Assembly: GCA_963826115.1 (NCBI GenBank)
Contig: CAWGVS010000010.1
Span: 541,444-605,443 of the forward strand
Direction of reading: 5' to 3'
DNA from: an uncultured Candidatus Rokubacteria bacterium
GTDB taxonomy: Bacteria; Methylomirabilota; Methylomirabilia; Rokubacteriales; DASRDR01
Length of the DNA stretch: 64,000 bases
Shown here: positions 1 through 64,000 of the stretch, one piece after another
How positions within the stretch are numbered: the stretch's first letter is position 1
Layout: each line of letters begins with the position of its first letter
Notes under the pieces: generated by a model
What the model saw: the letters and a program-made list of their open reading frames with translations, nothing else
Database searches by the model: none
What the model was told of the DNA's origin: nothing
Position numbers and translations under genes: made by a program

Positions 1-189
1 GTGAGCATCAGGGTCAGGCGCACGGCGCTCGCGACGCGCCGTCTCGGACGGCGCGAGCTCAAGCCCTTCACGAGCTGGAACGACGGCGGCTCCCGAACGG
101 AGCTCAACTTCAAGTTCTACCGCCAGGCGACGAACAAGATCGTGGGCATCTCGGACCGAGCGGCGACATTCCTCGACGGCTACTTCTGA
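1..189 (+). CDS. 3' end of an unidentified gene (truncated by window edge)
   Basis: Open frame from base 1 to TGA with GC3-rich codons; no recognisable motif. Confidence 0.5.
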   Translation: MSIRVRRTALATRRLGRRELKPFTSWNDGGSRTELNFKFYRQATNKIVGISDRAATFLDGYF

Positions 190-340
190 CCGTAGGGTGG
201 TCAGGAGGGGTCGCGCCCAAGCGCGCGCGAGTCGCTCCTGACCGCGGAGTCGAGCGCGGCTCTCGGGGTCAGTCGATGACCTCGTCGATGCGGGCCAAGA
301 GGGACGGTGGCACCTCGAGGCCCGGTGTCTTGGCCCTCTT

Positions 341-372
341 CTGGTTGACCACGAACTGGTTGACCACGAACT
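341..372. repeat. 15-bp tandem direct repeat (CTGGTTGACCACGAA x2)
   Basis: Exact copies at 341-355 and 356-370, then CT. Confidence 0.85.
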
Positions 373-445
373 CGAACCGGCTCGACTGTCCGACCGGACG
401 GTCGGCGGGCTTGGCGCCCTTGAGAATCCGCCCGGCATTCCGAGC

Positions 446-492
446 TTGACACCGGCAGAGCCATTGACGTAACTAACTAATGGGTTAACTAG
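446..492 (+). promoter_or_regulatory. Putative sigma70 promoter with AT-rich imperfect palindrome (candidate TetR operator)
   Basis: TTGACA 446-451 and TTGACG 464-469; TAACTAAC-TAATGG-GTTAACTA at 470-491 in GC-rich DNA; TetR gene in the downstream operon. Confidence 0.6.
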
Positions 493-614
493 AGCGCGGC
501 ACCGGCAGACCGGGAGCGGCTGATCGGGCCCCCCTCCTGGGCTGCCGCCCCATCGACGGAGCCCGGGACGGCGGCGAGCGGACGCCGCGGACGCGAAGCA
601 GGGAGGACCCACCG

Positions 615-2366
615 ATGACCGGAGCCGAGTTCGTCGCGGAGTGCCTCAGCCGGGAGGGCGTCTCGAAGGTCTTCGGCCAGTGCGGCCACACGAACCTCGC
701 CCTGATCGACGCCCTCCCCAAGGTGGGGATCGACTTCGTATCCTTCCGGCACGAGCAGCTGGCCGCGCACGCCGCCGACGCGTACTTCCGCGTGTCGCAC
801 AAGCTCGCGGTCGTTCTGGTGCACCTCTCCCCGGGCCTCACGAACGCCCTCACCGGCGTGGTGACGGCCGCCGCGGATCTGACGCCGATGGTCGTGATCT
901 CGGGTAACACGCCGGCGTACAACCACGCCCGCGACGGGCACCAGTGCATCCGCTTCCACGCGGACGCCTCGCAGGGCGACATCTTCCGGCCGCTCTGCAA
1001 GCGGGTGTGGCGGGTGGACGACCCCGAGCTCCTGCCCGACGTGATGCCGCGCGCGCTGAACCTCGCCCAGAGCGGGCGGCCCGGGGCGGTGCTGATCGAC
1101 GTGCCGATGGACGTCTTCTCGCGCCAGGTGAAGGGCCGCGTGCCGGACTTGCGGAGCCGGCGGCCGGGCCGGCACCGGGCGGCCGGGGCCGACGCCGCGA
1201 TCGCCGAGGCCGCCGACCTCTTGCTCCAGGCGACCCGTCCCGTGATCTTCGCCGGTAACGGCGTCCACCTCTCGGAGGCCTGGAGCGAGCTCAGGGATCT
1301 CGCCGAGCACGCCGGCATCCCGGTGGCGACGACGCTCATGGGGAAAGGCGCCTTTCCGGAGGACCACCCGCTGTCGGTCGGCATGACCGGCATCTGGGGC
1401 ACGCGGCTCGCCAACGAGACGACCCGGGGCGCGGACGTCATCCTGGCGGTCGGCACCGGATTCGGCGAGGCCGACTGCAGCTCCTGGAACCCCCAGTACA
1501 CCTTCGCGATCCCACCGTCCCGCCTGATCCAGATCGACGCCGATCCGCCCGAGATCGGCAAGACCTACCCAGTCGAGGTGGGCATCGTGGGCGACGCGAA
1601 GGCGAGCCTGGCCAAGCTCCTGGAGCGGATCCGGGCGCGGACGCCGCGCGTCGACTGGCAAGGGTCACGCCGGGCCGCCGAGCTCGAGACGGTGCGGAAG
1701 GGGTGGCTCGGCGACCTCGCGGAGAGCCAGCGTGACGGCGGCCGACCCATCCACCCGGCGCGGCTCCTCGCCGAGCTGAACCGGGCCCTCCCGGAGGACG
1801 CCATCGTCGTCACCGACGTCGGCTGGAACAAGAACGGCGCGGGCCAGCAGCTCGTGACGCGGCGGCCGCTCACCTTCATCACGAGCGGCGGCATGGCGAC
1901 CATGGGGTACGCGCCGGCGGCCGCGATCGGGGCCAAGATCGCCTGTCCGCGCCAGCCGGTCGTCGCGCTGGTCGGGGACGGCGGCTTCATGTCCACCTGC
2001 GGCGCGCTCGCGACCGCGGTGGAGCTGGGGACGCCGGTCGTGTGGGTGCTCTTCAACAACTACTGCTTCTCGACGATCCGCACGATGGGCGAGGCCTACT
2101 TCAAGAGCACGTACGGCACCGAGTTCACGACGCCCGACGGCCAGCCGTACAACCCCGACTTCCAGCTCCTGGCGAAGGCCCACGGCATCGAGGCGCGACT
2201 GGTCGAGGATCCCGACGAGCTCCCGCGCGTCCTGCGGGAGTGCCTCGCCCTCAATGCGCCCTGCGTGCTCGAGGTCCGGACGCGGGGCGACCTGCCGATG
2301 CCCAGGACCGGTTACTGGGACATCGCCGAGTTCCTCACGCCCGACCGGGCGGGCATCGGCGACTGA
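615..2366 (+). CDS. Thiamine diphosphate-dependent enzyme (acetolactate synthase-like superfamily)
   Basis: FRHEQ catalytic Glu, SGRPGAVLIDVP, GDGG...NN ThDP motif; RBS GGGAGG. Confidence 0.92.
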   Translation: MTGAEFVAECLSREGVSKVFGQCGHTNLALIDALPKVGIDFVSFRHEQLAAHAADAYFRVSHKLAVVLVHLSPGLTNALTGVVTAAADLTPMVVISGNTPAYNHARDGHQCIRFHADASQGDIFRPLCKRVWRVDDPELLPDVMPRALNLAQSGRPGAVLIDVPMDVFSRQVKGRVPDLRSRRPGRHRAAGADAAIAEAADLLLQATRPVIFAGNGVHLSEAWSELRDLAEHAGIPVATTLMGKGAFPEDHPLSVGMTGIWGTRLANETTRGADVILAVGTGFGEADCSSWNPQYTFAIPPSRLIQIDADPPEIGKTYPVEVGIVGDAKASLAKLLERIRARTPRVDWQGSRRAAELETVRKGWLGDLAESQRDGGRPIHPARLLAELNRALPEDAIVVTDVGWNKNGAGQQLVTRRPLTFITSGGMATMGYAPAAAIGAKIACPRQPVVALVGDGGFMSTCGALATAVELGTPVVWVLFNNYCFSTIRTMGEAYFKSTYGTEFTTPDGQPYNPDFQLLAKAHGIEARLVEDPDELPRVLRECLALNAPCVLEVRTRGDLPMPRTGYWDIAEFLTPDRAGIGD

Positions 2367-2368
2367 CC

Positions 2369-3409
2369 ATGCAGGCGTTCGTGAAGACGGCCCCGGGCAA
2401 GGGGAACATGGAGCTCCGGGACGTGCCCATCCCCGTGCCTCTGGCCGGCGAGGCGCTCGTCGAGGTCGTCCGGTCCGGCGTGTGCGGGACGGAGGTGCTC
2501 GTCCACGACGATCTGTACCGGGGACGGAACCGGCCGATGCCGTTCCCCCTCATCGTCGGGCACGAGGCGTCCGGACTCGTCGTGGAGCTCGGCCCCGGGA
2601 CGGCCGGTCCCCGGCCCGGCACGCGCGTCGCCCTGGAAGGCGTCAGTGGCTGCGGCGCGTGCTTCCACTGTCTGCGGGGGAGCTACAACCTCTGCCAGGA
2701 CTGGCACCACATCGGCCTCACGCGGGCCGGGGCGCTCGCCGAGTTCGCGACGGTGCCCGTCTCGTCGCTGGTCCCGGTCCCCGATGACGTGTCGCTCGAG
2801 AGCGCCGCCATGCTGGAGCCGTTCTCGAACGCGATGCACACGCTCGAGCGCCTCAAGCCGGCGCCCGGCCAGCCGGCCGCCATCATCGGCCCCGGCCCGC
2901 TGGGGCTCCTCAATCTCCTGGTGCTCCGGGCGGCCGGCGCGGCGCCGCTCGTCGTCCTCGGGCGGCGAGGGGACGAGCCGCGCCTGGAGCTGGCCCGGGC
3001 GCTGGGGGCCGACGTCGCCGTCGTCGCGGACCGGAAGGCGGCCCAGGAGCGCGTCGCCGAGCTCACGGGGGGGATCGGCATGGCGATCGTGGTCGAGGCC
3101 GGGGGAACCTCGGAGGCCGTCCAGACCGCGCTCGACATCGTGGCCGGCAACGGATTCCTGGTGACCCTCGGGCTCGCGCGGTCCACGGAGATCGACGCGC
3201 TCACGGTCGTGCGGAAGAACCTCGTGTGGCTCGGCGTCGTGGCGGCGGTCCGGCGGCACTACGCCGAGGCCATCCGGCTGATCCAGAGCGGCAAGGTCGA
3301 GCTCGAGCGCCTCATCACGCACCGCATGCCCCTCGCCGAAGCGGCGTCGGCCGTCCCGGCGATGCGCAGCGGGGACGCGGTCAAGATCATGTTCGCGCCG
3401 GGAGCCTGA
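2369..3409 (+). CDS. Zn-dependent medium-chain dehydrogenase
   Basis: MQAFVK start; GVCGTE, GHE, CGACFHC...C, GPGPLG. Confidence 0.92.
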   Translation: MQAFVKTAPGKGNMELRDVPIPVPLAGEALVEVVRSGVCGTEVLVHDDLYRGRNRPMPFPLIVGHEASGLVVELGPGTAGPRPGTRVALEGVSGCGACFHCLRGSYNLCQDWHHIGLTRAGALAEFATVPVSSLVPVPDDVSLESAAMLEPFSNAMHTLERLKPAPGQPAAIIGPGPLGLLNLLVLRAAGAAPLVVLGRRGDEPRLELARALGADVAVVADRKAAQERVAELTGGIGMAIVVEAGGTSEAVQTALDIVAGNGFLVTLGLARSTEIDALTVVRKNLVWLGVVAAVRRHYAEAIRLIQSGKVELERLITHRMPLAEAASAVPAMRSGDAVKIMFAPGA

Positions 3410-3413
3410 CGGC

Positions 3414-4499
3414 GTGCTCGCGCTGGTCAAGGGCCGCGACGCTGCGGAGGCACCGGAGGTGACGGACCTGCCGGTCCCGAGCCCCGGGCCGGGCGAGGTC
3501 CTCGTGAAGATGGGGGCGGCCGGCCTCTGCTACAGCGACGTGATGATCCTGAAGAACCAGTACACCGGCCGCGTCCCGGTGCCGGTCCCGGTGGTGATGG
3601 GTCACGAGGGTGCGGGCGTCGTCGCCGCGGTGGGCCCGGGGGTCACGAGCCTCCGGGAGGGCGACCGGGTCGGGCTGAATCCGTCCTGGGGGTGCGGCCA
3701 GTGCTCGCACTGCATGGACGGCAGCCCGAACATGTGTCAGAGCTGGCGGCACCTCGGCATCACGCGCGACGGCACGTTTTCCGAGTATCGCGTCGTGCCC
3801 GCGTTCGCGGCCTGCAAGCTGCCCGACGGCGTCTCGATGGCCGAGGCCGCGGTGCTCGAGCCCGTCATGCTCGCCGTCCGGACGCTCGAGCATCTGCGCC
3901 CGCGCGTCGGGGATTCGGTGGCGATCATCGGCCCGGGCTCCATCGGCCTGTTCCACCTGCAGGCGTTCAAGGCGGCCGGCGCCTCCCTCGTCATCGTCAT
4001 CGGGCTCGACCAGGACTCCGCACGGCTCGAGATCGCCCGGAGGCTGGGGGCCGACCACATCGTCAACGCGAGCCGCGAGGACGTGGTGCAGCGGGTCCGC
4101 GAGCTCACCGGGGGCCTCGGGTGCGACATCGTGGTGGAGGCGGCCAACCATCCCTCCACGGTCGGGCAGGCCATCGACCTCGCCAGCGCCTACGGGCGGG
4201 TGATGCTCTTCGGACTCTATCGCGAGGCGACCGTCAGCCCCCTGACCCTCATGCGCAAGGGGGTCACCGTGATGGGAGACGTCGCGGGAACGCTCCGCTG
4301 GTACCAGCGGGCCATCCGGTGGGTGCAGTACAAGAAGATCGCGGTCGAGCCCCTGATCACCGAGCGATTCCGCCTCGACCAGGCGAAGCAGGCCTTCGAC
4401 GCGTTCCGGGAGCATCGGAGCGTGAAGGTGCTCTTCTCCATGTCGGAGACCGAGGAGGCGGCCCGACACCGACCCGCGCCCCATCCGTCGGTGACCTGA
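3414..4499 (+). CDS. Zn-dependent medium-chain dehydrogenase (second paralog)
   Basis: GLCYSD, GHEGAG, CGQCSHC...C, GPGSIG. Confidence 0.92.
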   Translation: MLALVKGRDAAEAPEVTDLPVPSPGPGEVLVKMGAAGLCYSDVMILKNQYTGRVPVPVPVVMGHEGAGVVAAVGPGVTSLREGDRVGLNPSWGCGQCSHCMDGSPNMCQSWRHLGITRDGTFSEYRVVPAFAACKLPDGVSMAEAAVLEPVMLAVRTLEHLRPRVGDSVAIIGPGSIGLFHLQAFKAAGASLVIVIGLDQDSARLEIARRLGADHIVNASREDVVQRVRELTGGLGCDIVVEAANHPSTVGQAIDLASAYGRVMLFGLYREATVSPLTLMRKGVTVMGDVAGTLRWYQRAIRWVQYKKIAVEPLITERFRLDQAKQAFDAFREHRSVKVLFSMSETEEAARHRPAPHPSVT

Positions 4500-4537
4500 T
4501 CGATCCATCCCCGCGCACCCTCAAAGAGGAGGACAGC

Positions 4538-5533
4538 ATGCACTCTGACCTCGCGATGACCCGCCGCTCGGCCCTCAAGGCCGGGGCCGCCCTCGCCGCC
4601 GCGTACGCCCTGCCGGCCTGGGCGCAGGCCAAGCCCACCCTCCGCTTCGCGGCGGTGTTCTCGGACAAGGACATCCGCGCCGGCATGATCGAGAGGCTGG
4701 TGAAGGACGTCGAGGGCGACTTCAAGATCGAGCCCTTCTACAACGGCTCGCTGTTCAAGCAGGGGACGGAGCTGGTCGCTCTCCAGCGCAACAACCTGGA
4801 GCTCGGCAACATCGCGCCGCAGGACATCTCCAACCAGCTCCCGGCGTGGTCGATCCTGACCTCGGCCTACCTCTTCCGGGACGCCGACCACCTGAACGCC
4901 TTCTTCGCGAGCGACATCGGCGCGCAGATGAAGAAGATGGTCGAGGACGAGCTCAAGGTGAGGATCCTGGGACCGACCTTCTTCGGCACCCGGCAAGTCG
5001 GGCTCAAGCCGAAGAAGAAGATCACGACGCCGGCGGACATGGCCGGCATCAAGCTCCGCATGCCCGGTGGCGACGCCTGGCAGTTCCTCGGCCGGTCGCT
5101 CGGCGCGAACCCCACGCCCATGGCCTACGCCGAGGTCTACACGGGGCTCCAGAGCGGCGCGATCGACGGCCAGGACAACCCGCTGCCGAACGTCCAGAAC
5201 ATGAAGTTCTACGAGGTGATGTCGCAGATCGTGCTGACCTCGCACCTGGTCGGCTTCGACCTGCTGACGATCAACCTGAAGACCTGGCAGGGCATGTCGC
5301 CCGCCCAGCAGAAGTCCTTCCAGGCCGCGGCCGACAAGGCGATCGCCTGGAGCGCGAGCGAGCACCTGAAGCGCGAGGCGGAGCTCGCCGACTTCCTCAA
5401 GAAGCAGGGCCTCGAGATCTACACCCCCGACGTCAAGGCATTCCGCGAGTACGCCCAGAAGATGTACATGGGCTCGGACCAGGCGAAGACCTGGCCGGCC
5501 GGCATGCTCGACAAGATCAACGCGCTGAAGTAG
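4538..5533 (+). CDS. dctP: TRAP transporter solute-binding protein with Tat signal
   Basis: TRRSALK twin-arginine leader; KLRMP, EVYTGLQSGAIDGQDNP; RBS GAGGAGG. Confidence 0.93.
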   Translation: MHSDLAMTRRSALKAGAALAAAYALPAWAQAKPTLRFAAVFSDKDIRAGMIERLVKDVEGDFKIEPFYNGSLFKQGTELVALQRNNLELGNIAPQDISNQLPAWSILTSAYLFRDADHLNAFFASDIGAQMKKMVEDELKVRILGPTFFGTRQVGLKPKKKITTPADMAGIKLRMPGGDAWQFLGRSLGANPTPMAYAEVYTGLQSGAIDGQDNPLPNVQNMKFYEVMSQIVLTSHLVGFDLLTINLKTWQGMSPAQQKSFQAAADKAIAWSASEHLKREAELADFLKKQGLEIYTPDVKAFREYAQKMYMGSDQAKTWPAGMLDKINALK

Positions 5534-5540
5534 GTCCGCG

Positions 5541-5574
5541 CGCCTGCCGCCGGCCCTCCGGGCGGCGGCAGGCG
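5541..5574 (+). terminator. GC-rich stem-loop between dctP and dctQ (mRNA stabiliser or partial terminator)
   Basis: CGCCTGCCGCC 5541-5551 pairs with GGCGGCAGGCG 5564-5574; no U tract. Confidence 0.55.
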
Positions 5575-5609
5575 TACCCACTCCGCGGTCCCCGGGAGCG
5601 ACGACTCTC

Positions 5610-6131
5610 GTGACGCATCCATCGATGAAGCGGGCCGGCGGCTGGCTGCGGCGCCGGGCCGAGAACGTCCTGGCCGCCATGCTCGCGGTCATGTTCGTGG
5701 CCTTCATCGTCCAGATCGTGTTCCGGTATCTCCTGAACTTCCCGATCGGCTGGTCGTCCGAGCTGACGGTCATCACCTGGCTCTGGGGCGTGCTCTGGGG
5801 CGCGGCCTTCGTCCTGAAGGAGAGCGAGGAGATCCGCTTCGACATCGTCCACGGCGCGGTCGGCCCCCGCGCCCGCCGCGCGATGGGCGTGGTCACCGGG
5901 ATCGCGATCCTGGCGCTGTACGTCCTGTCGTTGAAGCCGAGCTTCGAGTACGTGCGGTTCATGAAGGTCGAGAAGACGGCCTACCTCAAGATTCGCTTCG
6001 ACTACCTGTACTCCATCTACCTCCTCTTCGCCGTCGCGGTGATCGTCCGGTACGCGTGGATCCTCTGGGGCTTGCTGCGCGGCAATCAGCCGGCCGCGCC
6101 GCCGTCGGACGGCGTGAGCTCCGGCCTGTGA
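5610..6131 (+). CDS. dctQ: TRAP transporter small permease
   Basis: QIVFRY...GWSSEL motif, 4 hydrophobic segments. Confidence 0.9.
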   Translation: MTHPSMKRAGGWLRRRAENVLAAMLAVMFVAFIVQIVFRYLLNFPIGWSSELTVITWLWGVLWGAAFVLKESEEIRFDIVHGAVGPRARRAMGVVTGIAILALYVLSLKPSFEYVRFMKVEKTAYLKIRFDYLYSIYLLFAVAVIVRYAWILWGLLRGNQPAAPPSDGVSSGL

Positions 6132-7429
6132 GCCCGGCCAGCCCGTTCTCCCTGTGCCTGATGGCGATCGTGGCCTTGAGCCTGCTCGGGCTGCCGATCG
6201 GGCACGCGATGATCGGCGCCTCGGTGCTGTACCTCTACCTGGCCGGCCTCGACGTGGGCACCGCCGCCGAGCAGCTGCTGAACGGCATGTACCGGAGCGA
6301 CGTGCTTCTGGCGATCCCGCTGTTCATCCTGGCCGCCGAGTTCATGAACATCGGGAGCATCACCGAGCGGCTCCTCCGATTCTGCGACGCGCTGGTGGGC
6401 CGCTTCCGGGGCGGACTCGCCCACGTCAACGTCGTGCAGAGCATCATCTTCGCCGGCATGTCGGGCTCGGCCCTCGCGGACGCCGCGGCCTCCGGGAAGC
6501 TGATGCAGCGGATGATGACGCAGGACGGGAAGTACCCGGCGAGCTTCGCCGCCGCCCTGACGGCGGCGTCGTCGGTCATCGGCCCCATCATCCCGCCGTC
6601 GATCCCGATGGTGATCTACGCGCTGGTGTCCGACACCTCCGTCGGCTACCTCTTCCTCGGCGGCGTCGTCCCCGGCCTGCTCCTGGGCCTCTCGCAGATG
6701 GGACTGGTCGCGGTCACCGCCCGGAGGCGGAACTTTCCGGTCGAGGCGCCGGTCCCGCTCCGTGCGCTGCCCGGGATCACGTGGCGGTCCTTGCCCGCGC
6801 TGATGATGCCCGTCGTGCTGCTGGGCGGGATCTACAGCGGGGTGACCACGCCCACGGAGGCCGCGGCGGTCGCCGCCGCGTACGCCCTGCTCGTGTCGGC
6901 CGCGCTCGACCGCAGCATCGGCTGGCGTGACCTGTACCTCGCGGTGCTGAACAGCGCGCGGATGACCGCGTCGATCGGCATCCTGATCGCCGCCGCCCTC
7001 GTCTTCAACTACGTCGTCACGGTGGAGAACGTCCCCAAGGCGCTCGCCGCGATGCTGCAGGGCGTCCAGTTCTCGCCGCTGATGTTCCTGCTGGCGGTCA
7101 ACGTCATCCTGCTGGTTCTCGGCTGCTTTCTGGAGGGCACGACGATCATCCTGATCATCGTGCCGGTCCTGCTCCCCACCGCCCGGGCGCTGGGGATCGA
7201 CCCCGTGCACCTCGGGGTCGTCGCGGTGGTGAACATCATGCTCGGCCTGATCACGCCGCCCTACGGCCTCCTGCTCTTCCTCATGGTGAAGATCGCCGAG
7301 GTGCCGCTGAAGAACCTGGTGCGCGACGTCCTGCCGTTTCTCGGCGCCATGGCCATGGTGCTCCTGCTGATCACCGTCTTCCCGGATCTTGTACTCTATT
7401 TGCCCCGGCTCCTGGGCTACACGGGCTGA
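6128..7429 (+). CDS. dctM: TRAP transporter large permease
   Basis: LLAIPLFILA, GMSGSALADA, IIPPSIPMVIY, TPTEAA, ITPPYG; GTGA overlap with dctQ. Confidence 0.93.
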   Translation: MSPASPFSLCLMAIVALSLLGLPIGHAMIGASVLYLYLAGLDVGTAAEQLLNGMYRSDVLLAIPLFILAAEFMNIGSITERLLRFCDALVGRFRGGLAHVNVVQSIIFAGMSGSALADAAASGKLMQRMMTQDGKYPASFAAALTAASSVIGPIIPPSIPMVIYALVSDTSVGYLFLGGVVPGLLLGLSQMGLVAVTARRRNFPVEAPVPLRALPGITWRSLPALMMPVVLLGGIYSGVTTPTEAAAVAAAYALLVSAALDRSIGWRDLYLAVLNSARMTASIGILIAAALVFNYVVTVENVPKALAAMLQGVQFSPLMFLLAVNVILLVLGCFLEGTTIILIIVPVLLPTARALGIDPVHLGVVAVVNIMLGLITPPYGLLLFLMVKIAEVPLKNLVRDVLPFLGAMAMVLLLITVFPDLVLYLPRLLGYTG

Positions 7430-7452
7430 GCGGGCCGGGAGAAGGGACGGCG

Positions 7453-7887
7453 ATGACCAAGCCGATCTACGTCCTCAACGGACCGAACCTGAACCGGCTC
7501 GGGAAGCGGGAGCCGGAGATCTACGGCACGACGACGCTCGCCGAGATCGAGGCGATGTGCCGGAAGGCGGCGGGCGACCGCCCGATCGAGTTCCGGCAGT
7601 CGAACGCCGAGCACGAGATCGTCGACTGGATCCACGAGGCGATCGACCGGGGGGCCGGGATCGTCATCAATCCCGCGGGCCTCACGTTCCGGTCGATCCC
7701 GATCCTCGACGCGCTGAAGATGTTTCCGGGGCCGATCTTCGAGCTGCACATCTCGAACATCCACCGGCGCGAGGAGATCTACCAGCACTCGCTGATGTCT
7801 CGCGCGGTGACCGCGGTCCTCATGGGGCTGGGCGCGGACGGCTATCCCACGGCGGTGGCCGCCATGGTCCGGCTCCTCGGGAAGTAG
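7453..7887 (+). CDS. aroQ: Type II 3-dehydroquinate dehydratase
   Basis: LNGPNLNRLGKREPEIYG and ELHISNIHRRE signatures. Confidence 0.93.
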   Translation: MTKPIYVLNGPNLNRLGKREPEIYGTTTLAEIEAMCRKAAGDRPIEFRQSNAEHEIVDWIHEAIDRGAGIVINPAGLTFRSIPILDALKMFPGPIFELHISNIHRREEIYQHSLMSRAVTAVLMGLGADGYPTAVAAMVRLLGK

Positions 7888-8034
7888 GGACGCGGTCGCA
7901 CGGCCGGTGGGGCGTGCCGGATCGTGGCATCGCCGCCGGGGATTGCGTCGCGGCCGGTGGGGTACCATCGGGGCGGCCGAGGGAAGCCGGGACGCGGAGA
8001 CGATTCGGAGCGCGCGGCGCGAGGACCGGGAGAG

Positions 8035-8688
8035 ATGAGAGCCAAGGATCGGCAAGGCCTGCCTCCGGCGCCCCGGCGGCGGAACGCCGAGCGCACGCGG
8101 GCCGAGATCCTCGCGGCGGCGATCCGGGAGTTCTCCGAGCGCGGCCTGAACGGCGCCCGCGTCGACAGCATCGCCGCCCGTACCCGCACCAACAAGCGGA
8201 TGATCTACTACTACTTCAAGAGCAAGCGGCAGCTCTTCATCGCCGTGCTCGAGGACGCGTACCGGCGGATCCGCGATGCGGAGCGCGCCCTTCGCCTCGA
8301 CGACCTGCCGCCGCTCATGGCCATGCGGCTCCTGGTCGAGTTCACGTGCGACTACCACTGGAAGAACCCGGAGTTCGCCAAGCTGGTGGCGATCGAGAAC
8401 GTCCAGAAGGGGCGAAACATCGCCCGCGCGGGGTCGATCATCGGGCTCAACACCTCGATCGTCGACGCGACGGCGAAGGTCCTCCGGCGGGGCGCGGACG
8501 AGGGGGTGTTCCGCGAGGGCATCGACTCGGTGGAGCTCCACATGACCATCAGCGCGCTGCCGCTGTTCCACATCACCAACCGCTACACGTTCGGCACGAT
8601 CTTCCGCCACGACATGTCGTCGCCGGAGGCACTGGCCGCGCGCCGGCGGGAGATCGTGGACATCGTCCTCAGATACGTGAGTGCCTGA
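8035..8688 (+). CDS. TetR family regulator (RutR/NicS-like)
   Basis: EFSERGLNGARVDSIAARTRTNKRMIYYYFKSK HTH; NRYTFGTIF C-terminal motif. Confidence 0.92.
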   Translation: MRAKDRQGLPPAPRRRNAERTRAEILAAAIREFSERGLNGARVDSIAARTRTNKRMIYYYFKSKRQLFIAVLEDAYRRIRDAERALRLDDLPPLMAMRLLVEFTCDYHWKNPEFAKLVAIENVQKGRNIARAGSIIGLNTSIVDATAKVLRRGADEGVFREGIDSVELHMTISALPLFHITNRYTFGTIFRHDMSSPEALAARRREIVDIVLRYVSA

Positions 8689-10000
8689 CGCCATGCCCCC
8701 GCCCGGCGCGGGCGAGGCCGTCGCCGTGACCCGCGTCGGTGAGGCGGGCCAGCGCGGCGCGCGCGCGCGCTCGGACTGCTGGGTGCGCGTGGAGATCCGC
8801 GACGGGGGCGGGCTCGACCTCGCCGTCCGCTCGAAGGTCGAGGCGATGTACGGCGAGGCCGTCCGGCGGACGTGCCGCCGGGTGCTGGACGCCCTCGCGG
8901 TGCGGCACGCCGCGGTGACGGTCGAGGACCAGGGCGCCCTCGACTACGTGCTGGCGGCGCGCGTCGAGGCCGCCGTCCGGCGCGCCGGCGCGGGCGGTGG
9001 CGCCACGTTCCTGCCCGACCCGGGACCGGGCTGGGAGGCGCGGACCGCGCGCGAGCGCCTCCGGCGCTCCCGCCTCTACCTCCCGGGCGGGGAGCCGCGG
9101 CACTTCGTGAACGCGCGGCTCCACCAGCCGGACGCGATCATCCTCGACCTGGAAGACGCGGTGGCGCCGAGCGAGAAGGACGCGGCGCGCATCCTGGTCC
9201 GGAACGCCCTCCGGGCCGTCGATTTCCGGCCGTGCGAGCGGATGGTCCGCATCAACCAGGGCGACCTCGGCCTCCAGGACGTGGACGCCGTGGCGCGCTT
9301 CAACGTCCACGCGATCCTGATTCCCAAGGCGGAGTCGGCCGAGCAGGTGAGGGCGGTGGACGCGCGGGCCGAGGCCGCGCGCCGGGCGGCCGGGCTCCCG
9401 GAGCCGTGCTTCCTCGTGCCCATCGTCGAGACGGCCCTCGGCTGCTTCAACGCGCTCGCGATCGCCTCCGCGAGCCCGAACGTGGTCGCGCTCACCATCG
9501 GCCTGGAGGACTACACGGCCGACCTGGGCGTCGAGCGGACGGCCGAGGGCCGCGAGTCGCTCTGGGCCCGTCAGACCGTGGTCAACGCCGCGCGGGCCGC
9601 GGGGGTGGCGCCGAGCGACTCGGTGTTCTCCGACGTCGCCGACCTGGACGGCCTCCGGGCGGCGGTCCTCGAGGCGAAGGCGCTCGGGTTCGAGGGGAAG
9701 GGGTGCATCCACCCACGGCAGATCCCGGTCGTCCACGCGGCCTTCGCGCCGACGCCGGACGAGATCGCGCGAGCCCAGCGGATCGTGCTCGCCTTCGAGG
9801 ACGCGACCGCGCGCGGGATCGGCGTGGTCGCGGTGGGCTCCAGGATGGTGGATCCGCCCGTCGTGAAGCGGGCGCTCCGCACGCTCCGGACGTCGGAGGA
9901 GCTCGCGCTCGTTCCGCCGGACTGGCGCGAGACCGCGCGAGTCGCGGGCGCGGCCGACGGCTCGCGGACGGAGCCGGCGGAGCGGGGCGGCGCGGAATGA
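8681..10000 (+). CDS. citE: Fused citrate lyase acyl carrier (CitD-like) plus citryl-CoA lyase (CitE) protein
   Basis: N-terminal RSDC...SKVEAMYG...EDQGALDYVLAARVEAA (CitD-like); C-terminal RRSRLYLPG, LDLEDAV, GKGCIHPRQ, MVDPPV (CitE). Confidence 0.85.
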   Translation: MPDAMPPPGAGEAVAVTRVGEAGQRGARARSDCWVRVEIRDGGGLDLAVRSKVEAMYGEAVRRTCRRVLDALAVRHAAVTVEDQGALDYVLAARVEAAVRRAGAGGGATFLPDPGPGWEARTARERLRRSRLYLPGGEPRHFVNARLHQPDAIILDLEDAVAPSEKDAARILVRNALRAVDFRPCERMVRINQGDLGLQDVDAVARFNVHAILIPKAESAEQVRAVDARAEAARRAAGLPEPCFLVPIVETALGCFNALAIASASPNVVALTIGLEDYTADLGVERTAEGRESLWARQTVVNAARAAGVAPSDSVFSDVADLDGLRAAVLEAKALGFEGKGCIHPRQIPVVHAAFAPTPDEIARAQRIVLAFEDATARGIGVVAVGSRMVDPPVVKRALRTLRTSEELALVPPDWRETARVAGAADGSRTEPAERGGAE

Positions 10001-11553
10001 CTCGCGTGAGCCCGAACGTCCTCGGGCGCCTGGTCCCCGACGTCGTGAACGGCCGGCGACAGGTGCCGTTCCAGGGCGTGCACGGGTACCGGGCCGACGG
10101 GCGCCGCGCGGCGCCCCCGATCCGGAGCGCGGCCGACTACCCGCCGAGCGGCGACAAGCGCATCGGCTCGCTCGTCGAGGCGCTCGAGGCGTGCGGGCTC
10201 CGGGACGGCATGACCCTCTCCACCCATCATCACTTCCGGAACGGCGACCTCGTGGGCAACATGCTCTTCGACGCGTGCGCGAAGCTCGGGCGCCGGGACC
10301 TCACGTGGTTCCCCTCGGCGTCCTTTCCCTGCCACGCGCCGATCATGGGCCACATGGACGCCGGCGTGGTGCACCACGTCGAGGGCTCGCTGAACGGGCC
10401 GCTCGGGGACTACTGCACGGGCGGCCGCATGCGCGGGCTCGGCGTCCTCCGGTCCCACGGCGGCCGCTGGCAGGCGATCCAGGACGGCGAGGTCCACGTC
10501 GACGTCGCCGTCATCGCGGCGCCGTGCGCCGACCCGTTCGGGAACGCGAACGGGGTCCATGGCCCGGCGGCCTGCGGGTCCCTCTACTTCGCGCTGGCCG
10601 ACTCGCTCTACGCCGACCGCGTCATCGTCGTCACCGACCACCTCGTCCCGTTTCCCGCGGTCCCCTGGCAGATCCAGGGCAACAACGTGGACCACGTGGT
10701 GTGCGTGGAGCGGATCGGCGATCCGGCCCGGATCGTCTCGGGGACGACCGAGATCACCCGGAGCCCCGACCGCCTCCTCGTGGCCGAGTGGACGGCCCGA
10801 TTCGTGCGGGACGCGGGGCTCATGCGGGACGGGTTCTCCTTCCAGGCCGGCGCCGGCGGGATCACGCTCGCCTTCGCGCTCTACCTGAAGGAGATGATGA
10901 AGCAGGCGGGCGTGCGCGCCCGGTTCGTCCGCGGCGGCTCGACGAAGTACCTGGTCGAGATGCTGCAGGAAGGCCTGACCGACTACCTCCTGGACGGCCA
11001 GACGTTCGACCTGGACGGGGTGGCCTCCATGCGGGACGACCCGCGCCACCAGGCGACCAGCCCGTTCACGTCGTACAACTACCACGGCAAGGGGTTCTTC
11101 GGGACGTTCGTGGACGTCGCCGTCCTGGGCGCCACCGAGGTGGACGTGAACTTCAACGCCAACGTGGTGACCCATTCCGACGGCCGGCTGCTCCACGGGA
11201 TCGGCGGGTGGCAGAATTGCCTCTTCGCGAAGTGTGCGATCCTGGCCGTGCCCGCGATGCGGGATCGCATCCCGGTGATCGTGGACGAGGTCACGACGCT
11301 GGCGGGGCCGGGGGAGCTCGTCGACGTGGTGGTCACCGAGCGGGGGATCGCCATCAATCCCCGCCGGGCCGACCTGCTGGACGCGGTGAAGGGGACGGGC
11401 CTCCCCGTCCGGGACATCCGCGACATCCAGCGGGACGTGGAGCAGATCTGCGGCGGCAAGCCCACGCCGCCCCGGCGGAGCGACCAGGTCGTCGCCGCGG
11501 TGAAGTGGGTCGACGGAACGGTGCTCGACTCCGTCTGGAAGGTCGAGCCGTAG
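9997..11553 (+). CDS. citF: Citrate lyase alpha subunit / citrate CoA-transferase
   Basis: HHHFRNGD, LRSHGGR, FSFQAGAGG, GATEVDVNFNANV, VVTERGIAINPRR; ATGA overlap. Confidence 0.92.
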   Translation: MTRVSPNVLGRLVPDVVNGRRQVPFQGVHGYRADGRRAAPPIRSAADYPPSGDKRIGSLVEALEACGLRDGMTLSTHHHFRNGDLVGNMLFDACAKLGRRDLTWFPSASFPCHAPIMGHMDAGVVHHVEGSLNGPLGDYCTGGRMRGLGVLRSHGGRWQAIQDGEVHVDVAVIAAPCADPFGNANGVHGPAACGSLYFALADSLYADRVIVVTDHLVPFPAVPWQIQGNNVDHVVCVERIGDPARIVSGTTEITRSPDRLLVAEWTARFVRDAGLMRDGFSFQAGAGGITLAFALYLKEMMKQAGVRARFVRGGSTKYLVEMLQEGLTDYLLDGQTFDLDGVASMRDDPRHQATSPFTSYNYHGKGFFGTFVDVAVLGATEVDVNFNANVVTHSDGRLLHGIGGWQNCLFAKCAILAVPAMRDRIPVIVDEVTTLAGPGELVDVVVTERGIAINPRRADLLDAVKGTGLPVRDIRDIQRDVEQICGGKPTPPRRSDQVVAAVKWVDGTVLDSVWKVEP

Positions 11554-11777
11554 GGCGGAAGACGCCGCCGATGACGGCTAGTCTGCGGATGTTCATGGTA
11601 CCGTGACACGCGGACGGCCGCGATTACTTCAACGAGTCTCGGCCTACCCATAAGCCCGGCAACTTCGGCCTCGATCGGGTGATGCAAGTGCTCCGGAGCG
11701 TCGCGCCGAGCGGAAGCCAGTAGGCGTTGGGGATATCACCGGCGATCGTGCCGTTCAGGGAGAAGGGGCGACCATCC

Positions 11778-14123
11778 ATGAAGCGAGTCGCAATTCTGGC
11801 TAGTCTTGGCCTCGCGCTGACCGTCGCCGCCGCCACGGCGTCGGCCCAGGCGAAGCTCGATCGCGCGGTCCTGCCGATCGCGGAGCCCAAGCCCCCGACC
11901 TACACCGAGCTCGACGCGCGGAAGGCCAAGCCGCCGGCGCGGTTCGAGGTCAAGGCGCCCAAGGGTGCCCCCAACGTCGTCATCGTGCTCATCGACGACA
12001 TCGGCTTCGGCGGGCCCAGCACGTTCGGTGGTCCGATCCGCACGCCGACGATGGACCAGCTGGCTCAGGGTGGCCTGCGGTTCAACAACTTCCACACCAC
12101 GGCGCTCTGCTCGCCGACGCGCAACGCGCTCAAGACCGGGCGGAACCACCACACCGTCAATACCGGCTCGATCATGGAGAGCTCGACGGCGTTCCCCGGC
12201 AACACCGGGCAGAACCCGAACAGCGTGGCGCCCCTGGCGGAGATGCTGCGACTGAACGGCTACAGCACCGGCGCCTTCGGCAAGTGGCACGAGACCGCGC
12301 CATGGGAGACCAGCGTATCGGGCCCCTTCGACCGCTGGCCCACACACCAGGGGTTCGACAAGTTCTACGGATTCATCGGCGGCGAGACGGATCAGTGGTA
12401 TCCGCTCATCTACGACGGCCTGATCAAGGTCGATCCGCCCCCGATGAAGGACTACCACTTCACCGTCGACATGACCAACCAGGCCATCAACTGGGTGAAG
12501 GCCCAGCAGTCGATGACGCCGGACAAGCCGTTCTTCGTCTACTACGCGACCGGCGCCGTCCATGCGCCGCACCACGTGCCGAAGGCGTGGGCGGACAAGT
12601 ACAAGGGCCAGTTCGACCGGGGCTGGGACCAGGTCCGGAACGAGACGCTCGCCCGCCAGAAGCAGCTGGGGGTGATCCCGGCGAGCACCCGGCTGGGGGA
12701 CCGGCCGAAGGACATCGTGGCGTGGGACTCGCTGCCGGCGGAGCAGCGACGTCTCTTCGCCCGCCAGGCCGAGGTCTTCGCCGGCTTCCTCGAGCACACC
12801 GATGACCAGATCGGCCGCTTCAAGAAGGCGCTCGAGGACATCGGCGTGATGGACAACACCCTGTTCATCTACATCGCCGGCGACAACGGCACCAGCGCCG
12901 AGGGCGGCTTCGTCGGCATGTACAACGAGATGACGTACTTCAACGGCGTGGCCGAGAAGGTGGAAGACCTCATTCCGCTGATCGACCAGTGGGGTGGCCC
13001 GACGACCTTCCCGCACATGTCCGCCGGCTGGGCGGTGGCGTTCGACGCGCCCTTCACCTGGACCAAGCAGGTGGCATCCGACTTCGGCGGCACCCGCAAT
13101 GGCACGGTCGTCCACTGGCCGAAGGGCATCAAGGAGAAAGGCGGCCTGCGGAGCCAGTTCTCGCACGTCATCGACGTCGCCCCCACGATCCTGGAGGCGG
13201 CGGGCTTGCCGCAGCCCAAGAGCGTCAACGGCACCGTGCAGACGCCGATCGAGGGCACGAGCATGCTCTACGCCTTCAACAACGCGAAGGCGCCAGATCG
13301 GCACAAGACGCAGTACTTCGAGATGTTCGGGAACCGCGCGATCTATCACGACGGCTGGCTCGCCCGGACGATCCACCGCGCGCCCTGGCAAACGAGCAAC
13401 CTGCCGCCGCTCACCACGGACGTCTGGGATCTCTACGACGTCCGGAGCGATTTCAGTCTCACCAAGAACCTGGCGGCCCAGCAGCCCGCGAAGCTGAAGG
13501 AGCTGCAGGCCCTGTTCATGAAGGAAGCCGAGAAGTACCACGTGCTGCCCATCGACGACCGCACCATCGAGCGCATGAACCCGGCGCTCGCGGGCCGCCC
13601 GGATGTCATGGGCAATCGCACGTCCCTCACGCTCTACGAGGGGATGCAGGGGATGCTGGAGAACACCTTCATGAACATCAAGAATCGGTCGAGCAAGATC
13701 ACGGCCGAGCTCGACATCCCGGCCGGCGGTGCCAGCGGCGCGATTTTGTCGCAGGGCGGCCGCTTCGGTGGCTGGTCGCTGTACATGAAGGATGGCAAGC
13801 CGGCGTACGTGTACAACTTCCTCGGGTTGGAGCGCTACACCGTGGCCGCTCCGGAATCGCTGCCAGCGGGCCCGGCGACGGTCACCCTCGACTTTGCCTA
13901 TGACGGTGGCGGCATGGGCAAGGGTGGCAAAGCGACCCTCTCCGTGAATGGAAAGCCCGTCGCCGAGGGACGGGTCGAGAAGACTCAGCCCAACGTCTTT
14001 TCGGCGGACGAGACGGCGGACGTCGGCATCGACAACCAGACACCCGTCGCCGAGGGCATCGGCATCGGTCCCGAGACGCGGTTCACAGGCAAGATCAACA
14101 GGATCACCCTCGAGGTGAAGTAG
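11778..14123 (+). CDS. Secreted arylsulfatase (Cys-type formylglycine sulfatase, C-terminal LamG-like domain)
   Basis: Signal peptide; PNVVIVLIDD, LCSPTR, GKWH, GDNG. Confidence 0.93.
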   Translation: MKRVAILASLGLALTVAAATASAQAKLDRAVLPIAEPKPPTYTELDARKAKPPARFEVKAPKGAPNVVIVLIDDIGFGGPSTFGGPIRTPTMDQLAQGGLRFNNFHTTALCSPTRNALKTGRNHHTVNTGSIMESSTAFPGNTGQNPNSVAPLAEMLRLNGYSTGAFGKWHETAPWETSVSGPFDRWPTHQGFDKFYGFIGGETDQWYPLIYDGLIKVDPPPMKDYHFTVDMTNQAINWVKAQQSMTPDKPFFVYYATGAVHAPHHVPKAWADKYKGQFDRGWDQVRNETLARQKQLGVIPASTRLGDRPKDIVAWDSLPAEQRRLFARQAEVFAGFLEHTDDQIGRFKKALEDIGVMDNTLFIYIAGDNGTSAEGGFVGMYNEMTYFNGVAEKVEDLIPLIDQWGGPTTFPHMSAGWAVAFDAPFTWTKQVASDFGGTRNGTVVHWPKGIKEKGGLRSQFSHVIDVAPTILEAAGLPQPKSVNGTVQTPIEGTSMLYAFNNAKAPDRHKTQYFEMFGNRAIYHDGWLARTIHRAPWQTSNLPPLTTDVWDLYDVRSDFSLTKNLAAQQPAKLKELQALFMKEAEKYHVLPIDDRTIERMNPALAGRPDVMGNRTSLTLYEGMQGMLENTFMNIKNRSSKITAELDIPAGGASGAILSQGGRFGGWSLYMKDGKPAYVYNFLGLERYTVAAPESLPAGPATVTLDFAYDGGGMGKGGKATLSVNGKPVAEGRVEKTQPNVFSADETADVGIDNQTPVAEGIGIGPETRFTGKINRITLEVK

Positions 14124-14184
14124 GGCGACAGGGCGCTCCCGGCGCGAGCCGGGCGACGGGTGGCCGGGGCGGAAGGAGCCACGG

Positions 14185-15297
14185 ATGACGGTCAAGCTGG
14201 GCATGTTCATGATGCCGTTCCACCCCTACGACCGGGACTACGGGGCCGTCCTCGCGGAGGACCAGGAGGCGATCGTCCTCGCGGACCGCCTCGGCTTCAC
14301 CGAGGCCTTCGTGGGCGAGCACTTCTCGTCCCTCAGCGAGCCCATCACGTCGCCGCTGATCTTCCTGGCCACGCTCGCGTCGCGCACCGAGCGCATCGTC
14401 TTCGGGACCGGCGTGCTGAATCTTCCCCAGATGCACCCGGCCGCAGTGGCGGGCTACGCGGCGATGTTCGACCACCTGTGCCGCGGGCGCTTCATCATGG
14501 GCATCGGTCCCGGGGGCCTCGTGAGCGACTTCGAGCTCTTCGAGGTCGGCCAGGCCGAGCTCCGGCCCCAGATGATGCAGGAGTCGGTCGACGCGATCCT
14601 CCGGCTCTGGACCGAGGACCCGCCCTACGACATCCCGGGGCGGTTCTGGAACATCTCGCTCAAGAACCACGTGTACCCCGACTTCGGCGTCGGGCGCATC
14701 CCGCGGCCGCTCCAGCGGCCGCACCCGCCCATCGCGCTCTCCCTCCTCACGCCGAACTCCGCGAGCGCGAAGACGGCCGGCGAGCGCGGATGGATCCCGA
14801 TCTCGGGGCAGTTCTTCCACCGGCGCTACCTGCGTGGCCACTGGGAGAAGTACGCGGAGGGCTGCGAGGCGGCGGGCCGGCGGCCGGACCCCGACGTCTG
14901 GCGCGTCTCGCGGAGCGTGCTCGTGACGGACACCGACGCGGAGGCCGAGGACTACCTCGCCGACCCCGCGGGCGGGCTCAACTACTACTACAAGTGGTTC
15001 CTGTTCTCCTTCGGGACGCTCCGGAAGGCCCTGTTCATGGTGAAGGCCCAGCTCGAGATGCCGGACGAGGACGTGACGGTGGACGCGATCAAGCGGACCC
15101 TGATCATCGCCGGCGGCCCGCGCCGGGTCCTGGACCAGCTCGTGGCGCTCCGCGAGGAGACGGGCCACTTCGGGACGCTCCTGATGGGCGGCCACGACTG
15201 GGACCGACCCGCGCTCTGGCGCCGCTCGATGGAGCTCCTGGCGACCGAGGTGATGCCGAAGTTCTCGCGTCACGCCGCCGCGCGCCGGGCGACCTGA
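14185..15297 (+). CDS. Luciferase-like (LLM class) flavin-dependent oxidoreductase
   Basis: KLGMFMMPFHP, FVGEHFS, GRFIMGIGPG, PLQRPHPP. Confidence 0.9.
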   Translation: MTVKLGMFMMPFHPYDRDYGAVLAEDQEAIVLADRLGFTEAFVGEHFSSLSEPITSPLIFLATLASRTERIVFGTGVLNLPQMHPAAVAGYAAMFDHLCRGRFIMGIGPGGLVSDFELFEVGQAELRPQMMQESVDAILRLWTEDPPYDIPGRFWNISLKNHVYPDFGVGRIPRPLQRPHPPIALSLLTPNSASAKTAGERGWIPISGQFFHRRYLRGHWEKYAEGCEAAGRRPDPDVWRVSRSVLVTDTDAEAEDYLADPAGGLNYYYKWFLFSFGTLRKALFMVKAQLEMPDEDVTVDAIKRTLIIAGGPRRVLDQLVALREETGHFGTLLMGGHDWDRPALWRRSMELLATEVMPKFSRHAAARRAT

Positions 15298-15517
15298 CGC
15301 GCCGGCTGATCGCGGCCCTCGCGGGGCGGCTGGCGGCCCGGCACCGTGGGATCACGCTCACGCCCGTGCTGCTCCGGCGTCACACGGCCGGCGACGGCGC
15401 GGCCCCGGACGGCCGCGTCGCATCCGCCGGGACCCGCGAGTCGATGAGCCGCGGGGCCGGACGTCGCTATCATAGGAGCGTGATCGCGCGACGCCGTCGC
15501 ATCGTTCCGGCCGGATC

Positions 15518-18500
15518 GTGTACCTAGATCGCGAGCTCTGGCAGTTCACCGCGGGAGTCCGGACCCGCATCTTCGCCACCGTTCTCCTGGGCCTCCTGGC
15601 CGTGTCCGCCGGGATCGCGCGGCTCGCCCTCTTGGGCTGGCTCCTCGGGCGCGTGCTGGCGGGCACCCCGCTGCCCGCCCTGATCGGACCGGTCTCCGCA
15701 GTGGCGCTCGCGATCGGCCTCCGGGGCGGGCTCGACTACGCGCGCGCGATGGTCGCCCACGGCACGGCGGCCCGGGTCCAGGCCCGCCTGCGGGAGATGG
15801 TGCACGCGCACGTCCTCGGTGTGGGCCCGGCGCACTTCACGGCCACGCGGACCGGTGACGTCATCCTGTCCGTGGTCGAGGGGGTGCAGCAGCTCGAGGT
15901 GTACTTCGGCCAGTACCTGCCCCAGCTGGGCGTGGCCGCGCTGACGCCGGTGCTGATCTTCGCCTGCATGGCGTGGCTCGACTTGCCGATCGCGCTCGTC
16001 CTGCTCGGCGCCGCGCTGGTGACGCTCCTGGCGCCGGGTTTCTGGCACCGGTGGGACAGCTCCCGCAGTCTCGCCCGGCAGCGCGCCTACAGCCGGTTCG
16101 GGGCCGAGTTCCTGGACGCGCTCCAGGGGCTGGGCACGCTGAAGGCGTTCGGCCAGAGCGGCGCCCGCGCCGAGCTCCTGGCCCGGCGGAGCAGCGAGCT
16201 GTTTCGCGCGACGATGGGCGTCCTCGGGACGAACACGCTGGCACGCGGCATCACGGACGTGGGCATCGCCCTCGGCGCGGCCGTTGCGCTCAGCTGGGGC
16301 GTGTATCGCGTTCGCGCGGGCGTCATGCCCCTCGAGACCTTGCTGGTGATCCTCATGCTGGGCGTCGAGGTGTTTCGCCCGCTGCGGGACCTCCGCGTGC
16401 TGCTCCATCAGGGCATGCTGGGGCTCTCGGCCGCGCGCGGCGTCATGGGCCTGCTGGCGATCCGGGCGACGGTCCGTGACGGGCCGGGCGTCGGCGCCGG
16501 CGCCACCACGGCCCCGACGGTGGCGTTCGAGGACGTGACGTTTGGCTATCCGGGAGGCCGGAGACCGACGCACGAGCGCCTTGCCTTCGCCGTGGGCGCG
16601 GGTGAGCGGGTCGCCATCGTCGGACCGAGCGGCTCGGGGAAGTCGACCGTGGCCCGGCTCCTGCTGCGCTTCCACGATCCCCAGCGGGGCCGCGTCGTCG
16701 TGGGCGGCCGGGACATCCGGGACTTGCCGCTGGCCGACCTGCGCGCGCTCATGGCGGTCGTCCACCAGGACACGTATCTGTTCCACGGCACCGTGGCCGA
16801 GAACCTGCGCATGGGCCGGCCGGAGGCGACCGTCGCCGAGCTCGAGGCGGCGGCGCGGGAGGCTCACGCCCACGAATTCATCGTCCGGCTGCCGCAGGGC
16901 TACGAGACCGTCGTCGGGGAGCGCGGCGTGCGGCTGTCGGGCGGGCAACGGCAGCGCATCGCCATCGCCCGGGCTCTCCTGCGCGGCGCGCCGATCCTGA
17001 TCCTCGACGAGGCGCTGTCGTCCGTCGATACCGAGAGCGAGGCCCTCATCCAGACCGCGCTCGACCGGCTCATGGCCGGCCGCACCACCTTGATCTTCGC
17101 GCACCGCCTGTCGAGCGTCATCGGCGCCGACCGGATCCTCGTGCTGGAGGACGGCCGCATCGTCGAGAGCGGACGACACGCCGAGTTGCTCGGGCTCGGG
17201 GGCGCCTACTGGCGGCTGATGGCCGGGCAGGTGGGCGAGCGCGGTGCGGACGAGGAGCGGATCGAGCCGCGAACGGCCGCGTCGGCGCCGGCGGCGCCCG
17301 ACGGGGCGGAGACGCGGTCCGGGCCCGCCGAGGACATCGTGCCCGCCGGAGGCGTCCTCGGATGGGCGCGCGTGCTGTCCACCCTCCTGGGTTTGAGCCG
17401 CGGCTACCGCGGGCGCCTGGTGGTCACGTTCCTCCTCGGGGTGGCGCGGGTGGCGGCGCTGATCGGGGTCGGCGTAGTGAGCGCCCTCGCCGTGCTCGCC
17501 GTCAGGCGTGGCGCGCCGGTGGGCGGATGGATCGCGGCCCTCCTCGTCGTCGCGCCCCTGGCCGGGCTCCTGCACTGGCTCGAGTCGTGGCTCGCCCATG
17601 ACGTCGCGTACCGCCTCCTGGCCGACATGCGGCTCCGGCTCTTCTCCGCGCTCGACGCCCTGGCGCCCGCGTACCTGACGCGCCGGCGGACGGGGGACCT
17701 CGTCGGGGTGGCGACGCACGACGTCGAGCTCGTCGAGTACTTCTTTGCGCACACGATCGCGCCCGCCTTTGTCGGGGTCCTCGTGCCCGCGGTGGTGCTG
17801 GGCGTGCTCCTGGCCTACGGGTGGCCGATGGCCCTCGTCCTGGCGCCGTTCCTCGTCTACGTCGCGCTCGGCCCGGTGTTGGCGCGCGCCCGCATCGACC
17901 GGCTGGGCGCGCAGGCGCGGGAAGCGGCCGGATCGCTCAACGCGCACGCCGTCGACTCGATCCAGGGGCTCGCGGAAGTGGCCGCGTTCCAGCAGGAGGC
18001 GCGCCGCGACCGGGAGTTCGCGTCGCGCGCTCGCGCCTACGCGCAGGCCCGGATGCCGTTCCTCCGGGACCTCGCGCGGCAGGGCGCCCTGCAGGAGATC
18101 GCGACCGGGCTGGGCGGTCTCGCCGTCGCGGTCACGGGAGCGGCGCTGGCCGGGCGCGGCGCGCTCGAACCGGGGATCGTGCCCCTGCTCACGCTCCTCG
18201 CGCTGTCCGCGTTCGTCCCGGTGTGGGAGATCGCCCAGGTCGGCCGCCAGCTCGCGGACACGTTCGCCGCGACCCAGCGACTGCACGCCATCCACGCGGA
18301 GCCGGTCACCGTCACCGACGGACCGGGCGTGTCGCCGGCCGTGACGGACCCGCCCGCGCCGGCCCTCGAGATGGCCCACGTGCGCTTCACGTACCCCGGC
18401 CGCCGCCGGCCGGCGCTCGATGGCGTGTCCCTGTCCGTGCCCGCCGGCGGCACCGTCGCGCTCGTCGGACCGTCGGGCGCGGGGAAGACGACCGTCGCGA

Positions 18501-19105
18501 GCCTCTTCCTGCGGTTCTGGGACCCGACCGTGGGCGTGGTCCGTCTCTTCGGCCACGACCTCCGGCAGTACCGGCTCGACGAGCTGCGGAGCCGGATCGC
18601 GCTCGTCGCCCAGGACACCTACCTGTTCAACGACACGCTCGGCGCGAACATCCGGCTGGCCCGTCCGGCCGCCTCCGACGCCGAGGTTGCGGCGGCCGTG
18701 GAGCGCGCGGCGCTCCGGGAGTTCGTCGCGTCGCTGCCCGACGGCCTGGACACGGTGGTGGGGGAGCGCGGCGCGCAGCTCTCGGGAGGGCAGCGCCAGC
18801 GCGTGGCCATCGCCCGCGCGTTCCTCAAGGACGCGCCGGTCCTCATTCTCGACGAAGCGACCTCCCACCTCGACGCGGTCAGCGAGCACGCCGTCCGCAG
18901 CGCGCTCGCCCGCCTGGCGCAGGGGCGGACCACCGTGGTCATCGCGCATCGCCTCTCGACCGTGCGGGACGCCGATCAGATCCTGGTCTTCGACGAGGGT
19001 CGCCTCGTCGACGCCGGGACGCACCAAGATCTGATGGCGAAGAGCGCGCTGTACCGGCGCCTCGTCGCCCGCCAGGGCGGCGCGGCCCTCGTCGCTCGCA
19101 GCTGA
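15518..19105 (+). CDS. Full-length fused ABC transporter TMD-NBD-TMD-NBD (CydDC/IrtAB-like)
   Basis: Two Walker A (GPSGSGKS, GPSGAGKT), two LSGGQ, two ILDEA, two AHRLS; ESWLAHDVAYRLLADMR second TMD. Confidence 0.92.
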   Translation: MYLDRELWQFTAGVRTRIFATVLLGLLAVSAGIARLALLGWLLGRVLAGTPLPALIGPVSAVALAIGLRGGLDYARAMVAHGTAARVQARLREMVHAHVLGVGPAHFTATRTGDVILSVVEGVQQLEVYFGQYLPQLGVAALTPVLIFACMAWLDLPIALVLLGAALVTLLAPGFWHRWDSSRSLARQRAYSRFGAEFLDALQGLGTLKAFGQSGARAELLARRSSELFRATMGVLGTNTLARGITDVGIALGAAVALSWGVYRVRAGVMPLETLLVILMLGVEVFRPLRDLRVLLHQGMLGLSAARGVMGLLAIRATVRDGPGVGAGATTAPTVAFEDVTFGYPGGRRPTHERLAFAVGAGERVAIVGPSGSGKSTVARLLLRFHDPQRGRVVVGGRDIRDLPLADLRALMAVVHQDTYLFHGTVAENLRMGRPEATVAELEAAAREAHAHEFIVRLPQGYETVVGERGVRLSGGQRQRIAIARALLRGAPILILDEALSSVDTESEALIQTALDRLMAGRTTLIFAHRLSSVIGADRILVLEDGRIVESGRHAELLGLGGAYWRLMAGQVGERGADEERIEPRTAASAPAAPDGAETRSGPAEDIVPAGGVLGWARVLSTLLGLSRGYRGRLVVTFLLGVARVAALIGVGVVSALAVLAVRRGAPVGGWIAALLVVAPLAGLLHWLESWLAHDVAYRLLADMRLRLFSALDALAPAYLTRRRTGDLVGVATHDVELVEYFFAHTIAPAFVGVLVPAVVLGVLLAYGWPMALVLAPFLVYVALGPVLARARIDRLGAQAREAAGSLNAHAVDSIQGLAEVAAFQQEARRDREFASRARAYAQARMPFLRDLARQGALQEIATGLGGLAVAVTGAALAGRGALEPGIVPLLTLLALSAFVPVWEIAQVGRQLADTFAATQRLHAIHAEPVTVTDGPGVSPAVTDPPAPALEMAHVRFTYPGRRRPALDGVSLSVPAGGTVALVGPSGAGKTTVASLFLRFWDPTVGVVRLFGHDLRQYRLDELRSRIALVAQDTYLFNDTLGANIRLARPAASDAEVAAAVERAALREFVASLPDGLDTVVGERGAQLSGGQRQRVAIARAFLKDAPVLILDEATSHLDAVSEHAVRSALARLAQGRTTVVIAHRLSTVRDADQILVFDEGRLVDAGTHQDLMAKSALYRRLVARQGGAALVARS

Positions 19106-19310
19106 CCGGAGTCCCGCGCGCCGCTGCCGCCTCGCGAGGCCGGCGATGTGCCCGGACGCCTCGGTTCAGCGTGCCGCTCCTGACGCCGGGGACGCGATCG
19201 GGCTAGAGATTTCGGGCTGGGGCTCTCGAGACGCACGCCGGAAGCGCGGAAGGCCCGACGGACTCGGGGCGGTCATGCGCCGAGATCGGGCCGCCGGCTG
19301 GAGGCGACGG

Positions 19311-20480
19311 TCAGGGCGCGGGACCAGTGCGGCGGCCGGCGCTCCTCCGGGCGATGCGCCGCCAGGCCGCCATCGAGAGCCGCGACAGTTGCCCGCGAAC
19401 GAGCCAGCTCGCCCCGAGCTGCGCCTCGAGCGCGATGACGCGACGGCGCTCCGACTCGAGCCGAGCCGACGTCTCCAGGAGCGCGCGTTGCAGGACGTCC
19501 TTCGCGGGCTCGGCGTTGGCGGCAGTGTCCTTGCCCGCTTCCTCCGCCGCCACGTCGAGATGCCGCAGGATCCCGCCGATGTCCTTCGGCGAGAAGCAGT
19601 TCCGCCCGAGGAAGTACGCGAGATAGCGGTCGACGAGATCGACGTCGTGCTCGTGCGACGGGGCGAATGCCGCTGCGATGTCGTCCAGCGTCTGGAGCCG
19701 ACGCGTGACCGTCTCGTACTCGCTGCCGCCGAACGTGTAGACCGGCCGATGATGGATCAGCGCCTCGAACCCCACGCCGGAGTTCGCCACGAGTACAGCG
19801 TCGCACGCGGGGAGGATCGCGTGTATCGACGCGTCCGTCCGCCGGACGTATTCGTTGCCGGCAACGACCCGCGCGATGGCCTCGGTGACCCGCTCGTTCG
19901 TGCACTGGGGATGGCGCTTGATGACGAGACACTTCCGCGCGCTCCGGGCGAGGGAGCTCGCCTTCTCGAGGACGTCGAGCGTGGGGAGCCGCTGCAGCGC
20001 GACGACGGTGTCGTCGAGAAGCTGGAGGGGAAAGAAGACGAAGGGTCCCGGTGGCGCGAAGGCCTGGCCGGCCTGCCGGTGCTTCGAGATGTTTCCTGCG
20101 ACGAGCGTTCGGCGAAGCTCGTGGACGAATGAACGCGCGACATCGACGTCGACCTGGCCGATCGACGCACTGAAGCGGGCAGGATGGCGGCCGATCTCCG
20201 CCCAGCCGGAGAAGCCGTTGCGGTCGAACAGGTAGTACCCGGGGATGGCCGCGTCCTTCACGCGCCAGACGTTGGGTTCCTCGCCGACGGAGTGCCACGC
20301 GATCCGAAATCCGGAGCGCGGCGACCGTCGCGCCGCGAAGGTAGCCCGCGTCGACGAGGGCTCGAAGGCCACGTCGAGATCACGCTGCGCGAGAGCCTCG
20401 CACAGACGCGCGAGCATGTAGGGGTAGGTGTCCCGATGATTCTCGATCTCCCAGGGATCCACCTCCAGAGTGACCTTCAT
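19311..20480 (-). CDS. KpsS/KpsC-like capsular polysaccharide biosynthesis protein with C-terminal coiled coil
   Basis: FVFFPLQ..DD, VIKRHP, SIHAIL...V.VANSGVGFEAL...PV...G..Y. Confidence 0.75.
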   Translation of the reverse strand: MKVTLEVDPWEIENHRDTYPYMLARLCEALAQRDLDVAFEPSSTRATFAARRSPRSGFRIAWHSVGEEPNVWRVKDAAIPGYYLFDRNGFSGWAEIGRHPARFSASIGQVDVDVARSFVHELRRTLVAGNISKHRQAGQAFAPPGPFVFFPLQLLDDTVVALQRLPTLDVLEKASSLARSARKCLVIKRHPQCTNERVTEAIARVVAGNEYVRRTDASIHAILPACDAVLVANSGVGFEALIHHRPVYTFGGSEYETVTRRLQTLDDIAAAFAPSHEHDVDLVDRYLAYFLGRNCFSPKDIGGILRHLDVAAEEAGKDTAANAEPAKDVLQRALLETSARLESERRRVIALEAQLGASWLVRGQLSRLSMAAWRRIARRSAGRRTGPAP

Positions 20481-20719
20481 GCCCGGGGCTCGGTGGTGGC
20501 CCCGGTGGGCACCCAGGGAGGACCGGAGCGGCCGGGCCCGACACCGGGCCACGTCATCGGCGACCTCGCCGCGTGGGATCACACATTGGGGTATCCACTC
20601 CGATGGAGAGTGGGGACGCAACATGATAGCTGGCGGGGCCTCACGGCGGAAGCCGAAACGGCCGGGGCGAGATCGACTCGCGGTGGCTCGTGCCGAGGCC
20701 CAGCACGAGCCGGCCCGGT

Positions 20720-20843
20720 CGCGCCCGACTGGCGAGAGGCGCTCGACCGGATGCGCGGCTCGGTGGTCTTCTACGCCGGCTTCTTCACGCGCTACAACCG
20801 GCCGCTGGCCGAGAGCGGGTTTGCCGACGCCTCGCGCGCCATG
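20720..20843 (+). pseudogene. Internal fragment of an LLM-class oxidoreductase
   Basis: Translates as REALDRMRGSVVFYAGFFTRYNRPLAESGFADA with no start or flanking domain. Confidence 0.45.
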
Positions 20844-20916
20844 GATGGCGTGTGCCCCGGAATTGCGGTACAAGAATCCTCGTGGAAGCCCCCGGGCGTC
20901 TTCCTGAGGTCTAGCC

Positions 20917-21747
20917 ATGGCGCGCATCATCGGCGGGATCGGCACGTCGCACGTCCCCACCATCGCGATGGCCTTCGACCGGGGGAAGCAGGAGGACCCG
21001 GACTGGCAGCCCCTGTTCCAGGGCTACGCGCCGGTGGCGAGGTGGCTCGCCGAGAAGAAGCCGGACGTCCTCTTCTTCTGCTTCAACGACCATGCCACGA
21101 CGTTCTTCTTCGACCACTACCCGACGTTCGCGCTCGGCGTGAGCGACGAGTACCGCATCGCGGACGAGGGCACGGGGGTGCGCAAGATCCCGCCGCTCCG
21201 GGGCCACGCGGCGCTCTCGCGGCACATCGCGCGGTCCCTGGTCGACGACGAGTTCGACCTGACCATCTTCCAGGACCTGCCGCTCGATCACGGCCTCCAC
21301 TCGCCGCTCACGATGATGTGGCCGTCCCAGCCCGACTGGCCGGGGCGCGTCGTGCCGCTGGTGGTGAACGTGCTCCAGCATCCGCTGCCCAAGCCGAGCC
21401 GCTGCTACAAGCTCGGCAAGGCCATCGGCAAGGCGATCCGGTCCTATCCCGAGGACCTCACGGTGGCGATGGTCGGGACCGGAGGCCTCTCGCACCAGAT
21501 GATCGGCGAGCGCGCCGGCTTCAACGACGAGGCATGGGACCGGGAGTTCCTCGACCTGATCGACCGCGACCCGGAGCGCCTGGCGCGAATGAGCGTCGAG
21601 GACTTCGCGCGCCGGGGCGGCAACGAGGGCGCCGAGGTGATCATGTGGCTCGTCATGCGCGGCGCGCTGGACGACGGCGCGCGCAAGGTGCACGAGAACT
21701 ACTACCTTCCCATGACCACCGCGATGGCGGTCGCCCTGTTCGAATGA
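20917..21747 (+). CDS. Class III extradiol dioxygenase catalytic subunit (gallate dioxygenase / LigB type)
   Basis: MARIIGGIGTSHVPTI, NDH, LDHG, GTGGLSHQ, GAEVIMWLVMRGAL. Confidence 0.92.
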   Translation: MARIIGGIGTSHVPTIAMAFDRGKQEDPDWQPLFQGYAPVARWLAEKKPDVLFFCFNDHATTFFFDHYPTFALGVSDEYRIADEGTGVRKIPPLRGHAALSRHIARSLVDDEFDLTIFQDLPLDHGLHSPLTMMWPSQPDWPGRVVPLVVNVLQHPLPKPSRCYKLGKAIGKAIRSYPEDLTVAMVGTGGLSHQMIGERAGFNDEAWDREFLDLIDRDPERLARMSVEDFARRGGNEGAEVIMWLVMRGALDDGARKVHENYYLPMTTAMAVALFE

Positions 21748-22061
21748 GGTACGTGTTCGACCTGGAGCGAAGCGGCCGGGGGCTCCGGCTCAACCGCTTC
21801 CTTCACGACCTGGTCGTGAGCGAGAAGCGCAAGGCGTTCCTGGAGGACCCCGAGTCCGCCATGCGGAGCCTGACCGACGAGGAGAAGGACATGGTGCGCC
21901 GCCTGGACTGGAAGGCGCTGCAGGACTACGGCGCGAGCTTCTTCTGCCTGGAGAAGCTTGCGCGCACCCGGGGCGTGTCGAACCCCGAGATGGTGGCGGC
22001 GTTCCGCGGGGAGACGCTCGAGGAGTTCCTGAAGACCCGCCGGGTCCCCGGAGCGCGCTGA
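21744..22061 (+). CDS. LigA-like small subunit (equivalent to C-terminal domain of GalA/DesB)
   Basis: MRYVFDLERSGRGLRLNRFLH...YGASFFCLEKLA...AFRGETLEEFLKTR; ATGA overlap with upstream stop. Confidence 0.85.
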   Translation: MRYVFDLERSGRGLRLNRFLHDLVVSEKRKAFLEDPESAMRSLTDEEKDMVRRLDWKALQDYGASFFCLEKLARTRGVSNPEMVAAFRGETLEEFLKTRRVPGAR

Positions 22062-22062
22062 G

Positions 22063-22752
22063 ATGAACGGGACGGTGGTCCGGAGCATCCATCGGACGGA
22101 GGCGGCGACCATCGCCACCCTCGAGCGCCTCGGCGTGGCGACGGTGCACGAGGCCCAGGGTCGTACCGGTCTGATGCAGCCGTACATGCGCCCGGTGTGG
22201 CGCGGCGCGCGGGTCGCCGGCAGCGCGGTCACCGCGCTGTGCCATCCCGGCGACAACTGGATGATCCACGTCGCCTGCGAGGTGCTGAAGCCGGGCGACG
22301 TGCTGGTCGTCGCGTGCTCCAGCGAGAACACCGACGGCGGGTTCGGCGAGCTGCTGGCCACCTCCGTCAAGGCGCGCGGCGCCCGGGGCGTGATCCTCGA
22401 CATGGGCTGCCGCGACGCCGCCGACATCGGCGCGATGAAGTTCCCGGCGTGGTCGCGCGCGATCTCCGCCAAGGGCACCGTCAAGGCGAGCCTCGGCTGG
22501 GTGAACCTGCCGGTGGTGTGCGCCGGCGTGGGCGTGCGCCCGGGCGACGTGGTGGTGGCGGACGACGACGGCGTGGTGGTCGTGCCCCGCCTCGACGCCG
22601 CCAAGGTCGCCAAGGCCGGCGAGGAGCGGGAGAAGAAGGAAGCGGCCAACCGCGCCCGTCTCGAGAAGGGCGAGCTCGGCCTCGACCTCTACGACATGCG
22701 CAAGGGCCTGGCCGAGAAGGGACTCAAGTACATCGACGGTCCGCTGGATTGA
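22063..22752 (+). CDS. ligK: 4-carboxy-4-hydroxy-2-oxoadipate aldolase
   Basis: GVATVHEAQGRTGL, PGDNWMIHVA, DGGFGELLATS, GELGLDLYDMR. Confidence 0.93.
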   Translation: MNGTVVRSIHRTEAATIATLERLGVATVHEAQGRTGLMQPYMRPVWRGARVAGSAVTALCHPGDNWMIHVACEVLKPGDVLVVACSSENTDGGFGELLATSVKARGARGVILDMGCRDAADIGAMKFPAWSRAISAKGTVKASLGWVNLPVVCAGVGVRPGDVVVADDDGVVVVPRLDAAKVAKAGEEREKKEAANRARLEKGELGLDLYDMRKGLAEKGLKYIDGPLD

Positions 22753-23555
22753 AAGCGCTCCTCGGAGACTACCCCGTCACCCGGCAGTTCAAGCAGCGGT
22801 CGTCGCTCGAGTTCGCCGACGTCAGGGTCCCCAACACCGCGTTCAAGCGCGTGGTCCGGGACCTGGAGTTCGACGTCGCCGAGCTGGCGCTCATGACCTT
22901 CCTCCTCGCGAAGGCCCACGGGAAGCCCTACCGCCTCCTGCCCGCGGTGCTGACGGCGCGCTTCCAGCACGCGACGCTCGCCTACAACCCGGCGCGCGGC
23001 CCGCTCTCGCCCGACCACCTCGCCGGGAAGCGGGTGGGGATGCGCTCCTACTCGGTGACCACCGCGACCTGGGTGCGGGGCATCCTCGCCGACGACTACG
23101 GCGTCGACCTGGGGAAGGTCCGCTGGGTGACCCTCGAGGACCCCCATGTCGCGGAGTTCCGGGACCCGCCGAGCGCGACGCGCCTGCCGCCGGGCACGGA
23201 CCTGACGACGATGCTGCTGGCCGGCGAGCTCGACGCCGCCATCCTCGCCGAGCCACCGAAGGAGGGGCCGCTGCGGACCCTGATCCCCGATCCGGCGGCG
23301 GCGGCCGCCGCCTGGAAGGCGAAGCACGGCGCCATCCAGATCAACCACATGGTCACGCTCAAGAGCACGGTCTCCGACTCCCAGGCGCAGCACATCTACG
23401 CGGAGCTCGAGCGGAGCCGGGAAGCGGCGGGGAGCCCCGAGATGAACCCGTTCGGGCTCGAGGCGAACCGCCGGAACCTCGAGGTGGCGATCGACTGCAT
23501 GTGCCGCCAGGCGATGCTCCCGCGGCGCTTCGCGGTGGAGGAGCTGTTCCGATGA
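22749..23555 (+). CDS. 4,5-dihydroxyphthalate decarboxylase-like / periplasmic-binding-fold protein without signal peptide
   Basis: TTG start overlapping ligK stop; EFDVAELA, RSYSVTT..WVRGIL..DYG, INHMV, PFGLEANR. Confidence 0.75.
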   Translation: MKALLGDYPVTRQFKQRSSLEFADVRVPNTAFKRVVRDLEFDVAELALMTFLLAKAHGKPYRLLPAVLTARFQHATLAYNPARGPLSPDHLAGKRVGMRSYSVTTATWVRGILADDYGVDLGKVRWVTLEDPHVAEFRDPPSATRLPPGTDLTTMLLAGELDAAILAEPPKEGPLRTLIPDPAAAAAAWKAKHGAIQINHMVTLKSTVSDSQAQHIYAELERSREAAGSPEMNPFGLEANRRNLEVAIDCMCRQAMLPRRFAVEELFR

Positions 23556-24541
23556 TCGTCGACTGCCACGGCCACTACACCACGGCGCCGCAGGCCCTGT
23601 GGGACTGGCGGAAGCGCCAGGCGTCCGGCGAGAAGATCTCCGAGGCCGCCCTCCGGATCAGCGACGACGACATCCGCCAGAGCCTGGAGGGCGCGCAGCT
23701 CAAGCTCCAGCGCGAGCGGGGCAGCGACGTCACGTTCTTCTCGCCGCGGGCGGGCTCGATGGAGCACCACGTCGGCGACGCCGCGATCAGCGCGCAGTGG
23801 GCGCGCGCGCAGAACGACCTGATCCACCGAGTCTGCGCGCTGTATCCGAGGAACTTCGCGCCGGTGTGCATGCTGCCCCAGTCGCCGGGCGTCTCGCCGG
23901 CGAACTGCGTCGCCGAGCTCGAGCGCTGCGTGCGCGAGCTGGGATTCATCGGCTGCAACCTGAACCCCGATCCGTCGGGCGGCTGGTGGAAGGAGCCGCC
24001 GCTCACGGACCGGTGGTGGTATCCGATCTACGAGAAGATGGTCGAGCTCGACGTGCCCGCGATGGTGCACGTGAGCTCCTCGTGCAATCCGGCGTTCCAC
24101 TTCACCGGCGCGCACTACATCAACGCCGACACCACCGCGTTCATGCAGCTCGTCCAGGGAGACCTCTTCAAGGACTTCCCTCAGCTCAAGCTCGTCGTCC
24201 CGCACGGCGGGGGCGCGGTGCCGTACCACTGGGGGCGCTACCGCGGGCTCGCGCAGGACATGAAGCGGCCGCTGCTCCGTGACCACGTGCTGAGGAACGT
24301 CTACTTCGACACCTGCGTCTACCACCAGCCGGGCATCGACCTCTTGCTCAAGGTGATCCCGGTGGACAACGTCCTGTTCGCCTCCGAGATGGTCGGCGCG
24401 GTGCGCGGGATCGACCCGGAGACCGGCCACTACTTCGACGACACCAAGCGGTACATCGACGCGAGCGGGCTCGGCGCGGCCGACAAGCGCCGGATCTTCG
24501 AGGACAACGCCCGGAAGGTCTACTCGCGCTGGCGGGGCTGA
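23552..24541 (+). CDS. ligJ: 4-oxalomesaconate hydratase (amidohydrolase family)
   Basis: MIVDCHGHYTTAP, NLNPDPSGG, PHGGGAVPYHWGRYRG, FASEMVGAVRGIDPETG. Confidence 0.93.
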   Translation: MIVDCHGHYTTAPQALWDWRKRQASGEKISEAALRISDDDIRQSLEGAQLKLQRERGSDVTFFSPRAGSMEHHVGDAAISAQWARAQNDLIHRVCALYPRNFAPVCMLPQSPGVSPANCVAELERCVRELGFIGCNLNPDPSGGWWKEPPLTDRWWYPIYEKMVELDVPAMVHVSSSCNPAFHFTGAHYINADTTAFMQLVQGDLFKDFPQLKLVVPHGGGAVPYHWGRYRGLAQDMKRPLLRDHVLRNVYFDTCVYHQPGIDLLLKVIPVDNVLFASEMVGAVRGIDPETGHYFDDTKRYIDASGLGAADKRRIFEDNARKVYSRWRG

Positions 24542-24895
24542 GCGCGCAGCGGCCCCGCGCTCGCTCCCCACATCCGATCCGCGACGCTGCCATCGTGCCC
24601 GTGGAGGTGGGCCATCCCGCCCCACGGGCCACGCGGCGGACGGTTCGTCGCGGATGACCGCCTCTCTCCGTGCGACACGCGCCAACGAGTGCCGGCGAGC
24701 GCCGTGGGACCGCTTTGCTGACGACGCTCATGGGCTGCGGCGCGGATCGGCCGTGGGATCCACGTACCGCGTCGACGACGGTCCGGCCCCGGTGATCTGG
24801 ACGATGAACGTCGAGGGCAGGGAGGGCTGCGCGATCGCAGCGCTCGCGAAGAGGACGACGCCGAGCGTGGTCGGGAGGGTCCATCGCATGTCGCC

Positions 24896-24930
24896 AGTAC
24901 CGTGTCCCACAAGTTCGACCCCAGGGTAGC
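24896..24930. mobile_element. Isolated IS630-type end
   Basis: 24898-24930 is the exact 33-bp reverse complement of 27870-27902. Confidence 0.8.
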
Positions 24931-25020
24931 GTCCGCCGGGCCCATGTCGCGGTCGTCGTTGAACTGGAACGGCACGCTGATCAGCGCCGCGACCGGATTG
25001 GAGAACTGTTGGGCGAGCTC
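24931..25020 (-). pseudogene. 5' fragment of an NPVAxLISVPFQ-type outer-membrane protein, cut at the IS end
   Basis: Minus strand reads FSNPVAALISVPFQFNDDRDMGPAD and then runs into the IS end. Confidence 0.6.
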
Positions 25021-25117
25021 ATACTCGGTGGCGGCGACGGCCGGGTGGTGCCAATGGTCGTCGGCGCCGACATGATGGCGCTAAGCGCCCCGACCACTCT
25101 CGACATCCTGGACACAG

Positions 25118-27211
25118 TCAGTCGCTATCGAGAAGGCTGCCGACCTCAAACGGCTTCGGAGCCTTCGCTGGAGCCTTGGCGGCGGTTCCCGGCAGGATCT
25201 CGAAGTCGGGGGTGAATCCGACGAGGCTCGTGCGCAACTGGTCGAACCCCTTGCGGTCGCCATCGAACTTCGCCTTGCCGGCCGCGATCAGATCGTCGAA
25301 CGACGACAGTCCCATCATCACCTGGTTCAGATCCGCGCGGTTGACGGTGATCGTGAGATCCGGCTTCGGCGCCAGAAAGCCCTCGATGTTGGTCAGCGTC
25401 GCGTTGGAGACCTCGATTGCGTACTTCTCGCCGTTGTCGGGCGTGACGAGGTTGATGGAGGTCCTGATTCCCGCGGCCTTCGTCGGATCCAAGCTGATGC
25501 CCACGAAGTCGAGAAACTGGCCCGTGGTCATGGCGCGCACCACGTCCGGTCCAGTCGACCGTGCCGCTACGCCGCCCGACAGACCGGAGCGCAGTTCGAA
25601 CGCCCCCATCAGGAAGGCGTTGCGCACGCTCGTGCTTTCCGACTGGTATCCAAGCTGCTCGTAGGCGTCGGCCAGCAGATCGCGGGCTGGCCGGTTCTGA
25701 TGCTCGGCAAGCACGAGCCGGTTGAGAATCTCGACAGCGGCAAGGTACTTTCCCTGGTCCATCAAGTCCCGGCCCTTCGTCATGATCTTCGCGGAGCCAC
25801 CCATCATCTCGACGTACAGCGGCGCCGCGTCCTGCGGCGAGAGCGGGACCAGGTTGGCCGGATTGCCGTCCCAGTGGCCGAGGAAGCGGTTGACCACGCC
25901 ACGCACGTTGTTGCGCACATCGCCGTGGTAGCTGCGGGCGGCCCATTGCTGCTGGAGGCTCTCGGGCACTGTGTAGACGTTGTGGATCTCGTTGATCGTC
26001 ACGCCCTGATTGACGTAGTGCAGGGTCTGGTTGTTGAGGTTGGCGTAGGTGTCGCGCTGCGTGCGCAGCACCTCTTGGATGCGCGCGTTGCCCCAGCGCG
26101 GCCAGCTGTGCGAGGCGAACATCACCTCGGCTTCCTGGCCAAACACGTAGAGCGCGATGTTGAGCTCCTTGGACCAGTTGAGCGCATCGCGTACGCGCGC
26201 GCCGCGCAACGTGTAGATGTTGTGGATCGTCCCGGTGAGGTTCTCCGCCGTCCACAACGCCTTGAACTGCGGGAAGTAAGTGTGCGCCGCGGAGGGCGCC
26301 TCGGTGTCCGGCGTGTCCTGGAACACCATCCTGACGCCATCGAGTGTGATCTCCTCGAACCGCTTCGAGATCACATGGTTCGGCGCGATCAGCCCGACAT
26401 GGCCGGCGGGCGTGTTCTTGCCGATCGCCTGGTCCACGTGACCGAATGGGTTACGATCCAGCAACACGGCGAACTGCCACTGCGAGCGTCGCGTCATTGC
26501 GTTGCCGGCAAAGACGTTTTCCGCAACCGCCGCCTGCATAAAGTTCGATGGCGCGATCACCTTGACCTTGCCGCTCAGCACGTCGGCCTCGTCCACCACG
26601 CCGCGCACGCCGCCGAAGTGGTCGACGTGCGAATGCGAGTAGATGACGCCCACGACCGGACGTGTGCCGAGCTTCTCATTGATGAAGGCAAGCGCCGCGC
26701 GCGAGGTTTCCGTCGCCGTCCCCGGATCCATGACGATCCAGCCGGTGTCAGACTTGACGAAGGTGATGTTGGTGATGTCGAAGCCACGAACCTGGTAGAG
26801 GCGGTCGGGCACGACTTCGTACAGACCGAAGGCCATGTTGAGGATGGCCTGGCGCTGCAGCGAGGGGTGGATGCTCTCGAAGTCATTGCCCGTGAGCAGC
26901 CACTGATAGGCCTCCATGTCCCACGCGACGTTGCCAGCATCGGCCATGATCTTCTTGAACGGCGGCACCGCGATCAAGCCGCGCTTGTTTTCCTCGAGAT
27001 CCCGCTCGTCCTGGAACGGCAGCGACGCCTTGAGGCCGTTGCGAAGCGCAAGCGTGAACGTGGACGGCGGCTTGCCCCTCGGGTCGAAGTGGCCGGCGGG
27101 CGCCGCCGGCTGCTGAGCGAGCGCGTTGTTCGTCATGGCAAAGGAAACGCCAACCGCGACGGCGACGCCGGTGGCGGCCAGTCGTTTCGTGAACGAGCGT
27201 CTTGCGTTCAT
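25118..27211 (-). CDS. Alkyl sulfatase, SdsA1/BDS1 family (metallo-beta-lactamase fold plus SCP2 domain)
   Basis: Signal peptide; SIHPSLQRQ, HSHVDHFGG, HNIYTLRGA, HSWPRWG, WDGNPANL. Confidence 0.92.
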   Translation of the reverse strand: MNARRSFTKRLAATGVAVAVGVSFAMTNNALAQQPAAPAGHFDPRGKPPSTFTLALRNGLKASLPFQDERDLEENKRGLIAVPPFKKIMADAGNVAWDMEAYQWLLTGNDFESIHPSLQRQAILNMAFGLYEVVPDRLYQVRGFDITNITFVKSDTGWIVMDPGTATETSRAALAFINEKLGTRPVVGVIYSHSHVDHFGGVRGVVDEADVLSGKVKVIAPSNFMQAAVAENVFAGNAMTRRSQWQFAVLLDRNPFGHVDQAIGKNTPAGHVGLIAPNHVISKRFEEITLDGVRMVFQDTPDTEAPSAAHTYFPQFKALWTAENLTGTIHNIYTLRGARVRDALNWSKELNIALYVFGQEAEVMFASHSWPRWGNARIQEVLRTQRDTYANLNNQTLHYVNQGVTINEIHNVYTVPESLQQQWAARSYHGDVRNNVRGVVNRFLGHWDGNPANLVPLSPQDAAPLYVEMMGGSAKIMTKGRDLMDQGKYLAAVEILNRLVLAEHQNRPARDLLADAYEQLGYQSESTSVRNAFLMGAFELRSGLSGGVAARSTGPDVVRAMTTGQFLDFVGISLDPTKAAGIRTSINLVTPDNGEKYAIEVSNATLTNIEGFLAPKPDLTITVNRADLNQVMMGLSSFDDLIAAGKAKFDGDRKGFDQLRTSLVGFTPDFEILPGTAAKAPAKAPKPFEVGSLLDSD

Positions 27212-27480
27212 CGTCTTTTCCTCGGAGGCCTTGTGCGGCCTTGTTCGTCTGTGGGAGCCGACTGCCGCGGACTCCACTGTCAATGATTCCCCCAAGAGGG
27301 GCCGTCTCCCGTTTCCCAGGGGGGGGGGCCCTCCGTAGGCGCCAGGCGATGATCGTGAGCCAATTGAGCCTTCGCTCCTCCGACCCCGCGGCACCGGCCG
27401 CCGGCGACCGGGAACAGCCGCACGATGAAGGTCAGGGGCCGGGGCGGTCATCTTGTCTCCGCCCGAGGTATCGGATGGCC

Positions 27481-27501
27481 GGCGTCAAAACTGGCGTCAA
27501 A
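27481..27501. repeat. GGCGTCAAA direct repeat, 12-bp period (resembles tyrosine-integrase arm sites)
   Basis: Copies at 27481-27489 and 27493-27501. Confidence 0.5.
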
Positions 27502-27507
27502 GGGCGC

Positions 27508-27902
27508 TAGTACCGTGTCCCAGAAAGTCCACCCCACCTTACCGGTGCAAGGGGTAGCCCTTGAAGGTCCACCGGAAGGGGCGGCTGGTACGGTTCCAAT
27601 GACGGACGAAGCGGACGATCCGCTCGGCTCGGGCCTCGTAGGTCGCATCGCTGGCCGGGGCGAGGGCCTGCCGCTCGAGGATGCTGAACCAGATCTCGAC
27701 CTGATTGAGCCACGAAGCGTGCAGCGGCAGAAGCTCGAACTGGACCCGGCCATCCTGGGCCGCGACCCACGCTCGCACCGCCGTGGCCGTATGGATCGAG
27801 AGATTGTCCAGGATGATGACCAGCCGGCCGCGGGGCCATACCCGATCTTCCACGCGTTCTCACGGCTGAGCTACCCTGGGGTCGAACTTGTGGGACACGG
27901 TA
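27508..27902 (-). mobile_element. Internally deleted IS630-family element (about 395 bp) retaining both ends
   Basis: TAGTACCGTGTCCCA at left end and TGGGACACGGTA at right end; transposase C-terminus between them. Confidence 0.85.
27539..27853 (-). pseudogene. IS630 transposase C-terminal fragment
   Basis: IILDNLSIH, LPLHASWLNQVEIWFSIL, RPFRWT motifs. Confidence 0.9.
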
Positions 27903-28088
27903 GTCCTCGTGCTCGATCGTGTGGATCTGGGTTGGATGCTCGCGGGACCGGCCCGAGCGGGGTTCAGGGGATCGCGAAGCGCGCGGCCCATTCCGCGAAC
28001 GCCTTCAGGAATGTCGCGAGAAGGCCGCGCGGGGTCTCGTAGCCCTCCGGTCCGCCGCCGGGACGCGGCCGGCGCCCCTGATGGCGCA

Positions 28089-29742
28089 TCAGCGCCTCTC
28101 CGTCGGAGCGTCCGCGAGCACGGTGTGGAGCTGTGGCACCACCGCGGCGCCCTCGCCGATCGCCCCGCCCACTCGCTTCGCGGACCCGGCAGCGGACGTC
28201 GCCGATCGCGAACACGCCCGGGATGCTGGACTCGAGCGGTAGCGGGCGAGGCTGGTGGTCGTCCGCTCCCGTCCGGACGAAGCCCTCCGTGTCCAGCGCG
28301 ATCCCGCACTCCCGGAGCCAGCCCGTCGCCGGCTCGACGCCCACGAAGAGGAAGACGTGTCGGATCGGGAGCTCGGTCTCGTCGCCCGTCGTGTCGCGGC
28401 GCCAGCGCACCTGGGCGAGATGGGATCCTGGTCCGGGAGTCAGCCGGGTCATCTCGGTCCGGGGCAGGACCTCGATGTTGGTCGTCGCCTCGATGCGGTC
28501 GACGAGATAGCGCGACATGCTCGTGTCGAGGGACTCGTGCCGGACCAGGACCGACACCTTCGCGGCGAAGCCGGACAGGAACACCGCCGCCTGGCCGGCC
28601 GAGTTGCCGCCCCCGACCAGCGCCACGTGCTCCCCGCGGCAGAGACGCGCCTCGACCGGCGAGGCCCCGTACCAGACGCCGCGGCCCTCGACGGCCTCGA
28701 GGCCGGGAATGGGCGGCCGCCGGTAGCGCGCCCCGCAGGCCACGACGATCGTCCGGGCCCTGACGCGGCGCCCGTCCGTCGTCTCGAGAGTGAACGGAAA
28801 CGTCGCGCAGTCCAGTCGCGCGACGGGGCTCGGGATCACGATCTCGGCTCCGAACTTCTGCGCCTGCACGAAGGCCCGGCCGGTGAGGTCCTGGCCTGAG
28901 ATGCCCTCCGGGAAGCCCAGATAGTTCTCGATGCGCGAGCTCGCCCCCGCCTGGCCGCCGAACGACCGGCTCTCGAGCACGATCACCGACAGTCCCTCGG
29001 AGGCGGCATACACGGCCGTCGCGAGCCCCGCCGGCCCCGCGCCGACCACCGCGACGTCGTACGTCCGGTCGAGATGATCGACGCGCACCATGCCGAGGGC
29101 GCGAGCGAGATCGACCTCGGTCGGGTTCCTGAGCACCGATCCGTCGGGGCAGACCACGACCGGCAGATCGGCGTCGTTCGCCGCGTGGTGCTCGAGCAGG
29201 GCCGCCGCCTCCCGATCGACGGCGGGATCGACCACGCGATGCGGGCCGGCATTGCGGGCGAGGAACCCCTGGAGACGGACGACGTCCGGATGGACGGCTG
29301 GCCCGATCAGGACGGGGCCGCCCCCACCGGTCTCGATCAGGCCGACCCGGCGCAGGAGTAGCGCGCGCATGATCCGCTCGCCGAGCTCGGCCTCCGCGAT
29401 CAGCACGGTGCGCAGCCCGTCGGCGGGGATGACGAGCACGTCGGCGTCGCGCGTGGCTCGCGCGTCCACGAGGCGGGGCTGGCCCGCCAGCATGCCGGTC
29501 TCGGCCAGGAAGCCGCCGGCGCCGAGCTCGATGATCGGGACGACCTGGCCCAGACCGCCCCGGGCGCTGACGTCGACGGTGCCGGAGAGGAGCACGAACA
29601 TGCCGGAGCCGACGTCGCCGGTCGTGACGACCGGCTCGCCGGCCGCGTAGCGGCGGACCGTCCCGAAACGCCGAAGTCGGTCGATGTCCTCCGGGCCGAG
29701 GCTCGGAAACATCTGGCCGAGGCGAGGGTCAGGGTCGGGCAC
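28089..29742 (-). CDS. cNMP-binding domain plus thioredoxin-reductase-like FAD oxidoreductase; one-base frameshift near 28189
   Basis: cNMP domain, GAGPAG, GGQAGASSRIENYLGFP, GGGNSAGQ; after FAIGDVRC the conserved GSAKRVGGAIGEG...RR-stop continues in another frame. Confidence 0.88.
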
Positions 29743-29751
29743 GGTCCAGGC

Positions 29752-30750
29752 TCACGCGGGTCGTGCCTCGCCCGAGGGTTGCCCGCTCTCGAGCGCCGGG
29801 ATCGCCGGCGGTGTCACGCCGCGGACCGGGAAGCCCAGAGACATCCACCGCGCGACGCCCCCCTCGAGGGGGTGGACGCGCGTGATCCCTCGTCGCTCGA
29901 GCAGGAGCGCCACCCGGGCGCTCGTGGCTTCGTTGGGTCAGGCGCAGTAGAGCACCAGCTCGCGATCCCGCGGGACGTCCGCCAGGTGCTCGTCGAGCGC
30001 CTCGGCCTTGATCCAGCGGCTGCCCGGGATCGCGAACGGGGTGGCGACCACGTCGAGCGCGGTGCGGACATCGAGGATGGCCACGTCCTCCCCGGCGTCG
30101 AGCTTCTGCTTGAGCTCGTAGGGCGAGATCCGGGCGATCCGGAGCCGATGGAGGAAGAGGCGGCGCCGCACGTACTTGAGCAGCACGTAGCCGACGAGAG
30201 CCGCCACAACCAGGACTCCCGCGGTGCGCCCCAGGGAGGCGACGCGCTGGGCCACCACCTCGATGGTCTCGCTGAAGACGTAGCCCAGCCCCGCCCAGAG
30301 CCCCGCCCAGAGGAGCACGCCGGCGAGGTCGTAGAGCACGAAGCGGAGGCGGGACACGCCGAAGATCCCCGCGAGGGGCGGCATGACGGTGGTCAGGCCC
30401 GGCAGGAACTTCGCCACGAGCAGCGCGCGGACGCCGTGGCGCAGGAAAAGGTTTTCCGTCCGGCGGACGCACACGTCGGGCTCGAGCGACAGCCGGCAGA
30501 GCCCCGAGAGCACGCGCGCTCCGCGCCGGCGGCCCAGCTCGTGCCAGACGAGGTCGACGGGCAGGGTGACCACCGCGATCGCGCCGAGCACCAGCGGCAG
30601 GCTGACGCGGTCCTGCGCCGCGAGGGCGCCGACCGCCAGGAGCGCCGGGACCGCGGGGAGCGGCACCCCGACCTGCTCGGCGACGACGAGGATCGGCAAG
30701 ATGACGAAGCTGTACCGCTCGAGGAGCTGCACGCTATCGGCGAGGTTCAT
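29752..30750 (-). CDS. DedA-rhodanese fusion, predicted selenoprotein (UGA at 29938-29940 read as Sec), 332 aa
   Basis: DedA motifs (EQVGVPLP, AKFLPG); LYCA-TGA-PNEATSARVA...LEGG...W stays in frame for 61 more codons; hairpin at 29905-29923. Confidence 0.85.
29905..29923 (-). promoter_or_regulatory. Candidate bacterial SECIS element
   Basis: Sense strand GAGCGCC-CGGGT-GGCGCTC, 7-bp stem with G-rich loop, starting 14 nt after the UGA. Confidence 0.7.
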
Positions 30751-30844
30751 GCCGAGGCTCCGCGGGAGCGATCCCGCTCAGACGGGGAACGCGACGACTT
30801 CCAGGCCGGCCCGGCTCGTGGTCTCGTCCGTCGAGGGCATCGGC

Positions 30845-31681
30845 CTACGACTTGATGAACGCCAGGAGGTCGGCGTTGATCACGTCGTGGTGCGTCGTGG
30901 CCATCCCGTGAGGCAGGCCCTTGTAGACCTTGAGCTGGGCCTTCCGGACCCGCTTGCTGGAGAGCATCGCGCTGGCGCCGATCGGGACGACCTGATCGTC
31001 GTCGCCGTGCATGACGAGCGTCGGCGCGTCGATCCGCTCGAGGTCTTCGGTGAAATCCGTCTCGCTGAACGCCTTGATGCAGTCGTAGGCGGCCTTGACG
31101 CCGCACATCATCCCCTGGCGCCACCAGTTGTCGATGAGTCCCGGCGAGACCTTCGCCCCGGGGCGGTTGAAGCCGTAGAACGGGCCCGTCGGAACGTCCC
31201 GGAAGAACTGCGCCCGGTCGGCCAGCAGCGCGGCGCGGAAGTCGTCGAAGACCGCGAGGGGCAGCCCGCCCGGGTTGTTTGCGGTCTTGACCATGATCGG
31301 CGGCACGGCACCCACCAGGACCGCCTTGGCGACCCGGCCCCTCGCTCGCCCGGCGCCGTGGCGGCCGATGTAGCGCGCGACCTCGCCGCCGCCCGTGGAG
31401 TGGCCGACGTGGACGGCGTTCCTCAGATCGAGCTTCTCGGTGAGCGTCACGAGATCGTCCGCGTACGTGTCCATCTCGTTGCCGTCCCACGTCTGGGTCG
31501 AGCGCCCGTGTCCGCGGCGGTCGTGGGCGATGCACCGGAAGCCGCGCGACGCGAAGAAGATCATCTGGGCGTCCCAGTCGTCCGCGCTGAGCGGCCAGCC
31601 GTGGCTGAAGACGATGGGCTGCCCGGTGCCCCAGTCCTTGTAGAAGATCTGCGCGCCGTCCTTCGTCGTGACCGTGCTCAT
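30845..31681 (-). CDS. cpo: Non-heme chloroperoxidase / perhydrolase (alpha/beta hydrolase)
   Basis: [46 protein letters not shown]. Confidence 0.93.
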
Positions 31682-32413
31682 GCGGTGCGTGCCTCCATGG
31701 CATCCAGGGCGGATGCCGTTCCAGCGCCGCCAGGCGAGCCGTCAACCTCGCCGATGGCGGCATATCGGGTCCGGTCGCCTGGTCGATCCTGCTCGGCCTT
31801 CGGGGGTCCTTTCGCGTCGCGGTGGAGGGCGGGGGACCGGTCAGTCGGTCGCTCCACCTCCCGTGGCCTCGCGACCGTTGCAGGATACACCGGAATGGGA
31901 CGAGGAGATCTCGCCGCTCGTCACGGACGCGACTCTCGAGCGCCCGCGAGGCGCGTGGCCGCGGTCTCGTCGGCCTGCTCGCTCGATGATGTGGTTGACC
32001 ACTGATCGACCGGAGGACATGATCCCCTCGGTGAGCGCCTGGGAGTCGGCGTGAACCCGTCGGATCCGCGCCCATCAGAGCTGTGGGATGGAGAGCGCCC
32101 TCCGGCCGGTGAAGTCTCGTGCAGCCACCCCCACTCTCTTAGGGCCGCCGAGAGGCGTGTCGCCCTGTTACCATAGGACGGGAGTGCTCTGAGGAGACGA
32201 ACGAGGCCACGCGGGCCAGCCTAGCCCTGGCATCCAGGCTTCGAGCGGTTCCTGAATCGTCAGGCTCGACGGCGAGGGGTTGGTGACCTCGCGACAGACT
32301 TCGACGGTCAACGCGCCCTGGCGTTGACGCACATCGTGGTGCCGGTGAGGCTGGGGTCCGAATCCAGCCGCTCGAGACGTGATTGAACCCCCTGCGTAGA
32401 AGGAAAGGGACCC

Positions 32414-32566
32414 ATGACGGAATTGCCGAAGTGTCCGACGTCGCGCTGCCAGGACAAGGGAAAGCCCATGCAGCTTGCGGGCCCCCGTCGACACGACAAA
32501 GACCGCAAGATCACGCGGTACAAGTGCCAGACGTGCGGGCAGGAGATCAGCCAGCGGGCGGCCTGA
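32414..32566 (+). CDS. Small zinc-ribbon protein, 50 aa (not in ORF track)
   Basis: MTELPKCPTSRC...YKCQTCGQEISQRAA; purine-rich RBS AGGAAAGGGA. Confidence 0.65.
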   Translation: MTELPKCPTSRCQDKGKPMQLAGPRRHDKDRKITRYKCQTCGQEISQRAA

Positions 32567-33013
32567 GCGTTTCAAGCTGACCACTGGCCGGCCATGTGTA
32601 TCCAGCGGGGGCCTCACCCGGGAGTCTTTGGCGACTGCGGCCGGGGAGCCCCTTGCCGGCATTGACTGGCTGATCGAACCGAATCTCCCCGCATGCACGG
32701 GCCCGGGGTGTTCCACGAGCCGGGCGTTCTGACGGAACGCTCCGCGTGGCCTCAGGCCTGAGGCCGCGACGACTGCCGGGATTCTCTTTGGCATGTCATT
32801 GCCCTGAAGAGCTTGGGGCCCTGGCACGCGAAGGGTAGCTCACCCCTCCGCACGGGCGCCTGGCCGGGCGTCCCCCGTTCGGTCCCTCCAGAAACCGACA
32901 CGCCCGCGCTGGCGAAGAGCACGTCGCCGGCGCCCGGATTGACCACACGCCGTCGTGACCGACGCTGGGGGAGTCGTCGCCCCGCTGGGGGGGGGTTGTC
33001 CTTGGCGTATTGC

Positions 33014-33036
33014 TGTACTAGTATGCTAGTACAGTA
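33014..33036. promoter_or_regulatory. YtrA/GntR-type operator, copy 1
   Basis: TGTACTA-GTATGC-TAGTACA-GTA, abutting the ATG of a GntR-like remnant. Confidence 0.75.
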
Positions 33037-33305
33037 TGAGAATCTCGATCGACCCTCGGATCGGTGCGCACGGCTGGATCCCTAGGCCCGGGCCGGGGGC
33101 AGAGCCCTGCGCGGACCTCAACGAGCGAGCCGGTCTCCCGCGGGTTCCTGCGCTGCCGAGGGAACTGGACGGGGTCGGCGTCACTCCGGACCCGGTCGCG
33201 CGCGCCATCGAGGATCTCAAGCGGAGCGGGTACCGGCCGCTGCACGCGCGCCGGGCCACGCCGGAGCTCCCGCGGGGGCGCGTCGCCCCAGGGCGCGACG
33301 TGTGA
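33036..33305 (+). pseudogene. Degenerate GntR (YtrA-subfamily) regulator
   Basis: MRISIDP start and GVTPDPVARAIEDLKRSGY resemble the GntR wHTH (xNxNTVARAxxxLxxxG); middle is scrambled. Confidence 0.55.
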
Positions 33306-33357
33306 GGCGGAGAAGCGGAAGCGAGCGGGGAGGCATACCCCAGTGGAGGAGAACGTC

Positions 33358-33636
33358 ATGACGCCCGCCATGGAGGGGACGTGGGTGCTCGTCGGGCTGC
33401 TGGTGGGCCTGGTGGCGGGGCTCGTCACGAAAGCGGGAGGCTACGGGCGGAGGTGGGACGTTCTCCTCGCGCTCGCCGGGAGCGTCGCGGGGAGCGGGAT
33501 CGCTTGACTACCGGGGATCGCTCTCGACGCGGAGATGGTCGCGGTGGTGATCGTCGCGTTCGCCGGCGCAGCGATCCTGATCGTCGCCCAGCGGAGGATC
33601 TGGCCGCTCATTGCAGTGCCGCGAGGGCACGCCTGA
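33358..33636 (+). pseudogene. GlsB/YeaQ/YmgE stress membrane protein with in-frame TGA at 33505-33507
   Basis: WVLVGLLVGLVAGLV..GGYG...DVLLALAGS, then after the stop VAFAGAAILIVAQRRIW. Confidence 0.75.
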
Positions 33637-33742
33637 CCGGATCCGATCACGATGGGACTGGCCACCGCGAGCTCGTGGCCGCTCCGATGTGGACCCGCCC
33701 CGAGATGGGCGCCTGAAGCCGGTACGGAGGGAGATCGAATCG

Positions 33743-34060
33743 ATGGACGCACGTGGTGCCGCGGTCATGGTCGCGCCAGCGCGCCGCGCCGAGCAGGTGC
33801 CGGAGATCCCGCAGATTGAGTGCCGCTGGCCCACGATGACGATCAGAGAGCTGACGATGGCCGCGGCCGACACCGCCCTCGCCGCCGACCCCCTCTTCCA
33901 TCTCGGCCCGGGAGGCCACGTGGGCCGGGTCGCGGTGCGCTACTGGCACTTTCGTCCTGAGCTGAAGTACCTGACCTGTCAGGCATGCGCCGAAGGCGAC
34001 GGCCGGTCCGTCGTTGAGCTCGAGGAAGTGGCCTGCCAACACCGGATCCCCACGCGCTGA
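33743..34060 (+). CDS. Hypothetical protein with CxxC
   Basis: RBS GGAGGGAG; YLTCQAC; stop overlaps next start. Confidence 0.5.
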   Translation: MDARGAAVMVAPARRAEQVPEIPQIECRWPTMTIRELTMAAADTALAADPLFHLGPGGHVGRVAVRYWHFRPELKYLTCQACAEGDGRSVVELEEVACQHRIPTR

Positions 34061-34407
34061 TGCCCGTGCGCGTCAGTCAGCTCCGTGGTGGTGCGATTGG
34101 CGGCCGGATGGAGTCCAAACCGGCGATGAGCTGGACGGATCCGCCCCCCAAGCCGACGCTGTGGATGAACGGGACCAGGGATGCGCGCTGGGCACAAGGC
34201 CTTCTCGAGAAGTACGGGATCGACTTCGAGGAGCGTCAGAGTTCCGATCCGTTCGTGTCCCTGTACTGGAACGGGACGACCTATACCGATTTTTCCGGGA
34301 TCGCGGACTTTCTGATGTTCGCGGCGAGGCTGTCGCTGCCGGGGATGAGAACGCGAGACCGCACCGAGGACGGCGAGCTCCCTGGTTCGCGGATACCCCT
34401 CTCGTGA
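34060..34407 (+). CDS. Hypothetical protein (weak glutaredoxin-like pattern, no Cys)
   Basis: TGATG coupling; LLEKYGIDFEE...P.VSLYWNG. Confidence 0.45.
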   Translation: MPVRVSQLRGGAIGGRMESKPAMSWTDPPPKPTLWMNGTRDARWAQGLLEKYGIDFEERQSSDPFVSLYWNGTTYTDFSGIADFLMFAARLSLPGMRTRDRTEDGELPGSRIPLS

Positions 34408-34747
34408 TCTGTCGCCAAGCGTCCCTGGGCGTGGGGAGGGGCGCGCGGTCTCTGCTGGGACAGACCGGTCGAGCGCCGCGGCACGATGAAAGTCGGCGCG
34501 GGCCAGGGGGGGACGTGAAGCTCCGGCGCTGTCGTGAGCGGCTCTTCCAGAGCCAGCGGGCCTCTCTCGGCCTGGGCCTGGTCGCGGCGACCCGCGTCGC
34601 GACCGGCAGCGCGGCGGACCTGATTTGTCGCCCAGCGCACGATGTTTCCCGCACGTGCCTAGGGCCGTCCCTGTGGATGGATGCGTCCCGGCGCCGTCGC
34701 GCCGGAGTTCGACCAACGTCGCGATGATAGGGGAAGGAGCCAACAAC

Positions 34748-35140
34748 ATGGACGCGAACCGAGACAAACGGAGCATGGGAGAGCGGTGGAGTGCGGCGCG
34801 GCCGACCAAGACGGTGGCCTTCTGGTGTTGCGTGGCCTCGGCGGTGCTCACGATGATCGTCGGCTTCAGCTGGGGTGGCTGGGTGACGGGAGGCACGGCC
34901 CGGGCAACGGCGGAGACCATGGCCTTCGAGGCTGTGGCTACGCGCCTGGCCCCGATCTGTGTCCTTCAATCTGGGCGGGATCCGGCCAAGGCCGTGAAGC
35001 TCGTGGCGCTGAAGGGCGAGAGCTCGTGGCAGCGAGGCGAGTACGTCGGCAAGCAAGGGTGGGCGACGATGCCCGGAGAGAAAGAGCCCGATCGCAGAGT
35101 GGCCGAGATGTGCGCCACGCTGCTGATGCCGAGCAGCTAG
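34748..35140 (+). CDS. Conserved-looking hypothetical membrane-anchored protein
   Basis: RBS GGAAGGAG; IVGFSWGGWVTGGTA, LAPICV, QGWATMPG, VAEMCA. Confidence 0.8.
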   Translation: MDANRDKRSMGERWSAARPTKTVAFWCCVASAVLTMIVGFSWGGWVTGGTARATAETMAFEAVATRLAPICVLQSGRDPAKAVKLVALKGESSWQRGEYVGKQGWATMPGEKEPDRRVAEMCATLLMPSS

Positions 35141-35158
35141 TTTCTGGAGCGGCTCCCT

Positions 35159-35188
35159 CGGAGATGGCTCCCGCGGGAGCCATCTCCG
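35159..35188. terminator. Perfect 30-bp palindrome downstream of ORF 34748-35140
   Basis: CGGAGATGGCTCCCG|CGGGAGCCATCTCCG. Confidence 0.6.
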
Positions 35189-35714
35189 GTTCTCACGCTC
35201 GGGGTGCCGCGGGGCTGGGTCAGGCCAGCCAAATTGGACCTAGGAAGGCGGGGAAGGCGATGGGGGAGCGAGCCAGACGCGTAGCCGGCCACGTGTTTCG
35301 GACACCGGACTGTGACCCCGGCCGTGGCCCGGGCCACGGCGCCGAGGGGGCTCACGCCGTGAGCGGGCCTGCGAGATCCGAGAGGCGTGAGGACGGCCGC
35401 GGCGGCCCATCTCTGGAGCGCGATCCGTATCAGGACGAGGGCGGGGAAGGCTGATGCTGACCGTTCTTTGCTCCGCCAGGCGCCGGGCGACGCCGCGTCA
35501 CCTACGGTGAGCGTGGCATCCTGATCCGGCCCGTCCACACGCGCGCGGCGTGATCGGCGGGTCACAGAAGTGGCAAGAATCCGGCCGGATCGGCCCTCCC
35601 GTCGGAGGACGCTCAGCGCGAGGCGGTCGGCCGCTTCAGCAGGGGCCCGAGAGGAGACCGCTCGATGGTGTCGGCCCCATTCGGCTTGGCTCTCGGCCTC
35701 ATCGCAATCACCGC

Positions 35715-35759
35715 TGGACTAGTGTACTAGTAAAGTAGTACAGTAGATGAACTAGTCCA
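35715..35759 (+). promoter_or_regulatory. groESL promoter region with YtrA-type operator copy 2 nested in a second inverted repeat
   Basis: TGTACTA-GTAAAG-TAGTACA-GTA at 35723-35745; TGGACTAGT 35715-35723 and ACTAGTCCA 35751-35759. Confidence 0.75.
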
Positions 35760-35793
35760 CTCACCCACATCTGGACAGGGGAGGACCCCGACG

Positions 35794-37801
<2,008 letters not shown>

Positions 37802-38128
37802 CCCGCCGGCCAGAGCATCCGACTCGCCGACGGCCTCCGGGGGATCCTGCCTCCGGCGGCCGTGCGGCGTCGATCGCGATCGAGGTGTGGGGATCGGCCT
37901 CGAAGGGCGCAGGACCACACGCCACGACGAGACGAGGACGAGGAAGATCACTCGGGACGTCCAGGAGACAGCCAGGGGCATCAGGCCCCGCCGGCAAGAA
38001 CCTGGAAGAGAGCACGCAGGGCTTCGGCGAGTCCGTCTGGGGATCGTACGAAGCTTCCTGCAGAAGGCTTTATCGGCGGCTAATTACGTTGGGTACGGAA
38101 GTAATTGAGATATTGAGAGGAGAGCACC

Positions 38129-38575
38129 ATGACCACCATGCTTCGCTGGTCCCCGGCTCGGAAGTTCCACTTTCACCACGACGTCGATGCGCTGTTCCCG
38201 GGGTTCTTCGACGGCGCCACAGACGAGGCCGCTCAGCATGCCCCAGCGTGGCTCCCCGCCGCTGAGGGGCGGATCGACGACGGCACCTACGTCATCCAGC
38301 TCGCCATGCCGGGCGTGGATCCGAAGGACGTCCAGGTGTCCTGGATGAACAACGTCCTCACGGTCAAAGGCGAGCGCAAGGCCGATCACGACTCCACGGG
38401 CAAGGACTACTTCCTCCGGGAGCTCGCGTACGGCGCGTTCCAGCGGACCTTCGAGCTCCCCGAGGGCGTCGATGTCGCCCACGTGGAGGCGAAGTACACG
38501 AACGGCATGCTCGAGGTGAGGGTGCCGGCGCCACGAGCTGCGATGCCGAGGATGATCGAAGTCAAGGCCGCCTGA
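38129..38575 (+). CDS. Small heat-shock protein (Hsp20)
   Basis: MPGVDPKDV, LTVKGERK, YGAFQRTFELP, AKYTNGMLEVRVP. Confidence 0.93.
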   Translation: MTTMLRWSPARKFHFHHDVDALFPGFFDGATDEAAQHAPAWLPAAEGRIDDGTYVIQLAMPGVDPKDVQVSWMNNVLTVKGERKADHDSTGKDYFLRELAYGAFQRTFELPEGVDVAHVEAKYTNGMLEVRVPAPRAAMPRMIEVKAA

Positions 38576-38833
38576 TCCAGGGCGGCGGGGGCCGAGGACG
38601 TGCCGGCGCCGACCGGCACGCGCCTCGGCCTTCGGCAGCTTTCGGTGTGGCGGCGAGGGCCCGAGCAACGGGGAGTTGAGGCTCGGACCATGGCGCGGGT
38701 GCCCCCTTCGGGCCCTGGGAGGCGATGCCTTGCCGGGGATGTAGCGCGGAACCGAACAGACGAACGGTGACCTCCCTGGCTCTCGGATGCGCCCTGGACC
38801 GCAGGCCGGGCCGGCCAGCGACAGGAGAGGAGA

Positions 38834-40837
38834 ATGGCGAGTGTACCGACCGGTGAGATGACGGCGCGCCCTCCTGGCGGTTCGCCGAATGCACCGAAGG
38901 GCGCGGCGCCCGGTCCGCCGAAGATACGGCCGAAGCCGTGGTGGCTGATCTTCGTGGCCATCATGCTGGCCAACTACCTGCTCGTGCGAGTGTTCTTTCC
39001 GGAGCCCTCCTCGATCACCATTCCCTACACGCTCTTCAAGCAGCAGATCCAGGCGGGCAATGTCCAGGACGTCACCGGTGTGGGCGATTCGATTCAGGGC
39101 ACCTTCAAGACGGGTGTGACCTATTCACCCGACGCGTCGAGGCGCCGAGCGCCGGCTGCGCCGGCTGCGGGGCCCGCCGGCCAACCCGCTCCGCGCACCT
39201 CGACGAAGTTCAGGACGCAGCGGCCGGCTTTCGCCGACCCGGGACTCGAGACGTTGCTCGAAGGGAAGGGCGTGGTCATCAACGCCCTGGACCAGACGGG
39301 GCCGGCCTGGTTCACGCTCCTGGTCGGCTTCGGCCCCACTTTGCTCCTGATCGCCGGCTTCGTCTGGCTCAGTCGCCGCTCGGCCGCGGCTGGCGGGGCT
39401 GGACTATTCGGGCTCGGCAAGAGCCGCGCCAAGCGGTACAGCGAGGAGCAACCGAAGGTGACCTTCGACGACGTCGCCGGAATTGACGAGGCCGAGAACG
39501 AGCTGACCGAGATCGTCGACTTCTTGAAGCACCCCGCCAAGTACCAGCGACTCGGCGGCACCATGCCGAAGGGCGTGCTATTGGTCGGCGCGCCTGGGAC
39601 CGGCAAGACACTGTTGGCGCGGGCGATCGCTGGACAGGCGGGCGTCCCCTTCTTCAGCCTCAGCGCGTCCGAATTCATCGAGATGATCGTCGGCGTCGGT
39701 GCGGCGCGCGTCCGCGATCTGTTCAAGCAGGCTCGGGAGGCCGCGCCCTCGATAATTTTCATCGACGAGCTGGATGCCATCGGCCGCGCTCGTGGCGCCG
39801 GCGCGAGCCTCGGCGGACATGACGAGCGCGAGCAGACGTTGAACCAGATCCTGACCGAGATGGACGGCTTCGACTCTCGGGAGGGCGTCATCGTCCTGGC
39901 CGCCACCAACCGTGCCGATGTGCTGGACCCGGCACTGCTGCGACCTGGCCGCTTCGACCGGCGTGTCGTCGTACAGCGCCCCGATCGCGCCGGCCGCGGC
40001 GCGATTCTCAAGGTGCACACCAGGAGCGTCCCTTTGGCGTCGGACGTCTCCCTCGAACGCATCGCCGCCGAGACGCCGGGCCTGGTCGGCGCCGAGTTGC
40101 GCAACCTGGTCAACGAGGCCGCTCTGCTGGCGGCGCGCAAGGGCGCGAGCGCCGTCCGCACGGAGGATTTCACGGAGGCGCTGGAGAAGATCACCCTCGG
40201 GCCGGCTCGGAACATTCTGCTCAACCCGGCCGATCGGGAGCGTACGGCGTACCACGAGGCAGGCCATGCGCTGCTTGCGCTGGTGGTGCCAGGCAACGAT
40301 CCGGTGCACCGTGTCTCGATCGTGCCTCGCGGCATGGCGCTCGGCGCGACGTACCAGCTGCCTGTCGACGACCGGACCAGCTATGCCGAGGATTACCTGC
40401 GGGCGCGAATCACCAGCACGCTGGGCGGCCGGGCCGCCGAGCAGCTCGTCTACGGAGTGGTGACGTCAGGTGCCGAGAACGATCTCCAGCACGTCACCGA
40501 GATTGCCCGTCACATGGTGCTGCGTTGGGGGATGAGCGAGAAGCTTGGACCGATCAGCTTCGTCGCGCCCCCGGATGAGGGCTTGCCGGCGGCCTTCCAG
40601 AGCCAGCCGTACAGCGAGGCCACCTCCGAGCTGATCGATGCCGAGGTCCGCCGGATCGTCGAGGAGTGTCACCGTGACGCCGACCGGCTACTGGCCGAGC
40701 ACCGCGAAAAGCTGGAAGTTCTCGCGCAGGCTCTACTCAGCGCGGAATCCCTCGATGAGAAGGAGATCCGGCGTGTCACCGGGCTGAGCGAGCGCCCACC
40801 GGAGACGCGCCGCGCCTGGGATCACTCCACGTCATGA
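38834..40837 (+). CDS. ftsH: ATP-dependent zinc metalloprotease FtsH
   Basis: Two TMs, [27 protein letters not shown]. Confidence 0.96.
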
Positions 40838-41014
40838 TGGGCCGGAACCGAGCCGGCGTGGAGCGGCAGGTGCTGGCCGACCACCAGTGGGAGGAGCGGC
40901 AGAATCAGCAGTTGTGGGACCTCTCGCTGCGCACCGCGAGGCGTACGGGGCCGAGTGGATCAGAGGTCATGGCGCGCGGTGGGCGGCTCGCGCGGACGTT
41001 ACCTCGGACTGGCT

Positions 41015-41323
41015 TCAGGCTTGCCTTGGCCGCTCCCCAGCCGTGTCGAGATGGAAGTGCTGGAGCACGTGGTGCATGACCGGTGCGAGCATCACCCCCG
41101 CCAGCACGAGAAACACCACGCCGGCCAGCAGCGCATAGCATCCGGCCAACCACTTGCCTGTGGTCGTGTGCAAAGAATCGACTGGTCCCATCCCACCCAA
41201 TAGCATTGCCGCGTTCAGGAACGCATCCGGCCAGCCCAGTCCTTCGACCCAGTGGTAGATCGCCATTCCGAGTGCGAGCGTAACGACTGCGAGGGGCAGC
41301 AAGACTACAGCCCGGGAGACCAT
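41015..41323 (-). CDS. Small two-TM ion-channel-like membrane protein
   Basis: YHWVEGLGWPDAFLNAAMLLGGMGPV...GKWLAGCYAL. Confidence 0.75.
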   Translation of the reverse strand: MVSRAVVLLPLAVVTLALGMAIYHWVEGLGWPDAFLNAAMLLGGMGPVDSLHTTTGKWLAGCYALLAGVVFLVLAGVMLAPVMHHVLQHFHLDTAGERPRQA

Positions 41324-41616
41324 GTGGCCGGCGAGATGTCAGGGTCGTACTCCAAGGTGAGGATCAGGCGAAGTCACAGCACCTCCTGCGTGAGAGCCAC
41401 TCCGAGCGGACCCCGCTAGTCTGCCCCGCGACGTCTCGGCCTTCTTCGTCATGACAGCTTCCTTTCGGCGAAGCCCTGTGGACTAGGCCTATTCAGTTGC
41501 CTACGTCGCTGCCCTCGGCCTGCACGCGATGGGCACAGCCCCCGGCCTTGCTCGGCTCGCGCCTCCTGCGTGACCTGCCTCGCCCTCTTGTCCAGCACGA
41601 ACCCCGAACCCCGCCG

Positions 41617-41830
41617 CTACGTTGATGACGAGAGACACGAGCACGAGCGGGCGGGCCTGCACCGCCCACGCCGGCGCCATGCCGAACCTCGGTAGCGTGG
41701 GATCAGGTTCAGCGGCCCCGCCATTGCCGAGGCGCCAGCCAGCCAGACGATGAGGATGGCCCAGACGCCGTAGATCGAAGCGAACCCGGCGCTGAAGAAC
41801 CCGTGGGCGAGATGGGCACGCGCGCGTCCG
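41617..41830 (-). pseudogene. Internal fragment of an APC-family amino acid transporter
   Basis: WLAGASAMAGPLNLIPRY, then frameshifted PRFGMAPAWAVQARPLVLV. Confidence 0.65.
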
Positions 41831-41894
41831 ATCGCCCGGCCCCCCCTTCGCGATGGGCGTCGGGCGGAATCAGGAGCGTCGGGAAGCGCATTCT

Positions 41895-44800
41895 TCACCC
41901 GAGAACGGCACGCACTCGATGAGCCGCGCCGTCCGCAGTCAACGGGACGCTCGTGGTGCCCGGCATCAGGGCACGACCATCGACCTCGATCTGGGCGATG
42001 CCCCGCGACACCCCCCGCGGGTTCTCGATCGTAATCTCATAGCGCGACCCGTGGTAGCGGAACGTGATTGCGAATCGTCGCCACGCGCGCGGGATGCAGG
42101 GATCGAGGTGCAGCACCGCGCCACGGAGCCGGAACCCCAGAAGCCACTCCATCCCCGCGCGGTACATCCAGCCCGCTGAGCCCGTATACCACGTCCATCC
42201 TCCCCGGCCGACATGCGGGGACTCGGCATAGACGTCGGCGGCCGCCACATACGGCTCCACCTTGTATCTATGGACGCCGGCCCGCGTGCTCGCGCGGTTG
42301 ATCGGGTTCAGGATCGAGAAGAGCTCGTTGGCCTTGTCGCCGTCACCGAGTGCCGCGAACGCCATCACCGACCAGATCGCGGCATGGGTGTATTGGCCGC
42401 CGTTCTCGCGCACACCCGGGGGATAGCCCTTGATGTAGCCGGGGTCGACAGGCGCGCGATCGAACGGGGGCGTGAACAGGAGGACCAGCTCCTGGCCTCT
42501 TCGCACGAGATACTCCTCGACGGCCGCCATCGCGCGCGCCGCGCGCTTCGGATCGGCGGCGCCTGAGAGCACCCCCCACGACTGCGCGATGGAGTCGATG
42601 CGGCACTCCTCGTTGACGGCGGACCCGAGGGGGGTCCCGTCGTCGAAGAAGGCGCGACGATACCAATCCCCGTCCCACGCCTGCTCTTCGAGCGAGGTTT
42701 TCAGGAGGTCGACGTGGTCGCGCCACCTGCCGGCGCGCCCCCGTTCACCGCGGGCATCCGCCCACCGCGCGAATTCCCAGAGGGTCGTGTGCAGGAACCA
42801 TCCCAGCCACACGCTCTCGCCGTGTCCCTCGGGGCCGACGCGGTTCAGGCCGTCGTTCCAGTCCCCCGTACCGATCAGCGGCAGACCGTGCGCGCCGATG
42901 GCTAGACTCCGATCGAGCGCGCGAGCGCAGTGCTCGAACACGGTGCCGTGCTCGGCGGACACGGTGGGCTCGAAGTACGACTCGTGCTGTCCCGTCGCGA
43001 GGACGGGTCCTTCGAGGAAGGGGATGACCTCGTCAAGCACGCTGGCATCGCCCGTCGCCTCCAGATACTGCGTGACGGCGTAGGGCAACCAGATCGCGTC
43101 GTCGGAGATGCGGGTGCGCACCCCCCGGCCGGAGGGGGGATGCCACCAGTGCTGCACGTCGCCCTCCACGAACTGGCGCCCGGCGGCCCGGAGGAGATGC
43201 TCCCGCGCGACCTCCCGGTTCGCGACGGTCAGCGCCATGACGTCCTGGAGCTGGTCGCGAAATCCGTACGCGCCCCCGGCCTGATAGAAGGCCGATCGGG
43301 CCCAGACACGGCAGGCCAGCGTCTGGTAGAGAAGCCAGCGGTTGAGCATGATGTCCACGGAGCGGTCCGGCGTCTTGACCTGAATGGCGCCGACGATGTC
43401 ATCCCATCGGGTCTTCACGGCCTGCAGCGTCAGATCGAGGTCAGCCGCCCGGTAGCGGGTGAGCAGTTCGCGCGCCTCGGCGGCCGTCGCCGCCTCACCG
43501 AGGAAGAACACGATCTCCTCGCGCCCGCCGGGCGCCACCTCGATCACGGTCTGCAGGGCCGCGCAGGGGTCGAGTCCGGCGCCGACACGGCCGGACGGGC
43601 GGCTGCCTCGTTCCAGGAGCGCCGGGTGATCGAGTGTTCCGTTCCGACCCAGGACCTCCGTCCGGTCGCCGGTCCATGCGGTCTGACGACCCCCGAGATC
43701 GGCAAACGCCACGTGATCGCCGAAGTCGATGTTCCACGGGTTGCGTGCGAACAGCGCACCTGTGTCCGAATCGATCTCGGTGACGATGACGGGCGCGGAC
43801 GCGCTTCGCGAGACTCCCAGGACCCATTCGGCGTACGCGGTGACCGACAGACGCCGGGACCTACCGGATCGGTTCTCGATCGTCAGCCGAGAGATCTTCA
43901 CCGGGTCGTTCACCGGCACGAATTGGAGCAGGCTCAGGAAGATGCCATGGGACGTGTGCTCGAAGCGGCTGTAGCCCTGGCCATGCCGGGCGACGTAGGG
44001 CGACGCGTCCTCCCGGATGGGAAGGGGGGTCGGACCCCACAGGTCACCGGTCTCTTCGTCCCGGACATAGATGGTCTCACCGGGTGGGTCGCTGACGGGA
44101 TCGTTGGACCACGCCGTCAGTTGGTTCTCCCGGCTGTTGCGCGACCACGTGTAGCCGGCCCCGGACTCGGAGACCTGGAAGCCAAAGGCGGGATTCGCGA
44201 CGACGTTGACCCACGGCGCGGGCGTCCATTGGCCCTCCCCGAGGACGGTGACGTACTCCCGCCCGTCGTCGACGAACCCCCCCAAGCCGTTGAAGAACTC
44301 GAACTCAGGGCGGGCCGGCGGCGCGTCGGCGGGGGACGGGGCTCGGGCCGGGCGGCGGCGAGGCGGGGCGGCCGGGCTCGGGGCGGCCGTGGCGCGTGAG
44401 AGCTGCTCCGCGAGCGTGCCGTGCCGACTCAGGAGGATGGCTCGCGCGGCGGTCTGCAGGGCATCGCGCTCGGGCGCCTTGAGCAGATCCTTCCGTAGGA
44501 TGAAGACCTTCCCGTGTGTCTCGTGCCGCTCGCGACGCGATGCCGACTGGCTCGTCCGGACCAGCGCCTCGAGCGAGGCCTGGAGTTCCTCCGTGTACGA
44601 GTGCCCTCGCTCGTTCAGAATGACGAGATCGACCCCTAACCCCTTCAGGCGCCAGTACTCGTGCGCGCGAAGGAGCTGCCGGACGATGCCTCGGTCCTCT
44701 GGCTCGTCGATGCGGACCAGGACGATCGGTAGGTCGCCGGAGATCCCGTGGGCCCACAGGGCCGTGGGCCCGGACTCGTTCTGCCGCAGCACCACCGCCG

Positions 44801-47800
44801 TTGGCCGAAGCGTCGCGTCCGCATAGAGAATCCGGCCCGCAAGATCCTGGAACAGGCGGGCCTCGTCCACGCCAACCCCGAGATGGTTGAGCTGGACCTG
44901 CGCCCGCGTCCAGGCGAGCGTGACCGTCCGCTCGAACGTCGCGGGGTCGCGATACTTGTCCGCGAGCGCCACGGCGGCCTCCCGCGACGGGGCCACGAGC
45001 GTGGAGAAGACGAGACGTGCGCTTTCTCCCGGCGCAAGGCGCACTCGCCGCCTGAGGCTGAAGATTGGATCGAGCACCGAGCCGGTCGTGTTCGACAGGG
45101 GCCTCCCGTCGATGACCGACATCGGCGTGCGGATCCCACGACCCCGGCCGAGGAATCGCCCGCGGTCGGTCTCGTACTGAGCCCCACCGGACTGGCCCTC
45201 GACGACGACGGTGTGCGCCGCCCAGATCGGGGGGTCCGTCGCCGCCCGGGCACGCCGGGTCGCCAGCAGAGCCCCGAGATCGGCGACCCATTCCGTCTGG
45301 ACGAAGAGGTTGGAAAAGGCCTGATGCGCCGCATCCGCGGCCGGCTGCGCCAGCACGAGCTCGGCGTAGGAGGTCAGCTCGATCTCTCGCGTCTGCCCCC
45401 CCAGGTTCATGACGGACACCCGCCGCAGCTCGGCGTCGTCCTCCGGCGAGACCAGCACCTCTAGCGTGGTCGTGATCGCGCCATCGCGCCGGTACAACTC
45501 GGCCCGGTCCTCCGCGAAGGTCACGCGATAGTCGTCCGGCTCGACGCCGGTAGGCTGATACCCCGCCGACCAGACCGCCCCGCTCTGGACATCCCGCAGG
45601 AAGAGATAGGTCCCCCAGTGATCCCGGGTGACATCCTCCCGCCATCGGGTGACGGCGAGCTCCGCGCACCGGCTGTAGCCCGACCCCGCGGTCGTCAGCA
45701 TCACCGTGTACCGGCCGTTGGAGAGCAGGTGCGTCCGCGGCGTCGGGTCGTGCGGAGACGCGAACTGACGGAAGGACGGCTCCACGAATTCCCGCACGTG
45801 GGCCGGCGCCTGCACCTCCTCCGCCCGCGGTCTCGCCACCGCCACGTCCCGGGGCACCCGCTCCTGCAAGAGAAGCTCGGTGGCCTGGATGATGGGCTCC
45901 CCGTGAAACCGCGCGCGCATCACCCCGTCTCGGAGCACATTCGCCAGCGCGATGACGGTCATGCCCTGATGGTGCGCCATGTAGGCGCGAACGATCGCCA
46001 CGGTCGCCCCGGTCGGGAGCCGGGACGGCGTGTAGTCCAGAGCCTCGTAGAAGCCGTAAGATCCCCTCCCGCCCACCGCGATGAGGCGCGTGAAGTTGCG
46101 GGCGGCGGCGCCCGGGTCGACCATGGCGGCCAAGGCGGTCGCATAGGGCGCGACGACCAAGTCCTCGCTGAGCCCCCGCTCGAGGCCCAGACCCGGAACC
46201 CCGAAGTTCGAATACTGATAAGTGAGGTCGAGATCGCGCACGTTGTACGCCGATTCGGAGATGCCCCACGGAATTCCGTGCTCCGCACCGTATCCAATCT
46301 GACGCTGGACGACGAGGCGATACGTCCGCTGGAGCAAGCTCCCCGGCGGTGCCTGCATGACGAGGGCCGGCATCAGGTACTCGAACATCGAGCCGGACCA
46401 GGACACCAGCGCCGCCCCGAGCCCGACGGGCGTCATCGGGCGGCTCAGGTGGAACCAGTGCGACGTGGGCGCCGCGCCATTGGCAATCGCGATGAAGCTT
46501 GCGAGCCGCGCTTCGGAGGCGAGGAGATCGTAGGCGCTCGGATCGAGCCCCCCCTCCGTGACGCGATAGCCGATCGAGAAGATCTTGCGCGCAGAGTGGA
46601 AGAGGAAGCCAAACTCCATCGCATCGAAGAGCTGCTTCGTGACGCGGGCGACGGCGGAGAGGCGCTCGACGAGCGCTCGTGCCGCCACGGCGGCCCCCTC
46701 CAGCTGCCCGATGAGCTCGTGGACCCGCTCGACTCGCTCCAGTCGATCAGACCCGGCGCGCGGGTCACCGTCCAGCATGGCCGTGAGCTCGCTGACCGAA
46801 CTCTCGCAGACGTCGGCCAGCTCGGCCAGGGTCGGAAACGAGGAGCAGAGGGCGCTGCTCGCGATCACGGCCTCCCTGGGCGCCTGGGGGAGGTCGGCGA
46901 CGAGGGCCTCGAGGCGGGATGCCCACGGCATCAGCCGATCGAGGTCGCGCCCGTGACTCGCGATGGTCGCACGCGCCGCCTGGGCCCAGACGAGGACGTC
47001 CGAGCCCTCGCTATCGCCACGCTCCGCCGTCAATGTGCGCGCGATGTCCACCAGGGCATCGGCCTGGCCAGCGAGCTGACCCACGCGGACGAGCCAGTCG
47101 GCCGCCGTTTGGGGTCGGTCGCGAAGCATCAGGGCCAGAGCCTCGCAAGCGTGGTCCAGATGGCCGAGCCTGACGGTTTGCGTGCGCCGGTCATCCACGA
47201 GGGCACTCGCCGCCTCGCGCACGAGCAAGACGGCATCCTCCATTCCGGCAAAGGCCTCCTGGTCGAGCAGCGGGCGCGCGAGCGCGCCGCGACAGGCATT
47301 CCCCAGAACGAGGAGCTGGCTCGCCAGATTCCCGCTGTCCACCGTGGACACGTAGCGGGGCTCCAGCGGGCGAAGATCCGTCGTTTCATACCAGTTGTAG
47401 AAATGGCCCCGGAAGCGCTCGAGTCGGCCCATCGTCGCGATCGTCGCCTCGACTCGCTCGACGGCCTCCAGCATCCCGAGCCAGCCGAGGTCACGCGCGG
47501 CGACGATCGCCCCGAGATACAGCCCGATGTTGGTCGGTGACGTGCGGTGCGCGAGAACCGGCGCCGGGTCTTCCTGGAAGTTGTCGGGCGGCAGGAAGGT
47601 ATCGCCGGGGCCGACGAAAGCCTCGAAGAACCGCCACGTGCGGCGGGCGGTCGAGCGGAGGAGTCTCGCATCCGAGGCCGACAACCTCTGCGCCGGGTCG
47701 GCGCTCGGGGGCCGGCTGACCCATCGCGCGATGAGCGGCGAGAGGGCCCACACCAGGAGGAACGGCGCGGCGATCGGCCAGCTGGCTGGCCGAACGAGAA

Positions 47801-50702
47801 CGACCAGCAGCCCGGCCACAGCGGCCAGGATCGGCGCCCCGCGCATTCGCCGATAGGCGCCGGCCAGCGTGAGAGACAGTCCCGTCTTGGCCTGCGCGGC
47901 CGTCATCCATTCAAGCAGCCGTCGATGGGTCCCGTACACGCGGATCAGAGTTCGGCTGATCGCGTCGCTCATGAGCCAGGCCTGATGCGCCATGAAGGTG
48001 ATCCAGAGCGCGATCTGGGAGGCGGCCAGCGCGAAGCTCCGTCCGACGGCGCGGATGTGGGTCCGCTTGGAGATGCCTGCCCGCCTCGGGATCACCTCGG
48101 CGAACGGCGGCAGGAGCGCGGGCACCGCAATCGTGACGAGGACGAACGCCGTCCACACGAGCGGCAGGCGGTCTTGAAGCATCCAGCCGGCGGCAAGCGT
48201 CAGCCAGGCGGCCGGCGCCGACAGGGTGCGGCGGAGATTGTCCACCATCTTCCACTGATCGATGGGCGGGATGGAGCTTCGGTGCGCCCCGATACCGGCG
48301 GCCCCGCGGAGGATCCAGGGCAGCAGTTGCCAGTCTCCGCGCGCCCACCGATGCTGCCGCGCCGCAGCGACCTCGTAGTCCGTCGGGAACTCCTCGAACA
48401 GCTCGATGTCCGTGACCAGTCCCGTCCGCGCGAAGATCCCCTCGAACAGGTCGTGGCTGAGGAGGGCATTCTCGGGGACGCGGCCCTCCAAGGCCCCGGC
48501 AAATGCCTCGACGTCATAGATGCCCTTACCGGTGTACGAGCCCCCGCCGAAGAGATCCTGGTAGACGTCCGAGGTCGCCGCCGCATAGGGATCGATGCCC
48601 GCCGGCCCCGCAGTGAGCCGCTGGAAGAGGGACGTGTCGCGATCGGCGGGCATCGTGGGCGTGACGCGCGGCTGAAGCACCGCATAGCCGTCGACGACCC
48701 GGGCCTCGCGCGCCTCGAAGACAGGCCGGTTGAGCGGATGGGCCATCGTCCCGACGAGGCGGATGGCGGCACCCCGGGGCAGGCGCGTGTCCGCGTCGAG
48801 GGTGATCACGTACCGGACCGCCGGCGGCACGTCCAGGTGCGACCCCACGAACGTCGTGTCGCCGCGCCCCAGGAGCAGCTGGTTGAGCTCCTGCAGCTTG
48901 CCGCGCTTGCGCTCCCATCCCATCCACTGGGCTTCGCTGCCATTCCAGACCCGTCGGCGGTGGAGCAGGAGGAACCGCGCCCCAGCGTCGGGAACAGGAC
49001 CATGGCGCCGATTGAGCCGAGCGATCCGCTCGCTGGCGGCCTCGAGGAGTCGACCATCCGCCGGCATGGTTTCCGCCGGTGCGTCGATCCAGTCGGACAG
49101 GAGCGCGAAGTGAATGGCGCCCTCCAGATTGGCCAGATAGTGGAGCTCCAGGCGATTGACCTGCTCCTCGATCTCGTCGTCGCTCACCAGTAAGGTCGGC
49201 ATCACCACGAGGGTTCGCAGCGTCGTCGGGATGCCCGCGGCGAGCTCGAGGCGCGGCAGCACCCGGGGGCCGAGCAGCTCCGTCACGACGCGATTGATAA
49301 GCGCGACGGCAAGATCGGACGCCGGGATCAAGGCGGCGAGCCCGAGAAGGACGAGCACGACCGGGCTCACGCCCGCGGCATGGGTGGTGACGAGAGGAAC
49401 CATCACGAGCAATCCCGCGATGACGCCGATGGTGCCCAGGTAGCCTGGCGTGGCTCCGCCGACGTAGGCTCGCAGCAGCCACTGCGTGAGGGGGACCCGG
49501 TAGCCGATCTCCCGTTCGAAGCCGCGCCGCCCCTTCGAGATCAGATAGTAGCCAGGATCCTCGACTCGGGATTCCGCCGGGGCGCCCGCCGGCTCCCGCT
49601 CCGACGCGGCGCGGTTCACTCGAGCGATCGCCTCCTGGGCGACGGCGAGGTCCGTCCGCCGGGACCCTCGCGCGAGGTCCTCGATCGCGTGACGGTACCG
49701 GTCGCGCGTCTTGAAGTCCATCGCGCCGAAGTTGCTCCCGGCGCGCAGCGCGGCATCCACCAGGCTGACGCTCTCGAAGAACTCCGCCCAGTCGAACGTC
49801 GACATCGCCCGCATGCTGGTAATCACGTTGCGGACCGTGACGTTCATCGCCGCCTGGCGCTGGTGCTCCTGCTGCACGAGCTCCTCGGGCGACGTCCCCA
49901 GCCCGGACAGCTGTTCGCTGAGCCATGCCAGCGCCGGTGTCGACTTCGGATCCTGTTCCCGTAGGCGTTGGACGAGCTGCACGGTGAAGGCCATCGGCAT
50001 GGCAGCGGCCTCGAGCCGCCGAAAGGCCAGACGGCGCGCCGGCTTCCCGCCGAGTCCCAGCAGCTCGTTCGCGAGCGCGTCCGCATCACGGCGCGCCGCG
50101 CGCTCGTTGACGATCTGCTCAGCCAGGCGCCGGAGGTTCTCGAGGAGTACCAGACGCAGGGCGATCGGGACGGCCCACAGCTCACCGATGGTCAGCACCT
50201 GGACCCGCTGGAATCGCTGGACGAAGCGCTGGAGGGTCTCGCCCTCGAAGCGGCTGTCGGTGTGGGCGACGAAGGGCCAGGCCAGGCCCAGTACCCGAGG
50301 GTAGCCCTCGAGGGGCCCCTCCGCGAGCTTCGGCAGCCGGCGGTAGAAGCCTGGTGGCAGGTCCTCCCGGACCTCCCGAAGGACGTCCTCCACGATGTGG
50401 AAGTTGTCGACGAACCATTCCGCGGCCGGGGTGATCGCGCCTTCCTCTCGGATCACGGTGGCGAGTTCGCGATAGCATTGGAGTAGCACGCGGCCGCTGT
50501 CTCGCACGTGTGGTGAGAGGGGGCGTCCGCTCCGACCCTCGGTGAGGACACGCTGGTCGGCCACGCTTTCCGCGTACTGCTCGAGTCGCTCGGCGCTAAA
50601 GAGCTCTGCCCGGATGGCCTCTTGAGAGTGAGGCAGAGATCCCGACGAGAACACACCCGATCCCAAGTCTCGGAACAGCCTGCTGGATCTCAGCCCCGGC
50701 AC
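41895..50702 (-). CDS. ndvB: Cyclic beta-1,2-glucan synthase (GT84 plus GH94-like domains); start approximate
   Basis: IRAELFS, WERKRGKL, LSHDLFEG, WARGDWQL, SWSGSMFEYLMP, YQAGGAYGFRDQLQD, GDWNDG, RENGGQYTH. Confidence 0.95.
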   Translation of the reverse strand: MPGLRSSRLFRDLGSGVFSSGSLPHSQEAIRAELFSAERLEQYAESVADQRVLTEGRSGRPLSPHVRDSGRVLLQCYRELATVIREEGAITPAAEWFVDNFHIVEDVLREVREDLPPGFYRRLPKLAEGPLEGYPRVLGLAWPFVAHTDSRFEGETLQRFVQRFQRVQVLTIGELWAVPIALRLVLLENLRRLAEQIVNERAARRDADALANELLGLGGKPARRLAFRRLEAAAMPMAFTVQLVQRLREQDPKSTPALAWLSEQLSGLGTSPEELVQQEHQRQAAMNVTVRNVITSMRAMSTFDWAEFFESVSLVDAALRAGSNFGAMDFKTRDRYRHAIEDLARGSRRTDLAVAQEAIARVNRAASEREPAGAPAESRVEDPGYYLISKGRRGFEREIGYRVPLTQWLLRAYVGGATPGYLGTIGVIAGLLVMVPLVTTHAAGVSPVVLVLLGLAALIPASDLAVALINRVVTELLGPRVLPRLELAAGIPTTLRTLVVMPTLLVSDDEIEEQVNRLELHYLANLEGAIHFALLSDWIDAPAETMPADGRLLEAASERIARLNRRHGPVPDAGARFLLLHRRRVWNGSEAQWMGWERKRGKLQELNQLLLGRGDTTFVGSHLDVPPAVRYVITLDADTRLPRGAAIRLVGTMAHPLNRPVFEAREARVVDGYAVLQPRVTPTMPADRDTSLFQRLTAGPAGIDPYAAATSDVYQDLFGGGSYTGKGIYDVEAFAGALEGRVPENALLSHDLFEGIFARTGLVTDIELFEEFPTDYEVAAARQHRWARGDWQLLPWILRGAAGIGAHRSSIPPIDQWKMVDNLRRTLSAPAAWLTLAAGWMLQDRLPLVWTAFVLVTIAVPALLPPFAEVIPRRAGISKRTHIRAVGRSFALAASQIALWITFMAHQAWLMSDAISRTLIRVYGTHRRLLEWMTAAQAKTGLSLTLAGAYRRMRGAPILAAVAGLLVVLVRPASWPIAAPFLLVWALSPLIARWVSRPPSADPAQRLSASDARLLRSTARRTWRFFEAFVGPGDTFLPPDNFQEDPAPVLAHRTSPTNIGLYLGAIVAARDLGWLGMLEAVERVEATIATMGRLERFRGHFYNWYETTDLRPLEPRYVSTVDSGNLASQLLVLGNACRGALARPLLDQEAFAGMEDAVLLVREAASALVDDRRTQTVRLGHLDHACEALALMLRDRPQTAADWLVRVGQLAGQADALVDIARTLTAERGDSEGSDVLVWAQAARATIASHGRDLDRLMPWASRLEALVADLPQAPREAVIASSALCSSFPTLAELADVCESSVSELTAMLDGDPRAGSDRLERVERVHELIGQLEGAAVAARALVERLSAVARVTKQLFDAMEFGFLFHSARKIFSIGYRVTEGGLDPSAYDLLASEARLASFIAIANGAAPTSHWFHLSRPMTPVGLGAALVSWSGSMFEYLMPALVMQAPPGSLLQRTYRLVVQRQIGYGAEHGIPWGISESAYNVRDLDLTYQYSNFGVPGLGLERGLSEDLVVAPYATALAAMVDPGAAARNFTRLIAVGGRGSYGFYEALDYTPSRLPTGATVAIVRAYMAHHQGMTVIALANVLRDGVMRARFHGEPIIQATELLLQERVPRDVAVARPRAEEVQAPAHVREFVEPSFRQFASPHDPTPRTHLLSNGRYTVMLTTAGSGYSRCAELAVTRWREDVTRDHWGTYLFLRDVQSGAVWSAGYQPTGVEPDDYRVTFAEDRAELYRRDGAITTTLEVLVSPEDDAELRRVSVMNLGGQTREIELTSYAELVLAQPAADAAHQAFSNLFVQTEWVADLGALLATRRARAATDPPIWAAHTVVVEGQSGGAQYETDRGRFLGRGRGIRTPMSVIDGRPLSNTTGSVLDPIFSLRRRVRLAPGESARLVFSTLVAPSREAAVALADKYRDPATFERTVTLAWTRAQVQLNHLGVGVDEARLFQDLAGRILYADATLRPTAVVLRQNESGPTALWAHGISGDLPIVLVRIDEPEDRGIVRQLLRAHEYWRLKGLGVDLVILNERGHSYTEELQASLEALVRTSQSASRRERHETHGKVFILRKDLLKAPERDALQTAARAILLSRHGTLAEQLSRATAAPSPAAPPRRRPARAPSPADAPPARPEFEFFNGLGGFVDDGREYVTVLGEGQWTPAPWVNVVANPAFGFQVSESGAGYTWSRNSRENQLTAWSNDPVSDPPGETIYVRDEETGDLWGPTPLPIREDASPYVARHGQGYSRFEHTSHGIFLSLLQFVPVNDPVKISRLTIENRSGRSRRLSVTAYAEWVLGVSRSASAPVIVTEIDSDTGALFARNPWNIDFGDHVAFADLGGRQTAWTGDRTEVLGRNGTLDHPALLERGSRPSGRVGAGLDPCAALQTVIEVAPGGREEIVFFLGEAATAAEARELLTRYRAADLDLTLQAVKTRWDDIVGAIQVKTPDRSVDIMLNRWLLYQTLACRVWARSAFYQAGGAYGFRDQLQDVMALTVANREVAREHLLRAAGRQFVEGDVQHWWHPPSGRGVRTRISDDAIWLPYAVTQYLEATGDASVLDEVIPFLEGPVLATGQHESYFEPTVSAEHGTVFEHCARALDRSLAIGAHGLPLIGTGDWNDGLNRVGPEGHGESVWLGWFLHTTLWEFARWADARGERGRAGRWRDHVDLLKTSLEEQAWDGDWYRRAFFDDGTPLGSAVNEECRIDSIAQSWGVLSGAADPKRAARAMAAVEEYLVRRGQELVLLFTPPFDRAPVDPGYIKGYPPGVRENGGQYTHAAIWSVMAFAALGDGDKANELFSILNPINRASTRAGVHRYKVEPYVAAADVYAESPHVGRGGWTWYTGSAGWMYRAGMEWLLGFRLRGAVLHLDPCIPRAWRRFAITFRYHGSRYEITIENPRGVSRGIAQIEVDGRALMPGTTSVPLTADGAAHRVRAVLG

Positions 50703-51010
50703 GTGGGTGACCCTTCGGACCCGGCGCGGATGGGTGGGCACCGAGCCGAAGGCCTTGTGAGCCCGTGGGTAACTCTGGGCGACTCGTCGGTCGCCTCGGT
50801 CCATGGCCCCTCGGTGCCCAGTGCCCAACTCAAGAGGGGGGTGCTCTCGCTCAAGCGTCGATTCCCTTGGATCAGAAGTAGCCACATTGTCGCCGCCGCA
50901 ACAGCGAGCAACACGAAGATCACACGCAACGGGGCCCGCGTCTGTGACCATGACGTCCCCGCCACGCCCGCCGTGGCGGGGCCCGCGGGCTCTTTCGTAT
51001 CGTTCACCAC
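50690..51010 (-). CDS. Hypothetical single-TM protein
   Basis: Hydrophobic LRVIFVLLAVAAATMWLLLI; packed between neighbours on the same strand. Confidence 0.4.
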   Translation of the reverse strand: MVNDTKEPAGPATAGVAGTSWSQTRAPLRVIFVLLAVAAATMWLLLIQGNRRLSESTPLLSWALGTEGPWTEATDESPRVTHGLTRPSARCPPIRAGSEGSPTCRG

Positions 51011-51041
51011 CGAGCTCGAAGCAAGCCGGCCCGCGCGGCCG

Positions 51042-51232
51042 CTACTTCTTCAGTGTGTCGACGGCGTGGTCGATCCGCTCGCCCGCCGTCTCGAGTGGTC
51101 CCTTCCCGCTCAACTTGTCCAGAGCCTTGTCGAGCTTCTCACCCACCTCTCGGCCGGCCCTTTCTCGCACCCCACCAAGACGCCACTCCCCAACAACCCG
51201 AGGACGACGATGCCGACGACGAACTGGTTCAT
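51042..51232 (-). pseudogene. Small lipoprotein (CEKGPAE...GEKLDKA repeat) with one-base deletion near 51147
   Basis: Lipobox LVGC; shifted frame continues VGEKLDKALDKLSGKGPLETAGERIDHAVDTLKK-stop. Confidence 0.75.
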
Positions 51233-51346
51233 CACGCTTCTCCTGTCCATCACAACCGCAAGCGTGTGGTCAGCCACCGGCCTTCCCGATGTGACTCGTT
51301 CGAGACCATGCCGCACCGGCGGCGCCTTGTCGGGACCGTCGGCCGC

Positions 51347-51808
51347 TCAACGCGGGCCGCATTGGAACGTCACGGTCTTGGTTCCATCGGAATTGGTCGC
51401 GATGCTCGATGTCATCGGCTGCGAGCTGTACTTCGGGCAGGAGGCGCTCGCGGTTTGTGATGCCTGCACCAGCTCCTGATCCGTCCGGTAGCTGTAGCTC
51501 TGGCTGGGAGGGGTCGGCGCGGGCGCGGGAAGTGTCGTCCGCACGCATTCAAAGAGCACGGCTTTGCTCCCGTCGGCATTGGTCGTGATGCTGGAGGTGC
51601 GCGGGATCGTCTGATACGGACTGCAGAACGTCGTCGCGTTCTGGTTCGCCTGAAGCAGTTCTTGGTCAGTCCGATAGTTGTAGGTCACGCTCGGGTTGCT
51701 CGACTGCACGGGCTGTTGCGACGTGGGAAAGCTTGTACAGGAGGCAAGGGCCCCGGCCGCCAATAGAGCGACTGCCGACACGTTCACCCATCGAGCGATC
51801 ATGGCCAT
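51347..51808 (-). CDS. Lipoprotein with two internal Cys-containing repeats
   Basis: Lipobox LASC; YRTDQEL.QA.Q.A...C..Y...SSI.TN.DG.K.V.F.C occurs twice. Confidence 0.82.
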   Translation of the reverse strand: MAMIARWVNVSAVALLAAGALASCTSFPTSQQPVQSSNPSVTYNYRTDQELLQANQNATTFCSPYQTIPRTSSITTNADGSKAVLFECVRTTLPAPAPTPPSQSYSYRTDQELVQASQTASASCPKYSSQPMTSSIATNSDGTKTVTFQCGPR

Positions 51809-51923
51809 CTGAAACCCTCTTTCACGTTCGCGGTGGTAGACACCCATCTGTAGTGACCCGATGTGTTTCCTGCGTCCTTTCCCGGGACTTGGGAACTACT
51901 AGGCGCGTCCCGGATTTCAAGAC

Positions 51924-51960
51924 TGTATTAGTATAATAGTACAGTAGTACGAGATGTCAA
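51924..51960 (-). promoter_or_regulatory. sigma70 promoter overlapped by YtrA-type operator copy 3
   Basis: Minus strand TTGACA-N16-TATTAT; TGTATTA-GTATAA-TAGTACA-GTA at 51924-51946. Confidence 0.75.
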
Positions 51961-52135
51961 GAGGCAAGGAGTCGCAGGGTGGCATGAGCTGTAAATGCTC
52001 GGGCCGCTGCTCGTCGCGGGCATGTTCGACGCCGGAGAAATCCTGTCGATTCTCTTCGGCGTGGAGACCGTCACCAAGGCCCCGGTGAAGCGGACGCTGA
52101 AGATGGAGTTCAGTGTCCCCACGGTGCGGCCGGGC

Positions 52136-52173
52136 CTCCCTAGTAAAGGTAGCCAGTCCCGTCGGGGACACCA
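52136..52173 (+). repeat. att-like site copy 1 ending in a tRNA-Glu-type 3' end
   Basis: CTCCCTAGTAAAGGTAGCCAGT-CCCGTCGGGGACACCA; 35/38 identical to 55013-55050. Confidence 0.8.
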
Positions 52174-52296
52174 GCTGCTATGTATGTTTCACCCAGCGGC
52201 GCGCCGGCATCACCCTTCGCCGAGAAGCGATAGTAACGGGCCCGGCCCGGGCCGTAGGGCGTCCAGGTGATGTGCTGTACGAAAGCGCACAACACG
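52140..52296 (-). pseudogene. Putative C-terminal remnant of a large serine recombinase running into the att core
   Basis: VLCAFVQHITWTPYGPGRARYYRFSAKGDAGAPLGETYIAAGVPDGTGYLY-stop; family resemblance by eye only. Confidence 0.5.
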
Positions 52297-52746
52297 TCCG
52301 GCGAGGGCCAGGGCGGAGACCATTGCGACTCGCGTCATTATTCGACTCTCGGCCGCCTCAGGGGGTGTAAGCGTCCCTGGCGACCGATGTCCAACGCACG
52401 AAGGCGCACACTGGGAAGACGCCGGCACGGGATCACCCGGCGCGATCGGTAGCGGCGACGCCCGCTCCGGTGGCGAACGAGAACGGTCCATCTGCCGGGC
52501 AAGCGAGGCCTTGTGTTGGTGGCTCAGCCAACGCGGGGTCCACTTGCCGGCGGAGCCAGGATGGAGAGCGGGAAGATACCAGCGCCGCGGCAGATGTCGT
52601 GAAGCCGCGATTCGATTTTAGGTTCGACGAGGCCGTTTCCATGCAGCGTCGCCGACGGGTCCGAGCGCGGGCGCGGAAAGGGTAGCGGATTTTCAATGCG
52701 GTAGCGTGGGGCAAGAGGCCCATCGATGCCTATGTTTTCGACGCTC

Positions 52747-53832
52747 TCAGAAGTTGAAGTGGGCCCCGATGCCGAGATACTCGACGGCCTCCTTGAAGAA
52801 CTGTCCCTCGAACGAGCGCCCTCTGTAGTACTCCACGAGAATCTGTAGATTCCGGCTGAGCACGCTCACGTTCTCGAACTGCAGACCGAAGCGCAGCGAG
52901 AGGTCCGCGTCCCAATCGTTCTCTTCGTGGGACTGGACATCGATCCCCGCGATGGGCCGCAGCCGGCCCTGCCACAGGGTCCATGGGCTCCTGAACTCGG
53001 CGCCGACCTGAACCAGACCACGACCGAGGTTCGAAGGGTCCACGTCGACCAGGTATCCGCCGCCGGCATAGGCGCGAAAGCCCAGAGGCAGGTCGTAGGA
53101 GAACTTGGCGTCCAGGCCCTCATAGCTCAGGTTGACGCGGTTCGGGCGGCTCGCTCGCAGGAGCAGCTCGTCGCCGAGATGCGAGCTCTGGTGGAAGAAC
53201 CTGCCGAGCGCCGAGACGTCGCCGAAGCGGTATCCCACGAAGCCCGCGACGAGGAAGTCGGTGTTGATGAGGTCGAACGACTGCGAGTCGAGATCGAAGA
53301 TCGAGAAGACGCCGCCCTGCACGCCCGCCTCCCACTGACCCCACTCGCCTTTCTCGCCGATATTGCTCCGGTACAGCGGGATGGTCTCGCCGAAGCTGAC
53401 GGCGACCGCCTGCGTCGAACCGGGGGTGCTGGGGTAATACCGGTAGGAGCCCGCGAAGTGGGGCCAGCGCGGGTCGGCGATGAGCGCCCTGAAGAGGTGC
53501 CCGGATGGCAGGAATCCCACCGTGGCCCCTTCCACCGCCGGCGCCGGACCCGTCGGAGCCTGTGGCCCCGCCTCCAGCATCTCGACGCGAGTGACCCCTT
53601 TGACCGCCGAGAGGGTGGTGACGATCTTCGATCGATCGGCGCGCGGAGAATCGCCTGCGTCGATGGTCACGATACCGTCCTTCACCGTCAAGGACCGTGG
53701 GTTGATGTTGAACTGCCGCTCCAGGATGGCGGCGATATAGCCGGCGGTGTACGCGTCGTCAGCGCCGAGGGCAGCGGGCGGAGCGAGGCACAGCAAGGCC
53801 AGTGCGAGCAGGCAAGCATGGCGGTATCTCAT
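52747..53832 (-). CDS. DUF1207-like outer-membrane protein with N-terminal BON-like segment
   Basis: Signal peptide; LIADPRWPHF, DLINTDF, HQSSHLGDE, C-terminal Phe. Confidence 0.82.
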   Translation of the reverse strand: MRYRHACLLALALLCLAPPAALGADDAYTAGYIAAILERQFNINPRSLTVKDGIVTIDAGDSPRADRSKIVTTLSAVKGVTRVEMLEAGPQAPTGPAPAVEGATVGFLPSGHLFRALIADPRWPHFAGSYRYYPSTPGSTQAVAVSFGETIPLYRSNIGEKGEWGQWEAGVQGGVFSIFDLDSQSFDLINTDFLVAGFVGYRFGDVSALGRFFHQSSHLGDELLLRASRPNRVNLSYEGLDAKFSYDLPLGFRAYAGGGYLVDVDPSNLGRGLVQVGAEFRSPWTLWQGRLRPIAGIDVQSHEENDWDADLSLRFGLQFENVSVLSRNLQILVEYYRGRSFEGQFFKEAVEYLGIGAHFNF

Positions 53833-54585
53833 GTGGTTTTCCCCGGCTAGGGTTGCCGACGTCCGTGAGGTCCACCAGTGTGACTCCTTCAGCAAACCGA
53901 TGCTCACCCGCGTCCCCGAGGGCTCCGCGAGCTCCTTAGTGAAGACTTACCAATGGCATGAAGCTTACTAATGGCGCGCTGCAGGTCACAAGTTTCTTCG
54001 GACAGCTGCTCGGGAGGGTCGTGAAGATCGGCCGATCCAGTCGCAATAGTGTATCTCGTGAGGATCTTTGCTCGTGAGAGTGTTTCACGGGGACGATGCG
54101 TAGTACGAGAGAACCCCCGGACAAGATGTCGACAAGCAGCCGACACGCTGCAAGGAGGTCGTGACCGGAGTTTCGTTGAACCTTGTGGGAGGCCGATTGT
54201 TCTCGCGCGGCCTGAGCACGCGCGATTGAGCTGGGCAGCCGTGAGCCAGGTTTCCGAGCGGCCCTGGCAGGAGTACGAAGCGTTCGCGACCCGCGATCTG
54301 AGTGAGTTCGTCGGCACCGACCGTGGAAGGGGAGCGGCTCCGCGCGGGGCAGGCCGTCAGGGAATTCCGGCCGTTCGGGTCGCGAACCCCGGCCCCGGGA
54401 AGTCTATCCAGCCTCTCGCTACGCGGCCAGGAGCCCCGAACTCCCGAGCAGAAGGGGGCCGAGCTATCGGGTCGGTCTGGTAGGGAACCCGTAGACTCCG
54501 CTCCACGCCACAGGATGACCCCTGACGCGATGAAGCGTGGTGCCGCGCCCCCGTCTAACCATCAGAACAGCCAAGGAGGCGCATC

Positions 54586-54771
54586 ATGTCGCACGCCAAA
54601 CTCCTCGTCCACCTGATGCTCGCGACCGTCTTGCTCGCAGGTTGCATCGTCGTGCCATTCCCCGTGCCAGTCGGTGGTGGTTACGGCCAGGGTGGCGGCC
54701 ACGGGGGCGGCTACGGCTATGGTTCCGGTCCATACGGACACTACCCGCCCGGACCCTACCGCCGATGGTAG
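54586..54771 (+). CDS. Small Gly/Tyr/Pro-rich lipoprotein
   Basis: RBS AAGGAGG; lipobox LAGC-IVVP. Confidence 0.8.
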   Translation: MSHAKLLVHLMLATVLLAGCIVVPFPVPVGGGYGQGGGHGGGYGYGSGPYGHYPPGPYRRW

Positions 54772-55012
54772 ACCGCCGCCCGTCCCCGGTGTGGTGCGGC
54801 GCGAATTCCGGGGGCGCCCGGCTCGTCTAACAACGGCGGAAGGCTCAGCCGGCCACTTGGCTCGCCCTCGTGGTTTCTGACGAGGGCGCTGTACCATCGC
54901 ATCCTGATCACCGTTACGCCGCAAGCGGTCACGATGAGAGCGTCGGCTACCGCTTCTCGTTATCCCGTCGGGGATTCCTGGGGCTGCTCTAAGCGGCTAG
55001 GACCCCCCTGAA

Positions 55013-55050
55013 CTCCCTAGTAAAGGTGGCCAAGCCCGTCGGGGACACCA
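55013..55050 (+). repeat. att-like site copy 2 ending in a tRNA-Glu-type 3' end
   Basis: CTCCCTAGTAAAGGTGGCCAAG-CCCGTCGGGGACACCA. Confidence 0.8.
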
Positions 55051-55163
55051 CCCGTTTTGAGACGGACGCGACTACCGTCCCTTCCGCAAGCCGGAGCACA
55101 TGACTACGCTCCTCGACAGCTCACGTAAGGCAGAGCTCGACATTGACGCTCGCGACACTTGTC

Positions 55164-55976
55164 TCAGAAGGCGAGGAAGTCTCTTAACGCGTCGAGCACA
55201 GCCTCGGGGTTGTCCTCGTGGAGGGTGTGTACCGCGCGAGGAATCTCGACCAGCCGCGCCCGCGGCAGCGTCTTCACCATCCGCTCGGCGACGTCGCGGT
55301 CGAGCACCATGCTATCCGTGCCGCGGAGCACGAGGGTCTCCGTCCTGATCGAGGGCAGGAGGCCCCACCAGTCGAAATCGCCGGGGCGCCGCTCCTTGAT
55401 GGAGGGATGCCATTTCCAGACGAGCCGGCCGTCGGGGCGGGCCTTGAGACTCGACGAGACGACCCAGCGGTAATAGTGGATACCGGGGTGCGGATTGCCG
55501 CGGAACAGATGCTGCGCCGCTTGCTCGATGCTCTCCCACGTCTCGGGCTCCGGCGGCCCCGACGACGGCTGCCCCGCCCTCTTGCTGATCTCCGGACCGA
55601 TGTCCACAACGACGAGCTTCCGGACCGCGTCCGGACGCTTGGCGGCGAAGTACATTCCGTTGCGCCCGCCCATGGACAGCCCGACGAGCACGAGCGGGGT
55701 CAGGCCCAGGCGGTCCACCACGCCCGTAATGTCGCCGAACGCGGCGACCGGACCGTACACGTCCGCCGGATCGCTATCGCCGTGGCCCCGCTGGTCGAGC
55801 GCCCAGACGTGGAAGTGCGGCTGAAGCGCGATCGCGAGCGTGTCCCACGCGTGGGCGTGCCCCGTAAAGCCGTGGAGCAGCAGCAGATGCGAGCGGCCCT
55901 CGCCGCCCCAGTCGAGGACGCGCAGCCTGAGACCGTTGACGGTGACGTCGCGCTCGTTCGGCCGCAAGAGGTTCAT
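55164..55976 (-). CDS. Alpha/beta hydrolase
   Basis: LLHGFTG, DQRGHGDS, GLSMGG, terminal HTLHEDNP. Confidence 0.92.
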   Translation of the reverse strand: MNLLRPNERDVTVNGLRLRVLDWGGEGRSHLLLLHGFTGHAHAWDTLAIALQPHFHVWALDQRGHGDSDPADVYGPVAAFGDITGVVDRLGLTPLVLVGLSMGGRNGMYFAAKRPDAVRKLVVVDIGPEISKRAGQPSSGPPEPETWESIEQAAQHLFRGNPHPGIHYYRWVVSSSLKARPDGRLVWKWHPSIKERRPGDFDWWGLLPSIRTETLVLRGTDSMVLDRDVAERMVKTLPRARLVEIPRAVHTLHEDNPEAVLDALRDFLAF

Positions 55977-56115
55977 GAGGTCACGATACTCTCAGTGCAG
56001 GTACGGGCGTGTCCCTCGTGCTCGGGCTCGGTAGGGTAGTGAGCCGAATCGTGACAACCGGCTCCCAGGTGCCGGAGGCGAGCCGGGAGCCGGTCGGCCG
56101 GGAAAGGGCGGGCGT

Positions 56116-56193
56116 CTAACTCCAGCGCGAGTAACCCCAGCCCCCACCACCAAGCAGGACCAGCACCAGTAGGATGATCACCCAAGTTTCCAT
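56116..56193 (-). CDS. 25-aa membrane microprotein (DUF3309-like; not in ORF track)
   Basis: METWVIILLVLVLLGGGGWGYSRWS; RBS AAGGAGGT; downstream hairpin. Confidence 0.8.
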   Translation of the reverse strand: METWVIILLVLVLLGGGGWGYSRWS

Positions 56194-56277
56194 GTGCTCC
56201 ACCTCCTTTTCCAGCCACCTGAGGTCTCGAGGCCGATGCGTCGCGGCCGAGACCGCCTCGTTTGATTCTCTGCTCGT

Positions 56278-56323
56278 ACTCTAGGACCGGGTCAGGGTGG
56301 CGCCAATTGGACCTTCGTCCAAT
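56278..56323 (-). promoter_or_regulatory. TTGGAC-N4-GTCCAA box (56306-56323) plus -10 TAGAGT (56278-56283)
   Basis: Perfect 7-4-7 palindrome, 22-bp spacer. Confidence 0.8.
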
Positions 56324-56808
56324 ATCGAGGCCGGTGCCCTGGCCGGGCTCGACGGGCACCGGCGATGCGCACAGATGTCCTTGAGCGTATCCATGACCTC
56401 CGTGCCCCGCAGAGACTGTCCTCCGCCCTTGGCGTCGGCGGCGAGGATGAGGTCGTTGATCGAGACGATGCCCTGAAGCTTCCCGTCCGAGGTGACCACG
56501 GGCAAGCGCCGCACCTGCGCCTCGCGCATGACTTGCAGGGCTTCCCGGACGTCGTCGTCGGCCCGGACGGCGTAGAGCGGTCCACTGACGACCTCGCTCA
56601 CGCGGATCTCGGCGGCGGGCCGAGGCTGGGAGATTGTGGCCATGCAGACGTCGCGGTCCGTGATCATGCCGTGCACCATTCCCGACACGGGGTCCACCAC
56701 GGGAATCGCGCCGCAGTCATGTCGCCACATGAGCGTTCCCACCGCGGCGAGAGTGCTGGACGGGTTGCAGGTCTGGGCGTTGACGGTCATTACATCGTGG
56801 ATCTTCAT
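56281..56808 (-). CDS. CBS-domain pair protein
   Basis: MWRHDCGAIPVV, GMITDRDV, QVRRLPVV, GIVSINDL. Confidence 0.9.
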   Translation of the reverse strand: MKIHDVMTVNAQTCNPSSTLAAVGTLMWRHDCGAIPVVDPVSGMVHGMITDRDVCMATISQPRPAAEIRVSEVVSGPLYAVRADDDVREALQVMREAQVRRLPVVTSDGKLQGIVSINDLILAADAKGGGQSLRGTEVMDTLKDICAHRRCPSSPARAPASILDEGPIGATLTRS

Positions 56809-56819
56809 GTTGGCTGTCC

Positions 56820-57143
56820 TTGTGAGCTGAGGGGCCGCTCCATCCGAACTCGGGCTCGACGGGCATCGTGTCGGCTCGTTGTGACCGAGCGTCGGCGACT
56901 AACGACGGTCGTGTTCTGACCATCGATTCGAGTCCGGCGGCTACCACCGGCGCCTCGTCTTCTGCCAAGGCGGACGCTCTCGCGGCGTGCTCGAGTTGAT
57001 CCACGCGCAGTGCCGTACCCGGGAGAGGTCTCCCCAATGCCGAGAGAGTGCGACGAAGCCGAGGGAGGCGCACGCGCCGGACGGCGCCGAGGAACCGGAA
57101 CACGACGATCGAGACTCCGAGAATCCAGGAGCGTGGTGTCCAT
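56820..57143 (-). pseudogene. Multiply frameshifted small membrane protein gene
   Basis: RBS GGGAG and MDTTLL, then ILGVSIVVF in another frame; lies just downstream of a box promoter. Confidence 0.35.
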
Positions 57144-57167
57144 CCGGTCGCTGTTCTCCCGTCGCTC

Positions 57168-57241
57168 ACTCTAGGCGCATGTACCCCGTTCGCATATGAG
57201 ACCTAGGTCCAATAGGCGCTGGCGTGCGAGGCGCATACCGT
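57168..57241. promoter_or_regulatory. Bidirectional promoter: box 57196-57213 with -10 TAGAGT (minus, 57168-57173) and TACCGT (plus, 57236-57241)
   Basis: ATGAGAC-CTAG-GTCCAAT with 22-bp spacers on both sides. Confidence 0.78.
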
Positions 57242-57331
57242 CGATACGGGACGAGTGAATAGCGGGGTCCTCGGGACTTCCCAGGATTGACGTCGCGGCC
57301 GTGGCGACGGACCCCCTGAAGGGAGGCCGGC

Positions 57332-57483
57332 GTGTTTCTGACTCTGTGTACCGTGTTGGTGGTGGCCTGGCTACTCGGGTGGACCGTGTTTCACGTCGCG
57401 GGTGGCCTGATTCACCTGCTCCTGATCGTGGCGGCCACTCGATGATCGCCCATCTTGTGCGCGGCCGCGGCGCCGGGGCCTAA
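57332..57483 (+). pseudogene. DUF5670 / lmo0937-like small membrane protein, one-base deletion near 57437
   Basis: VLVVAWLLGWTVFHVAGGLIHLLLIVA, then SMIAHLVRGRG in shifted frame; RBS GGGAGG. Confidence 0.78.
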
Positions 57484-57618
57484 GGCGAACACCGCGTCCA
57501 CCGTCACGGAATCGCTCACACCGCCGGCGGGCGATGACCGCCCGCTGGCTGAGTGACACAACGAATCGTCGAGGTCCGGCATGGCCGCAGGGGCCGTACG
57601 GGGCGATGAGGAGGACCG

Positions 57619-58419
57619 ATGGGATCGATGTTGCGGAGCGTGAGAGATCTTGGCGGCTTCACGATCGGCGCGACCGATGGTGACGTCGGGCAGGTGGCGA
57701 CGTGCTATTTCGACGACACGAGCTTCACGGTTCGGCATCTGGTGGTTGACACCGGAGGCTGGCTGTCTGGACGAAAGGTCCTCATCTCGCCGCGGGCCCT
57801 CCGGGACATCGACTGGGACGCCAAGCGGATCAACGCGGCCTTGACCAAGGTCCAGGTGATGCACAGCCCGGACATCGACACGGACCGGCCGGTCTCGCGT
57901 CAGCAGGAGATCGAGTACGACCGCTACTACGGGTACCCCAGTTACTGGACAGGACCGTACCTCTGGGGCGGCGATCCCGCTCCCGTCCTTTCGGACCGCA
58001 CGCCCGCCTCCTCCTTCGAGCAGGAGCAGCACTGGGAGTGGGGGTCTCAGGAGGCCGGAGATCCGCACCTCCGAAGCGTGGCCGTCGTGACCGGTTACCA
58101 CATCTCGGCCACAGATGGCGATATCGGGCACGTCGAGGACTTCCTGGTGGACGAGGCGACGTGGGCGATTCGCTACATGGTCGTTGACACGCGCAATTGG
58201 TGGTCTGGGAAGAAGGTGCTGGTGTCGCCGCGGTGGATCGCCGGCGTGGACTGGAACGCCTCCGCGGTGGAGGTCGAGATGAGTCGCGAGCAGATCAAGA
58301 ACAGCCCGGAATACGATCCATCGGCGCCCCTGCAGCGCGACTACGAGTCGCGTTTGCACGAGCACTATGGTCGCCCCGGGTACTGGTCCGGTTCGGATAC
58401 GGAGCGTGCCCGGCGGTAG
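57619..58419 (+). CDS. Tandem PRC-barrel domain protein
   Basis: Two ATDGD.G.V...FDD/VDE...VVDT..W..G.KVL.SP repeats. Confidence 0.9.
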   Translation: MGSMLRSVRDLGGFTIGATDGDVGQVATCYFDDTSFTVRHLVVDTGGWLSGRKVLISPRALRDIDWDAKRINAALTKVQVMHSPDIDTDRPVSRQQEIEYDRYYGYPSYWTGPYLWGGDPAPVLSDRTPASSFEQEQHWEWGSQEAGDPHLRSVAVVTGYHISATDGDIGHVEDFLVDEATWAIRYMVVDTRNWWSGKKVLVSPRWIAGVDWNASAVEVEMSREQIKNSPEYDPSAPLQRDYESRLHEHYGRPGYWSGSDTERARR

Positions 58420-58516
58420 GGGGCACACGGTCGTCAGGTGGGCCGATCCAACGTCACGGCCGCGAAGCGGCGACCGCGACAACGGAAACGAAGGCGATGT
58501 GACAAGGAGAGCGGAC

Positions 58517-58807
58517 ATGCGAACCAGTGAGGCTTTCATTTTAGGAACGATGGCGGGCGCCGCCATCGCGTGGTTCTGGGGAAGAGGGATTGCGGACTAC
58601 GTGGGGGAGCAGACGCGCGGCGTGCGCGTCGGGGCCGCCGACGGCATGCGGGCGGCGGACGAGACAGCGGGACGGGTTCTGGACCTCGGGGGGGACTCCC
58701 TGCGGCGCGCGGAGGAGTTCCTGCAAGACACCAAGGAGCATGTCAGTGACGCCCTCCGTGCGGGACAGGAGGCGATTCGTCCAGCGCCGAGAACCAGAGA
58801 CGCGTGA
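58517..58807 (+). CDS. YtxH-like membrane-anchored helical protein
   Basis: RBS AAGGAG; FILGTMAGAAIAWFW followed by amphipathic helix. Confidence 0.7.
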   Translation: MRTSEAFILGTMAGAAIAWFWGRGIADYVGEQTRGVRVGAADGMRAADETAGRVLDLGGDSLRRAEEFLQDTKEHVSDALRAGQEAIRPAPRTRDA

Positions 58808-58873
58808 CGAGGGCCGGGACCTGGTCCCGGTCGGATGACGCCCGGGTACGGGTAGACCGGAAGGAAGCGCTCG

Positions 58874-59674
58874 ATGCTATCGAAGCTGCTCGTTCTCGCC
58901 CTGATCGTGACGGCGGCCATCGTGCCATCGGTGGCCGCGGATCCGATCGCCGTTCGGTTGGCGGAGGCCGGCGCGCGGGGGTTCCTGATCCTGCGTGATG
59001 CGGGCACGGGCAAGGTCGTGGCGAAGGGCGAGCTCATCCAGGTCATCCGAGGCGATGGGATCGAGAGTCGGCTGATATTTCGCTTTGCCGACGAGTCGCT
59101 GAGCGACGAGACGGTCGTGTTCTCGCAGCGCTCGGTGTTCCGGCTGCTGAGCTACCGGCTGATTCAGCGCGGGCCGGCGTTTCCCGAATCGCTCGAGGTG
59201 TCCATGACGCGGGATCCGCCCGTGTACTCGGCGCGTACGCGGTCCCGCGAGGGCAAGGAGGCCAGCAGCCGAGGAGCGCTGGACGTGCCGGCGGACCTCG
59301 CCAACGGAATGCTGGGACTCGTCCTCCGGAATCTGCCGACCGGTCGTTCCGAAAGCGTGCAGATCGTCGCCTTCACCCCGGAGCCGCGCTTCCTGGACGT
59401 CCTCCTGAGCCCGGCGACGGCGGTTCCCGTTCTCGCGGGAGGTGTTCAACGCTCGGCCGGCCTGTTCGTGCTGAAGCCGAAGCTCCGAGGCATTGCTCGG
59501 CTCGTCGCGCCGCTGATCGGCAAGGAGCCGCCGACGCTGCGGTACTGGATCCTCGGGGGCGAGGTGCCGGCCTTCCTCCGATTCGAGGGGTCCATGTTCC
59601 TGAACGGCCCCGTGTGGCGTGTCGACCTCACGGGCGCCGAGTGGCCTGGGCAGACCGTCACCCAAGGGCCGTGA
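58874..59674 (+). CDS. Exported hypothetical protein
   Basis: Signal peptide; biased codons; DLANG, VAFTPEPR, PAFLRFEG. Confidence 0.8.
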   Translation: MLSKLLVLALIVTAAIVPSVAADPIAVRLAEAGARGFLILRDAGTGKVVAKGELIQVIRGDGIESRLIFRFADESLSDETVVFSQRSVFRLLSYRLIQRGPAFPESLEVSMTRDPPVYSARTRSREGKEASSRGALDVPADLANGMLGLVLRNLPTGRSESVQIVAFTPEPRFLDVLLSPATAVPVLAGGVQRSAGLFVLKPKLRGIARLVAPLIGKEPPTLRYWILGGEVPAFLRFEGSMFLNGPVWRVDLTGAEWPGQTVTQGP

Positions 59675-59963
59675 GGCACGGCCGGGCACCTGGACCGGCG
59701 GGTGCCCACACCGGTCCCGCTGCCGTGGCCGGGTCGACGTCCGAAGTTCGGACGCATCTCAGCGACGCCCGGAGGTTTCTGTGGCGAGCCAATGAAGAGG
59801 GCGGGGTCGGACTGTCTGCTCTCGGCGCGACCGGGGGTCGTCTCTCACGCGAGCGGGGCGGTGTCCCGGTGAGCCCCCGCTGCGGGTCGACGGTGCGATG
59901 TCCCAGCGAGTTATTGATTCGAGCTCTACCAGCGCGGATGACACGGATGAAAGGGAGTGCGTG

Positions 59964-60551
59964 ATGAGCGCGAGGAACGCGACCAAGACGCCAACCCGAC
60001 CATTCCTGAGCGATATCAAGGAGATCCGACGCCGAGCGCGGGCGCACATGGACCAGGGGGCCGTGACCGACGGGTATCGGGCAGACCGCGAGACGGTCGT
60101 GCGCCTCCTCAACGAAGCGCTGGCGACCGAGATCGTCTGCGTGCTGCGGTACCGACGCCACCACTACATGGCGAACGGCATCCATGCAACCGCGGTCGCC
60201 GCGGAGTTCATGAAGCACTCCCAGGAGGAACAGGGCCACGCCGACCAGATCGCCGAGCGCATCGTGCAGCTCGGCGGCGCGCCCGACTTCGACCCGGCCG
60301 GTCTCAGCACGCGCAGCCACTCGGAATACGTCGCGGCGGACGAGCTTGCGGAGATGATCCGCGAGAATCTCGTCGCGGAGCGCGTCGCCATCGAGTCCTA
60401 CGGTGAGATCATCCGATACCTCGGGGAAGGCGACCCGACGAGCCGTCGCTTGATGGAGGAGATCCTGGCCGTCGAGGAGGAGCACGCCGACGACATGAAG
60501 ACGCTCCTGGAGGCGCTGGGACCACCGAGCAAGAGTGAGAAGACCCGGTAA
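59964..60551 (+). CDS. Ferritin-like / bacterioferritin protein
   Basis: LNEALATE, EEQGHAD, LVAERVAIESY, EEEHAD ferroxidase motifs. Confidence 0.92.
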   Translation: MSARNATKTPTRPFLSDIKEIRRRARAHMDQGAVTDGYRADRETVVRLLNEALATEIVCVLRYRRHHYMANGIHATAVAAEFMKHSQEEQGHADQIAERIVQLGGAPDFDPAGLSTRSHSEYVAADELAEMIRENLVAERVAIESYGEIIRYLGEGDPTSRRLMEEILAVEEEHADDMKTLLEALGPPSKSEKTR

Positions 60552-60598
60552 CGGCGCGCGCAGCCCGCAGGGCGAACGAGCGCCGTCCACGACTGGGG

Positions 60599-60644
60599 AT
60601 TGGACGAAGGTCCAATAGCTGCCGGTCCATCCGGTTGCTACCGT
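60599..60644 (+). promoter_or_regulatory. TTGGAC-N4-GTCCAA box (60599-60616) plus -10 TACCGT (60639-60644)
   Basis: ATTGGACGAAGGTCCAAT, the exact reverse complement of 56306-56323; 22-bp spacer. Confidence 0.8.
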
Positions 60645-60786
60645 GAGCTTCAGAGGTCGGGGGTCACCGAGGCATCCCGGCGAGATGGTCTCGGTCGCTC
60701 GATACCGAGATACGAGGCGGCGCGGCGGCGAGGGTGCCGGCGCGCACACCGATATCACCACACGGTCCACACACAGGGAGAAAAGC

Positions 60787-61833
60787 ATGAATCGAACATC
60801 GTGGCTCAAGTCTGGCGTGCTCGCGGTGGCGCTGGGCGCGGCGCTGGCCGCGCCGGTCGGGGCGGCCGCACCGGACGCCTGGATCACCACAAAAGCGAAG
60901 CTGGCCCTCCTGACCACGGAGGGCGTCAGCGGGACGGCGATCCACGTGGACACCGTTCTCGGCCGAGTCACCCTGCACGGCAAGGTGCCCTCCGCCGCGG
61001 AGAAGGCGCAGGCCGAGAGCGTCACGCAGAAGATCGACGGCGTGCAGAGCGTGCGCAACCTGCTCCAGGTGGTGGCCCCGCAGCACGTGCAGGCGATGCA
61101 GGTGACCGACGACGCCCTCAAGGCGCGGATCGAGACGGCGCTGCGGGCCGATCCGTCCCTCCGGGACAGCGGGATCTCCGTCCAATCGGTGAACAAGGGG
61201 GTCGTGCTGCTGACGGGCACGGCGAAGAGCCTGAGCGCTCACTTGCGCGCGGTCGAGATGGTGGCCGCGACGCCGGGCGTGCAGCGGGTGGCCAGTGAGG
61301 TCCAGAGCCCGGATACGCTGGCGGATGCCGAGATCTGGCGTGCCGCCACCCCGAAGCCCGCCACGAGCAAGGAGTACGGAGTCGGGGACGCGGCCAGCGA
61401 CACGTGGATCACCTCGGCGACCAAGATGCGCTTGCTGGCGGACTCGAGAACGCCGGCGCTCGACATCAACGTGGACACCCGGGCGGGGATCGTGACGCTC
61501 TTCGGCATCGTGCCGACGCAGGACGCGAAGGCCGCGGCTGCGGAGGACGCCCGCAAGGTGAGCGGCGTCACGCGCGTCGTGAACGAGCTGCAGGTCGTGG
61601 CGACCTCGAAGCAGGCGGCAGTGAAGGTGCGCGACGAAGAAATGCAGGGCGCCGTGAAGAAGGCCTTTGACACCCAGGACTTCAAGGACGTCACGGTGAA
61701 GGTGAAGAACGGCGTCGTGCGGCTGACCGGTACCGTTCCCACGGGAACGCGGCGGCTGGAAGCGGCGGTGCTCGCGCGCTCGATCCAGGGCGTGCGCGCC
61801 GTCGAGGACGATCTGCGCGTCGTGGCAGCCTAG
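60787..61833 (+). CDS. Secreted protein with four BON domains (OsmY-like)
   Basis: Signal peptide; four D..I...K...V...G.V.L.G...GV..V...L units. Confidence 0.92.
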   Translation: MNRTSWLKSGVLAVALGAALAAPVGAAAPDAWITTKAKLALLTTEGVSGTAIHVDTVLGRVTLHGKVPSAAEKAQAESVTQKIDGVQSVRNLLQVVAPQHVQAMQVTDDALKARIETALRADPSLRDSGISVQSVNKGVVLLTGTAKSLSAHLRAVEMVAATPGVQRVASEVQSPDTLADAEIWRAATPKPATSKEYGVGDAASDTWITSATKMRLLADSRTPALDINVDTRAGIVTLFGIVPTQDAKAAAAEDARKVSGVTRVVNELQVVATSKQAAVKVRDEEMQGAVKKAFDTQDFKDVTVKVKNGVVRLTGTVPTGTRRLEAAVLARSIQGVRAVEDDLRVVAA

Positions 61834-61921
61834 GCGAGACCCTTCGACACGACGCTGCCACACCACACGCCCCGCGACGATCGCAGGCCGCGGTCGTCGC
61901 GGGGCGACGAGGAGGACGGCA

Positions 61922-62113
61922 ATGGGCGGAAAGCTCGACCAAGCAAGAGGTCGCATCAAGGAGGCGGCGGGGGTGTTGACCGGTGACGACCGTCTCAAGA
62001 GAGCCGGGAAGGCGGATCAGGTGGCGGGGAAGGTGAAGGGAACGGTGGAGCGGGTGGTGGATACCGTCAAGGACGCTCTGACCGGCAACAGGCCCAACCG
62101 CCCGGCCCGGTGA
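61922..62113 (+). CDS. CsbD family general stress protein
   Basis: GRIKEAAGVLTGDDRLKRAGKADQVAGKVK; RBS GAGGAGG. Confidence 0.9.
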   Translation: MGGKLDQARGRIKEAAGVLTGDDRLKRAGKADQVAGKVKGTVERVVDTVKDALTGNRPNRPAR

Positions 62114-62564
62114 TCGGCTGCGCCGGCCCGTGACGGGGAGACGACGGGGGCGGGGCCGAATCGTATGACGCTCGTGGGGTGCTCGCCCTCCCGGGCTCGG
62201 TGGGATGGACGACGCGGCAAGCGAGACTCCGCCGCTCGCCGAAGTCGGTCACCCCAGACCTTGCCAGCACGCTAGGCGGCTCGGTGGCTGGGCGACGGCT
62301 CCCGGCCGTGGCAAGGGCCGCCTCCGCCGCCTTTTCGTAATCCTGGCGGTAAACGTCCCCGGCAGAGTCGGCCTTCGGGCTGGCCGAGCTCGGAGGCGAG
62401 CCCGCCCTCGCCCGCGTCTCGCGGCCCCTCCCGATGACGCCCGGCCCATCGGTGGCATCGAGGTGATCGAGAGGCACGCGGCCGGGTCGTCGCACGCCCC
62501 CCTCGAGCACCGGGGGTCTCCATGGCCACCCTGCCGATCCCGCCACTGGCCTCGGCGGCTTCGA

Positions 62565-62610
62565 GTTGGACCAAAGTCCAATATTCCAGCCGGACCGTGT
62601 CGACTAGAGT
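62565..62610 (+). promoter_or_regulatory. TTGGAC-N4-GTCCAA box (62565-62582) plus -10 TAGAGT (62605-62610)
   Basis: GTTGGACCAAAGTCCAAT; 22-bp spacer. Confidence 0.8.
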
Positions 62611-62725
62611 CAGGCGCATGGAGCCCGGATACGTGGTTTCCGCGTGCCGGCCGGCCGAGCGGTGTGGAATCAGCGGCGCGGTGGCCGCCAGGGATGACCT
62701 CAACGGCATCGACAGGAGATTCAAG

Positions 62726-63040
62726 ATGAACGGAATGTCGAAGCGCCTGATGCTCCTCTTTCTTGCGCTGTCCTTCACCTTCGTTACAGGCTGTGCGTCC
62801 ACTACCAAACAGGAAGGGACCGGGGAGTACGTCGACGACTCGGTGGTCACGACCAAAGTGAAGAGCGCCATCCTGAACGACCCCGAGCTGAAGGTGCTAC
62901 AGATCAACGTCGAGACGTTCAAGGGCGTGGTGCAGCTGTCTGGATTCGTCGACTCCAAGGCGATGATGGCCCGCGCGGTCGAGGTGACTCGCGGCGTGGC
63001 CGGTGTGAAGGACGTGAAGGACGACATGCGCGTGCGGTGA
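62726..63040 (+). CDS. Single BON-domain lipoprotein
   Basis: Lipobox VTGC; TGEYVDDSVVTTKVK, INVETFKGVVQLSGFV. Confidence 0.92.
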   Translation: MNGMSKRLMLLFLALSFTFVTGCASTTKQEGTGEYVDDSVVTTKVKSAILNDPELKVLQINVETFKGVVQLSGFVDSKAMMARAVEVTRGVAGVKDVKDDMRVR

Positions 63041-63111
63041 CCGTGCTTCGCCGCTCGACGTGGCGAAGTGACTCGTGCCGCGAGCCGTCGGAGGTCATGA
63101 GGAGGTCGACC

Positions 63112-63624
63112 ATGGACGATATCGGGAGTCAGCTCGTTCAGGACCTGCAGAGGGCCATGTTGCGCCTTCGCCACCTGGGTGGTGCGGCGCCGGCCGAGGA
63201 GCTGCCCGGGACGGCCCGGGACAGCCTCTCGTTTGCGGATGAGGTCGACGGGATCCAGGTCAACGAGAGCCGGGAGATCGGCTTGGCCACGCGTGAGCTG
63301 CTGATGGAGCGCGTGAACCGGCTGTCGGCGGCACTCGACCGGATGAACGAGGGTGCGTACGGCGCCTGCGTCGAGTGTGACGAGGCGATCTCCGCGGCCC
63401 GGCTGCGTGCCATGCCCGAGGCTCAGACCTGTATCCGCTGCCAGGACCGCATCGAGCGTGTCGGTCGTCGGATGGAGCGCGGTCGGCAGAGCGTGTTCGC
63501 CGCCAGCGAGGATCTCGGCATGTCCACGGCGAGCCAGACGTGGGTTCGCTCGCCACGCGTCCCGAGCGACGACGACCGCGGTCTGCGGGTCCCGGACGCG
63601 CTGAGAGCCACGGCTAGCCGCTAG
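63112..63624 (+). CDS. TraR/DksA C4 zinc-finger protein
   Basis: DEVD coiled-coil tip; YGACVEC...RLRAMPEAQTCIRCQ. Confidence 0.88.
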   Translation: MDDIGSQLVQDLQRAMLRLRHLGGAAPAEELPGTARDSLSFADEVDGIQVNESREIGLATRELLMERVNRLSAALDRMNEGAYGACVECDEAISAARLRAMPEAQTCIRCQDRIERVGRRMERGRQSVFAASEDLGMSTASQTWVRSPRVPSDDDRGLRVPDALRATASR

Positions 63625-64000
63625 CGCGTCCGCCCGGAAGTCCGGGCGCTGGCGCCTGTGGTCGAACAGGCGTCGTCGTTGAGGCGTCATGCTGCGCCAT
63701 CAACGCGTCACGACGTTGTCCGTCTGCGCGCCCTTCTGATCACGGGGACCCGGCCTGTCCTCGTGGCTCGGGGCGTGTTGGTGAGCGCGTTCCGCGAGTT
63801 CGCAATCCGCGAGGGGTTGGATCGGTGCCGGCGGCGAGACCAGGGGATGCGGCGGGAAGCGCCCCGGAGGAACGCCGGAATCCCCTCGGGAAGAGACCCA
63901 ACGGACGACGCTACTCTAGGTATCCAAGTGTAGCTGTCAGGCGTGCTCGCCGACGGGCACGTCCATGCTCAGCATGTTCTGAAGTGGTCCGATGCAAGGC

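Follow-up and report, generated by a model that had tools for sequence, protein, structure and literature searches.

Described relatives of the three proteins

The substrates of the ubiquitous DedA proteins are still under debate. Their family, DedA/VTT, which includes E. coli YqjA/YghB and the undecaprenyl-phosphate transporter UptA, shares its VTT_dom with a protein from an uncultured Candidatus Rokubacteria bacterium that is described here, whereas the selenocysteine (Sec) rhodanese domain is a feature of the latter protein. It is encoded in a stretch of 64,000 nucleotides that was analysed as a whole and is called the window in the following. A DedA protein of Cupriavidus metallidurans has been linked to selenite uptake (Ledgham 2005, as cited in the accessible part of PMC8679861). 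NCBIfam already has an entry for the Sec rhodanese domain type (NF041203, with a CxU motif), and the accessible parts of PMC13188914 and PMC9312934 list this type as the rhodanese-like selenoprotein 'form 3'. The LYC-x-U loop and the Sec/Cys pair are common to this form and the window protein, but the NF041203 model describes a free-standing domain of ~126 aa, whereas in the window the domain makes up the C-terminal third of a membrane protein of the DedA type. The term 'DedA' occurs 0 times in the accessible text of PMC13188914. A DedA-rhodanese selenoprotein was not found in the literature search, and supplementary selenoprotein lists may name the fusion. The statement of the first-pass annotation that no such architecture had been described was wrong in part, because the Sec rhodanese type already stands in NCBIfam and in reviews.

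Two kinds of flavoprotein are relevant for comparison with the downstream reductase. In flavoprotein-rhodanese fusions, a pyridine-nucleotide flavoprotein works with the rhodanese cysteine, and the window's rhodanese domain finds its best PDB match in the rhodanese part of such a protein, the 551-aa pyridine-nucleotide flavoprotein 6pfz ('NADH oxidase NoxA-3'), which is of the CoA-disulfide reductase or NADH persulfide reductase type. These fusions consist of one polypeptide, belong to another flavoprotein subfamily and possess no Sec or membrane domain, whereas the functions in the window are carried by separate genes that adjoin in some genomes only. Mammalian thioredoxin reductase carries a C-terminal Gly-Cys-Sec-Gly redox centre and has kept its own CVNVGC dithiol. 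The likeness here is in concept only, namely the FAD-driven reduction of a Cys/Sec selenenylsulfide as an outward-facing redox centre, and the mammalian enzyme differs in its high-Mr fold and in that Cys and Sec are adjacent and in cis.

For the family of CxxC-less TrxR-like flavoproteins, the literature search found one biochemical report (PMC6544261, accessible part), which deals with a putative member, ATII-TrxR from a Red Sea brine metagenome, a protein of ~58 kDa with a Crp/cNMP domain followed by FAD and NADPH domains. It is reported to bind FAD and, with NADPH or NADH as donor, to reduce DTNB as well as a thioredoxin (PMC6544261, accessible part). Its described architecture, compared by description only, is like that of the window reductase, but unlike the latter it is described in that part of the source without a membrane or rhodanese partner. 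The activity reported there suggests that this family can do without an external Cys/Sec partner in disulfide reduction.

Organization of the locus

Three genes for a hydrolase, a DedA-rhodanese protein and a reductase are co-oriented on the minus strand according to the ORF analysis of the window (Table 1), with gaps of 94 nt (30751-30844) between the former two and 9 nt (29743-29751) between the latter two, as the first-pass annotation had claimed. A promoter and terminator scan of the window gave nothing useful on the operon boundaries. The hydrolase (Pfam Abhydrolase_1, E 3e-29) is an ordinary member of the cofactor-free chloroperoxidase/perhydrolase group with no notable difference from it. 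It matches cofactor-free (non-haem) chloroperoxidases and the P. fluorescens arylesterase/perhydrolase (1a8s, 1a88, 1va4) over its full length, including the GHSTGG nucleophile motif, and the PDB sequence search gave chloroperoxidase F (1a8s, E 1.1e-127, residues 3-277), chloroperoxidase L (1a88, E 1.3e-124) and arylesterases at ~1e-90.

Table 1. Positions in the window of the genes and sequence elements of the locus.
Feature	Position	Strand	Basis
Alpha/beta hydrolase of the cofactor-free haloperoxidase/perhydrolase/arylesterase family, 278 aa	30845..31681	-	Pfam, PDB sequence search
DedA/VTT + C-terminal rhodanese selenoprotein gene (predicted), 332 codons	29752..30750	-	Read-through translation, Pfam, NCBIfam
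UGA predicted to be read as Sec (Cys269-Ala-Sec271)	29938..29940	-	TGA conservation, Cys column, Sec machinery
SECIS-type hairpin GAGCGCC-CGGGU-GGCGCUC	29905..29923	-	MFE fold, frozen stem codons
cNMP-type sensor + TrxR-like flavoprotein without CxxC	28089..29742	-	Pfam, NCBIfam, orthologue DNA, alignments A2/A3
Single additional base CGCT[G]CCGGG, cause of the reductase frameshift	28190..28192	-	Orthologue alignment, environmental contigs

A DedA-rhodanese selenoprotein

When the in-frame TGA at codon 271 is read through, the middle gene continues with the motif LVLYCA[TGA]PNEATS to its true stop, the TGA at 29752-29754. Its VTT_dom (PF09335) scores 37.5 bits, above the Pfam cut-off of 33.9, and matches were also obtained with the NCBIfam DedA model PRK10847 (E 4.8e-12) and the UptA models (E 1e-7); with all DedA equivalog models the protein scores far under the cut-offs. 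The C-terminus matches Pfam Rhodanese (E 1.8e-10), and C269 aligns with the catalytic cysteine of solved rhodanese domains in the PDB sequence search. NF041203 (rhodanese_LYCAU) is matched by this domain at positions 19-123 of 126 with E 9.8e-24, and while the score of 83.4 bits is below the curated cut-off of 115 bits, the LYC-x-U loop of the model is present as LVLYCA[U]PNE.

All of the 46 related DedA-rhodanese genes examined have retained the TGA, a count that leaves aside one locus (L113, genome G048) whose DedA ORF failed the codon-position GC filter, and coding conservation in the relatives extends downstream of this codon. At the corresponding column of alignment A1, 11 of 14 database homologues carry Cys, two Ser and one, an aberrant entry, Arg. 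The genome holds a Sec machinery with scores above the curated cut-offs (selA 576.5, selB 347.8, selD 393.2 and tRNA-Sec 76.9 bits); its selD gene carries a TGA of its own.

The SECIS-type hairpin starts 14 nt 3' of the UGA and is included in the minimum-free-energy fold. Its folding energy alone is not distinguishable from that of shuffled sequences (z = -0.34) in this GC-rich DNA, so the case for it rests on conservation: the synonymous sites of the stem codons are frozen (Ser AGC 46/46, Ala GCC 44/45, Val GTG 38/38, Ala GCG 46/46), and the codons beside the stem vary freely (Ala GCC 24 and GCG 20, Glu GAA 21 and GAG 25). A scan for the exact hairpin pattern returned at least 119 stretches from many phyla. 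The UGA is predicted from this conservation to be decoded via the hairpin.

That the TGA might be a real stop, which would leave a truncated DedA gene or a pseudogene, is the reading embodied in public gene calls, most of which, among the at least 120 matches listed, end at residue 270. We consider it extremely improbable and reject it in view of the conserved TGA and hairpin, the coding sequence conserved beyond the TGA, the full-length homologues with Cys at this column and the complete Sec machinery of the genome. The C-x-U motif had thus been read correctly from the beginning, and the gene almost certainly encodes a genuine, widely conserved membrane selenoprotein, with selenium incorporation predicted from these sequence features.

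A sensor flavoprotein without CxxC

The reductase starts with GTG at 29742 and carries an N-terminal cNMP_binding domain (PF00027, residues 30-114, E 5.2e-16), whose 58.8 bits exceed the gathering cut-off of 27.5, followed by Pyr_redox_2 (E 3.4e-35). With the model of low-Mr thioredoxin reductase, TIGR01292, it reaches 194.9 bits, under the curated cut-off of 343.45. The site of the TrxB CxxC is occupied by GVWYGASPVEARLC, such that GASPVEARLC stands in place of CATC; the same holds for 11 of 12 relatives, the twelfth being broken. Both the cyclic-nucleotide-type domain and the lack of the dithiol had been pointed out from the sequence before; the former scores above the Pfam gathering threshold, and CxxC is likewise absent from all relatives examined. 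Cyclic-nucleotide domains have a phosphate-binding cassette of the pattern Glu ... Pro-Arg-Ser/Thr-Ala. This region is divergent and variable across the reductase family, with AE...QPRLV in the window and GR-x-S or GRP-x at another spacing in most relatives.

The first-pass annotation had assigned the reductase a single frame down to 28089, which does not hold for this assembly: a 1-nt insertion near 28190 makes the assembled ORF continue to 27964 with an unrelated tail, whereas the conserved C-terminus (GSAKRVGGAIGEGAAVV...RR, stop 28089-28091) is reached with one base fewer. That base is absent from three orthologues, which show a one-base gap in the DNA alignment, and from contigs in three of four environmental sequencing runs (X1, X2, X3), in any of which at most 0.29 of the sampled words were found. 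One of these contigs, of 169 nt (X1 record 2), lacks the extra base and has 0 other differences from the window. No RNA data set was among the listed runs with matches to the window. Without the base, the reductase would comprise 550 aa, the typical length of its database relatives. The orthologues in genomes G019 and G008 are likewise split over two frames; alignment A2 of the family does not include one locus (L075, genome G094). The frameshift bears on any pseudogene call for this gene.

Neighbourhood conservation

The reductase family occurs in 40 of 251 genomes of the phylum, whereas the selenoprotein has a much wider distribution. Of 46 DedA-rhodanese sources, five, with the window among them, have a TrxR-like gene within ~6 kb; across phyla such a gene is present at 2 of 80 loci, in one case distant and weak. 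None of 19 other DedA-rhodanese loci has a reductase within 1.5 kb, and no DedA-rhodanese gene was found near 80 reductase homologues of 53-70% identity. Nevertheless, a CxxC-less TrxR-like flavoprotein gene adjoins the selenoprotein gene in five other genomes, three times as a tightly coupled tandem, one of these in another phylum. The genes overlap by ATGA in G169, whose reductase is 47% identical to that of the window, and by 8 nt in G028, where the partner is a REC-like TrxR-like protein without CxxC. In an Acidiferrales MAG (L244), a co-oriented gene for a REC + TrxR-like protein with 'GAGVYYGAGPAEAISC' stands beside the DedA-rhodanese gene, and in G040 and G135 the flavoprotein gene is divergent from it at a distance of ~100 nt. 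Rough arithmetic with ~1.5 target genes per 5 Mb gives ~0.05 chance adjacencies among 46 reductase places.

The sensor domain of the coupled flavoprotein thus varies by lineage, being cNMP-type or REC-type, which argues against a specifically cyclic-nucleotide gate. Within the phylum, the neighbours of the DedA-rhodanese gene include the hydrolase (8/46 sources), an RND pump (7/46), the TrxR-like gene (5/46), SDR (4/46) and pirin (3/46), and in other phyla SDR (11/80 loci), nitroreductase (8/80), YceI (8/80), MarR (5/80) and PNPOx-like genes (5/80). Pirin, ferritin/Dps, SDR, nitroreductase, MarR, PNPOx-like proteins and RND pumps are neighbours of a stress type.

Interpretation

We read the association as a facultative flavoprotein/selenoprotein partnership and not as an obligate relay, and the three genes do not form a conserved unit. 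An obligate three-component relay of perhydrolase, selenoprotein and reductase, gated by a cyclic nucleotide, could be read from the co-orientation and short gaps in the window, and the same order recurs in soil contigs of ~95% identity (records 12, 17, 19, 27). Beyond these contigs the trio was found neither at 43 further reductase loci and in 45 further DedA-rhodanese sources nor at 80 loci from metagenomes and 80 from across phyla, so that the conserved trio that had been expected was not borne out and the obligate unit is largely refuted by the neighbourhood counts. Together with the REC-type sensors in G028 and L244 and the divergent cassette region, this makes such a relay very improbable; as the flanking genes are only occasional neighbours, a three-gene relay would at best be an optional add-on. 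A functional pair could instead consist of the reductase and the hydrolase, with a peroxide, peracid or ester as substrate, and the DedA-rhodanese gene would merely lie between them in this lineage. The two genes are adjacent in G019 (L059), G043 (L074) and G057 (L090) and at most 4.2 kb apart in L084, L085 and L088, and 11 of 80 metagenome loci contain a hydrolase of 66-69% identity, which mostly starts 1.4-2.3 kb past the reductase end; in four annotated loci of this set a small 4-TM protein is encoded between both genes. This link is a minority one (6/43 phylum loci and 11/80 metagenome loci), however, and where the reductase is absent the hydrolase also pairs with the DedA-rhodanese gene, either adjoining it (G014, G002, G011, G012) or at a distance of 1-4 kb (G003, G035, G047), and we regard a reductase-hydrolase pair as unlikely. 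The hydrolase gene recurs beside that of the flavoprotein, and rather than being a relay member it is probably co-regulated in a redox/electrophile stress response.

A more serious contender, though it also falls short of an even chance, is that the three are mere neighbours, i.e. independent redox/electrophile stress genes that were shuffled together and are perhaps co-regulated, with no contact or electron transfer between their products. The DedA-rhodanese gene has no fixed partner and its neighbours vary widely, gene order and orientation change between genomes, and genes of the same stress type (ferritin, RidA, SDR) surround the reductase in other loci. What speaks against it are the start/stop overlaps in G169 and G028 between the DedA-rhodanese gene and a TrxR-like gene without CxxC, and the adjacency of these two genes in an Acidobacterium; moreover, the coupled partners come from different flavoprotein subfamilies, and inherited synteny or chance is therefore hard to uphold.

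We tentatively favour a functional partnership of flavoprotein and selenoprotein, as suggested by these coupled gene pairs, and give it somewhat less than an even chance; the same guarded preference applies to the whole statement of a membrane selenoprotein core with a facultative flavoprotein electron donor and a co-regulated hydrolase. A strongly basic stretch (KYVRRRLFLHRLRIAR) comes after the last hydrophobic segment, which would place the rhodanese domain on the cytoplasmic side. The Cys/Sec pair of this domain may be a persulfide or perselenide carrier, or cycle as a selenenylsulfide, and it would act on whatever the DedA domain handles at the membrane, with a chalcogen oxyanion as our first guess. 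The NAD(P)H flavoprotein encoded downstream has a TrxR fold and lacks a dithiol of its own; as a facultative electron donor, coupled through the operon, it could recycle the Cys-x-Sec loop or a species bound to it, and it may be switched by its N-terminal sensor domain. A bolder version, which we think is rather unlikely and which is modelled on the Cys-Sec tail of mammalian thioredoxin reductase, is that CxxC-less sensor TrxR-like flavoproteins use the Cys-x-Sec loop in trans as their missing redox centre, which would result in a signal-gated, NAD(P)H-driven membrane selenoenzyme that reduces or traps chalcogen species moved by DedA.

The DedA-rhodanese protein is cut short at residue 270 in public gene calls, and its annotation should read through the TGA. 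In chemical terms, the conserved fusion of DedA to a Sec rhodanese is a concrete clue to the handling of chalcogens at the membrane, and the translationally coupled pairs, which are occasional, supply a first hypothesis that can be tested for the very large family of CxxC-less TrxR-like flavoproteins.

Gene cluster and reading frame of the reductase

The three genes lie head-to-tail on the minus strand, the hydrolase being followed after a gap of 94 nt by the DedA-rhodanese gene and after a further 9 nt by the reductase. These gaps, the domain calls and the stretch 'ASPVEARLC' had been given correctly in the first-pass annotation, as gene coordinates and Pfam matches confirm, and its observation of the trio was largely right, except that a frameshift in the reductase had been missed.

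Features of the cluster and its immediate surroundings
Feature	Position	Strand	Remarks
Alpha/beta hydrolase gene	30845-31681	minus	278 aa; Pfam Abhydrolase_1
DedA-rhodanese gene	ATG 30750 to TGA 29752-29754	minus	332 codons by read-through; Pfam VTT_dom (DedA family) and Rhodanese
In-frame TGA of DedA-rhodanese gene	29938-29940	minus	gene callers end here
Hairpin GAGCGCC-CGGGU-GGCGCUC	29905-29923	minus	starts 14 nt past UGA
Reductase gene	GTG 29742 (start)	minus	Pfam cNMP_binding, then Pyr_redox_2
IS630-type transposase fragment	27539-27853	minus	Pfam DDE_3, E 6.2e-15; just downstream of reductase

The assembled reductase ORF continues to 27964 with a tail lacking any match, and the conserved C-terminus (GSAKRVGGAIGEGAAVV..., stop 28089-28091) sits in a different frame. 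DNA alignment with three orthologues (genomes G004, G019 and G040) reveals a single additional base in the window, CGCT[G]CCGGG near 28190. This base is missing from a 169-nt contig of the public sequencing run X1, which matches 28171-28340 with zero mismatches, and also from contigs of runs X2 and X3 that are ~95% identical to the window; among the contigs listed for run X4, none covers the site. As the base is missing in orthologues and contigs, and as the reductase without it has 550 aa, the usual length among database relatives, it is either an error of the assembly or a mutation private to the strain. Orthologues at two loci (L059 in G019, L093 in G008) are likewise split between two frames, reflecting either gene decay in the family or indel errors of those assemblies. 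An X3 soil contig (record 17) carries 560 other letters in place of 42 in the window (28040-28083), so the sequence just past the reductase stop differs between the window and this related contig.

The genes further out (window 11724-27451 and 35734-40837) comprise, upstream, a sulfatase, a luciferase-like monooxygenase, a fused ABC transporter and an alkyl sulfatase, a set that suggests organosulfur scavenging, and, downstream, GroES/GroEL, Hsp20 and FtsH. Synteny from GroES to the hydrolase is common to the window and genomes G014 and G012, and the ~4 kb at 31700-35700 hold no ORF that passes the codon-position GC test.

A membrane-anchored rhodanese selenoprotein

Judged by its sequence, the middle gene is a genuine selenoprotein, a rhodanese anchored in the membrane and bearing a Cys-x-Sec loop. 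The earlier reading of its internal stop as the Sec codon of a C-x-U motif is borne out by codon conservation, homologues, frozen stem codons and the Sec machinery. The codon following 'C-x' is TGA in all 46 DedA-rhodanese genes, which come from 45 sources (44 loci of Methylomirabilota genomes and the window), and the 14 database homologues mostly possess Cys in this column (11; LYCACPNEATSARVAL), with Ser in two; the remaining entry is aberrant, with Arg here and a divergent sequence from the Sec column onward. One relative (locus L036) has Ser and no TGA. The genome encodes selB, selA, selD and tRNA-Sec, all over curated cut-offs; selD (G000:C5:561687-562604, in the window's own genome) contains an in-frame TGA itself, so that selenophosphate synthetase, too, probably contains selenocysteine in this genome.

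The folding energy of the hairpin is unremarkable taken alone (z = -0.34, in 70% GC DNA). Across the 46 genes, the stem codons are frozen synonymously (Ser AGC 46/46, Ala GCC 44/45, Val GTG 38/38, second Ala GCG 46/46), whereas adjoining codons vary freely (Ala GCC 24, GCG 20; Glu GAA 21, GAG 25; Gly encoded in four ways). When TGA and hairpin were sought as an exact pattern, at least 119 stretches matched, spread over Acidobacteriota, Methylomirabilota, Myxococcota, Gammaproteobacteria, Binatia and others, and 71 of 80 loci taken from these are DedA-rhodanese fusions. In alignment with solved rhodanese domains, C269 falls on their catalytic Cys, the loop of the window protein being two residues longer.

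The core protein belongs to a catalogued type of selenoprotein, of which it is a fusion variant. It matches NCBIfam NF041203 ('rhodanese_LYCAU, rhodanese-related (seleno)protein') with E 9.8e-24 and 83.4 bits, under the 115-bit cut-off, and two reviews catalogue a CxU-motif rhodanese selenoprotein, as form 3 (PMC13188914) and as COG0607 form 2 (PMC9312934); the word 'DedA' is absent from the former, a 2026 review. Among the matches listed, public gene calls mostly end at residue 270.

The same genome carries a second DedA-rhodanese gene (L121, G000:C6:1155478-1156404), 52% identical and also with an in-frame TGA, beside a MacB/FtsX-type ABC exporter, an EamA transporter and a GDSL lipase; this neighbourhood is found again in four or five further genomes, varying by neighbour gene. 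The rhodanese part of the window gene also matches ~505-550-aa open frames with one in-frame TGA (e.g. G037:C375:81220-81582 and G043:C75:96620-97045), candidates for additional selenoproteins in which a rhodanese domain is fused to another enzyme.

Distribution of the three genes

The proposal of a conserved three-gene pathway proved wrong, as neighbourhood counts restrict the trio to close kin. In runs X2, X3 and X4, contigs with ~95% identity to the window (records 12, 17, 19 and 27) bridge reductase and DedA-rhodanese, and DedA-rhodanese and hydrolase. Within 1.5-kb flanks of 19 other DedA-rhodanese loci, the reductase was found in none and the hydrolase in five. The reductase family (E <= 1e-80) occurs in 40 of 251 genomes of the phylum; at 43 other reductase places, surveyed ~6 kb either side (three with wider flanks), the hydrolase is near six and a DedA-rhodanese gene near four, divergent and adjacent in G040 and G135, in co-oriented tandem in G169 and 12 kb apart in G004. 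Among 46 DedA-rhodanese sources searched (gene recovered in 45; the window is counted wherever it belongs to the group), neighbours were the hydrolase family (8), RND pump (7), TrxR-like (5), SDR (4) and pirin (3). The 80 cross-phylum pattern loci have a TrxR-like gene in two cases and the hydrolase in none. These tallies take in the unpublished genomes G038, G055 and G094; specific claims rest on others.

None of 80 metagenome loci of reductase homologues (53-70% identity) contains a DedA-rhodanese gene; 11 contain a hydrolase 66-69% identical, mostly starting 1.4-2.3 kb past the reductase end. A ~170-180-aa protein without a Pfam family lies between the two in all four annotated loci (L159, L160, L163, L174), and the two translated (L159, L174) have four hydrophobic segments each. 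In its place between the two genes, this membrane protein corresponds to the DedA-rhodanese gene of the window.

Possible flavoprotein partners and mechanism

The hydrolase is unexceptional within the cofactor-free chloroperoxidase/arylesterase (perhydrolase) family (PDB 1a8s, E 1.1e-127). The reductase most resembles low-Mr thioredoxin reductases (5uth, E 5.5e-41), scores under the TIGR01292 cut-off and belongs to a very large family (at least 8000 candidates, all E <= 1e-40). It contains no CxxC, and its description as dithiol-less holds in its relatives, 11 of 12 sharing the stretch G.GV.Y.A..EA..C...GGGNSAGQAA and the twelfth being broken; one Cys is nearly invariant in family alignments. 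According to PMC6544261, a Crp/cNMP-domain TrxR, which may belong to the same CxxC-less family, binds FAD and uses NADPH or NADH to reduce DTNB and a thioredoxin. As to the suggested cNMP gating, a cyclic nucleotide is a putative ligand, since the sensor domain is divergent and variable in its phosphate-binding-cassette region.

Three arrangements speak for a link. In G169 the selenoprotein stop overlaps the ATG of a cNMP-type reductase (ATGA) that is 47% identical to that of the window; in G028 an 8-nt overlap joins the selenoprotein gene to a partner whose N-terminus is weakly REC-like and whose TrxR-like body lacks CxxC; and in an Acidiferrales MAG (L244) a REC + TrxR-like protein ('GAGVYYGAGPAEAISC') follows on the same strand. 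Tight coupling thus occurs in three genera of Methylomirabilota and in one further phylum, and the flavoproteins involved belong to different subfamilies. Such a recurrence is unlikely to be due to chance, a rough estimate giving ~0.05 expected chance adjacencies among 46 reductase places. The coupling is nevertheless a minority arrangement, and in most genomes the selenoprotein evidently works without such a flavoprotein.

In the most likely mechanism, the rhodanese domain would be cytoplasmic, given the basic stretch after the last hydrophobic segment, and its Cys/Sec pair could act as persulfide or perselenide carrier or by selenenylsulfide cycling, with the DedA domain supplying or removing substrate. 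Where present, the CxxC-less flavoprotein would pass NAD(P)H electrons to the Cys-x-Sec loop under control of its sensor domain. The 551-aa flavoprotein 6pfz, whose rhodanese end is the best solved match of the window rhodanese domain, provides a precedent for such a partnership. About as likely is the main alternative, in which the genes are co-regulated stress genes whose products make no direct contact. Across phyla, neighbours such as SDR, nitroreductase, YceI, MarR and PNPOx-like genes suggest a setting of redox or electrophile stress for the family, with no fixed partner; within the phylum, pirin, ferritin and RND or MacB pumps are among the neighbours. At one locus (L058, G019:C2), a metallo-beta-lactamase + rhodanese fusion of persulfide-dioxygenase-like architecture lies ~2.4 kb upstream of the DedA-rhodanese gene and a RidA-family gene is also near its DedA-rhodanese-pirin pair, which hints at sulfur trafficking. 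Among these results, the single new lead that merits testing is the facultative link with TrxR-like flavoproteins that lack CxxC.

Follow-up and report, generated by a model that had tools for sequence, protein, structure and literature searches.

A probable selenoprotein gene fusing DedA and rhodanese domains across an in-frame UGA in an uncultured Rokubacteria bacterium

On the minus strand of a 64,000-nucleotide stretch of an uncultured Candidatus Rokubacteria genome (hereafter the window, meaning that whole stretch), we identified what is very probably a genuine selenoprotein gene, encoding a 332-residue, membrane-anchored DedA-rhodanese protein with Cys269-x-Sec271 and recoded under the direction of a hairpin; of the explanations weighed below, this is the best overall. 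Codon 271 is an in-frame UGA that almost certainly encodes selenocysteine (Sec) through Sec decoding. Comparison among homologues demonstrated that the codon is recoded and the hairpin constrained, together with the Sec/Cys pair and the arrangement of domains in the predicted protein. We propose that the SelB and tRNA-Sec of the organism would decode UGA 271 as Sec, directed by a short G+C-rich hairpin inside the coding sequence with a stem that starts 14-15 nt past the UGA. The product would be an inner-membrane protein that begins with a DedA (VTT) domain and ends with a rhodanese domain; strongly basic residues follow its last transmembrane helix, and the C-terminal domain is therefore predicted to be cytoplasmic.

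The gene and its read-through product

29752..30750, minus strand: coding sequence of the putative DedA-rhodanese selenoprotein, 332 codons from an ATG at 30750 plus a terminal TGA at 29754..29752, translated with TGA as U
29938..29940, minus strand: UGA codon 271, predicted to be read as Sec (TGA in 62 of 98 homologues; Sec machinery in the genome)
27964..29742, minus strand: next gene, a cyclic-nucleotide-binding and thioredoxin-reductase-like flavoprotein (Pfam cNMP_binding and Pyr_redox_2)

The open reading frame as called (30750..29938, minus strand) comprises 270 amino acids and ends in ...LVLYCA-TGA. A first-pass annotation, made from the letters alone, had noticed that the frame runs on beyond this point for 61 codons to a stop just before the next gene and so completes a rhodanese domain. 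Translation of the frame agreed in every particular: past the TGA at 29940..29938 it reads PNEATSARVALLLERRGITRVHPLEGGVARW... for 61 codons to the terminal TGA, 9 nt from the GTG (29742) of the next minus-strand open reading frame, and the resulting 332-residue product carries, by Pfam, a VTT/DedA domain and a complete rhodanese domain spanning the TGA. Homologues could be aligned with the window protein over residues 1-320+. The truncation by standard pipelines that the annotation foresaw is widespread, since 92 of the 120 best-matching database proteins break off one codon before the TGA (13 of the 120 have Cys at the UGA position); together with dozens of its homologues, the gene is deposited as a 270-residue 'DedA' or 'sulfurtransferase' fragment with neither rhodanese domain nor selenium site. 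Pipelines will keep truncating the fusion, because no model in NCBIfam release 20.0 reaches its cut-off.

Conservation of codon 271 and the downstream frame

Across 61 related genomes 30 loci were recovered, and TGA occupies codon 271 in 29 of them. When 185,579 species genomes were scanned, 80 loci were obtained, with U in 43, C in 33 and S in 4, so that Cys/TGA pairs do occur in several genomes, as the selenoprotein reading had anticipated; with duplicates removed, 98 distinct homologues divide into 62 TGA, 33 Cys and 3 Ser forms. The dozens of homologues stored as fragments come from soil and groundwater lineages labelled in the database as Rokubacteria/Methylomirabilota, Acidobacteriota and others. 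The motif is LVLYCAU in the window and YC[ST]U in most homologues, and the Cys homologues read YC[AS]CPNE, in keeping with the first-pass annotation, which stated that DedA-rhodanese fusions typically have YCxCPNE here and that the UGA takes the place of a Cys. Beyond the UGA, P272, G288, P294, L295, G297, G298 and W302 are invariant and synonymous variation is found at P272, E274, A275, L282, L284, R286, G288, R291 and V292; these invariant residues and synonymous changes together indicate that the downstream frame is translated.

The UGA might serve chiefly as a stop, or as a switch that responds to selenium: the usual product would be a DedA protein of 270 residues carrying an inactive half-rhodanese, the full-length form would appear only under a plentiful selenium supply, and the recoding would be regulatory. 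In favour of this, the whole DedA domain precedes the UGA, and in bacteria release factor 2 competes with Sec insertion, whose efficiency is often low. We consider this reading very unlikely. The short product would end within the active-site loop of the rhodanese, and the Cys and Ser homologues are always full length; moreover, a stop or switch of this kind also needs Sec decoding, and would thus refine the reading of the gene as a selenoprotein gene, not replace it.

A SECIS-like hairpin downstream of the UGA

29905..29923, minus strand: SECIS-like hairpin, 7-bp stem GAGCGCC/GGCGCUC with loop CGGGU, from 14 nt after the UGA

The hairpin (GAGCGCC-CGGGU-GGCGCUC at 29923..29905) lies where the first-pass annotation had placed it, with the stem that it described. 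In this 72% G+C DNA the single-sequence fold is not beyond chance (51 nt, -17.1 kcal/mol, z = -0.44; 59 of 200 shuffles at least as stable), and the significance of the hairpin therefore comes only from the comparison of homologues. The inner stem AGCGCC/GGCGCU, 15 nt after the UGA, is exact in 60 of the 62 Sec forms compared with 7 of the 33 Cys forms, and mean folding energy is -11.1 kcal/mol in Sec forms against -6.2 kcal/mol in Cys forms. The loop, from 21 nt after the UGA, conforms to [CA]G[GT]G[TCA] in 61 of 62 Sec forms and is AGGAT in the other one. With the stem nearly invariant there are few true compensatory changes; the seventh pair shows weak covariation, a 3' G accompanying a 5' C in 12 of 16.

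Constraint is also visible in codon choice. Among 101 conserved amino-acid columns of the Sec forms, median codon entropy is 1.27 bits and only seven columns fall below 0.25 bits, five of which are the TGA itself, S277 (AGC in 62/62), A278 (GCC in 60/62), V280 (GTG in 56/56) and A281 (GCG in 62/62). The Cys forms have entropies of 1.64 bits at A278 and 1.42 bits at A281, and the codons of S277, A278, V280 and A281 are fixed in Sec forms only. The stem overlaps the conserved peptide SARVAL, which is free to vary in Cys forms. Zhang and Gladyshev 2005 reportedly require of a bSECIS element a stem-loop shortly 3' of the UGA and a G in the apical loop, and the window hairpin has both its stem-loop near the UGA and its apical-loop G. 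Rfam gave no match at E <= 10 for a 401-nt region, and neither a match at gathering thresholds nor a tRNA over the whole window. Homologues have changed many times among Sec, Cys and Ser, some having the hairpin and others lacking it, and offer a clean natural series on the constraint that a SECIS element imposes within a coding region.

Selenocysteine machinery in the genome

Profile searches of the genome recovered selA (576.5 bits) and selB (347.8 bits), both over their curated cut-offs, and tRNA-Sec was identified with both ARAGORN and Rfam (RF01852, 76.9 bits); all three lie together on contig C8. The selD gene (393.2 bits) has an in-frame TGA of its own, in the context SHGAGUACK. The same genome also has, on contig C6, a 52%-identical paralogue that reads LYCSUPSE and has the same hairpin. 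Beyond this genome, selA scored over its cut-off in 20 of 25 genomes with Sec forms versus 8 of 25 with Cys forms, and was not found in 5 of the 25 Sec-form genomes, which are metagenome-assembled and may be incomplete. The first-pass annotation had named three findings that would count against a selenoprotein: no selA, selB, selC and selD in the genome, a TGA unique to this assembly, or no conserved hairpin in TGA-bearing homologues. None of the three was observed, all four genes being present over curated cut-offs, and the selenoprotein reading is well supported.

A crude genome-wide screen for in-frame TGA codons was noisy, missing both selD and the C6 paralogue. The lone odd tRNA call in the genome was a 'tRNA-Pyl' with anticodon CUA, which reads UAG and is probably false.

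With the frame clearly translated past its UGA, the decoding could in principle fall to a suppressor, or to an ordinary tRNA for Trp, Cys or Arg that is near-cognate to UGA, in place of tRNA-Sec. We regard such decoding as extremely unlikely, for it leaves unexplained a hairpin at SECIS distance that is frozen only in TGA forms, the association with selA (20/25 vs 8/25) and the choice of Cys as the alternative residue in 33 forms; the gene's own terminal TGA does terminate, and the only odd tRNA call, the doubtful 'tRNA-Pyl', reads UAG.

A soil-metagenome contig covers the whole gene with 68 differences and 0 gaps, and none of the 40 listed differences falls in 29905-29940. A contig from an RNA library spans 29794-29942 with 4 differences, which is no sign of transcription because DNA can occur in such libraries; no sequencing run contained half of the query words, and stretches left uncovered carry no weight either way. 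Gene callers do stop at codon 271, but the view that the gene is a pseudogene, or that a recent nonsense mutation or faulty assembly has left a broken DedA-rhodanese, can for practical purposes be dismissed, given 62 distinct sequences with the same TGA that are only 46-83% identical to that of the window and belong to several phyla by database label, downstream amino acids conserved with synonymous changes, and an independent metagenome contig that spans the gene without gaps.

The rhodanese domain and its probable Cys-x-Sec loop

29842..30126, minus strand: rhodanese domain, residues 209-303 (Pfam PF00581, 41.7 bits against a cut-off of 22.2), its annotation interrupted by the UGA
29944..29946, minus strand: codon of Cys269, aligned with the canonical catalytic Cys and invariant in 98/98 homologues

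The C-terminal half qualifies as a rhodanese by its Pfam gathering score, by its fold and by the Cys with which the active-site loop opens, and the listed Foldseek matches, which concern the rhodanese half only, are rhodanese domains throughout. In the AF2 model a strand (264-268) is followed by a loop (269-274) and a helix (275-286), Cys269 being the first residue past the strand, and in an hhalign alignment the loop Cys of E. coli GlpE falls opposite C269. The phmmer alignments disagree on the catalytic Cys, which falls on C269 (6pfz, 3tp9), on A270 (6mxv) or, in an alignment with no gap, on U271 (3iwh). From the hhalign alignment and the secondary structure of the model we lean towards a Sec that lies two residues past the canonical catalytic Cys (C269), not on that site.

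The loop has an invariant Glu274 and no Arg, unlike the anion-binding loops of rhodaneses, and classical thiosulfate sulfurtransferase activity is doubtful for this reason. We suggest instead that Cys269, at the catalytic position, and Sec271, two residues on in the enlarged loop C-A-U-P-N-E, probably form a redox pair that would cycle between selenenylsulfide and thiol/selenol or would carry persulfide/perselenide, and whose substrate, a species of sulfur or selenium, would be met at the membrane face, beside the DedA domain. That the pair serves as a Cys-Sec centre for redox chemistry or sulfur transfer and is coupled to the DedA domain is put forward tentatively. A protein of this kind would set a Cys-x-Sec centre on the membrane next to a member of the DedA family, which is poorly understood and whose rhodanese fusions are described in print as unclear in function.

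The DedA domain

30151..30723, minus strand: DedA (VTT) domain, approximately residues 10-200, limits estimated; helical in the AF2 model
30460..30501, minus strand: Arg-rich loop motif LCRLSLEPDVCVRR, residues 84-97, with conserved Cys85 and Cys94

The N-terminal half passes the DedA family gathering score (Pfam PF09335, VTT_dom; residues 94-157, 38.2 bits against a cut-off of 33.9), and hhalign aligned residues 15-161 to E. coli YghB with 97.7% probability. A sequence search for solved DedA structures returned none, and the NCBIfam UptA models gave 32.3 bits (cut-off 250) and 30.2 bits (cut-off 300). PMC10127716 gives Glu39, Asp51, Arg130 and Arg136 (YghB numbering) as essential in COG0586 flippases, the group of YghB and UptA. 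In the one hhalign profile alignment, E39 corresponds to E25 (kept) and R130 to K114 (basic, kept), D51 corresponds to V34 (V/I/A in homologues) and R136 to T120 (S/T/N in homologues); with two of the four essential residues not kept, the protein would not qualify as a flippase of the COG0586 type.

The Arg-rich loop contains two cysteines, whereas YghB and the genome's own DedA-only paralogue have none at this place. Across an alignment of 36 sequences, C85, E90, D92 and C94 do not vary; among the homologues, C85 is kept in 61/62 Sec forms, C94 in 60/62, and both in 33/33 Cys forms. One could picture a transporter-coupled selenoenzyme in which the divergent DedA domain brings a sulfur or selenium species (selenite, thiosulfate or a polysulfide, for example) to the cytoplasmic face and Cys85/Cys94 hand it on to Cys269-x-Sec271, a relay of four Cys/Sec residues, so that the substrate would be captured or reduced on entry and a flavoprotein disulfide reductase, e.g. 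the product of the neighbouring gene, would recycle the centre. We think this relay rather unlikely; were it to operate, the DedA family would have an enzyme-coupled member, and it would also supply a mechanism for a link between DedA and selenite. That genetic link is reportedly an old one, to judge by the title of Ledgham et al. 2005.

Relation to known systems

The best NCBIfam match to the window protein was NF041203, rhodanese_LYCAU (E = 9e-24; residues 204-309 aligned with positions 19-123 of the 126 in the model), with a score of 83.5 bits that lies below the cut-off of 115; a six-frame search of the genome gave 79.2 bits, and the paralogue 78 bits. NF041203 describes a rhodanese with an L-Y-C-A-U (CxU) motif, and the window protein has both this motif and its Sec position. 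The C-x-U rhodanese selenoprotein type is thus already catalogued (NF041203; review table). The 126 positions of the model, however, correspond to the rhodanese domain alone, in front of which the window protein adds a 200-residue DedA domain.

Two further membrane-associated rhodaneses invite comparison. E. coli YgaP is a rhodanese tethered to the inner membrane, with the domain order reversed relative to the window protein. It was recovered as a match to the rhodanese fold (PDB 5hbo, 5hbl and 2mrm at Foldseek ranks 32, 40 and 50; identity 20-21%), and has neither Sec nor a DedA domain. TsoB (NF045694; rhodanese/DsbD fusion-like; Haft and Tolstoy 2025, as listed in the review table) is likewise, to go by its name, a rhodanese selenoprotein with a membrane domain, but the membrane domain is a different one, and its entry in that table gives a UxxxxU motif and two Sec; the window protein reaches 19.3 bits on the TsoB model, against a cut-off of 805.

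Cys-type fusions have been published, as COG0586 DedA plus PF00581 (PMC10127716) and as P. aeruginosa PA1209 (PMC12893004), and the 33 Cys-form homologues found here read YC[AS]CPNE. No Sec form is described in the available text of these two papers, where the link between the rhodanese and undecaprenyl phosphate is called unclear. A Sec-type DedA-rhodanese fusion was not found in the main texts of the literature searched, and two selenoprotein reviews make no mention of DedA, SNARE or PF09335.

Gene neighbourhood

No conserved operon partner pointing to a substrate was found in 109 loci. All neighbour counts are lower bounds, many loci having only 1.5 kb of flank. All-against-all clustering of flanking open reading frames gave a largest cluster present in at least 17 of 109 loci, with many clusters made up of wrong-frame open reading frames in high-G+C DNA. 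The alkyl sulfatase that neighbours the fusion in the window recurs in none of the 109 loci, and the alpha/beta hydrolase there recurs in at least 11, close relatives only. The cyclic-nucleotide-binding, thioredoxin-reductase-like gene next to the fusion is context and a possible redox partner: a thioredoxin-reductase-like neighbour recurs in at least 4 of 109 loci, downstream in L051, L072 and L120 and divergent in L115. A CusB/RND efflux pair stands beside one Nitrospirales homologue and recurs in at least 8 of 97 loci.

An in-frame UGA inside a conserved rhodanese domain

The called minus-strand ORF ends at LYCA-TGA, as the first-pass annotation had read it, and with the TGA translated as Sec (U) the frame carries on to a second stop, 9 nt ahead of the GTG start of the next minus-strand ORF.

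30750..29938, minus strand: stop-to-stop ORF of 270 aa, ending ...RELVLYCA, with TGA (codon 271) at 29940..29938
Beyond the UGA to a second TGA at 29754..29752, minus strand: read-through frame, PNEATSARVALLLERRGITRVHPLEGGVARWMSLGFPV..., 61 codons
29923..29905, minus strand: hairpin GAGCGCC-CGGGU-GGCGCUC, 14 nt after the UGA

The 332-residue read-through product matched two Pfam domains, DedA/VTT (PF09335, 38.2 bits) and a rhodanese domain (PF00581, residues 209-303, 41.7 bits) that spans the TGA and is complete, so translation and domain search both bore out the proposal that the extension completes the rhodanese half. It had also been anticipated that standard pipelines would truncate the gene. 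In a search of 5.8 billion proteins, the best 120 matches include 92 that stop one codon before the TGA (90 at YC[AS], 2 at HCS), among them the 270-aa entry of the window itself and the NCBI entry 'sulfurtransferase [Candidatus Rokuibacteriota bacterium]', and in these short entries DedA is the sole Pfam domain. The remaining best matches comprised 13 full-length Cys forms, 11 full-length Ser forms, three full-length proteins whose residue was not captured by the search pattern and one odd 296-aa entry.

The TGA is not peculiar to this assembly. When the read-through protein was searched in six frames against 61 genomes (that of the window, G000, plus 60 relatives), many full-length matches had exactly one internal TGA, and in 29 of the 30 loci returned and aligned it lay exactly at codon 271, in the context C-[AST]-U-P-[NSK]-E (28 of 29 without locus L049, from a genome marked unpublished); the remaining locus had TCA (Ser). 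A species-wide scan (one genome per species, 185,579 species) gave, at codon 271 in the best 80 of 500 confirmed relatives, TGA in 43, Cys (TGC or TGT) in 33 and Ser in four. Once identical 105-nt contexts were removed, 98 of the 110 pooled loci were left, comprising 62 Sec, 33 Cys and three Ser forms, which supplies the Cys/TGA pairs in several genomes that a selenoprotein reading had called for. By record titles, which for metagenome-assembled genomes (MAGs) can err, Sec forms occur in Rokubacteria/Methylomirabilota, Acidobacteriota (Terriglobia, Bryobacterales, Thermoanaerobaculia), Verrucomicrobiia, Dormibacterota and Binatia, and Cys forms mainly in Nitrospirota with some in Terriglobia. 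The database proteins nearest to this one bear the name 'Candidatus Rokuibacteriota', the group from which the window most likely derives. An unrooted maximum-likelihood tree of the 98 sequences (quick search) requires at least eight Sec/Cys/Ser changes, five of them forced by well-supported branches; a Nitrospirota clade of 25 members is entirely Cys, the Ser forms are a single clade nested within Sec forms, and Sec is kept in both deep clades of the family. With the four Ser-form genomes left aside, selA scored above its cut-off in 20 of 25 Sec-form genomes compared with 8 of 25 Cys-form genomes; the five misses in Sec-form genomes are not counted as absences because no completeness is stated for these MAGs.

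A second DedA-rhodanese gene of G000, outside the window (contig C6:1155478-1156404), is 52% identical, reads LYCSUPSEATSARVAL and carries the same hairpin, AGCGCC-CGGGU-GGCGCU.

Downstream of the UGA, residues P272, G288, P294, L295, G297, G298 and W302 are invariant in a 36-sequence alignment. Across the 62 Sec forms, conserved downstream residues vary synonymously in ordinary measure: P272 is encoded by CCC in 44, CCG in 15, CCT in two and CCA in one, E274 by GAA in 35 and GAG in 27, and L282 by four codons. This is the pattern that purifying selection leaves in a translated frame, here beyond the UGA. One soil-metagenome contig (1,958 nt) covers the whole gene stretch without a gap and with 68 differences; of the 40 differences listed, none falls within 29905-29940.

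The hairpin as a probable SECIS element

The hairpin had been noted with its sequence and spacing, both of which proved exact. Alone it is unremarkable in a 72% G+C genome (z = -0.44 for the 51-nt fold compared with shuffles), and an Rfam search of the hairpin region matched no family. Its conservation follows the UGA. Of the Sec forms, 60 of 62 share the inner 6 bp, AGCGCC/GGCGCU, letter for letter, as opposed to 7 of 33 Cys forms, and at least six of the seven pairs are kept in every Sec form compared with four to seven in Cys forms. The 19-mer folds with a mean energy of -11.1 kcal/mol when the codon is Sec and -6.2 kcal/mol when it is Cys. The loop is CGGGU in 44 Sec forms, CGUGU in nine and one of a few other variants in the rest, with G at positions 2 and 4 in 61 of the 62 and AGGAT in one.

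Codon entropy, taken in columns with an amino acid conserved to 85% or more, served as an internal control that shares the phylogeny. In Sec forms its median was 1.27 bits over 101 columns and it fell below 0.25 bits in only seven, five of which are the TGA, S277 (AGC 62/62), A278 (GCC 60/62), V280 (GTG 56/56) and A281 (GCG 62/62). In the 33 Cys forms, entropy was 1.64 bits at A278 and 1.42 bits at A281, while at 277 and 280 even the amino acid varies (SARTAF, AARMAL and others). Because these codons are frozen in Sec forms and free in Cys forms, the RNA, and via the RNA the peptide, is constrained only in company with the UGA codon. The outer seventh pair, made of two third-codon positions, covaries weakly (5' C with 3' G in 12 of 16; 5' G with C or U in 27 of 45), which in related sequences is no more than a hint. 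The hairpin is still present in L076 and L082, the Cys-form loci closest to the Sec forms, and in Ser forms, as would be expected of recent switches.

The bSECIS rules of Zhang and Gladyshev, dating from 2005, reportedly call for a G early in the apical loop, which should lie 16-37 nt from the UGA; in this gene the apical loop, C-G-G-G-U, starts 21 nt after it. Many short contigs of other organisms, from three metagenome runs, match only an island of 45-50 nt at 29900-29952 (Cys codon, UGA and hairpin), diverging on either side, and depth peaks there. No other DNA of the gene or the family is as conserved as this SECIS region.

Selenocysteine machinery and known selenoprotein types

The search for selABCD that the proposal invited found every component in the 6.24-Mb, 12-contig assembly (G+C 72%), of which the window is C10:541444-605443. 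ARAGORN identified a tRNA-SeC with anticodon UCA on contig C8 (76.9 bits with the Rfam tRNA-Sec model, gathering score 47), adjoined by selA (576.5 bits, cut-off 267.9) and selB (347.8 bits, cut-off 242.25) at C8:81424-84706; two more Rfam tRNA-Sec matches on C12 barely exceed the gathering score. The selD gene on C5 (393.2 bits, cut-off 125) has one in-frame TGA of its own (SHGAGUACKLGP), with an 8-bp hairpin after it. The Sec machinery of G000 is thus complete, with at least one textbook selenoprotein gene. Also outside the window, an ARAGORN 'tRNA-Pyl' (C12:686301-686373, anticodon CUA at position 32) is probably false, matching no Rfam tRNA at E <= 0.01, and PylS reached its cut-off nowhere in G000 (best 28.9 bits, cut-off 178).

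By these comparisons the gene is a real, conserved and routinely truncated selenoprotein gene, its recoding as well supported as comparison alone permits; we infer its biochemical role. A CxU rhodanese selenoprotein is already catalogued, appearing in PMC9312934 as 'COG0607 form 2, CxU'. The best family match of the protein, NF041203, scored 83.5 bits against a cut-off of 115 that is reached nowhere in G000. DedA, SNARE and PF09335 are absent from a 2026 review, and a full-text literature search returned no paper combining selenoprotein, rhodanese and DedA, although supplementary tables could still list the fusion. The DedA fusion, below the family cut-off, is a new architecture of a known selenoprotein domain type.

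A probable Cys-x-Sec pair at the rhodanese active site

Which residue of the loop corresponds to the catalytic Cys depends on the solved rhodanese used: HMMER matched it to C269 (6pfz, 3tp9), A270 (6mxv) or U271 (3iwh). The last of these would make Sec271 the central residue, a reading we consider the less probable of two serious ones, given that C269 is invariant (98/98) while position 271 alternates between U, C and S. When the family profile was aligned with E. coli GlpE, the GlpE loop Cys fell on C269, leaving U271 at loop position +2, with a two-residue insertion further along the loop. The AlphaFold2 model (mean pLDDT 83.9, pTM 0.71; ~77 near the loop) has a strand at 264-268, a loop at 269-274 and a helix at 275-286, and C269 would therefore be first after the strand, as in rhodaneses. 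On the invariance, the switching, the alignment and the modelled secondary structure, we moderately favour a Cys-x-Sec pair in which Cys takes the canonical place. With Glu274 invariant and Arg absent from the loop, classical binding of thiosulfate is doubtful. In the Ser clade (L036, L077, L079, L085 and L089; TCA or TCC) the hairpin is kept and P272, N273 and E274 are all changed (PNE to SDD, PND or AYD), and one member, a single case, also lacks both C85 and C94; this looks like a recent loss of redox function.

Elsewhere in G000, a rhodanese gene with a signal-peptide-like start (C5:920567-920893) has an in-frame TGA in the reversed order U-x-C (VVLYUACPHH) and a hairpin, GGCCAGUUUGGCC, ~20 nt downstream of it. 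It is probably another selenoprotein gene, and its LYUACPHH fits a redox pair that can have Sec at either position. A third rhodanese match with an in-frame TGA (C5:319146-319394) reads VVYCWDSAUDLSSRAAW, with a hairpin ~14 nt downstream.

The DedA membrane half

The last hydrophobic helix (~residues 175-191) is followed by KYVRRRLFLHRLRIAR, and by the positive-inside rule the rhodanese domain would be cytoplasmic, as would the Arg-rich loop 69-108. That loop contains LCRLSLEPDVCVRR, in which C85, E90, D92 and C94 are invariant in 36 sequences; C85 is present in 61 and C94 in 60 of the 62 Sec forms, and both in all 33 Cys forms. The DedA domain is genuine, E. coli YghB aligning at 97.7% probability. 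Four residues are held essential in flippase-type DedA proteins, E39, D51, R130 and R136, according to PMC10127716. In that one profile alignment, E39 of YghB is kept (E25) and the charge of R130 is kept (K114), whereas D51 is replaced by V34 and R136 by T120 (S, T or N in homologues). YghB lacks Cys at both loop positions, and a DedA-only paralogue of G000 keeps an R-x5-R motif (RFVTGLR) but not the Cys pair. Scores for the NCBIfam UptA and DedA equivalogs were far under their cut-offs, and the domain is probably not an undecaprenyl-phosphate flippase.

Genomic neighbourhood and other in-frame TGA codons

30845-31681, minus strand: alpha/beta hydrolase, preceding the gene
27964-29742, minus strand: cyclic-nucleotide-binding/thioredoxin-reductase-like flavoprotein, starting 9 nt downstream of the gene
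25118-27451, minus strand: alkyl sulfatase (metallo-beta-lactamase fold and Alkyl_sulf domains), an ordinary neighbour

No neighbour family was common to more than 17 of 109 loci, and the gene seems to stand alone, without a fixed operon partner. The hydrolase lies beside it in 11 of the 109, close relatives only. The flavoprotein is likewise downstream in three other loci of the 109 (L051, L072 and L120, of which L120 is a Cys form from Nitrospira) and divergent beside the gene in L115, a weak hint that it might be the reductant.

The 2026 review reports a prediction of 63 selenoprotein genes in one Methylomirabilota MAG (Deng et al. 2026). A screen of G000 for in-frame TGA codons with coding-like third-position G+C on both sides, noisy enough to have missed selD and the C6 paralogue, suggests that this genome may be selenoprotein-rich: it returned many thioredoxin-fold-like contexts, among them FWATWUPYC, FWTYGUINC, TWASWUGC, STPTUPHC, ADUGSC and three C-x-x-U contexts.

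Follow-up and report, generated by a model that had tools for sequence, protein, structure and literature searches.

The window is the whole 64-kb stretch of DNA analyzed here. On its minus strand, positions 54989–55048 translate to VSPTGLATFTREFRGVLAA followed by a TAG stop codon, and the slightly larger interval 54980–55060 gives ..VVSPTGLATFTREFRGVLAA* with the stop at 54989–54991. Overlapping this reading frame is one copy of a 47-nt direct repeat that is found at positions 52136–52182 (copy a) and 55013–55059 (copy b) with 85% identity. A 25-nt core pattern has two matches at three or fewer mismatches and none in 100 shuffles, and core copies a and b are the only two in the 6.24-Mb genome. 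The features of the locus are as follows.

52136–52156, minus strand: second tail, cut short to the codons LATFTRE; the match with copy b ends at 52136.
52140–52304, minus strand: 3′-terminal remnant of a large serine recombinase (LSR) gene, 49 codons, 5′ part deleted; it reads the core as GVPDG and ends ..AGVPDGTGYLY*, with the stop codon at 52140–52142.
52157–52173, plus strand: att core a, a copy of tRNA-Glu(ttc) positions 62–78, 17 of 17 identical (blastn of the genome's own tRNA-Glu).
54962–54974, plus strand: third, partial core copy of 13 nt (tRNA-Glu positions 61–73), followed by ATTCC in place of ACACCA.
54989–55048, minus strand: orphaned recombinase tail, from its translation and from homologous tails with synonymous codon turnover in 14 distinct copies. 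Its parts are VSPTG at 55034–55048 (inside the tRNA-derived core), LATFTREFRGVLAA at 54992–55033 and the TAG stop codon at 54989–54991.
54992–55120, minus strand: stop-to-stop frame of 43 codons that holds the tail.
55032–55050, plus strand: att core b, a copy of the tRNA-Glu(ttc) 3′ end, positions 60–78, 18 of 19 identical (blastn of the genome's own tRNA-Glu).

The first-pass annotation had read the minus strand in this manner and had pointed out that the three differences between the att copies are synonymous. Translation bears out both points. The differences in the shared tail codons are GGC/GGA, TTG/CTG and GCC/GCT, all three are synonymous in the VSPTG frame, and the chance of this is approximately 0.02. 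The label "att" given at that time is justified by the tRNA-Glu(ttc) matches of 17/17 in copy a and 18/19 in copy b. Since the repeats match the tRNA-Glu 3′ end, they duplicate the end of a tRNA in the way that att sites do. The 43-codon frame is placed by hhalign at the C-terminal columns of the LSR alignment, weakly (probability 4.7%, E-value = 0.0085). Approximately 25 codons upstream of core b (..VSKRVVSPTG) are possibly all that is left of a recombinase 3′ end.

No tRNA gene was detected in the 64-kb window by ARAGORN. The genome's own tRNA-Glu(ttc) is situated on a different contig, which has no recombinase match; recombinase matches in this genome are confined to contigs C5 and C10. Thus the window has direct repeats that copy a tRNA 3′ end, as expected of a tRNA-targeting LSR element, but not an intact tRNA at the element end. 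In a DNA search of 61 related genomes, 11 matched; for the same genus the figure is 5 of 14. The true tRNA end (..GGGTTCGAATCCCGTCGGGGACACCA) aligned at the core position in two loci, and in one of these, L017, it is identified as tRNA-Glu(ttc) by ARAGORN. A search of Rfam with positions 50500–57500 gave no matches at E-values up to 1, and the repeat is thus not explained by a known RNA.

A variant junction is seen at window positions 54962–54974, in L007/L026 and at position 6379 of L021. In this junction the core is joined, on the wrong side, to text resembling the ATTCGAA of a T-loop. The junction peptide is ..GFESPTG.., and at all three sites it looks as though joining at the palindromic CCCGTCGGG centre had taken place in reverse orientation.

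Pfam analysis of ten open reading frames around and between the copies shows no integrase, and the neighbors are a DUF1207 protein and an alpha/beta hydrolase. A 3018 amino acid open reading frame at positions 41895–50951 (minus strand), a chromosomal neighbor of the scars, is of the cyclic beta-1,2-glucan synthase type and displays two GH94 supersandwich domains, one GH94 catalytic domain and one glucoamylase-like domain. The lowest G+C content of the region, 0.55–0.58 compared with approximately 0.67 around it, is at about positions 51850–52000, just left of copy a where the similarity between the copies ends. This stretch may be foreign DNA or a deletion joint. Among open reading frames of at least 100 aa at positions 44000–64000, only one matched any relative's locus, and weakly; tblastx gave uninformative noise. 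There are no flanking genes common to the window locus and the relatives' loci, thus the loci are not orthologous and represent separate insertions.

There is no intact recombinase in the window, only the 49-codon 3′ remnant at copy a. A recombinase with Resolvase, Recombinase and zinc-ribbon domains is absent from the window but present in relatives, e.g. at positions 8493–10160 of L020. The remnant displays 47.5% identity over 40 aa to the recombinase of the related genome G014 (tblastn, E-value = 1e-5) and also matches P0001, up to eight residues before the core. Its BLASTP alignment with P0007 is gapless through GVPDG, with 24 of 49 residues identical (E-value = 2e-12). A frameshift reading of this remnant was rejected, as the gapless alignment shows that the GVPDG frame is native. 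The remnant was left by a sister lineage in which GVPDG is the native reading of the core.

An intact relative of the gene is found in G014. Here a 555 amino acid open reading frame runs antisense into tRNA-Glu and has the terminal sequence ..RVVSPTGFEPVLPD (..VVSPTGFEPVLPD). Pfam shows Resolvase, Recombinase and Zn_ribbon_recom domains and no Phage_integrase domain, thus the open reading frame encodes an LSR and not a tyrosine integrase. The same contig and strand has an exact core repeat at a distance of 22.5 kb, with AT-rich DNA before it and, in the recombinase frame, FAGLWKQEFQGLIRIA and a stop codon after it. This far-end tail is homologous to the window tail (the two have ..EF.G[LV][IL]..A in common) and ends in IA. 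G014 has the sole intact element of the genus in which both ends were located.

The window's own genome (G000) also has an intact LSR homolog, on contig C5, and the end of this gene overlaps tRNA-Arg(cct). A candidate island of 8.6 kb is found at this locus (751828–760505); its far-end repeat is 14 nt with one mismatch, and the tail is ..LVALRRAA-stop. On contig C1 of the same genome, at approximately 76–86 kb (L021), lies a graveyard of cores and 3′ fragments of tRNA-Glu, all in one orientation; the fragments number at least five and the cores several. A recombinase remnant of 147 codons in L021 continues in frame into a tail of a second family, TAPLRLLVPIRVRVRAA; this tail is present twice there and again in G008 (L126, L129).

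With an alignment of 32 homologs as query, 80 loci were obtained from GTDB, in genomes of Rokubacteria, Nitrospira, Vicinamibacterales and other groups. The end of the LSR open reading frame overlaps a tRNA on the opposite strand in 45 of these: tRNA-Glu in 30, tRNA-Ala in 10, tRNA-Ser in three, tRNA-Arg in one and tRNA-Lys in one. Several of the other 35 finish in identical tRNA-antisense text. At the tRNA-Glu loci (from the series L043–L122), the frame is SPTGFEP in 25 of 30, GVPNGI in four and CPQRD in one. Since recombinase lineages differ in their frame at the tRNA-Glu end and all three frames occur, the overlap arose or shifted repeatedly. The core frame is a property of the lineage, with no single true frame.

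These loci bear on several proposals that had been made from the window alone. That the peptide is an orphaned C-terminal recombinase tail is supported, the gene being one that spans its own attP. The exchange of the tail for antisense-tRNA residues upon integration is seen in the integrated relatives, where the tail is replaced by residues such as FEPVLPD (..VVSPTGFEPVLPD in G014). It had also been proposed to compare the frame used by intact recombinases: the tail's own frame is the one found at 25 of the 30 tRNA-Glu loci, and a consistent crossing in the GVPDG frame is not the case. The first-pass annotation was correct that the remnant crosses the core in another frame (..GVPDGTGYLY*), but its notion of one true frame does not hold, given that the frame is lineage-specific by the gapless match to P0007.

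The tail family to which the window sequence belongs comprises 14 distinct copies found by pattern and BLAST. AA is the end of 12 of them and VA of one, and the remaining copy is frameshifted; a fifteenth copy, additional to these, ends in GA. The two terminal Ala codons use GCT, GCC, GCG and GCA, and departures from the consensus are at the third position in ten cases and at the second position in one (P = 1.3e-4). The Arg codons of the tail vary between AGG, CGC, CGG, CGA and CGT. Upstream of the AA end is the conserved part of the tail, F-T-R-E-F-R-G. The codon-periodic substitutions and the turnover of Ala and Arg codons indicate constraint at the level of protein and not conservation of a DNA-binding site. 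Judged by these substitution patterns, the tail is selected as protein.

An intact recombinase joined to the FTREFRGVLAA tail was not found by a protein word-index search, in GTDB, in JGI metagenomes, in G008 or among the best 150 HMMER hits. The word-index search for a tail-bearing recombinase gave four matches, none with the tail. A degenerate pattern (the core plus F-T-R-E-F-R-G, with the last four codons free) gave four stretches in GTDB genomes, all without an intact recombinase upstream, and seven contigs in JGI metagenomes, none with an intact recombinase. In G008, the 11 core-bearing regions contain no intact recombinase joined to a tail of this family. A core search of all genomes at two mismatches was too noisy for use. 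The tails found by the pattern mostly have 2–32 upstream codons; the longest in-frame runs are 47–103 codons and do not read as intact recombinase, the run of 103 codons being in the decayed locus L032. The link between this tail family and the recombinase is provided by short in-frame 3′ remnants, e.g. ..GQPKAGVSPTG in L005, and by the related tail of the intact P0103, ..VSPTGSADMWGASFRGLVRAA. In other tails of the clade the recombinase frame continues through the core into the tail, as at position 9630 of L021 (147 upstream codons), in P0103, P0041, P0079 and others.

The 2.9 kb between copies a and b is too short for a whole element, thus deletions have merged pieces. In a tandem array, each internal junction joins one element's recombinase end to its neighbor's tail, and a mismatch of lineage at copy a is therefore expected. 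The window contains two junctions of a decayed array, and these are fossils only. The element is dead, with no tRNA and no intact recombinase present, and thus nothing switches here and the copy is without present function. The first-pass annotation had suggested a possible integration-controlled degron switch; in the window copy it does not operate. We hold the split-tail architecture and the fossil status of the window copy to be very probable. Among coding-like repeats in the genomes of soil bacteria, one class is the scars of old insertions.

Ala-Ala ends were counted at both the protein and the DNA level. HMMER was run against 1.84 billion representatives and the best 150 hits were taken, of which 90 reach query residue 500, i.e. 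the C-terminal region. Among these 90, there are 49 with tRNA-antisense ends, 16 with AA ends and 25 with other ends, although some of the latter are unrecognized tRNA ends, e.g. of the ..GGGGQGS type seen at tRNA-Ala. Within the best 150 hits, AA thus terminates 16 of 41 full-length homologs that have no tRNA-derived end. The background in the long open reading frames of this genome is 2.0–2.1% for AA and less than 0.1% for LAA. The binomial P for 16 of 41 relative to the genome background is 9e-17, a value that is overstated because the sequences are related and not independent.

For the independent test at the DNA level, 45 integrated loci were taken; 11 with a core repeat in the flank were examined, and 34 of the 45 have no such repeat. 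Two 11-nt far-end repeats (L051, L062) and one 15-nt T-arm match (L043) were set aside before counting. In the eight remaining loci, the far-end tail in the recombinase frame ends in AA in six and in TA in one, and L093 has two candidate repeats with the ends TA and FV. With the addition of G014 (IA) and C5 (AA), there are AA ends in 7 of 10 far-end tails; the other two frames at the same sites show AA in 0 of 20. Seven of these islands (4–11 kb; L093 left out) were checked for a second recombinase and none was found.

The AA-ended tails have unrelated sequences and extend 13–26 codons after the core. The third-last residue in AA tails across the clade is R, I or V more often than L. Where intact free-form genes lack a tRNA within 10 kb, their ends are RRAA, RKAA, RRVA, GRVA and SRVA. 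The AA end is not universal, since G014 ends in IA, two far-end tails end in TA and the second candidate of L093 ends in FV. A strong enrichment of C-terminal Ala-Ala across the clade is statistically supported by these counts.

Two further observations concern the tails. A recurrent tail family of the same genus, HVPGALL.. (approximately 35 residues), follows the same core and is not AA-ended; it is found in L013, at position 838 of L022, and in L124, L125 and L133. One Acidobacteriota contig has two intact free-form recombinase genes (L090 and L100) that are 12.8 kb apart; the first ends in RRAA and the second in RRVA, and neither has a tRNA within 10 kb. They may represent two elements in tandem, or passengers of a larger mobile element.

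It is proposed that these 60 bases represent the final 19 codons of an LSR gene, now detached, from a small integrative element that targeted the 3′ end of tRNA-Glu(UUC), that attP was in the coding end of this gene and that an Ala-Ala tag would be lost upon integration. We consider the full proposal to have about an even chance of being correct. With attP inside the coding end of the recombinase, the form that is free or at a tandem junction has a tail that the element itself encodes. For the window element this form would have ended in ..VSPTG-LATFTREFRGVLAA. The integrated form would have read ..VSPTG-FEPVLPD from the antisense strand of the tRNA, with the tail parked at the far end of the element. 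The Ala-Ala end would represent an ssrA-like tag of the ClpXP type, the free-form recombinase would be short-lived, and integration would remove the tag.

The host's tmRNA tag is ADTQLALAA, which ends in LAA, and an adjacent clpP–clpX pair is present on host contig C12 (zf-C4_ClpX, 78 bits; CLP_protease, 298 bits). Recognition of ssrA-like tags by ClpX is dominated by the last residues and the free carboxylate. The window tail has a C-terminal non-polar tripeptide of the LAA type (..GVLAA-stop), and both ClpX and ClpP are encoded by the host. It is about as likely as not that the Ala-Ala end acts as a degron.

A different function for the tail, possible but on the whole unlikely, is that it is a structural or regulatory piece, i.e. 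a C-terminal beta strand beside the zinc ribbon and coiled coil, such that integration would change activity or directionality and the Ala-Ala residues would be incidental. The AlphaFold2 model of P0103, a free-form homolog with a tail other than that of the window (mean pLDDT 86.3), predicts a low-confidence linker at residues 577–588 followed by a beta strand at residues 593–601 with pLDDT of about 81. The model of P0001, an integrated form, lacks an extra strand; its final 14 residues have no structure and a pLDDT below 50. The predicted strand of P0103 means that the tail may also, or instead, alter the fold and activity of the enzyme. The conserved F-T-R-E-F-R-G part, upstream of the AA end, is in keeping with this, and there is precedent in Mx8, where a change of activity or directionality is reported between IntP and the prophage form (PMC6070905). 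However, a mixed alignment of 44 sequences underlies the predicted strand. An accessible, unstructured C-terminus would be expected of a degron. In the P0103 model residues 593–601 are a strand and not a free peptide, a point against the degron; the last three residues have a pLDDT of 66, below the 81 of the preceding strand, a point in its favor. A structural role leaves the Ala-Ala last residues unexplained: they terminate 39–70% of tails compared with a 2% background, in unrelated sequences of differing lengths. The degron and the structural or activity readings are not mutually exclusive.

Two other explanations deny that the window sequence was constrained, or translated, as ..LAA. Conservation could be at the DNA level only, with the 36 bases left of the core representing the recombinase-binding arm of attP and the LAA frame a by-product. 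The half-sites of an LSR attP are bound beside the core, and the tail codons, at roughly 15–45 nt from it, share part of that region. This is nonetheless a very improbable explanation, as changes in the tail are codon-periodic, Arg codons show two-base swaps between AGG and CGN, four Ala codons are used and 10 of 11 Ala-codon departures are at the third position. In addition the AA-stop is at no fixed distance from the crossover in unrelated tails of 13–26 codons, and the other two frames show AA in 0 of 20. The remaining explanation is that the last active element at this site read the core in the GVPDG frame, so that its protein ended in ..GVPDGLGHLY and this copy was never translated as ..LAA. 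The sole recombinase remnant of the window is natively in that frame, in which the tail DNA gives ..LGHLY* or ..TGYLY*; the codon pair ACT AGG, which provides the TAG stop in that frame, is found only in copies a and b among 15 compared; and the frame is used at 4 of 30 tRNA-Glu loci (the third frame at 1 of 30). Yet the three differences between copies a and b, synonymous in VSPTG, are all non-synonymous in GVPDG, and the GVPDG reading is not kept in the other 12 tails. The lineage mismatch at copy a is in any event expected of a tandem array, with pieces merged by deletions within 2.9 kb. We regard this explanation as improbable, though less so than conservation of DNA alone.

To return to a tail that is lost with its Ala-Ala tag, the process may extend to a widespread LSR clade that targets tRNA gene ends, seen here in Rokubacteria, Nitrospira and Acidobacteria. 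It is tentatively suggested, at somewhat less than even probability, that in this clade the state of joining is written into the enzyme. The free form would have the extra strand and the Ala-Ala tag and be short-lived, and the integrated form would lose both, thus providing a built-in sensor of integration by which recombinase activity would be limited or redirected without a separate regulator. Large serine integrases are the main tools for insertion of large DNA into genomes, and their activity is hard to limit after expression. An enzyme whose C-terminus is altered by integration would act as a compact switch that limits itself. What is removed in this way may be a degradation tag, a structural strand or the two together.

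The domain arrangement of these recombinases, Resolvase, Recombinase and zinc ribbon with coiled coil, is that of SPbeta SprA/YokA, TP901-1, TnpX and the "Integrase" of PDB 9iu2. The sequences are, however, only distantly related to characterized LSRs: the best PDB match has an E-value of 1.6e-10 and the best deposited phage has less than 32% identity. The overlap of the LSR end with a tRNA in 45 of 80 loci contradicts a statement in the 2014 Islander paper that serine integrases are not known to target tRNA genes (PMC4383910). A full-text literature search gave neither a serine integrase that spans attP at a tRNA nor an integration-removed tag on a serine integrase within the text covered.

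The closest parallels are among tyrosine recombinases. In Mx8, the attP site is within the integrase gene intP, and the gene, recombinant after integration, acquires a new 3′ end and encodes an integrase whose properties are altered (PMC6070905). The Mx8 and SSV integrases are described as extending across attP (PMC4383910). The elements described here are similar in that attP is inside the integrase coding sequence and a new 3′ end is acquired on integration. Unlike Mx8, which has a tyrosine recombinase, the enzyme here is an LSR and thus the elements are not of the Mx8 type; moreover the Mx8 passages describe no degradation tag.

In phages of the BPs type, attP is inside the repressor gene, where integration removes a C-terminal proteolysis tag, and Int also has a tag at its C-terminus and responds to proteases such as ClpXP (PMC3694055). 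The first-pass annotation had drawn this analogy. It stands with respect to an attP inside a coding sequence and a C-terminal tail that is lost on integration. It fails with respect to the gene and the enzyme: in BPs the repressor is crossed and the tyrosine Int keeps its own tag, whereas here it is the recombinase that is crossed, the enzyme is an LSR and there is no repressor, and the elements are thus not of the BPs type. The function of the BPs tag was shown by experiment, whereas the function of the tag here is deduced. With the ssrA (tmRNA) tag the tail shares a C-terminal L-A-A, as in the host tag; however, the ssrA tag is added by trans-translation, whereas the tail is genome-encoded at the end of the recombinase gene.

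Follow-up and report, generated by a model that had tools for sequence, protein, structure and literature searches.

A conserved palindrome at stress-type gene promoters of a Rokubacteria bacterium and its probable FixJ/StyR-type regulator

Four 18-bp palindromes lie at fixed distance from putative -10 hexamers in a stretch of 64,000 nucleotides (hereafter, the window) from an uncultured Candidatus Rokubacteria bacterium. The palindromes are real, and these boxes are very probably the sites where a FixJ/StyR-type response regulator with the recognition helix EKT[VI]K.HR (the EK helix) docks as a dimer. The activation mechanism is an ordinary, textbook one, since bacteria of many phyla share this switch, while this version of it seems undescribed. 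An operator, a promoter geometry and a candidate regulator are now at hand for a FixJ-type subfamily that is widespread and apparently uncharacterised; the EK-helix rule is a simple way to tell its members from look-alike paralogues. The boxes also give a handle on the control of stress-type genes in an uncultured soil lineage. The module can be tested at once, because cultured Paraburkholderia and Caballeronia strains carry it as well.

Boxes, promoters and genes of the island

All four boxes of the original prediction were located (Table 1), with the consensus ATTGGAC-CWWG-GTCCAAT; one half of box 2 is without G4. The predicted gap of exactly 22 bp between box and TAnnnT hexamer was borne out at five promoters, that is, at five of eight flanks, every one of them gene-facing. 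Between 55 and 64 kb of the window, 36 of 17988 positions carry TAnnnT, and the binomial probability of the five flanks is about 2e-12, or about 2e-8 once a data-chosen spacer is allowed for. If the hexamers are taken as -12 to -7, the box centre falls at about -43.5.

Table 1. Boxes, putative -10 hexamers and genes of the island (window coordinates)
Feature	Position	Strand	Remarks
Box 1, ATTGGACCTTCGTCCAAT	56306..56323	.	32.8 bits; inside last codons of CBS ORF
Putative -10, TAGAGT	56278..56283	minus	22 bp off box 1
Box 2, ATGAGACCTAGGTCCAAT	57196..57213	.	26.1 bits; flanked by two divergent promoters
Putative -10, TAGAGT	57168..57173	minus	22 bp off box 2; faces CBS gene, 360 nt ahead of CBS start
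Putative -10, TACCGT	57236..57241	plus	22 bp off box 2; faces DUF5670/PRC
Box 3, ATTGGACGAAGGTCCAAT	60599..60616	.	32.8 bits
Putative -10, TACCGT	60639..60644	plus	22 bp off box 3; TGC precedes hexamer
Box 4, GTTGGACCAAAGTCCAAT	62565..62582	.	30.1 bits
Putative -10, TAGAGT	62605..62610	plus	22 bp off box 4
DUF3309-like membrane peptide, 25 aa	56116..56193	minus	Pfam PF11752, E 7.6e-5, over cut-off; strong ribosome-binding site; kept in same-genus genome G002
CBS-pair protein	56281..56808	minus	C-terminus lengthened by deletion relative to G002
DUF5670 small membrane protein	57332..57445	plus	37 codons then stop; Pfam
Double PRC-barrel protein	57619..58419	plus	Pfam
96-aa protein, earlier named YtxH-like	58517..58807	plus	No Pfam support; relatives have homologous DNA
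266-aa protein, hydrophobic N-terminus	58874..59674	plus	No Pfam or NCBIfam match
Ferritin/Dps-like protein	59964..60551	plus	Without own box
OsmY-like protein, four BON domains	60787..61833	plus	OsmY model under its cut-off
CsbD-like protein	61922..62113	plus	Pfam
Lipoprotein-like protein, single BON	62726..63040	plus	Domain match
DksA/TraR C4 zinc-finger protein	63112..63624	plus	Contig end about 370 nt further

The exact sequence TTGGAC-N4-GTCCAA is found at three sites in the whole 6.24-Mb genome, all inside the window, and the exact half-sites with 12 other spacers gave no site genome-wide. The next-best site in the window reaches 8 bits. A loose count allowing two mismatches says little by itself (4 observed for 1.19 expected, with 2 of 100 shuffles reaching 4), so that the reality of the boxes rests on the confinement of the exact sites to the window and on conservation in G002, where boxes 1 and 2 have hardly changed and both TAGAGT hexamers are kept amid diverged flanks. 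The G002 counterpart of the hexamer at 57236 is TACCCT, at identical spacing. The window gave no Rfam match at the gathering threshold.

Pfam agreed with the names first given to the downstream genes (CBS, PRC, BON, CsbD, zf-DksA, DUF5670 and the 25-aa peptide, a DUF3309) except YtxH, and the stress-type nature claimed for the targets holds in this lineage, for which alone a 'general stress' role of the regulon is plausible. Box 1 lies within the last CBS codons because about 140 nt of that ORF, including the stop codon, are missing relative to G002. The tail of DUF5670 resumes in another frame after the stop at codon 37, and the truncation is a probable frameshift. The ferritin/Dps-like gene may be co-transcribed from the promoter at 57236; this gene and the 266-aa ORF, both lying downstream of that promoter in its orientation, had been left out of the original prediction. 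On contig C12, genes of these types form another cluster, which has no box, so the boxes are not the only control of stress-type genes in this genome. Four soil RNA runs from one study contained 0.18-0.25 of the words, all as contigs, some spanning boxes 1 and 3; such contigs carry no information on starts, strand or levels and were given no weight either way.

Linkage of the box to an EK-helix regulator

Box and hexamer are found in the same geometry across many phyla. Among 164 flanks of exact matches in GTDB, TAnnnT stands at 22 bp in 37 and at 23 bp in 14, with 0-5 for any other spacer; the 22-bp spacing was not part of the search pattern. The inner positions of the box are strongly constrained (C7 in 50/50, W9), and T3 is present in 48/50 boxes. 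Unguided clustering of the ORFs at 80 GTDB loci placed a regulator/receiver family (30 loci) and a kinase (25 loci) at the top, the next family reaching 8 loci, shadow frames aside. The first ORF behind a promoter is most often a lone receiver (19/120 promoters), in target lists built by a heuristic first-ORF choice that left 59/120 and 10/21 without a Pfam match, some surely being wrong frames. The recurring core is ordered as kinase, regulator, box and lone receiver gene, and the remaining targets differ by lineage.

At 21 of the 80 loci, a full-length FixJ/StyR-type regulator is encoded no more than 6 kb from the box; its absence from that range at the other 59 counts against the assignment. 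The regulator has a receiver and a GerE domain and stands next to a HisKA kinase. The EK helix is present in 18 of the 22 regulator proteins of these 21 loci, and at 14 of the 21 loci a box scoring 16 bits or more stands at -40 to +250 nt of the regulator stop codon. When the regulator was taken as the starting point, at 40 loci of our own choice, a box scoring 14 bits or more was found within 3 kb of 30 of 33 EK-helix regulators (two of the three boxless ones are at contig ends) versus one of six with other helices, the background being 5/940 genome tiles. Five Burkholderiaceae genomes, selected for holding a box, had one of at least 23 bits at 4/5 EK-helix loci and none above 5 bits at the other 15 loci, 20 of 32 matches having been examined. 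The helix of these regulators aligns with K179 and K182 of DosR and with EKTVKMHR of EL222; StyR has EVTVKVHR and FixJ RTV/IEV.

The strict pattern was held by 39/54 genomes with a close paralogue, 4/34 with only a distant one and 8/112 with none, the cut-off between close and distant being set afterwards and kin not being independent. As a presence rule, this E-value split was rejected: it mirrors the strictness of the pattern, because distant EK-helix paralogues also bear weaker boxes. The regulator tree is a quick version with many open forks, and origin and transfer were not read from it. A plasmid search returned nothing but relatives of less than 60% identity. The motif had been called unfamiliar, but is not wholly so: the consensus published for EL222 agrees with its 12-bp core. 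No account of the motif or of the regulon was found in the text-searchable, freely accessible literature, a range that takes in neither logos in figures nor RegPrecise, DAP-seq/SELEX supplements or subscription papers. The lxa motif of Burkholderia, TGA-N6-TCA (PMC3721108), differs from the box.

In the present genome, a combined scan for box and -10 hexamer gave 11 matches, and control spacers gave 6-9 over that cut-off, as the combined score is governed mainly by the box. Since only the top scores discriminate (37-46 versus at most 34 for controls), the extra sites on C2, C4, C5, C10:260572 and C3 are candidates only.

Proposed mechanism and alternative readings

We suggest that a membrane sensor kinase (with a periplasmic substrate-binding-like domain, GAF, with or without PAS, and HisKA) would phosphorylate the regulator, and that the phosphorylated dimer would bind over the -35 position, centred at about -43.5, and recruit a sigma70-family RNA polymerase to promoters with a -10 element only. 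The lone receiver-domain gene behind the regulator would be the conserved core target, possibly a feedback brake, to which this lineage would have added envelope and stress-type genes. The data support an activator site over the -35 position, as originally proposed. More broadly, and only tentatively, this cross-phylum two-component module of kinase, EK-helix regulator, box and lone receiver might be mobile and be the master switch of general stress or dormancy in Rokubacteria-like soil bacteria; it would work with the housekeeping sigma factor, would have reached the box chemistry, position and target types of DosR by convergence from the FixJ/StyR branch, and a single residue of the recognition helix (E-K versus E-V/I) would tell the paralogues that read the box from those that do not.

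The regulator is indeed absent from the window, as had been noted. The only fitting candidate in the assembly is encoded at C3:74482-75135, the sole EK-helix member among the four GerE-domain proteins of the genome. The box at its stop codon is weak (10.2 bits, with CAGAGT at 23 bp) and is kept, in stronger form, at six same-genus loci. It shares only 52% identity with the G002 regulator linked to the island, and this protein may not be the cognate one, because genomes with only a distant paralogue rarely hold the strict pattern. A second, island-linked regulator may lie in the gap past the end of contig C10, which the island reaches on the side where G002 goes on to kinase and regulator. No close orthologue of the latter regulator was found in the assembly, which would also suit a FixJ-type reader whose cognate, island-linked copy has been lost from this strain, leaving boxes that decay or are only cross-read by the C3 paralogue. 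The DUF5670 frameshift, the CBS deletion and a boxless SOD gene on C12, whose homologue in another genome (G019) has a box, point the same way. We nevertheless judge such a loss improbable: all four boxes and all five hexamers are intact, with high scores, the contig breaks off towards the very side in question, and promoters with box and 22-bp spacing are kept even in same-genus genomes for which the C3 type was the only one found. Loss of the regulator can coexist with the module proposed above.

The claim of an activator rather than an alternative sigma factor is not supported by the data, given the boxless C12 cluster and the presence of RpoD with four further group 1/2-type sigma factors; all five have region 1.2, and one is RpoS-like, under the equivalog cut-off. 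Joint action of the activator with this or another group 2 sigma factor is conceivable, if rather unlikely: C at -13, a mark of RpoS, is found in 29/39 same-phylum promoters but in only 18/44 of the cross-phylum set, and the geometry is identical across many phyla. EL222, moreover, is described as a sigma70-dependent activator in E. coli (PMC5001607). Such joint action fits the proposed module, yet contradicts the 'rather than' of the original prediction. That prediction had also compared the boxes with class II activation by CRP/FNR proteins while stating that the motif matches neither; the statement is upheld by the half-site TTGGAC with its constrained inner bases and by the lack of a linked CRP-family gene, whereas the comparison gives way to the NarL/FixJ/LuxR helix-turn-helix family (StyR/TodT, DosR, EL222). 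CRP reads half-sites TGTGA and FNR TTGAT with an N6 spacer, and the CRP class II site is centred at -41.5. Written as TTGGA-N6-TCCAA, the box is one base per half-site off the FNR motif, and the genome has a CRP-family gene (C6:793712), but activation by such a protein is very improbable in view of the inner positions, which delimit a 12-bp core of EL222 type, of the centre, which would lie near -43.5, of the 35 ORF clusters of at least four loci, in which no CRP-like family is prominent (from the first 50 residues of the representatives), and of the 10 kb around the C6 gene, which hold no box above 3 bits. We give still less credence to binding by a TetR-type repressor such as Thermus FadR, for which the best-match probe TTGGACTTAGTCCAA shares its half-sites with the boxes (PMC5597230). 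The FadR operator is a 15-bp site inside the core promoter of fatty-acid genes, with a spacer of 3 nt versus the fixed 4 here, and the boxes do not match it; no exact N3 site was found in the genome, the rigid 22 bp upstream of the -10 suits an activator, and the linked genes are of FixJ type.

Comparison with known systems

The best PDB match for the helix-turn-helix of an island-linked regulator is EL222 of Erythrobacter litoralis (PDB 8a5r, 3p7n; PMC10521638, PMC5001607), with the helix EKTVKMHR, and the window cores of boxes 1 to 4 match its consensus, RGNCYWWRGNCY, at 11, 12, 11 and 12 of 12 positions. EL222 activates an engineered luxI promoter from an 18-bp site over -35 (PMC5001607). 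EL222 is a one-component LOV light sensor, whereas the present system has a receiver domain and a kinase, no LOV, and extra conserved outer ATT/AAT arms on the box.

Over the full length, the best PDB match is StyR (1yio, E 1.4e-52), of the Pseudomonas systems StyS/StyR, TodS/TodT and TmoT. Their palindromes share with the present boxes the 6-N4-6 layout and the AC-N4-GT core, and the activating site lies at about -40 (PMC5874301, PMC2442086). The StyR/TodT box is ATAAAC-N4-GTTTAT versus TTGGAC-N4-GTCCAA here; from the StyR helix EVTVKVHRH to EKTVKVHRG/A, K175 and V176 are kept, H179 becomes G/A and V172 becomes K. Here the kinase is no hybrid like TodS, nor do the targets belong to aromatic catabolism.

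DosR/DevR of M. tuberculosis binds an 18-bp palindrome with G4, G5, C7 and G12, described around -43.5 (PMC3177182, PMC13486717). All four bases are present in the boxes here, except in one half of box 2; of the DosR residues that contact the box (K179, K182, N183), K179 and K182 are kept, and the targets are likewise of stress or dormancy type. The differences are T3 for the conserved G3, V for N183, and single boxes versus the two or more tandem boxes that DosR needs; the present regulator is, moreover, of the FixJ/StyR branch with a HisKA kinase. The DosR/DevR kinase is a haem-GAF gas sensor, and the sensor kinase here has a GAF domain, with no evidence for gas sensing.

With FixJ, the regulator scores 202.7 on the equivalog model, below the cut-off of 255, and its helix differs, while the lone receiver has two cysteines versus the 4-Cys motif of FixT. 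The layout of kinase, regulator and lone receiver is nevertheless that of FixL-FixJ-FixT (PMC7078487), an analogy that suggests feedback.

Palindromic boxes and hexamers in the window

Our sequence check reproduced exactly the four boxes of the original prediction and its five putative -10 hexamers at a 22-bp spacing; its naming of one downstream gene as YtxH was left unconfirmed. In the 6.24-Mb genome, a genome-wide scan found exact TTGGAC-N4-GTCCAA at three sites, all inside the window, and no exact site with any other spacer from 0 to 12. A matrix built from 25 sites of relatives returned seven genomic sites above 20 bits, the four boxes of the window among them, while five column-shuffled control matrices returned none genome-wide; a looser count allowing two mismatches gave only a marginal signal. 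G002, a genome of the same genus, has almost unchanged copies of boxes 1 and 2 and retains both TAGAGT hexamers, although the surrounding DNA has diverged. Box 1 overlaps an extended CBS ORF, and the DUF5670 gene of the boxed cluster is truncated.

Coordinates of boxes, genes and neighboring regions
Feature	Location	Remarks
Boxes 1 to 4	window 56306, 57196, 60599, 62565 (starts)	18-bp palindromes
Further candidate box	G000:C2:66664	intergenic; TATGGT at 22 bp
Further candidate boxes	G000:C4:241048, C5:2053741, C10:260572	intergenic
ORF, 266 aa	window 58874-59674	within boxed cluster; hydrophobic N-terminus; no family match
TAGAGT	window 63912-63919, minus strand	close to contig end; no box at 22 bp, no scoring site there
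Lower-GC3 part	window 25118-64000	GC3 0.84-0.90 for many genes (mostly 0.92-0.98 before ~25 kb); transposase fragment at 27.5 kb, groES/groEL, Hsp20, FtsH, 3018-aa GH94 protein
EK-helix regulator	G000:C3:74482-75135
C12 cluster	G000:C12:686000-692000 (L244)	SOD-like, lipoprotein, BON, transglycosylase-associated-like; homologous DNA in relatives carries boxes
Neighbors of two-component pair (G019 and G002)	L014:2869-6344, L015:2518-5992	110-aa unknown protein, KaiC-like ATPase, GAF hybrid kinase

Distribution of the box and the regulator linked to it

Among 200 genomes of the phylum, 51 contain the pattern TTGGACNWWNGTCCAAT and none contains its reversed-pattern control. Scanning GTDB genomes for exact matches to ATTGGACCWWGGTCCAAT gave at least 120 stretches; the 80 matches listed include Paraburkholderia, Caballeronia, Binatia, Rokubacteria and Acidobacteriota, together with deltaproteobacterial groups, Verrucomicrobiota and Bacillota. 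A GC content of 72% and the presence of this box in Rokubacteria loci point to Rokubacteria/Methylomirabilota as the probable host of the window. The -10 hexamer was absent from this search pattern and the 22-bp spacing was not built in; among 164 flanks of exact GTDB matches, TAnnnT lies at 22 bp in 37, at 23 bp in 14 and at any other distance in 0 to 5.

Unguided clustering of the ORFs in the 80 listed loci placed one family of response regulator/receiver proteins (30 loci) and one of kinases (25) on top. Full-length FixJ/StyR-type regulators occur in 21 of these loci, with the box directly at the regulator stop codon in 14, and the recognition helix EK[TN][VI]K.HR (EK helix) is carried by 18 of the 22 such regulators in box-found loci. 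To avoid circularity, we selected and fetched 40 loci by their regulators, comprising 20 close matches and 20 distant ones, and excluded one for an in-frame stop. Within 3 kb, 30 of 33 EK-helix regulators have a box scoring 14 bits or more, versus 1 of 6 with other helices, against a background of 5 in 940 tiles. Five Burkholderiaceae genomes each encode 3 to 9 FixJ/StyR-type regulators; there, a strong box accompanies 4 of 5 EK-helix loci, two of these four having been found originally through the box, versus 0 of 15 other regulator loci. The matches to two regulator genes, L172 (G003:C6) and L173 (G014:C10), contain an in-frame TGA, and these are possibly broken copies.

Candidate regulator and regulon in G000

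The genome of the window, G000, has the EK helix in only one of four GerE-domain proteins. Its gene, on contig C3, stands between those of a 1064-aa kinase (periplasmic substrate-binding-like domain, one membrane span, GAF, two PAS, HisKA, HATPase) and a lone receiver. A weak box (10.2 bits) separates regulator and receiver; its counterparts in six same-genus loci score 15.6 to 25.1 bits. The C3 protein is only 52% identical to the regulator adjoining the G002 counterpart of the boxed island. Since contig C10 ends, with the window, where the G002 island runs on beyond DksA to a kinase and regulator, a second, cognate regulator of the G000 island may be unassembled or lost. G000 has five sigma factors with region 1.2 (L239-L243; contigs C12, C5 and C6), RpoD plus four under every equivalog cut-off shown; one of the five genes lies near a CRP-family gene on C6.

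Much as in the window, boxed promoters in relatives of G000 lead to PRC, BON, peptidoglycan-binding, CBS, superoxide dismutase, transglycosylase-associated, DksA and GroES proteins; Burkholderiaceae targets include a Na+/H+ antiporter, cytochrome bd, carbonic anhydrase and patatin. Because targets differ there, the gene names reasonably support the originally proposed general stress regulon in this lineage, but not for the module as a whole. Within G000 the regulon is small and local, as neither the other stress-type genes of the window (groES/EL, Hsp20, FtsH) nor the similar C12 cluster has a box. From ~25 kb onward, the window probably represents a stress island that was acquired and that extends beyond the boxed part.

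The most frequent first gene after a boxed promoter encodes a lone receiver (19 of 120 promoters; 3 of 21 in Burkholderiaceae). This arrangement recalls the FixT feedback design as outlined in PMC7078487, but the receiver lacks the 4-Cys motif of FixT.

Comparison with known systems

No published description of the motif or regulon was found in the literature, although figure logos and binding-atlas supplements, which are unsearchable, may contain the motif. The sole near match, the Thermus FadR site, is given an N3 spacer (PMC5597230) instead of the N4 of the window boxes, and the Burkholderia lxa motif presented in PMC3721108 also differs. Overall, the operator and regulon prediction is real and well supported, and the regulon would work by a known mechanism. 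The most useful additions are the EL222/DosR helix link, the residue rule and cultured strains for testing.

Judged from alignment, the EK helix would explain the box sequence. It aligns with that of DosR and keeps K179 and K182, which are described as reading the GGGACT and TGTCCC motifs (PMC13486717). The 18-bp DosR box, with tandem sites, is reported to require G4, G5 and C7 (PMC3177182); its described centre is around -43.5, and the same centre is implied for the window boxes if the hexamer occupies -12 to -7. The helix also aligns with that of EL222, whose reported consensus RGNCYWWRGNCY (PMC10521638) is matched by the four box cores at 11, 12, 11 and 12 of 12 positions, this 12-mer alone being loose (164 matches in the genome); EL222 is described as activating from a site over -35 (PMC5001607). 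StyR, the nearest full-length structure, has V where the EK helix has its first K, and its site is given as ATAAAC-N4-GTTTAT (PMC5874301), positioned at about -40 (PMC2442086).
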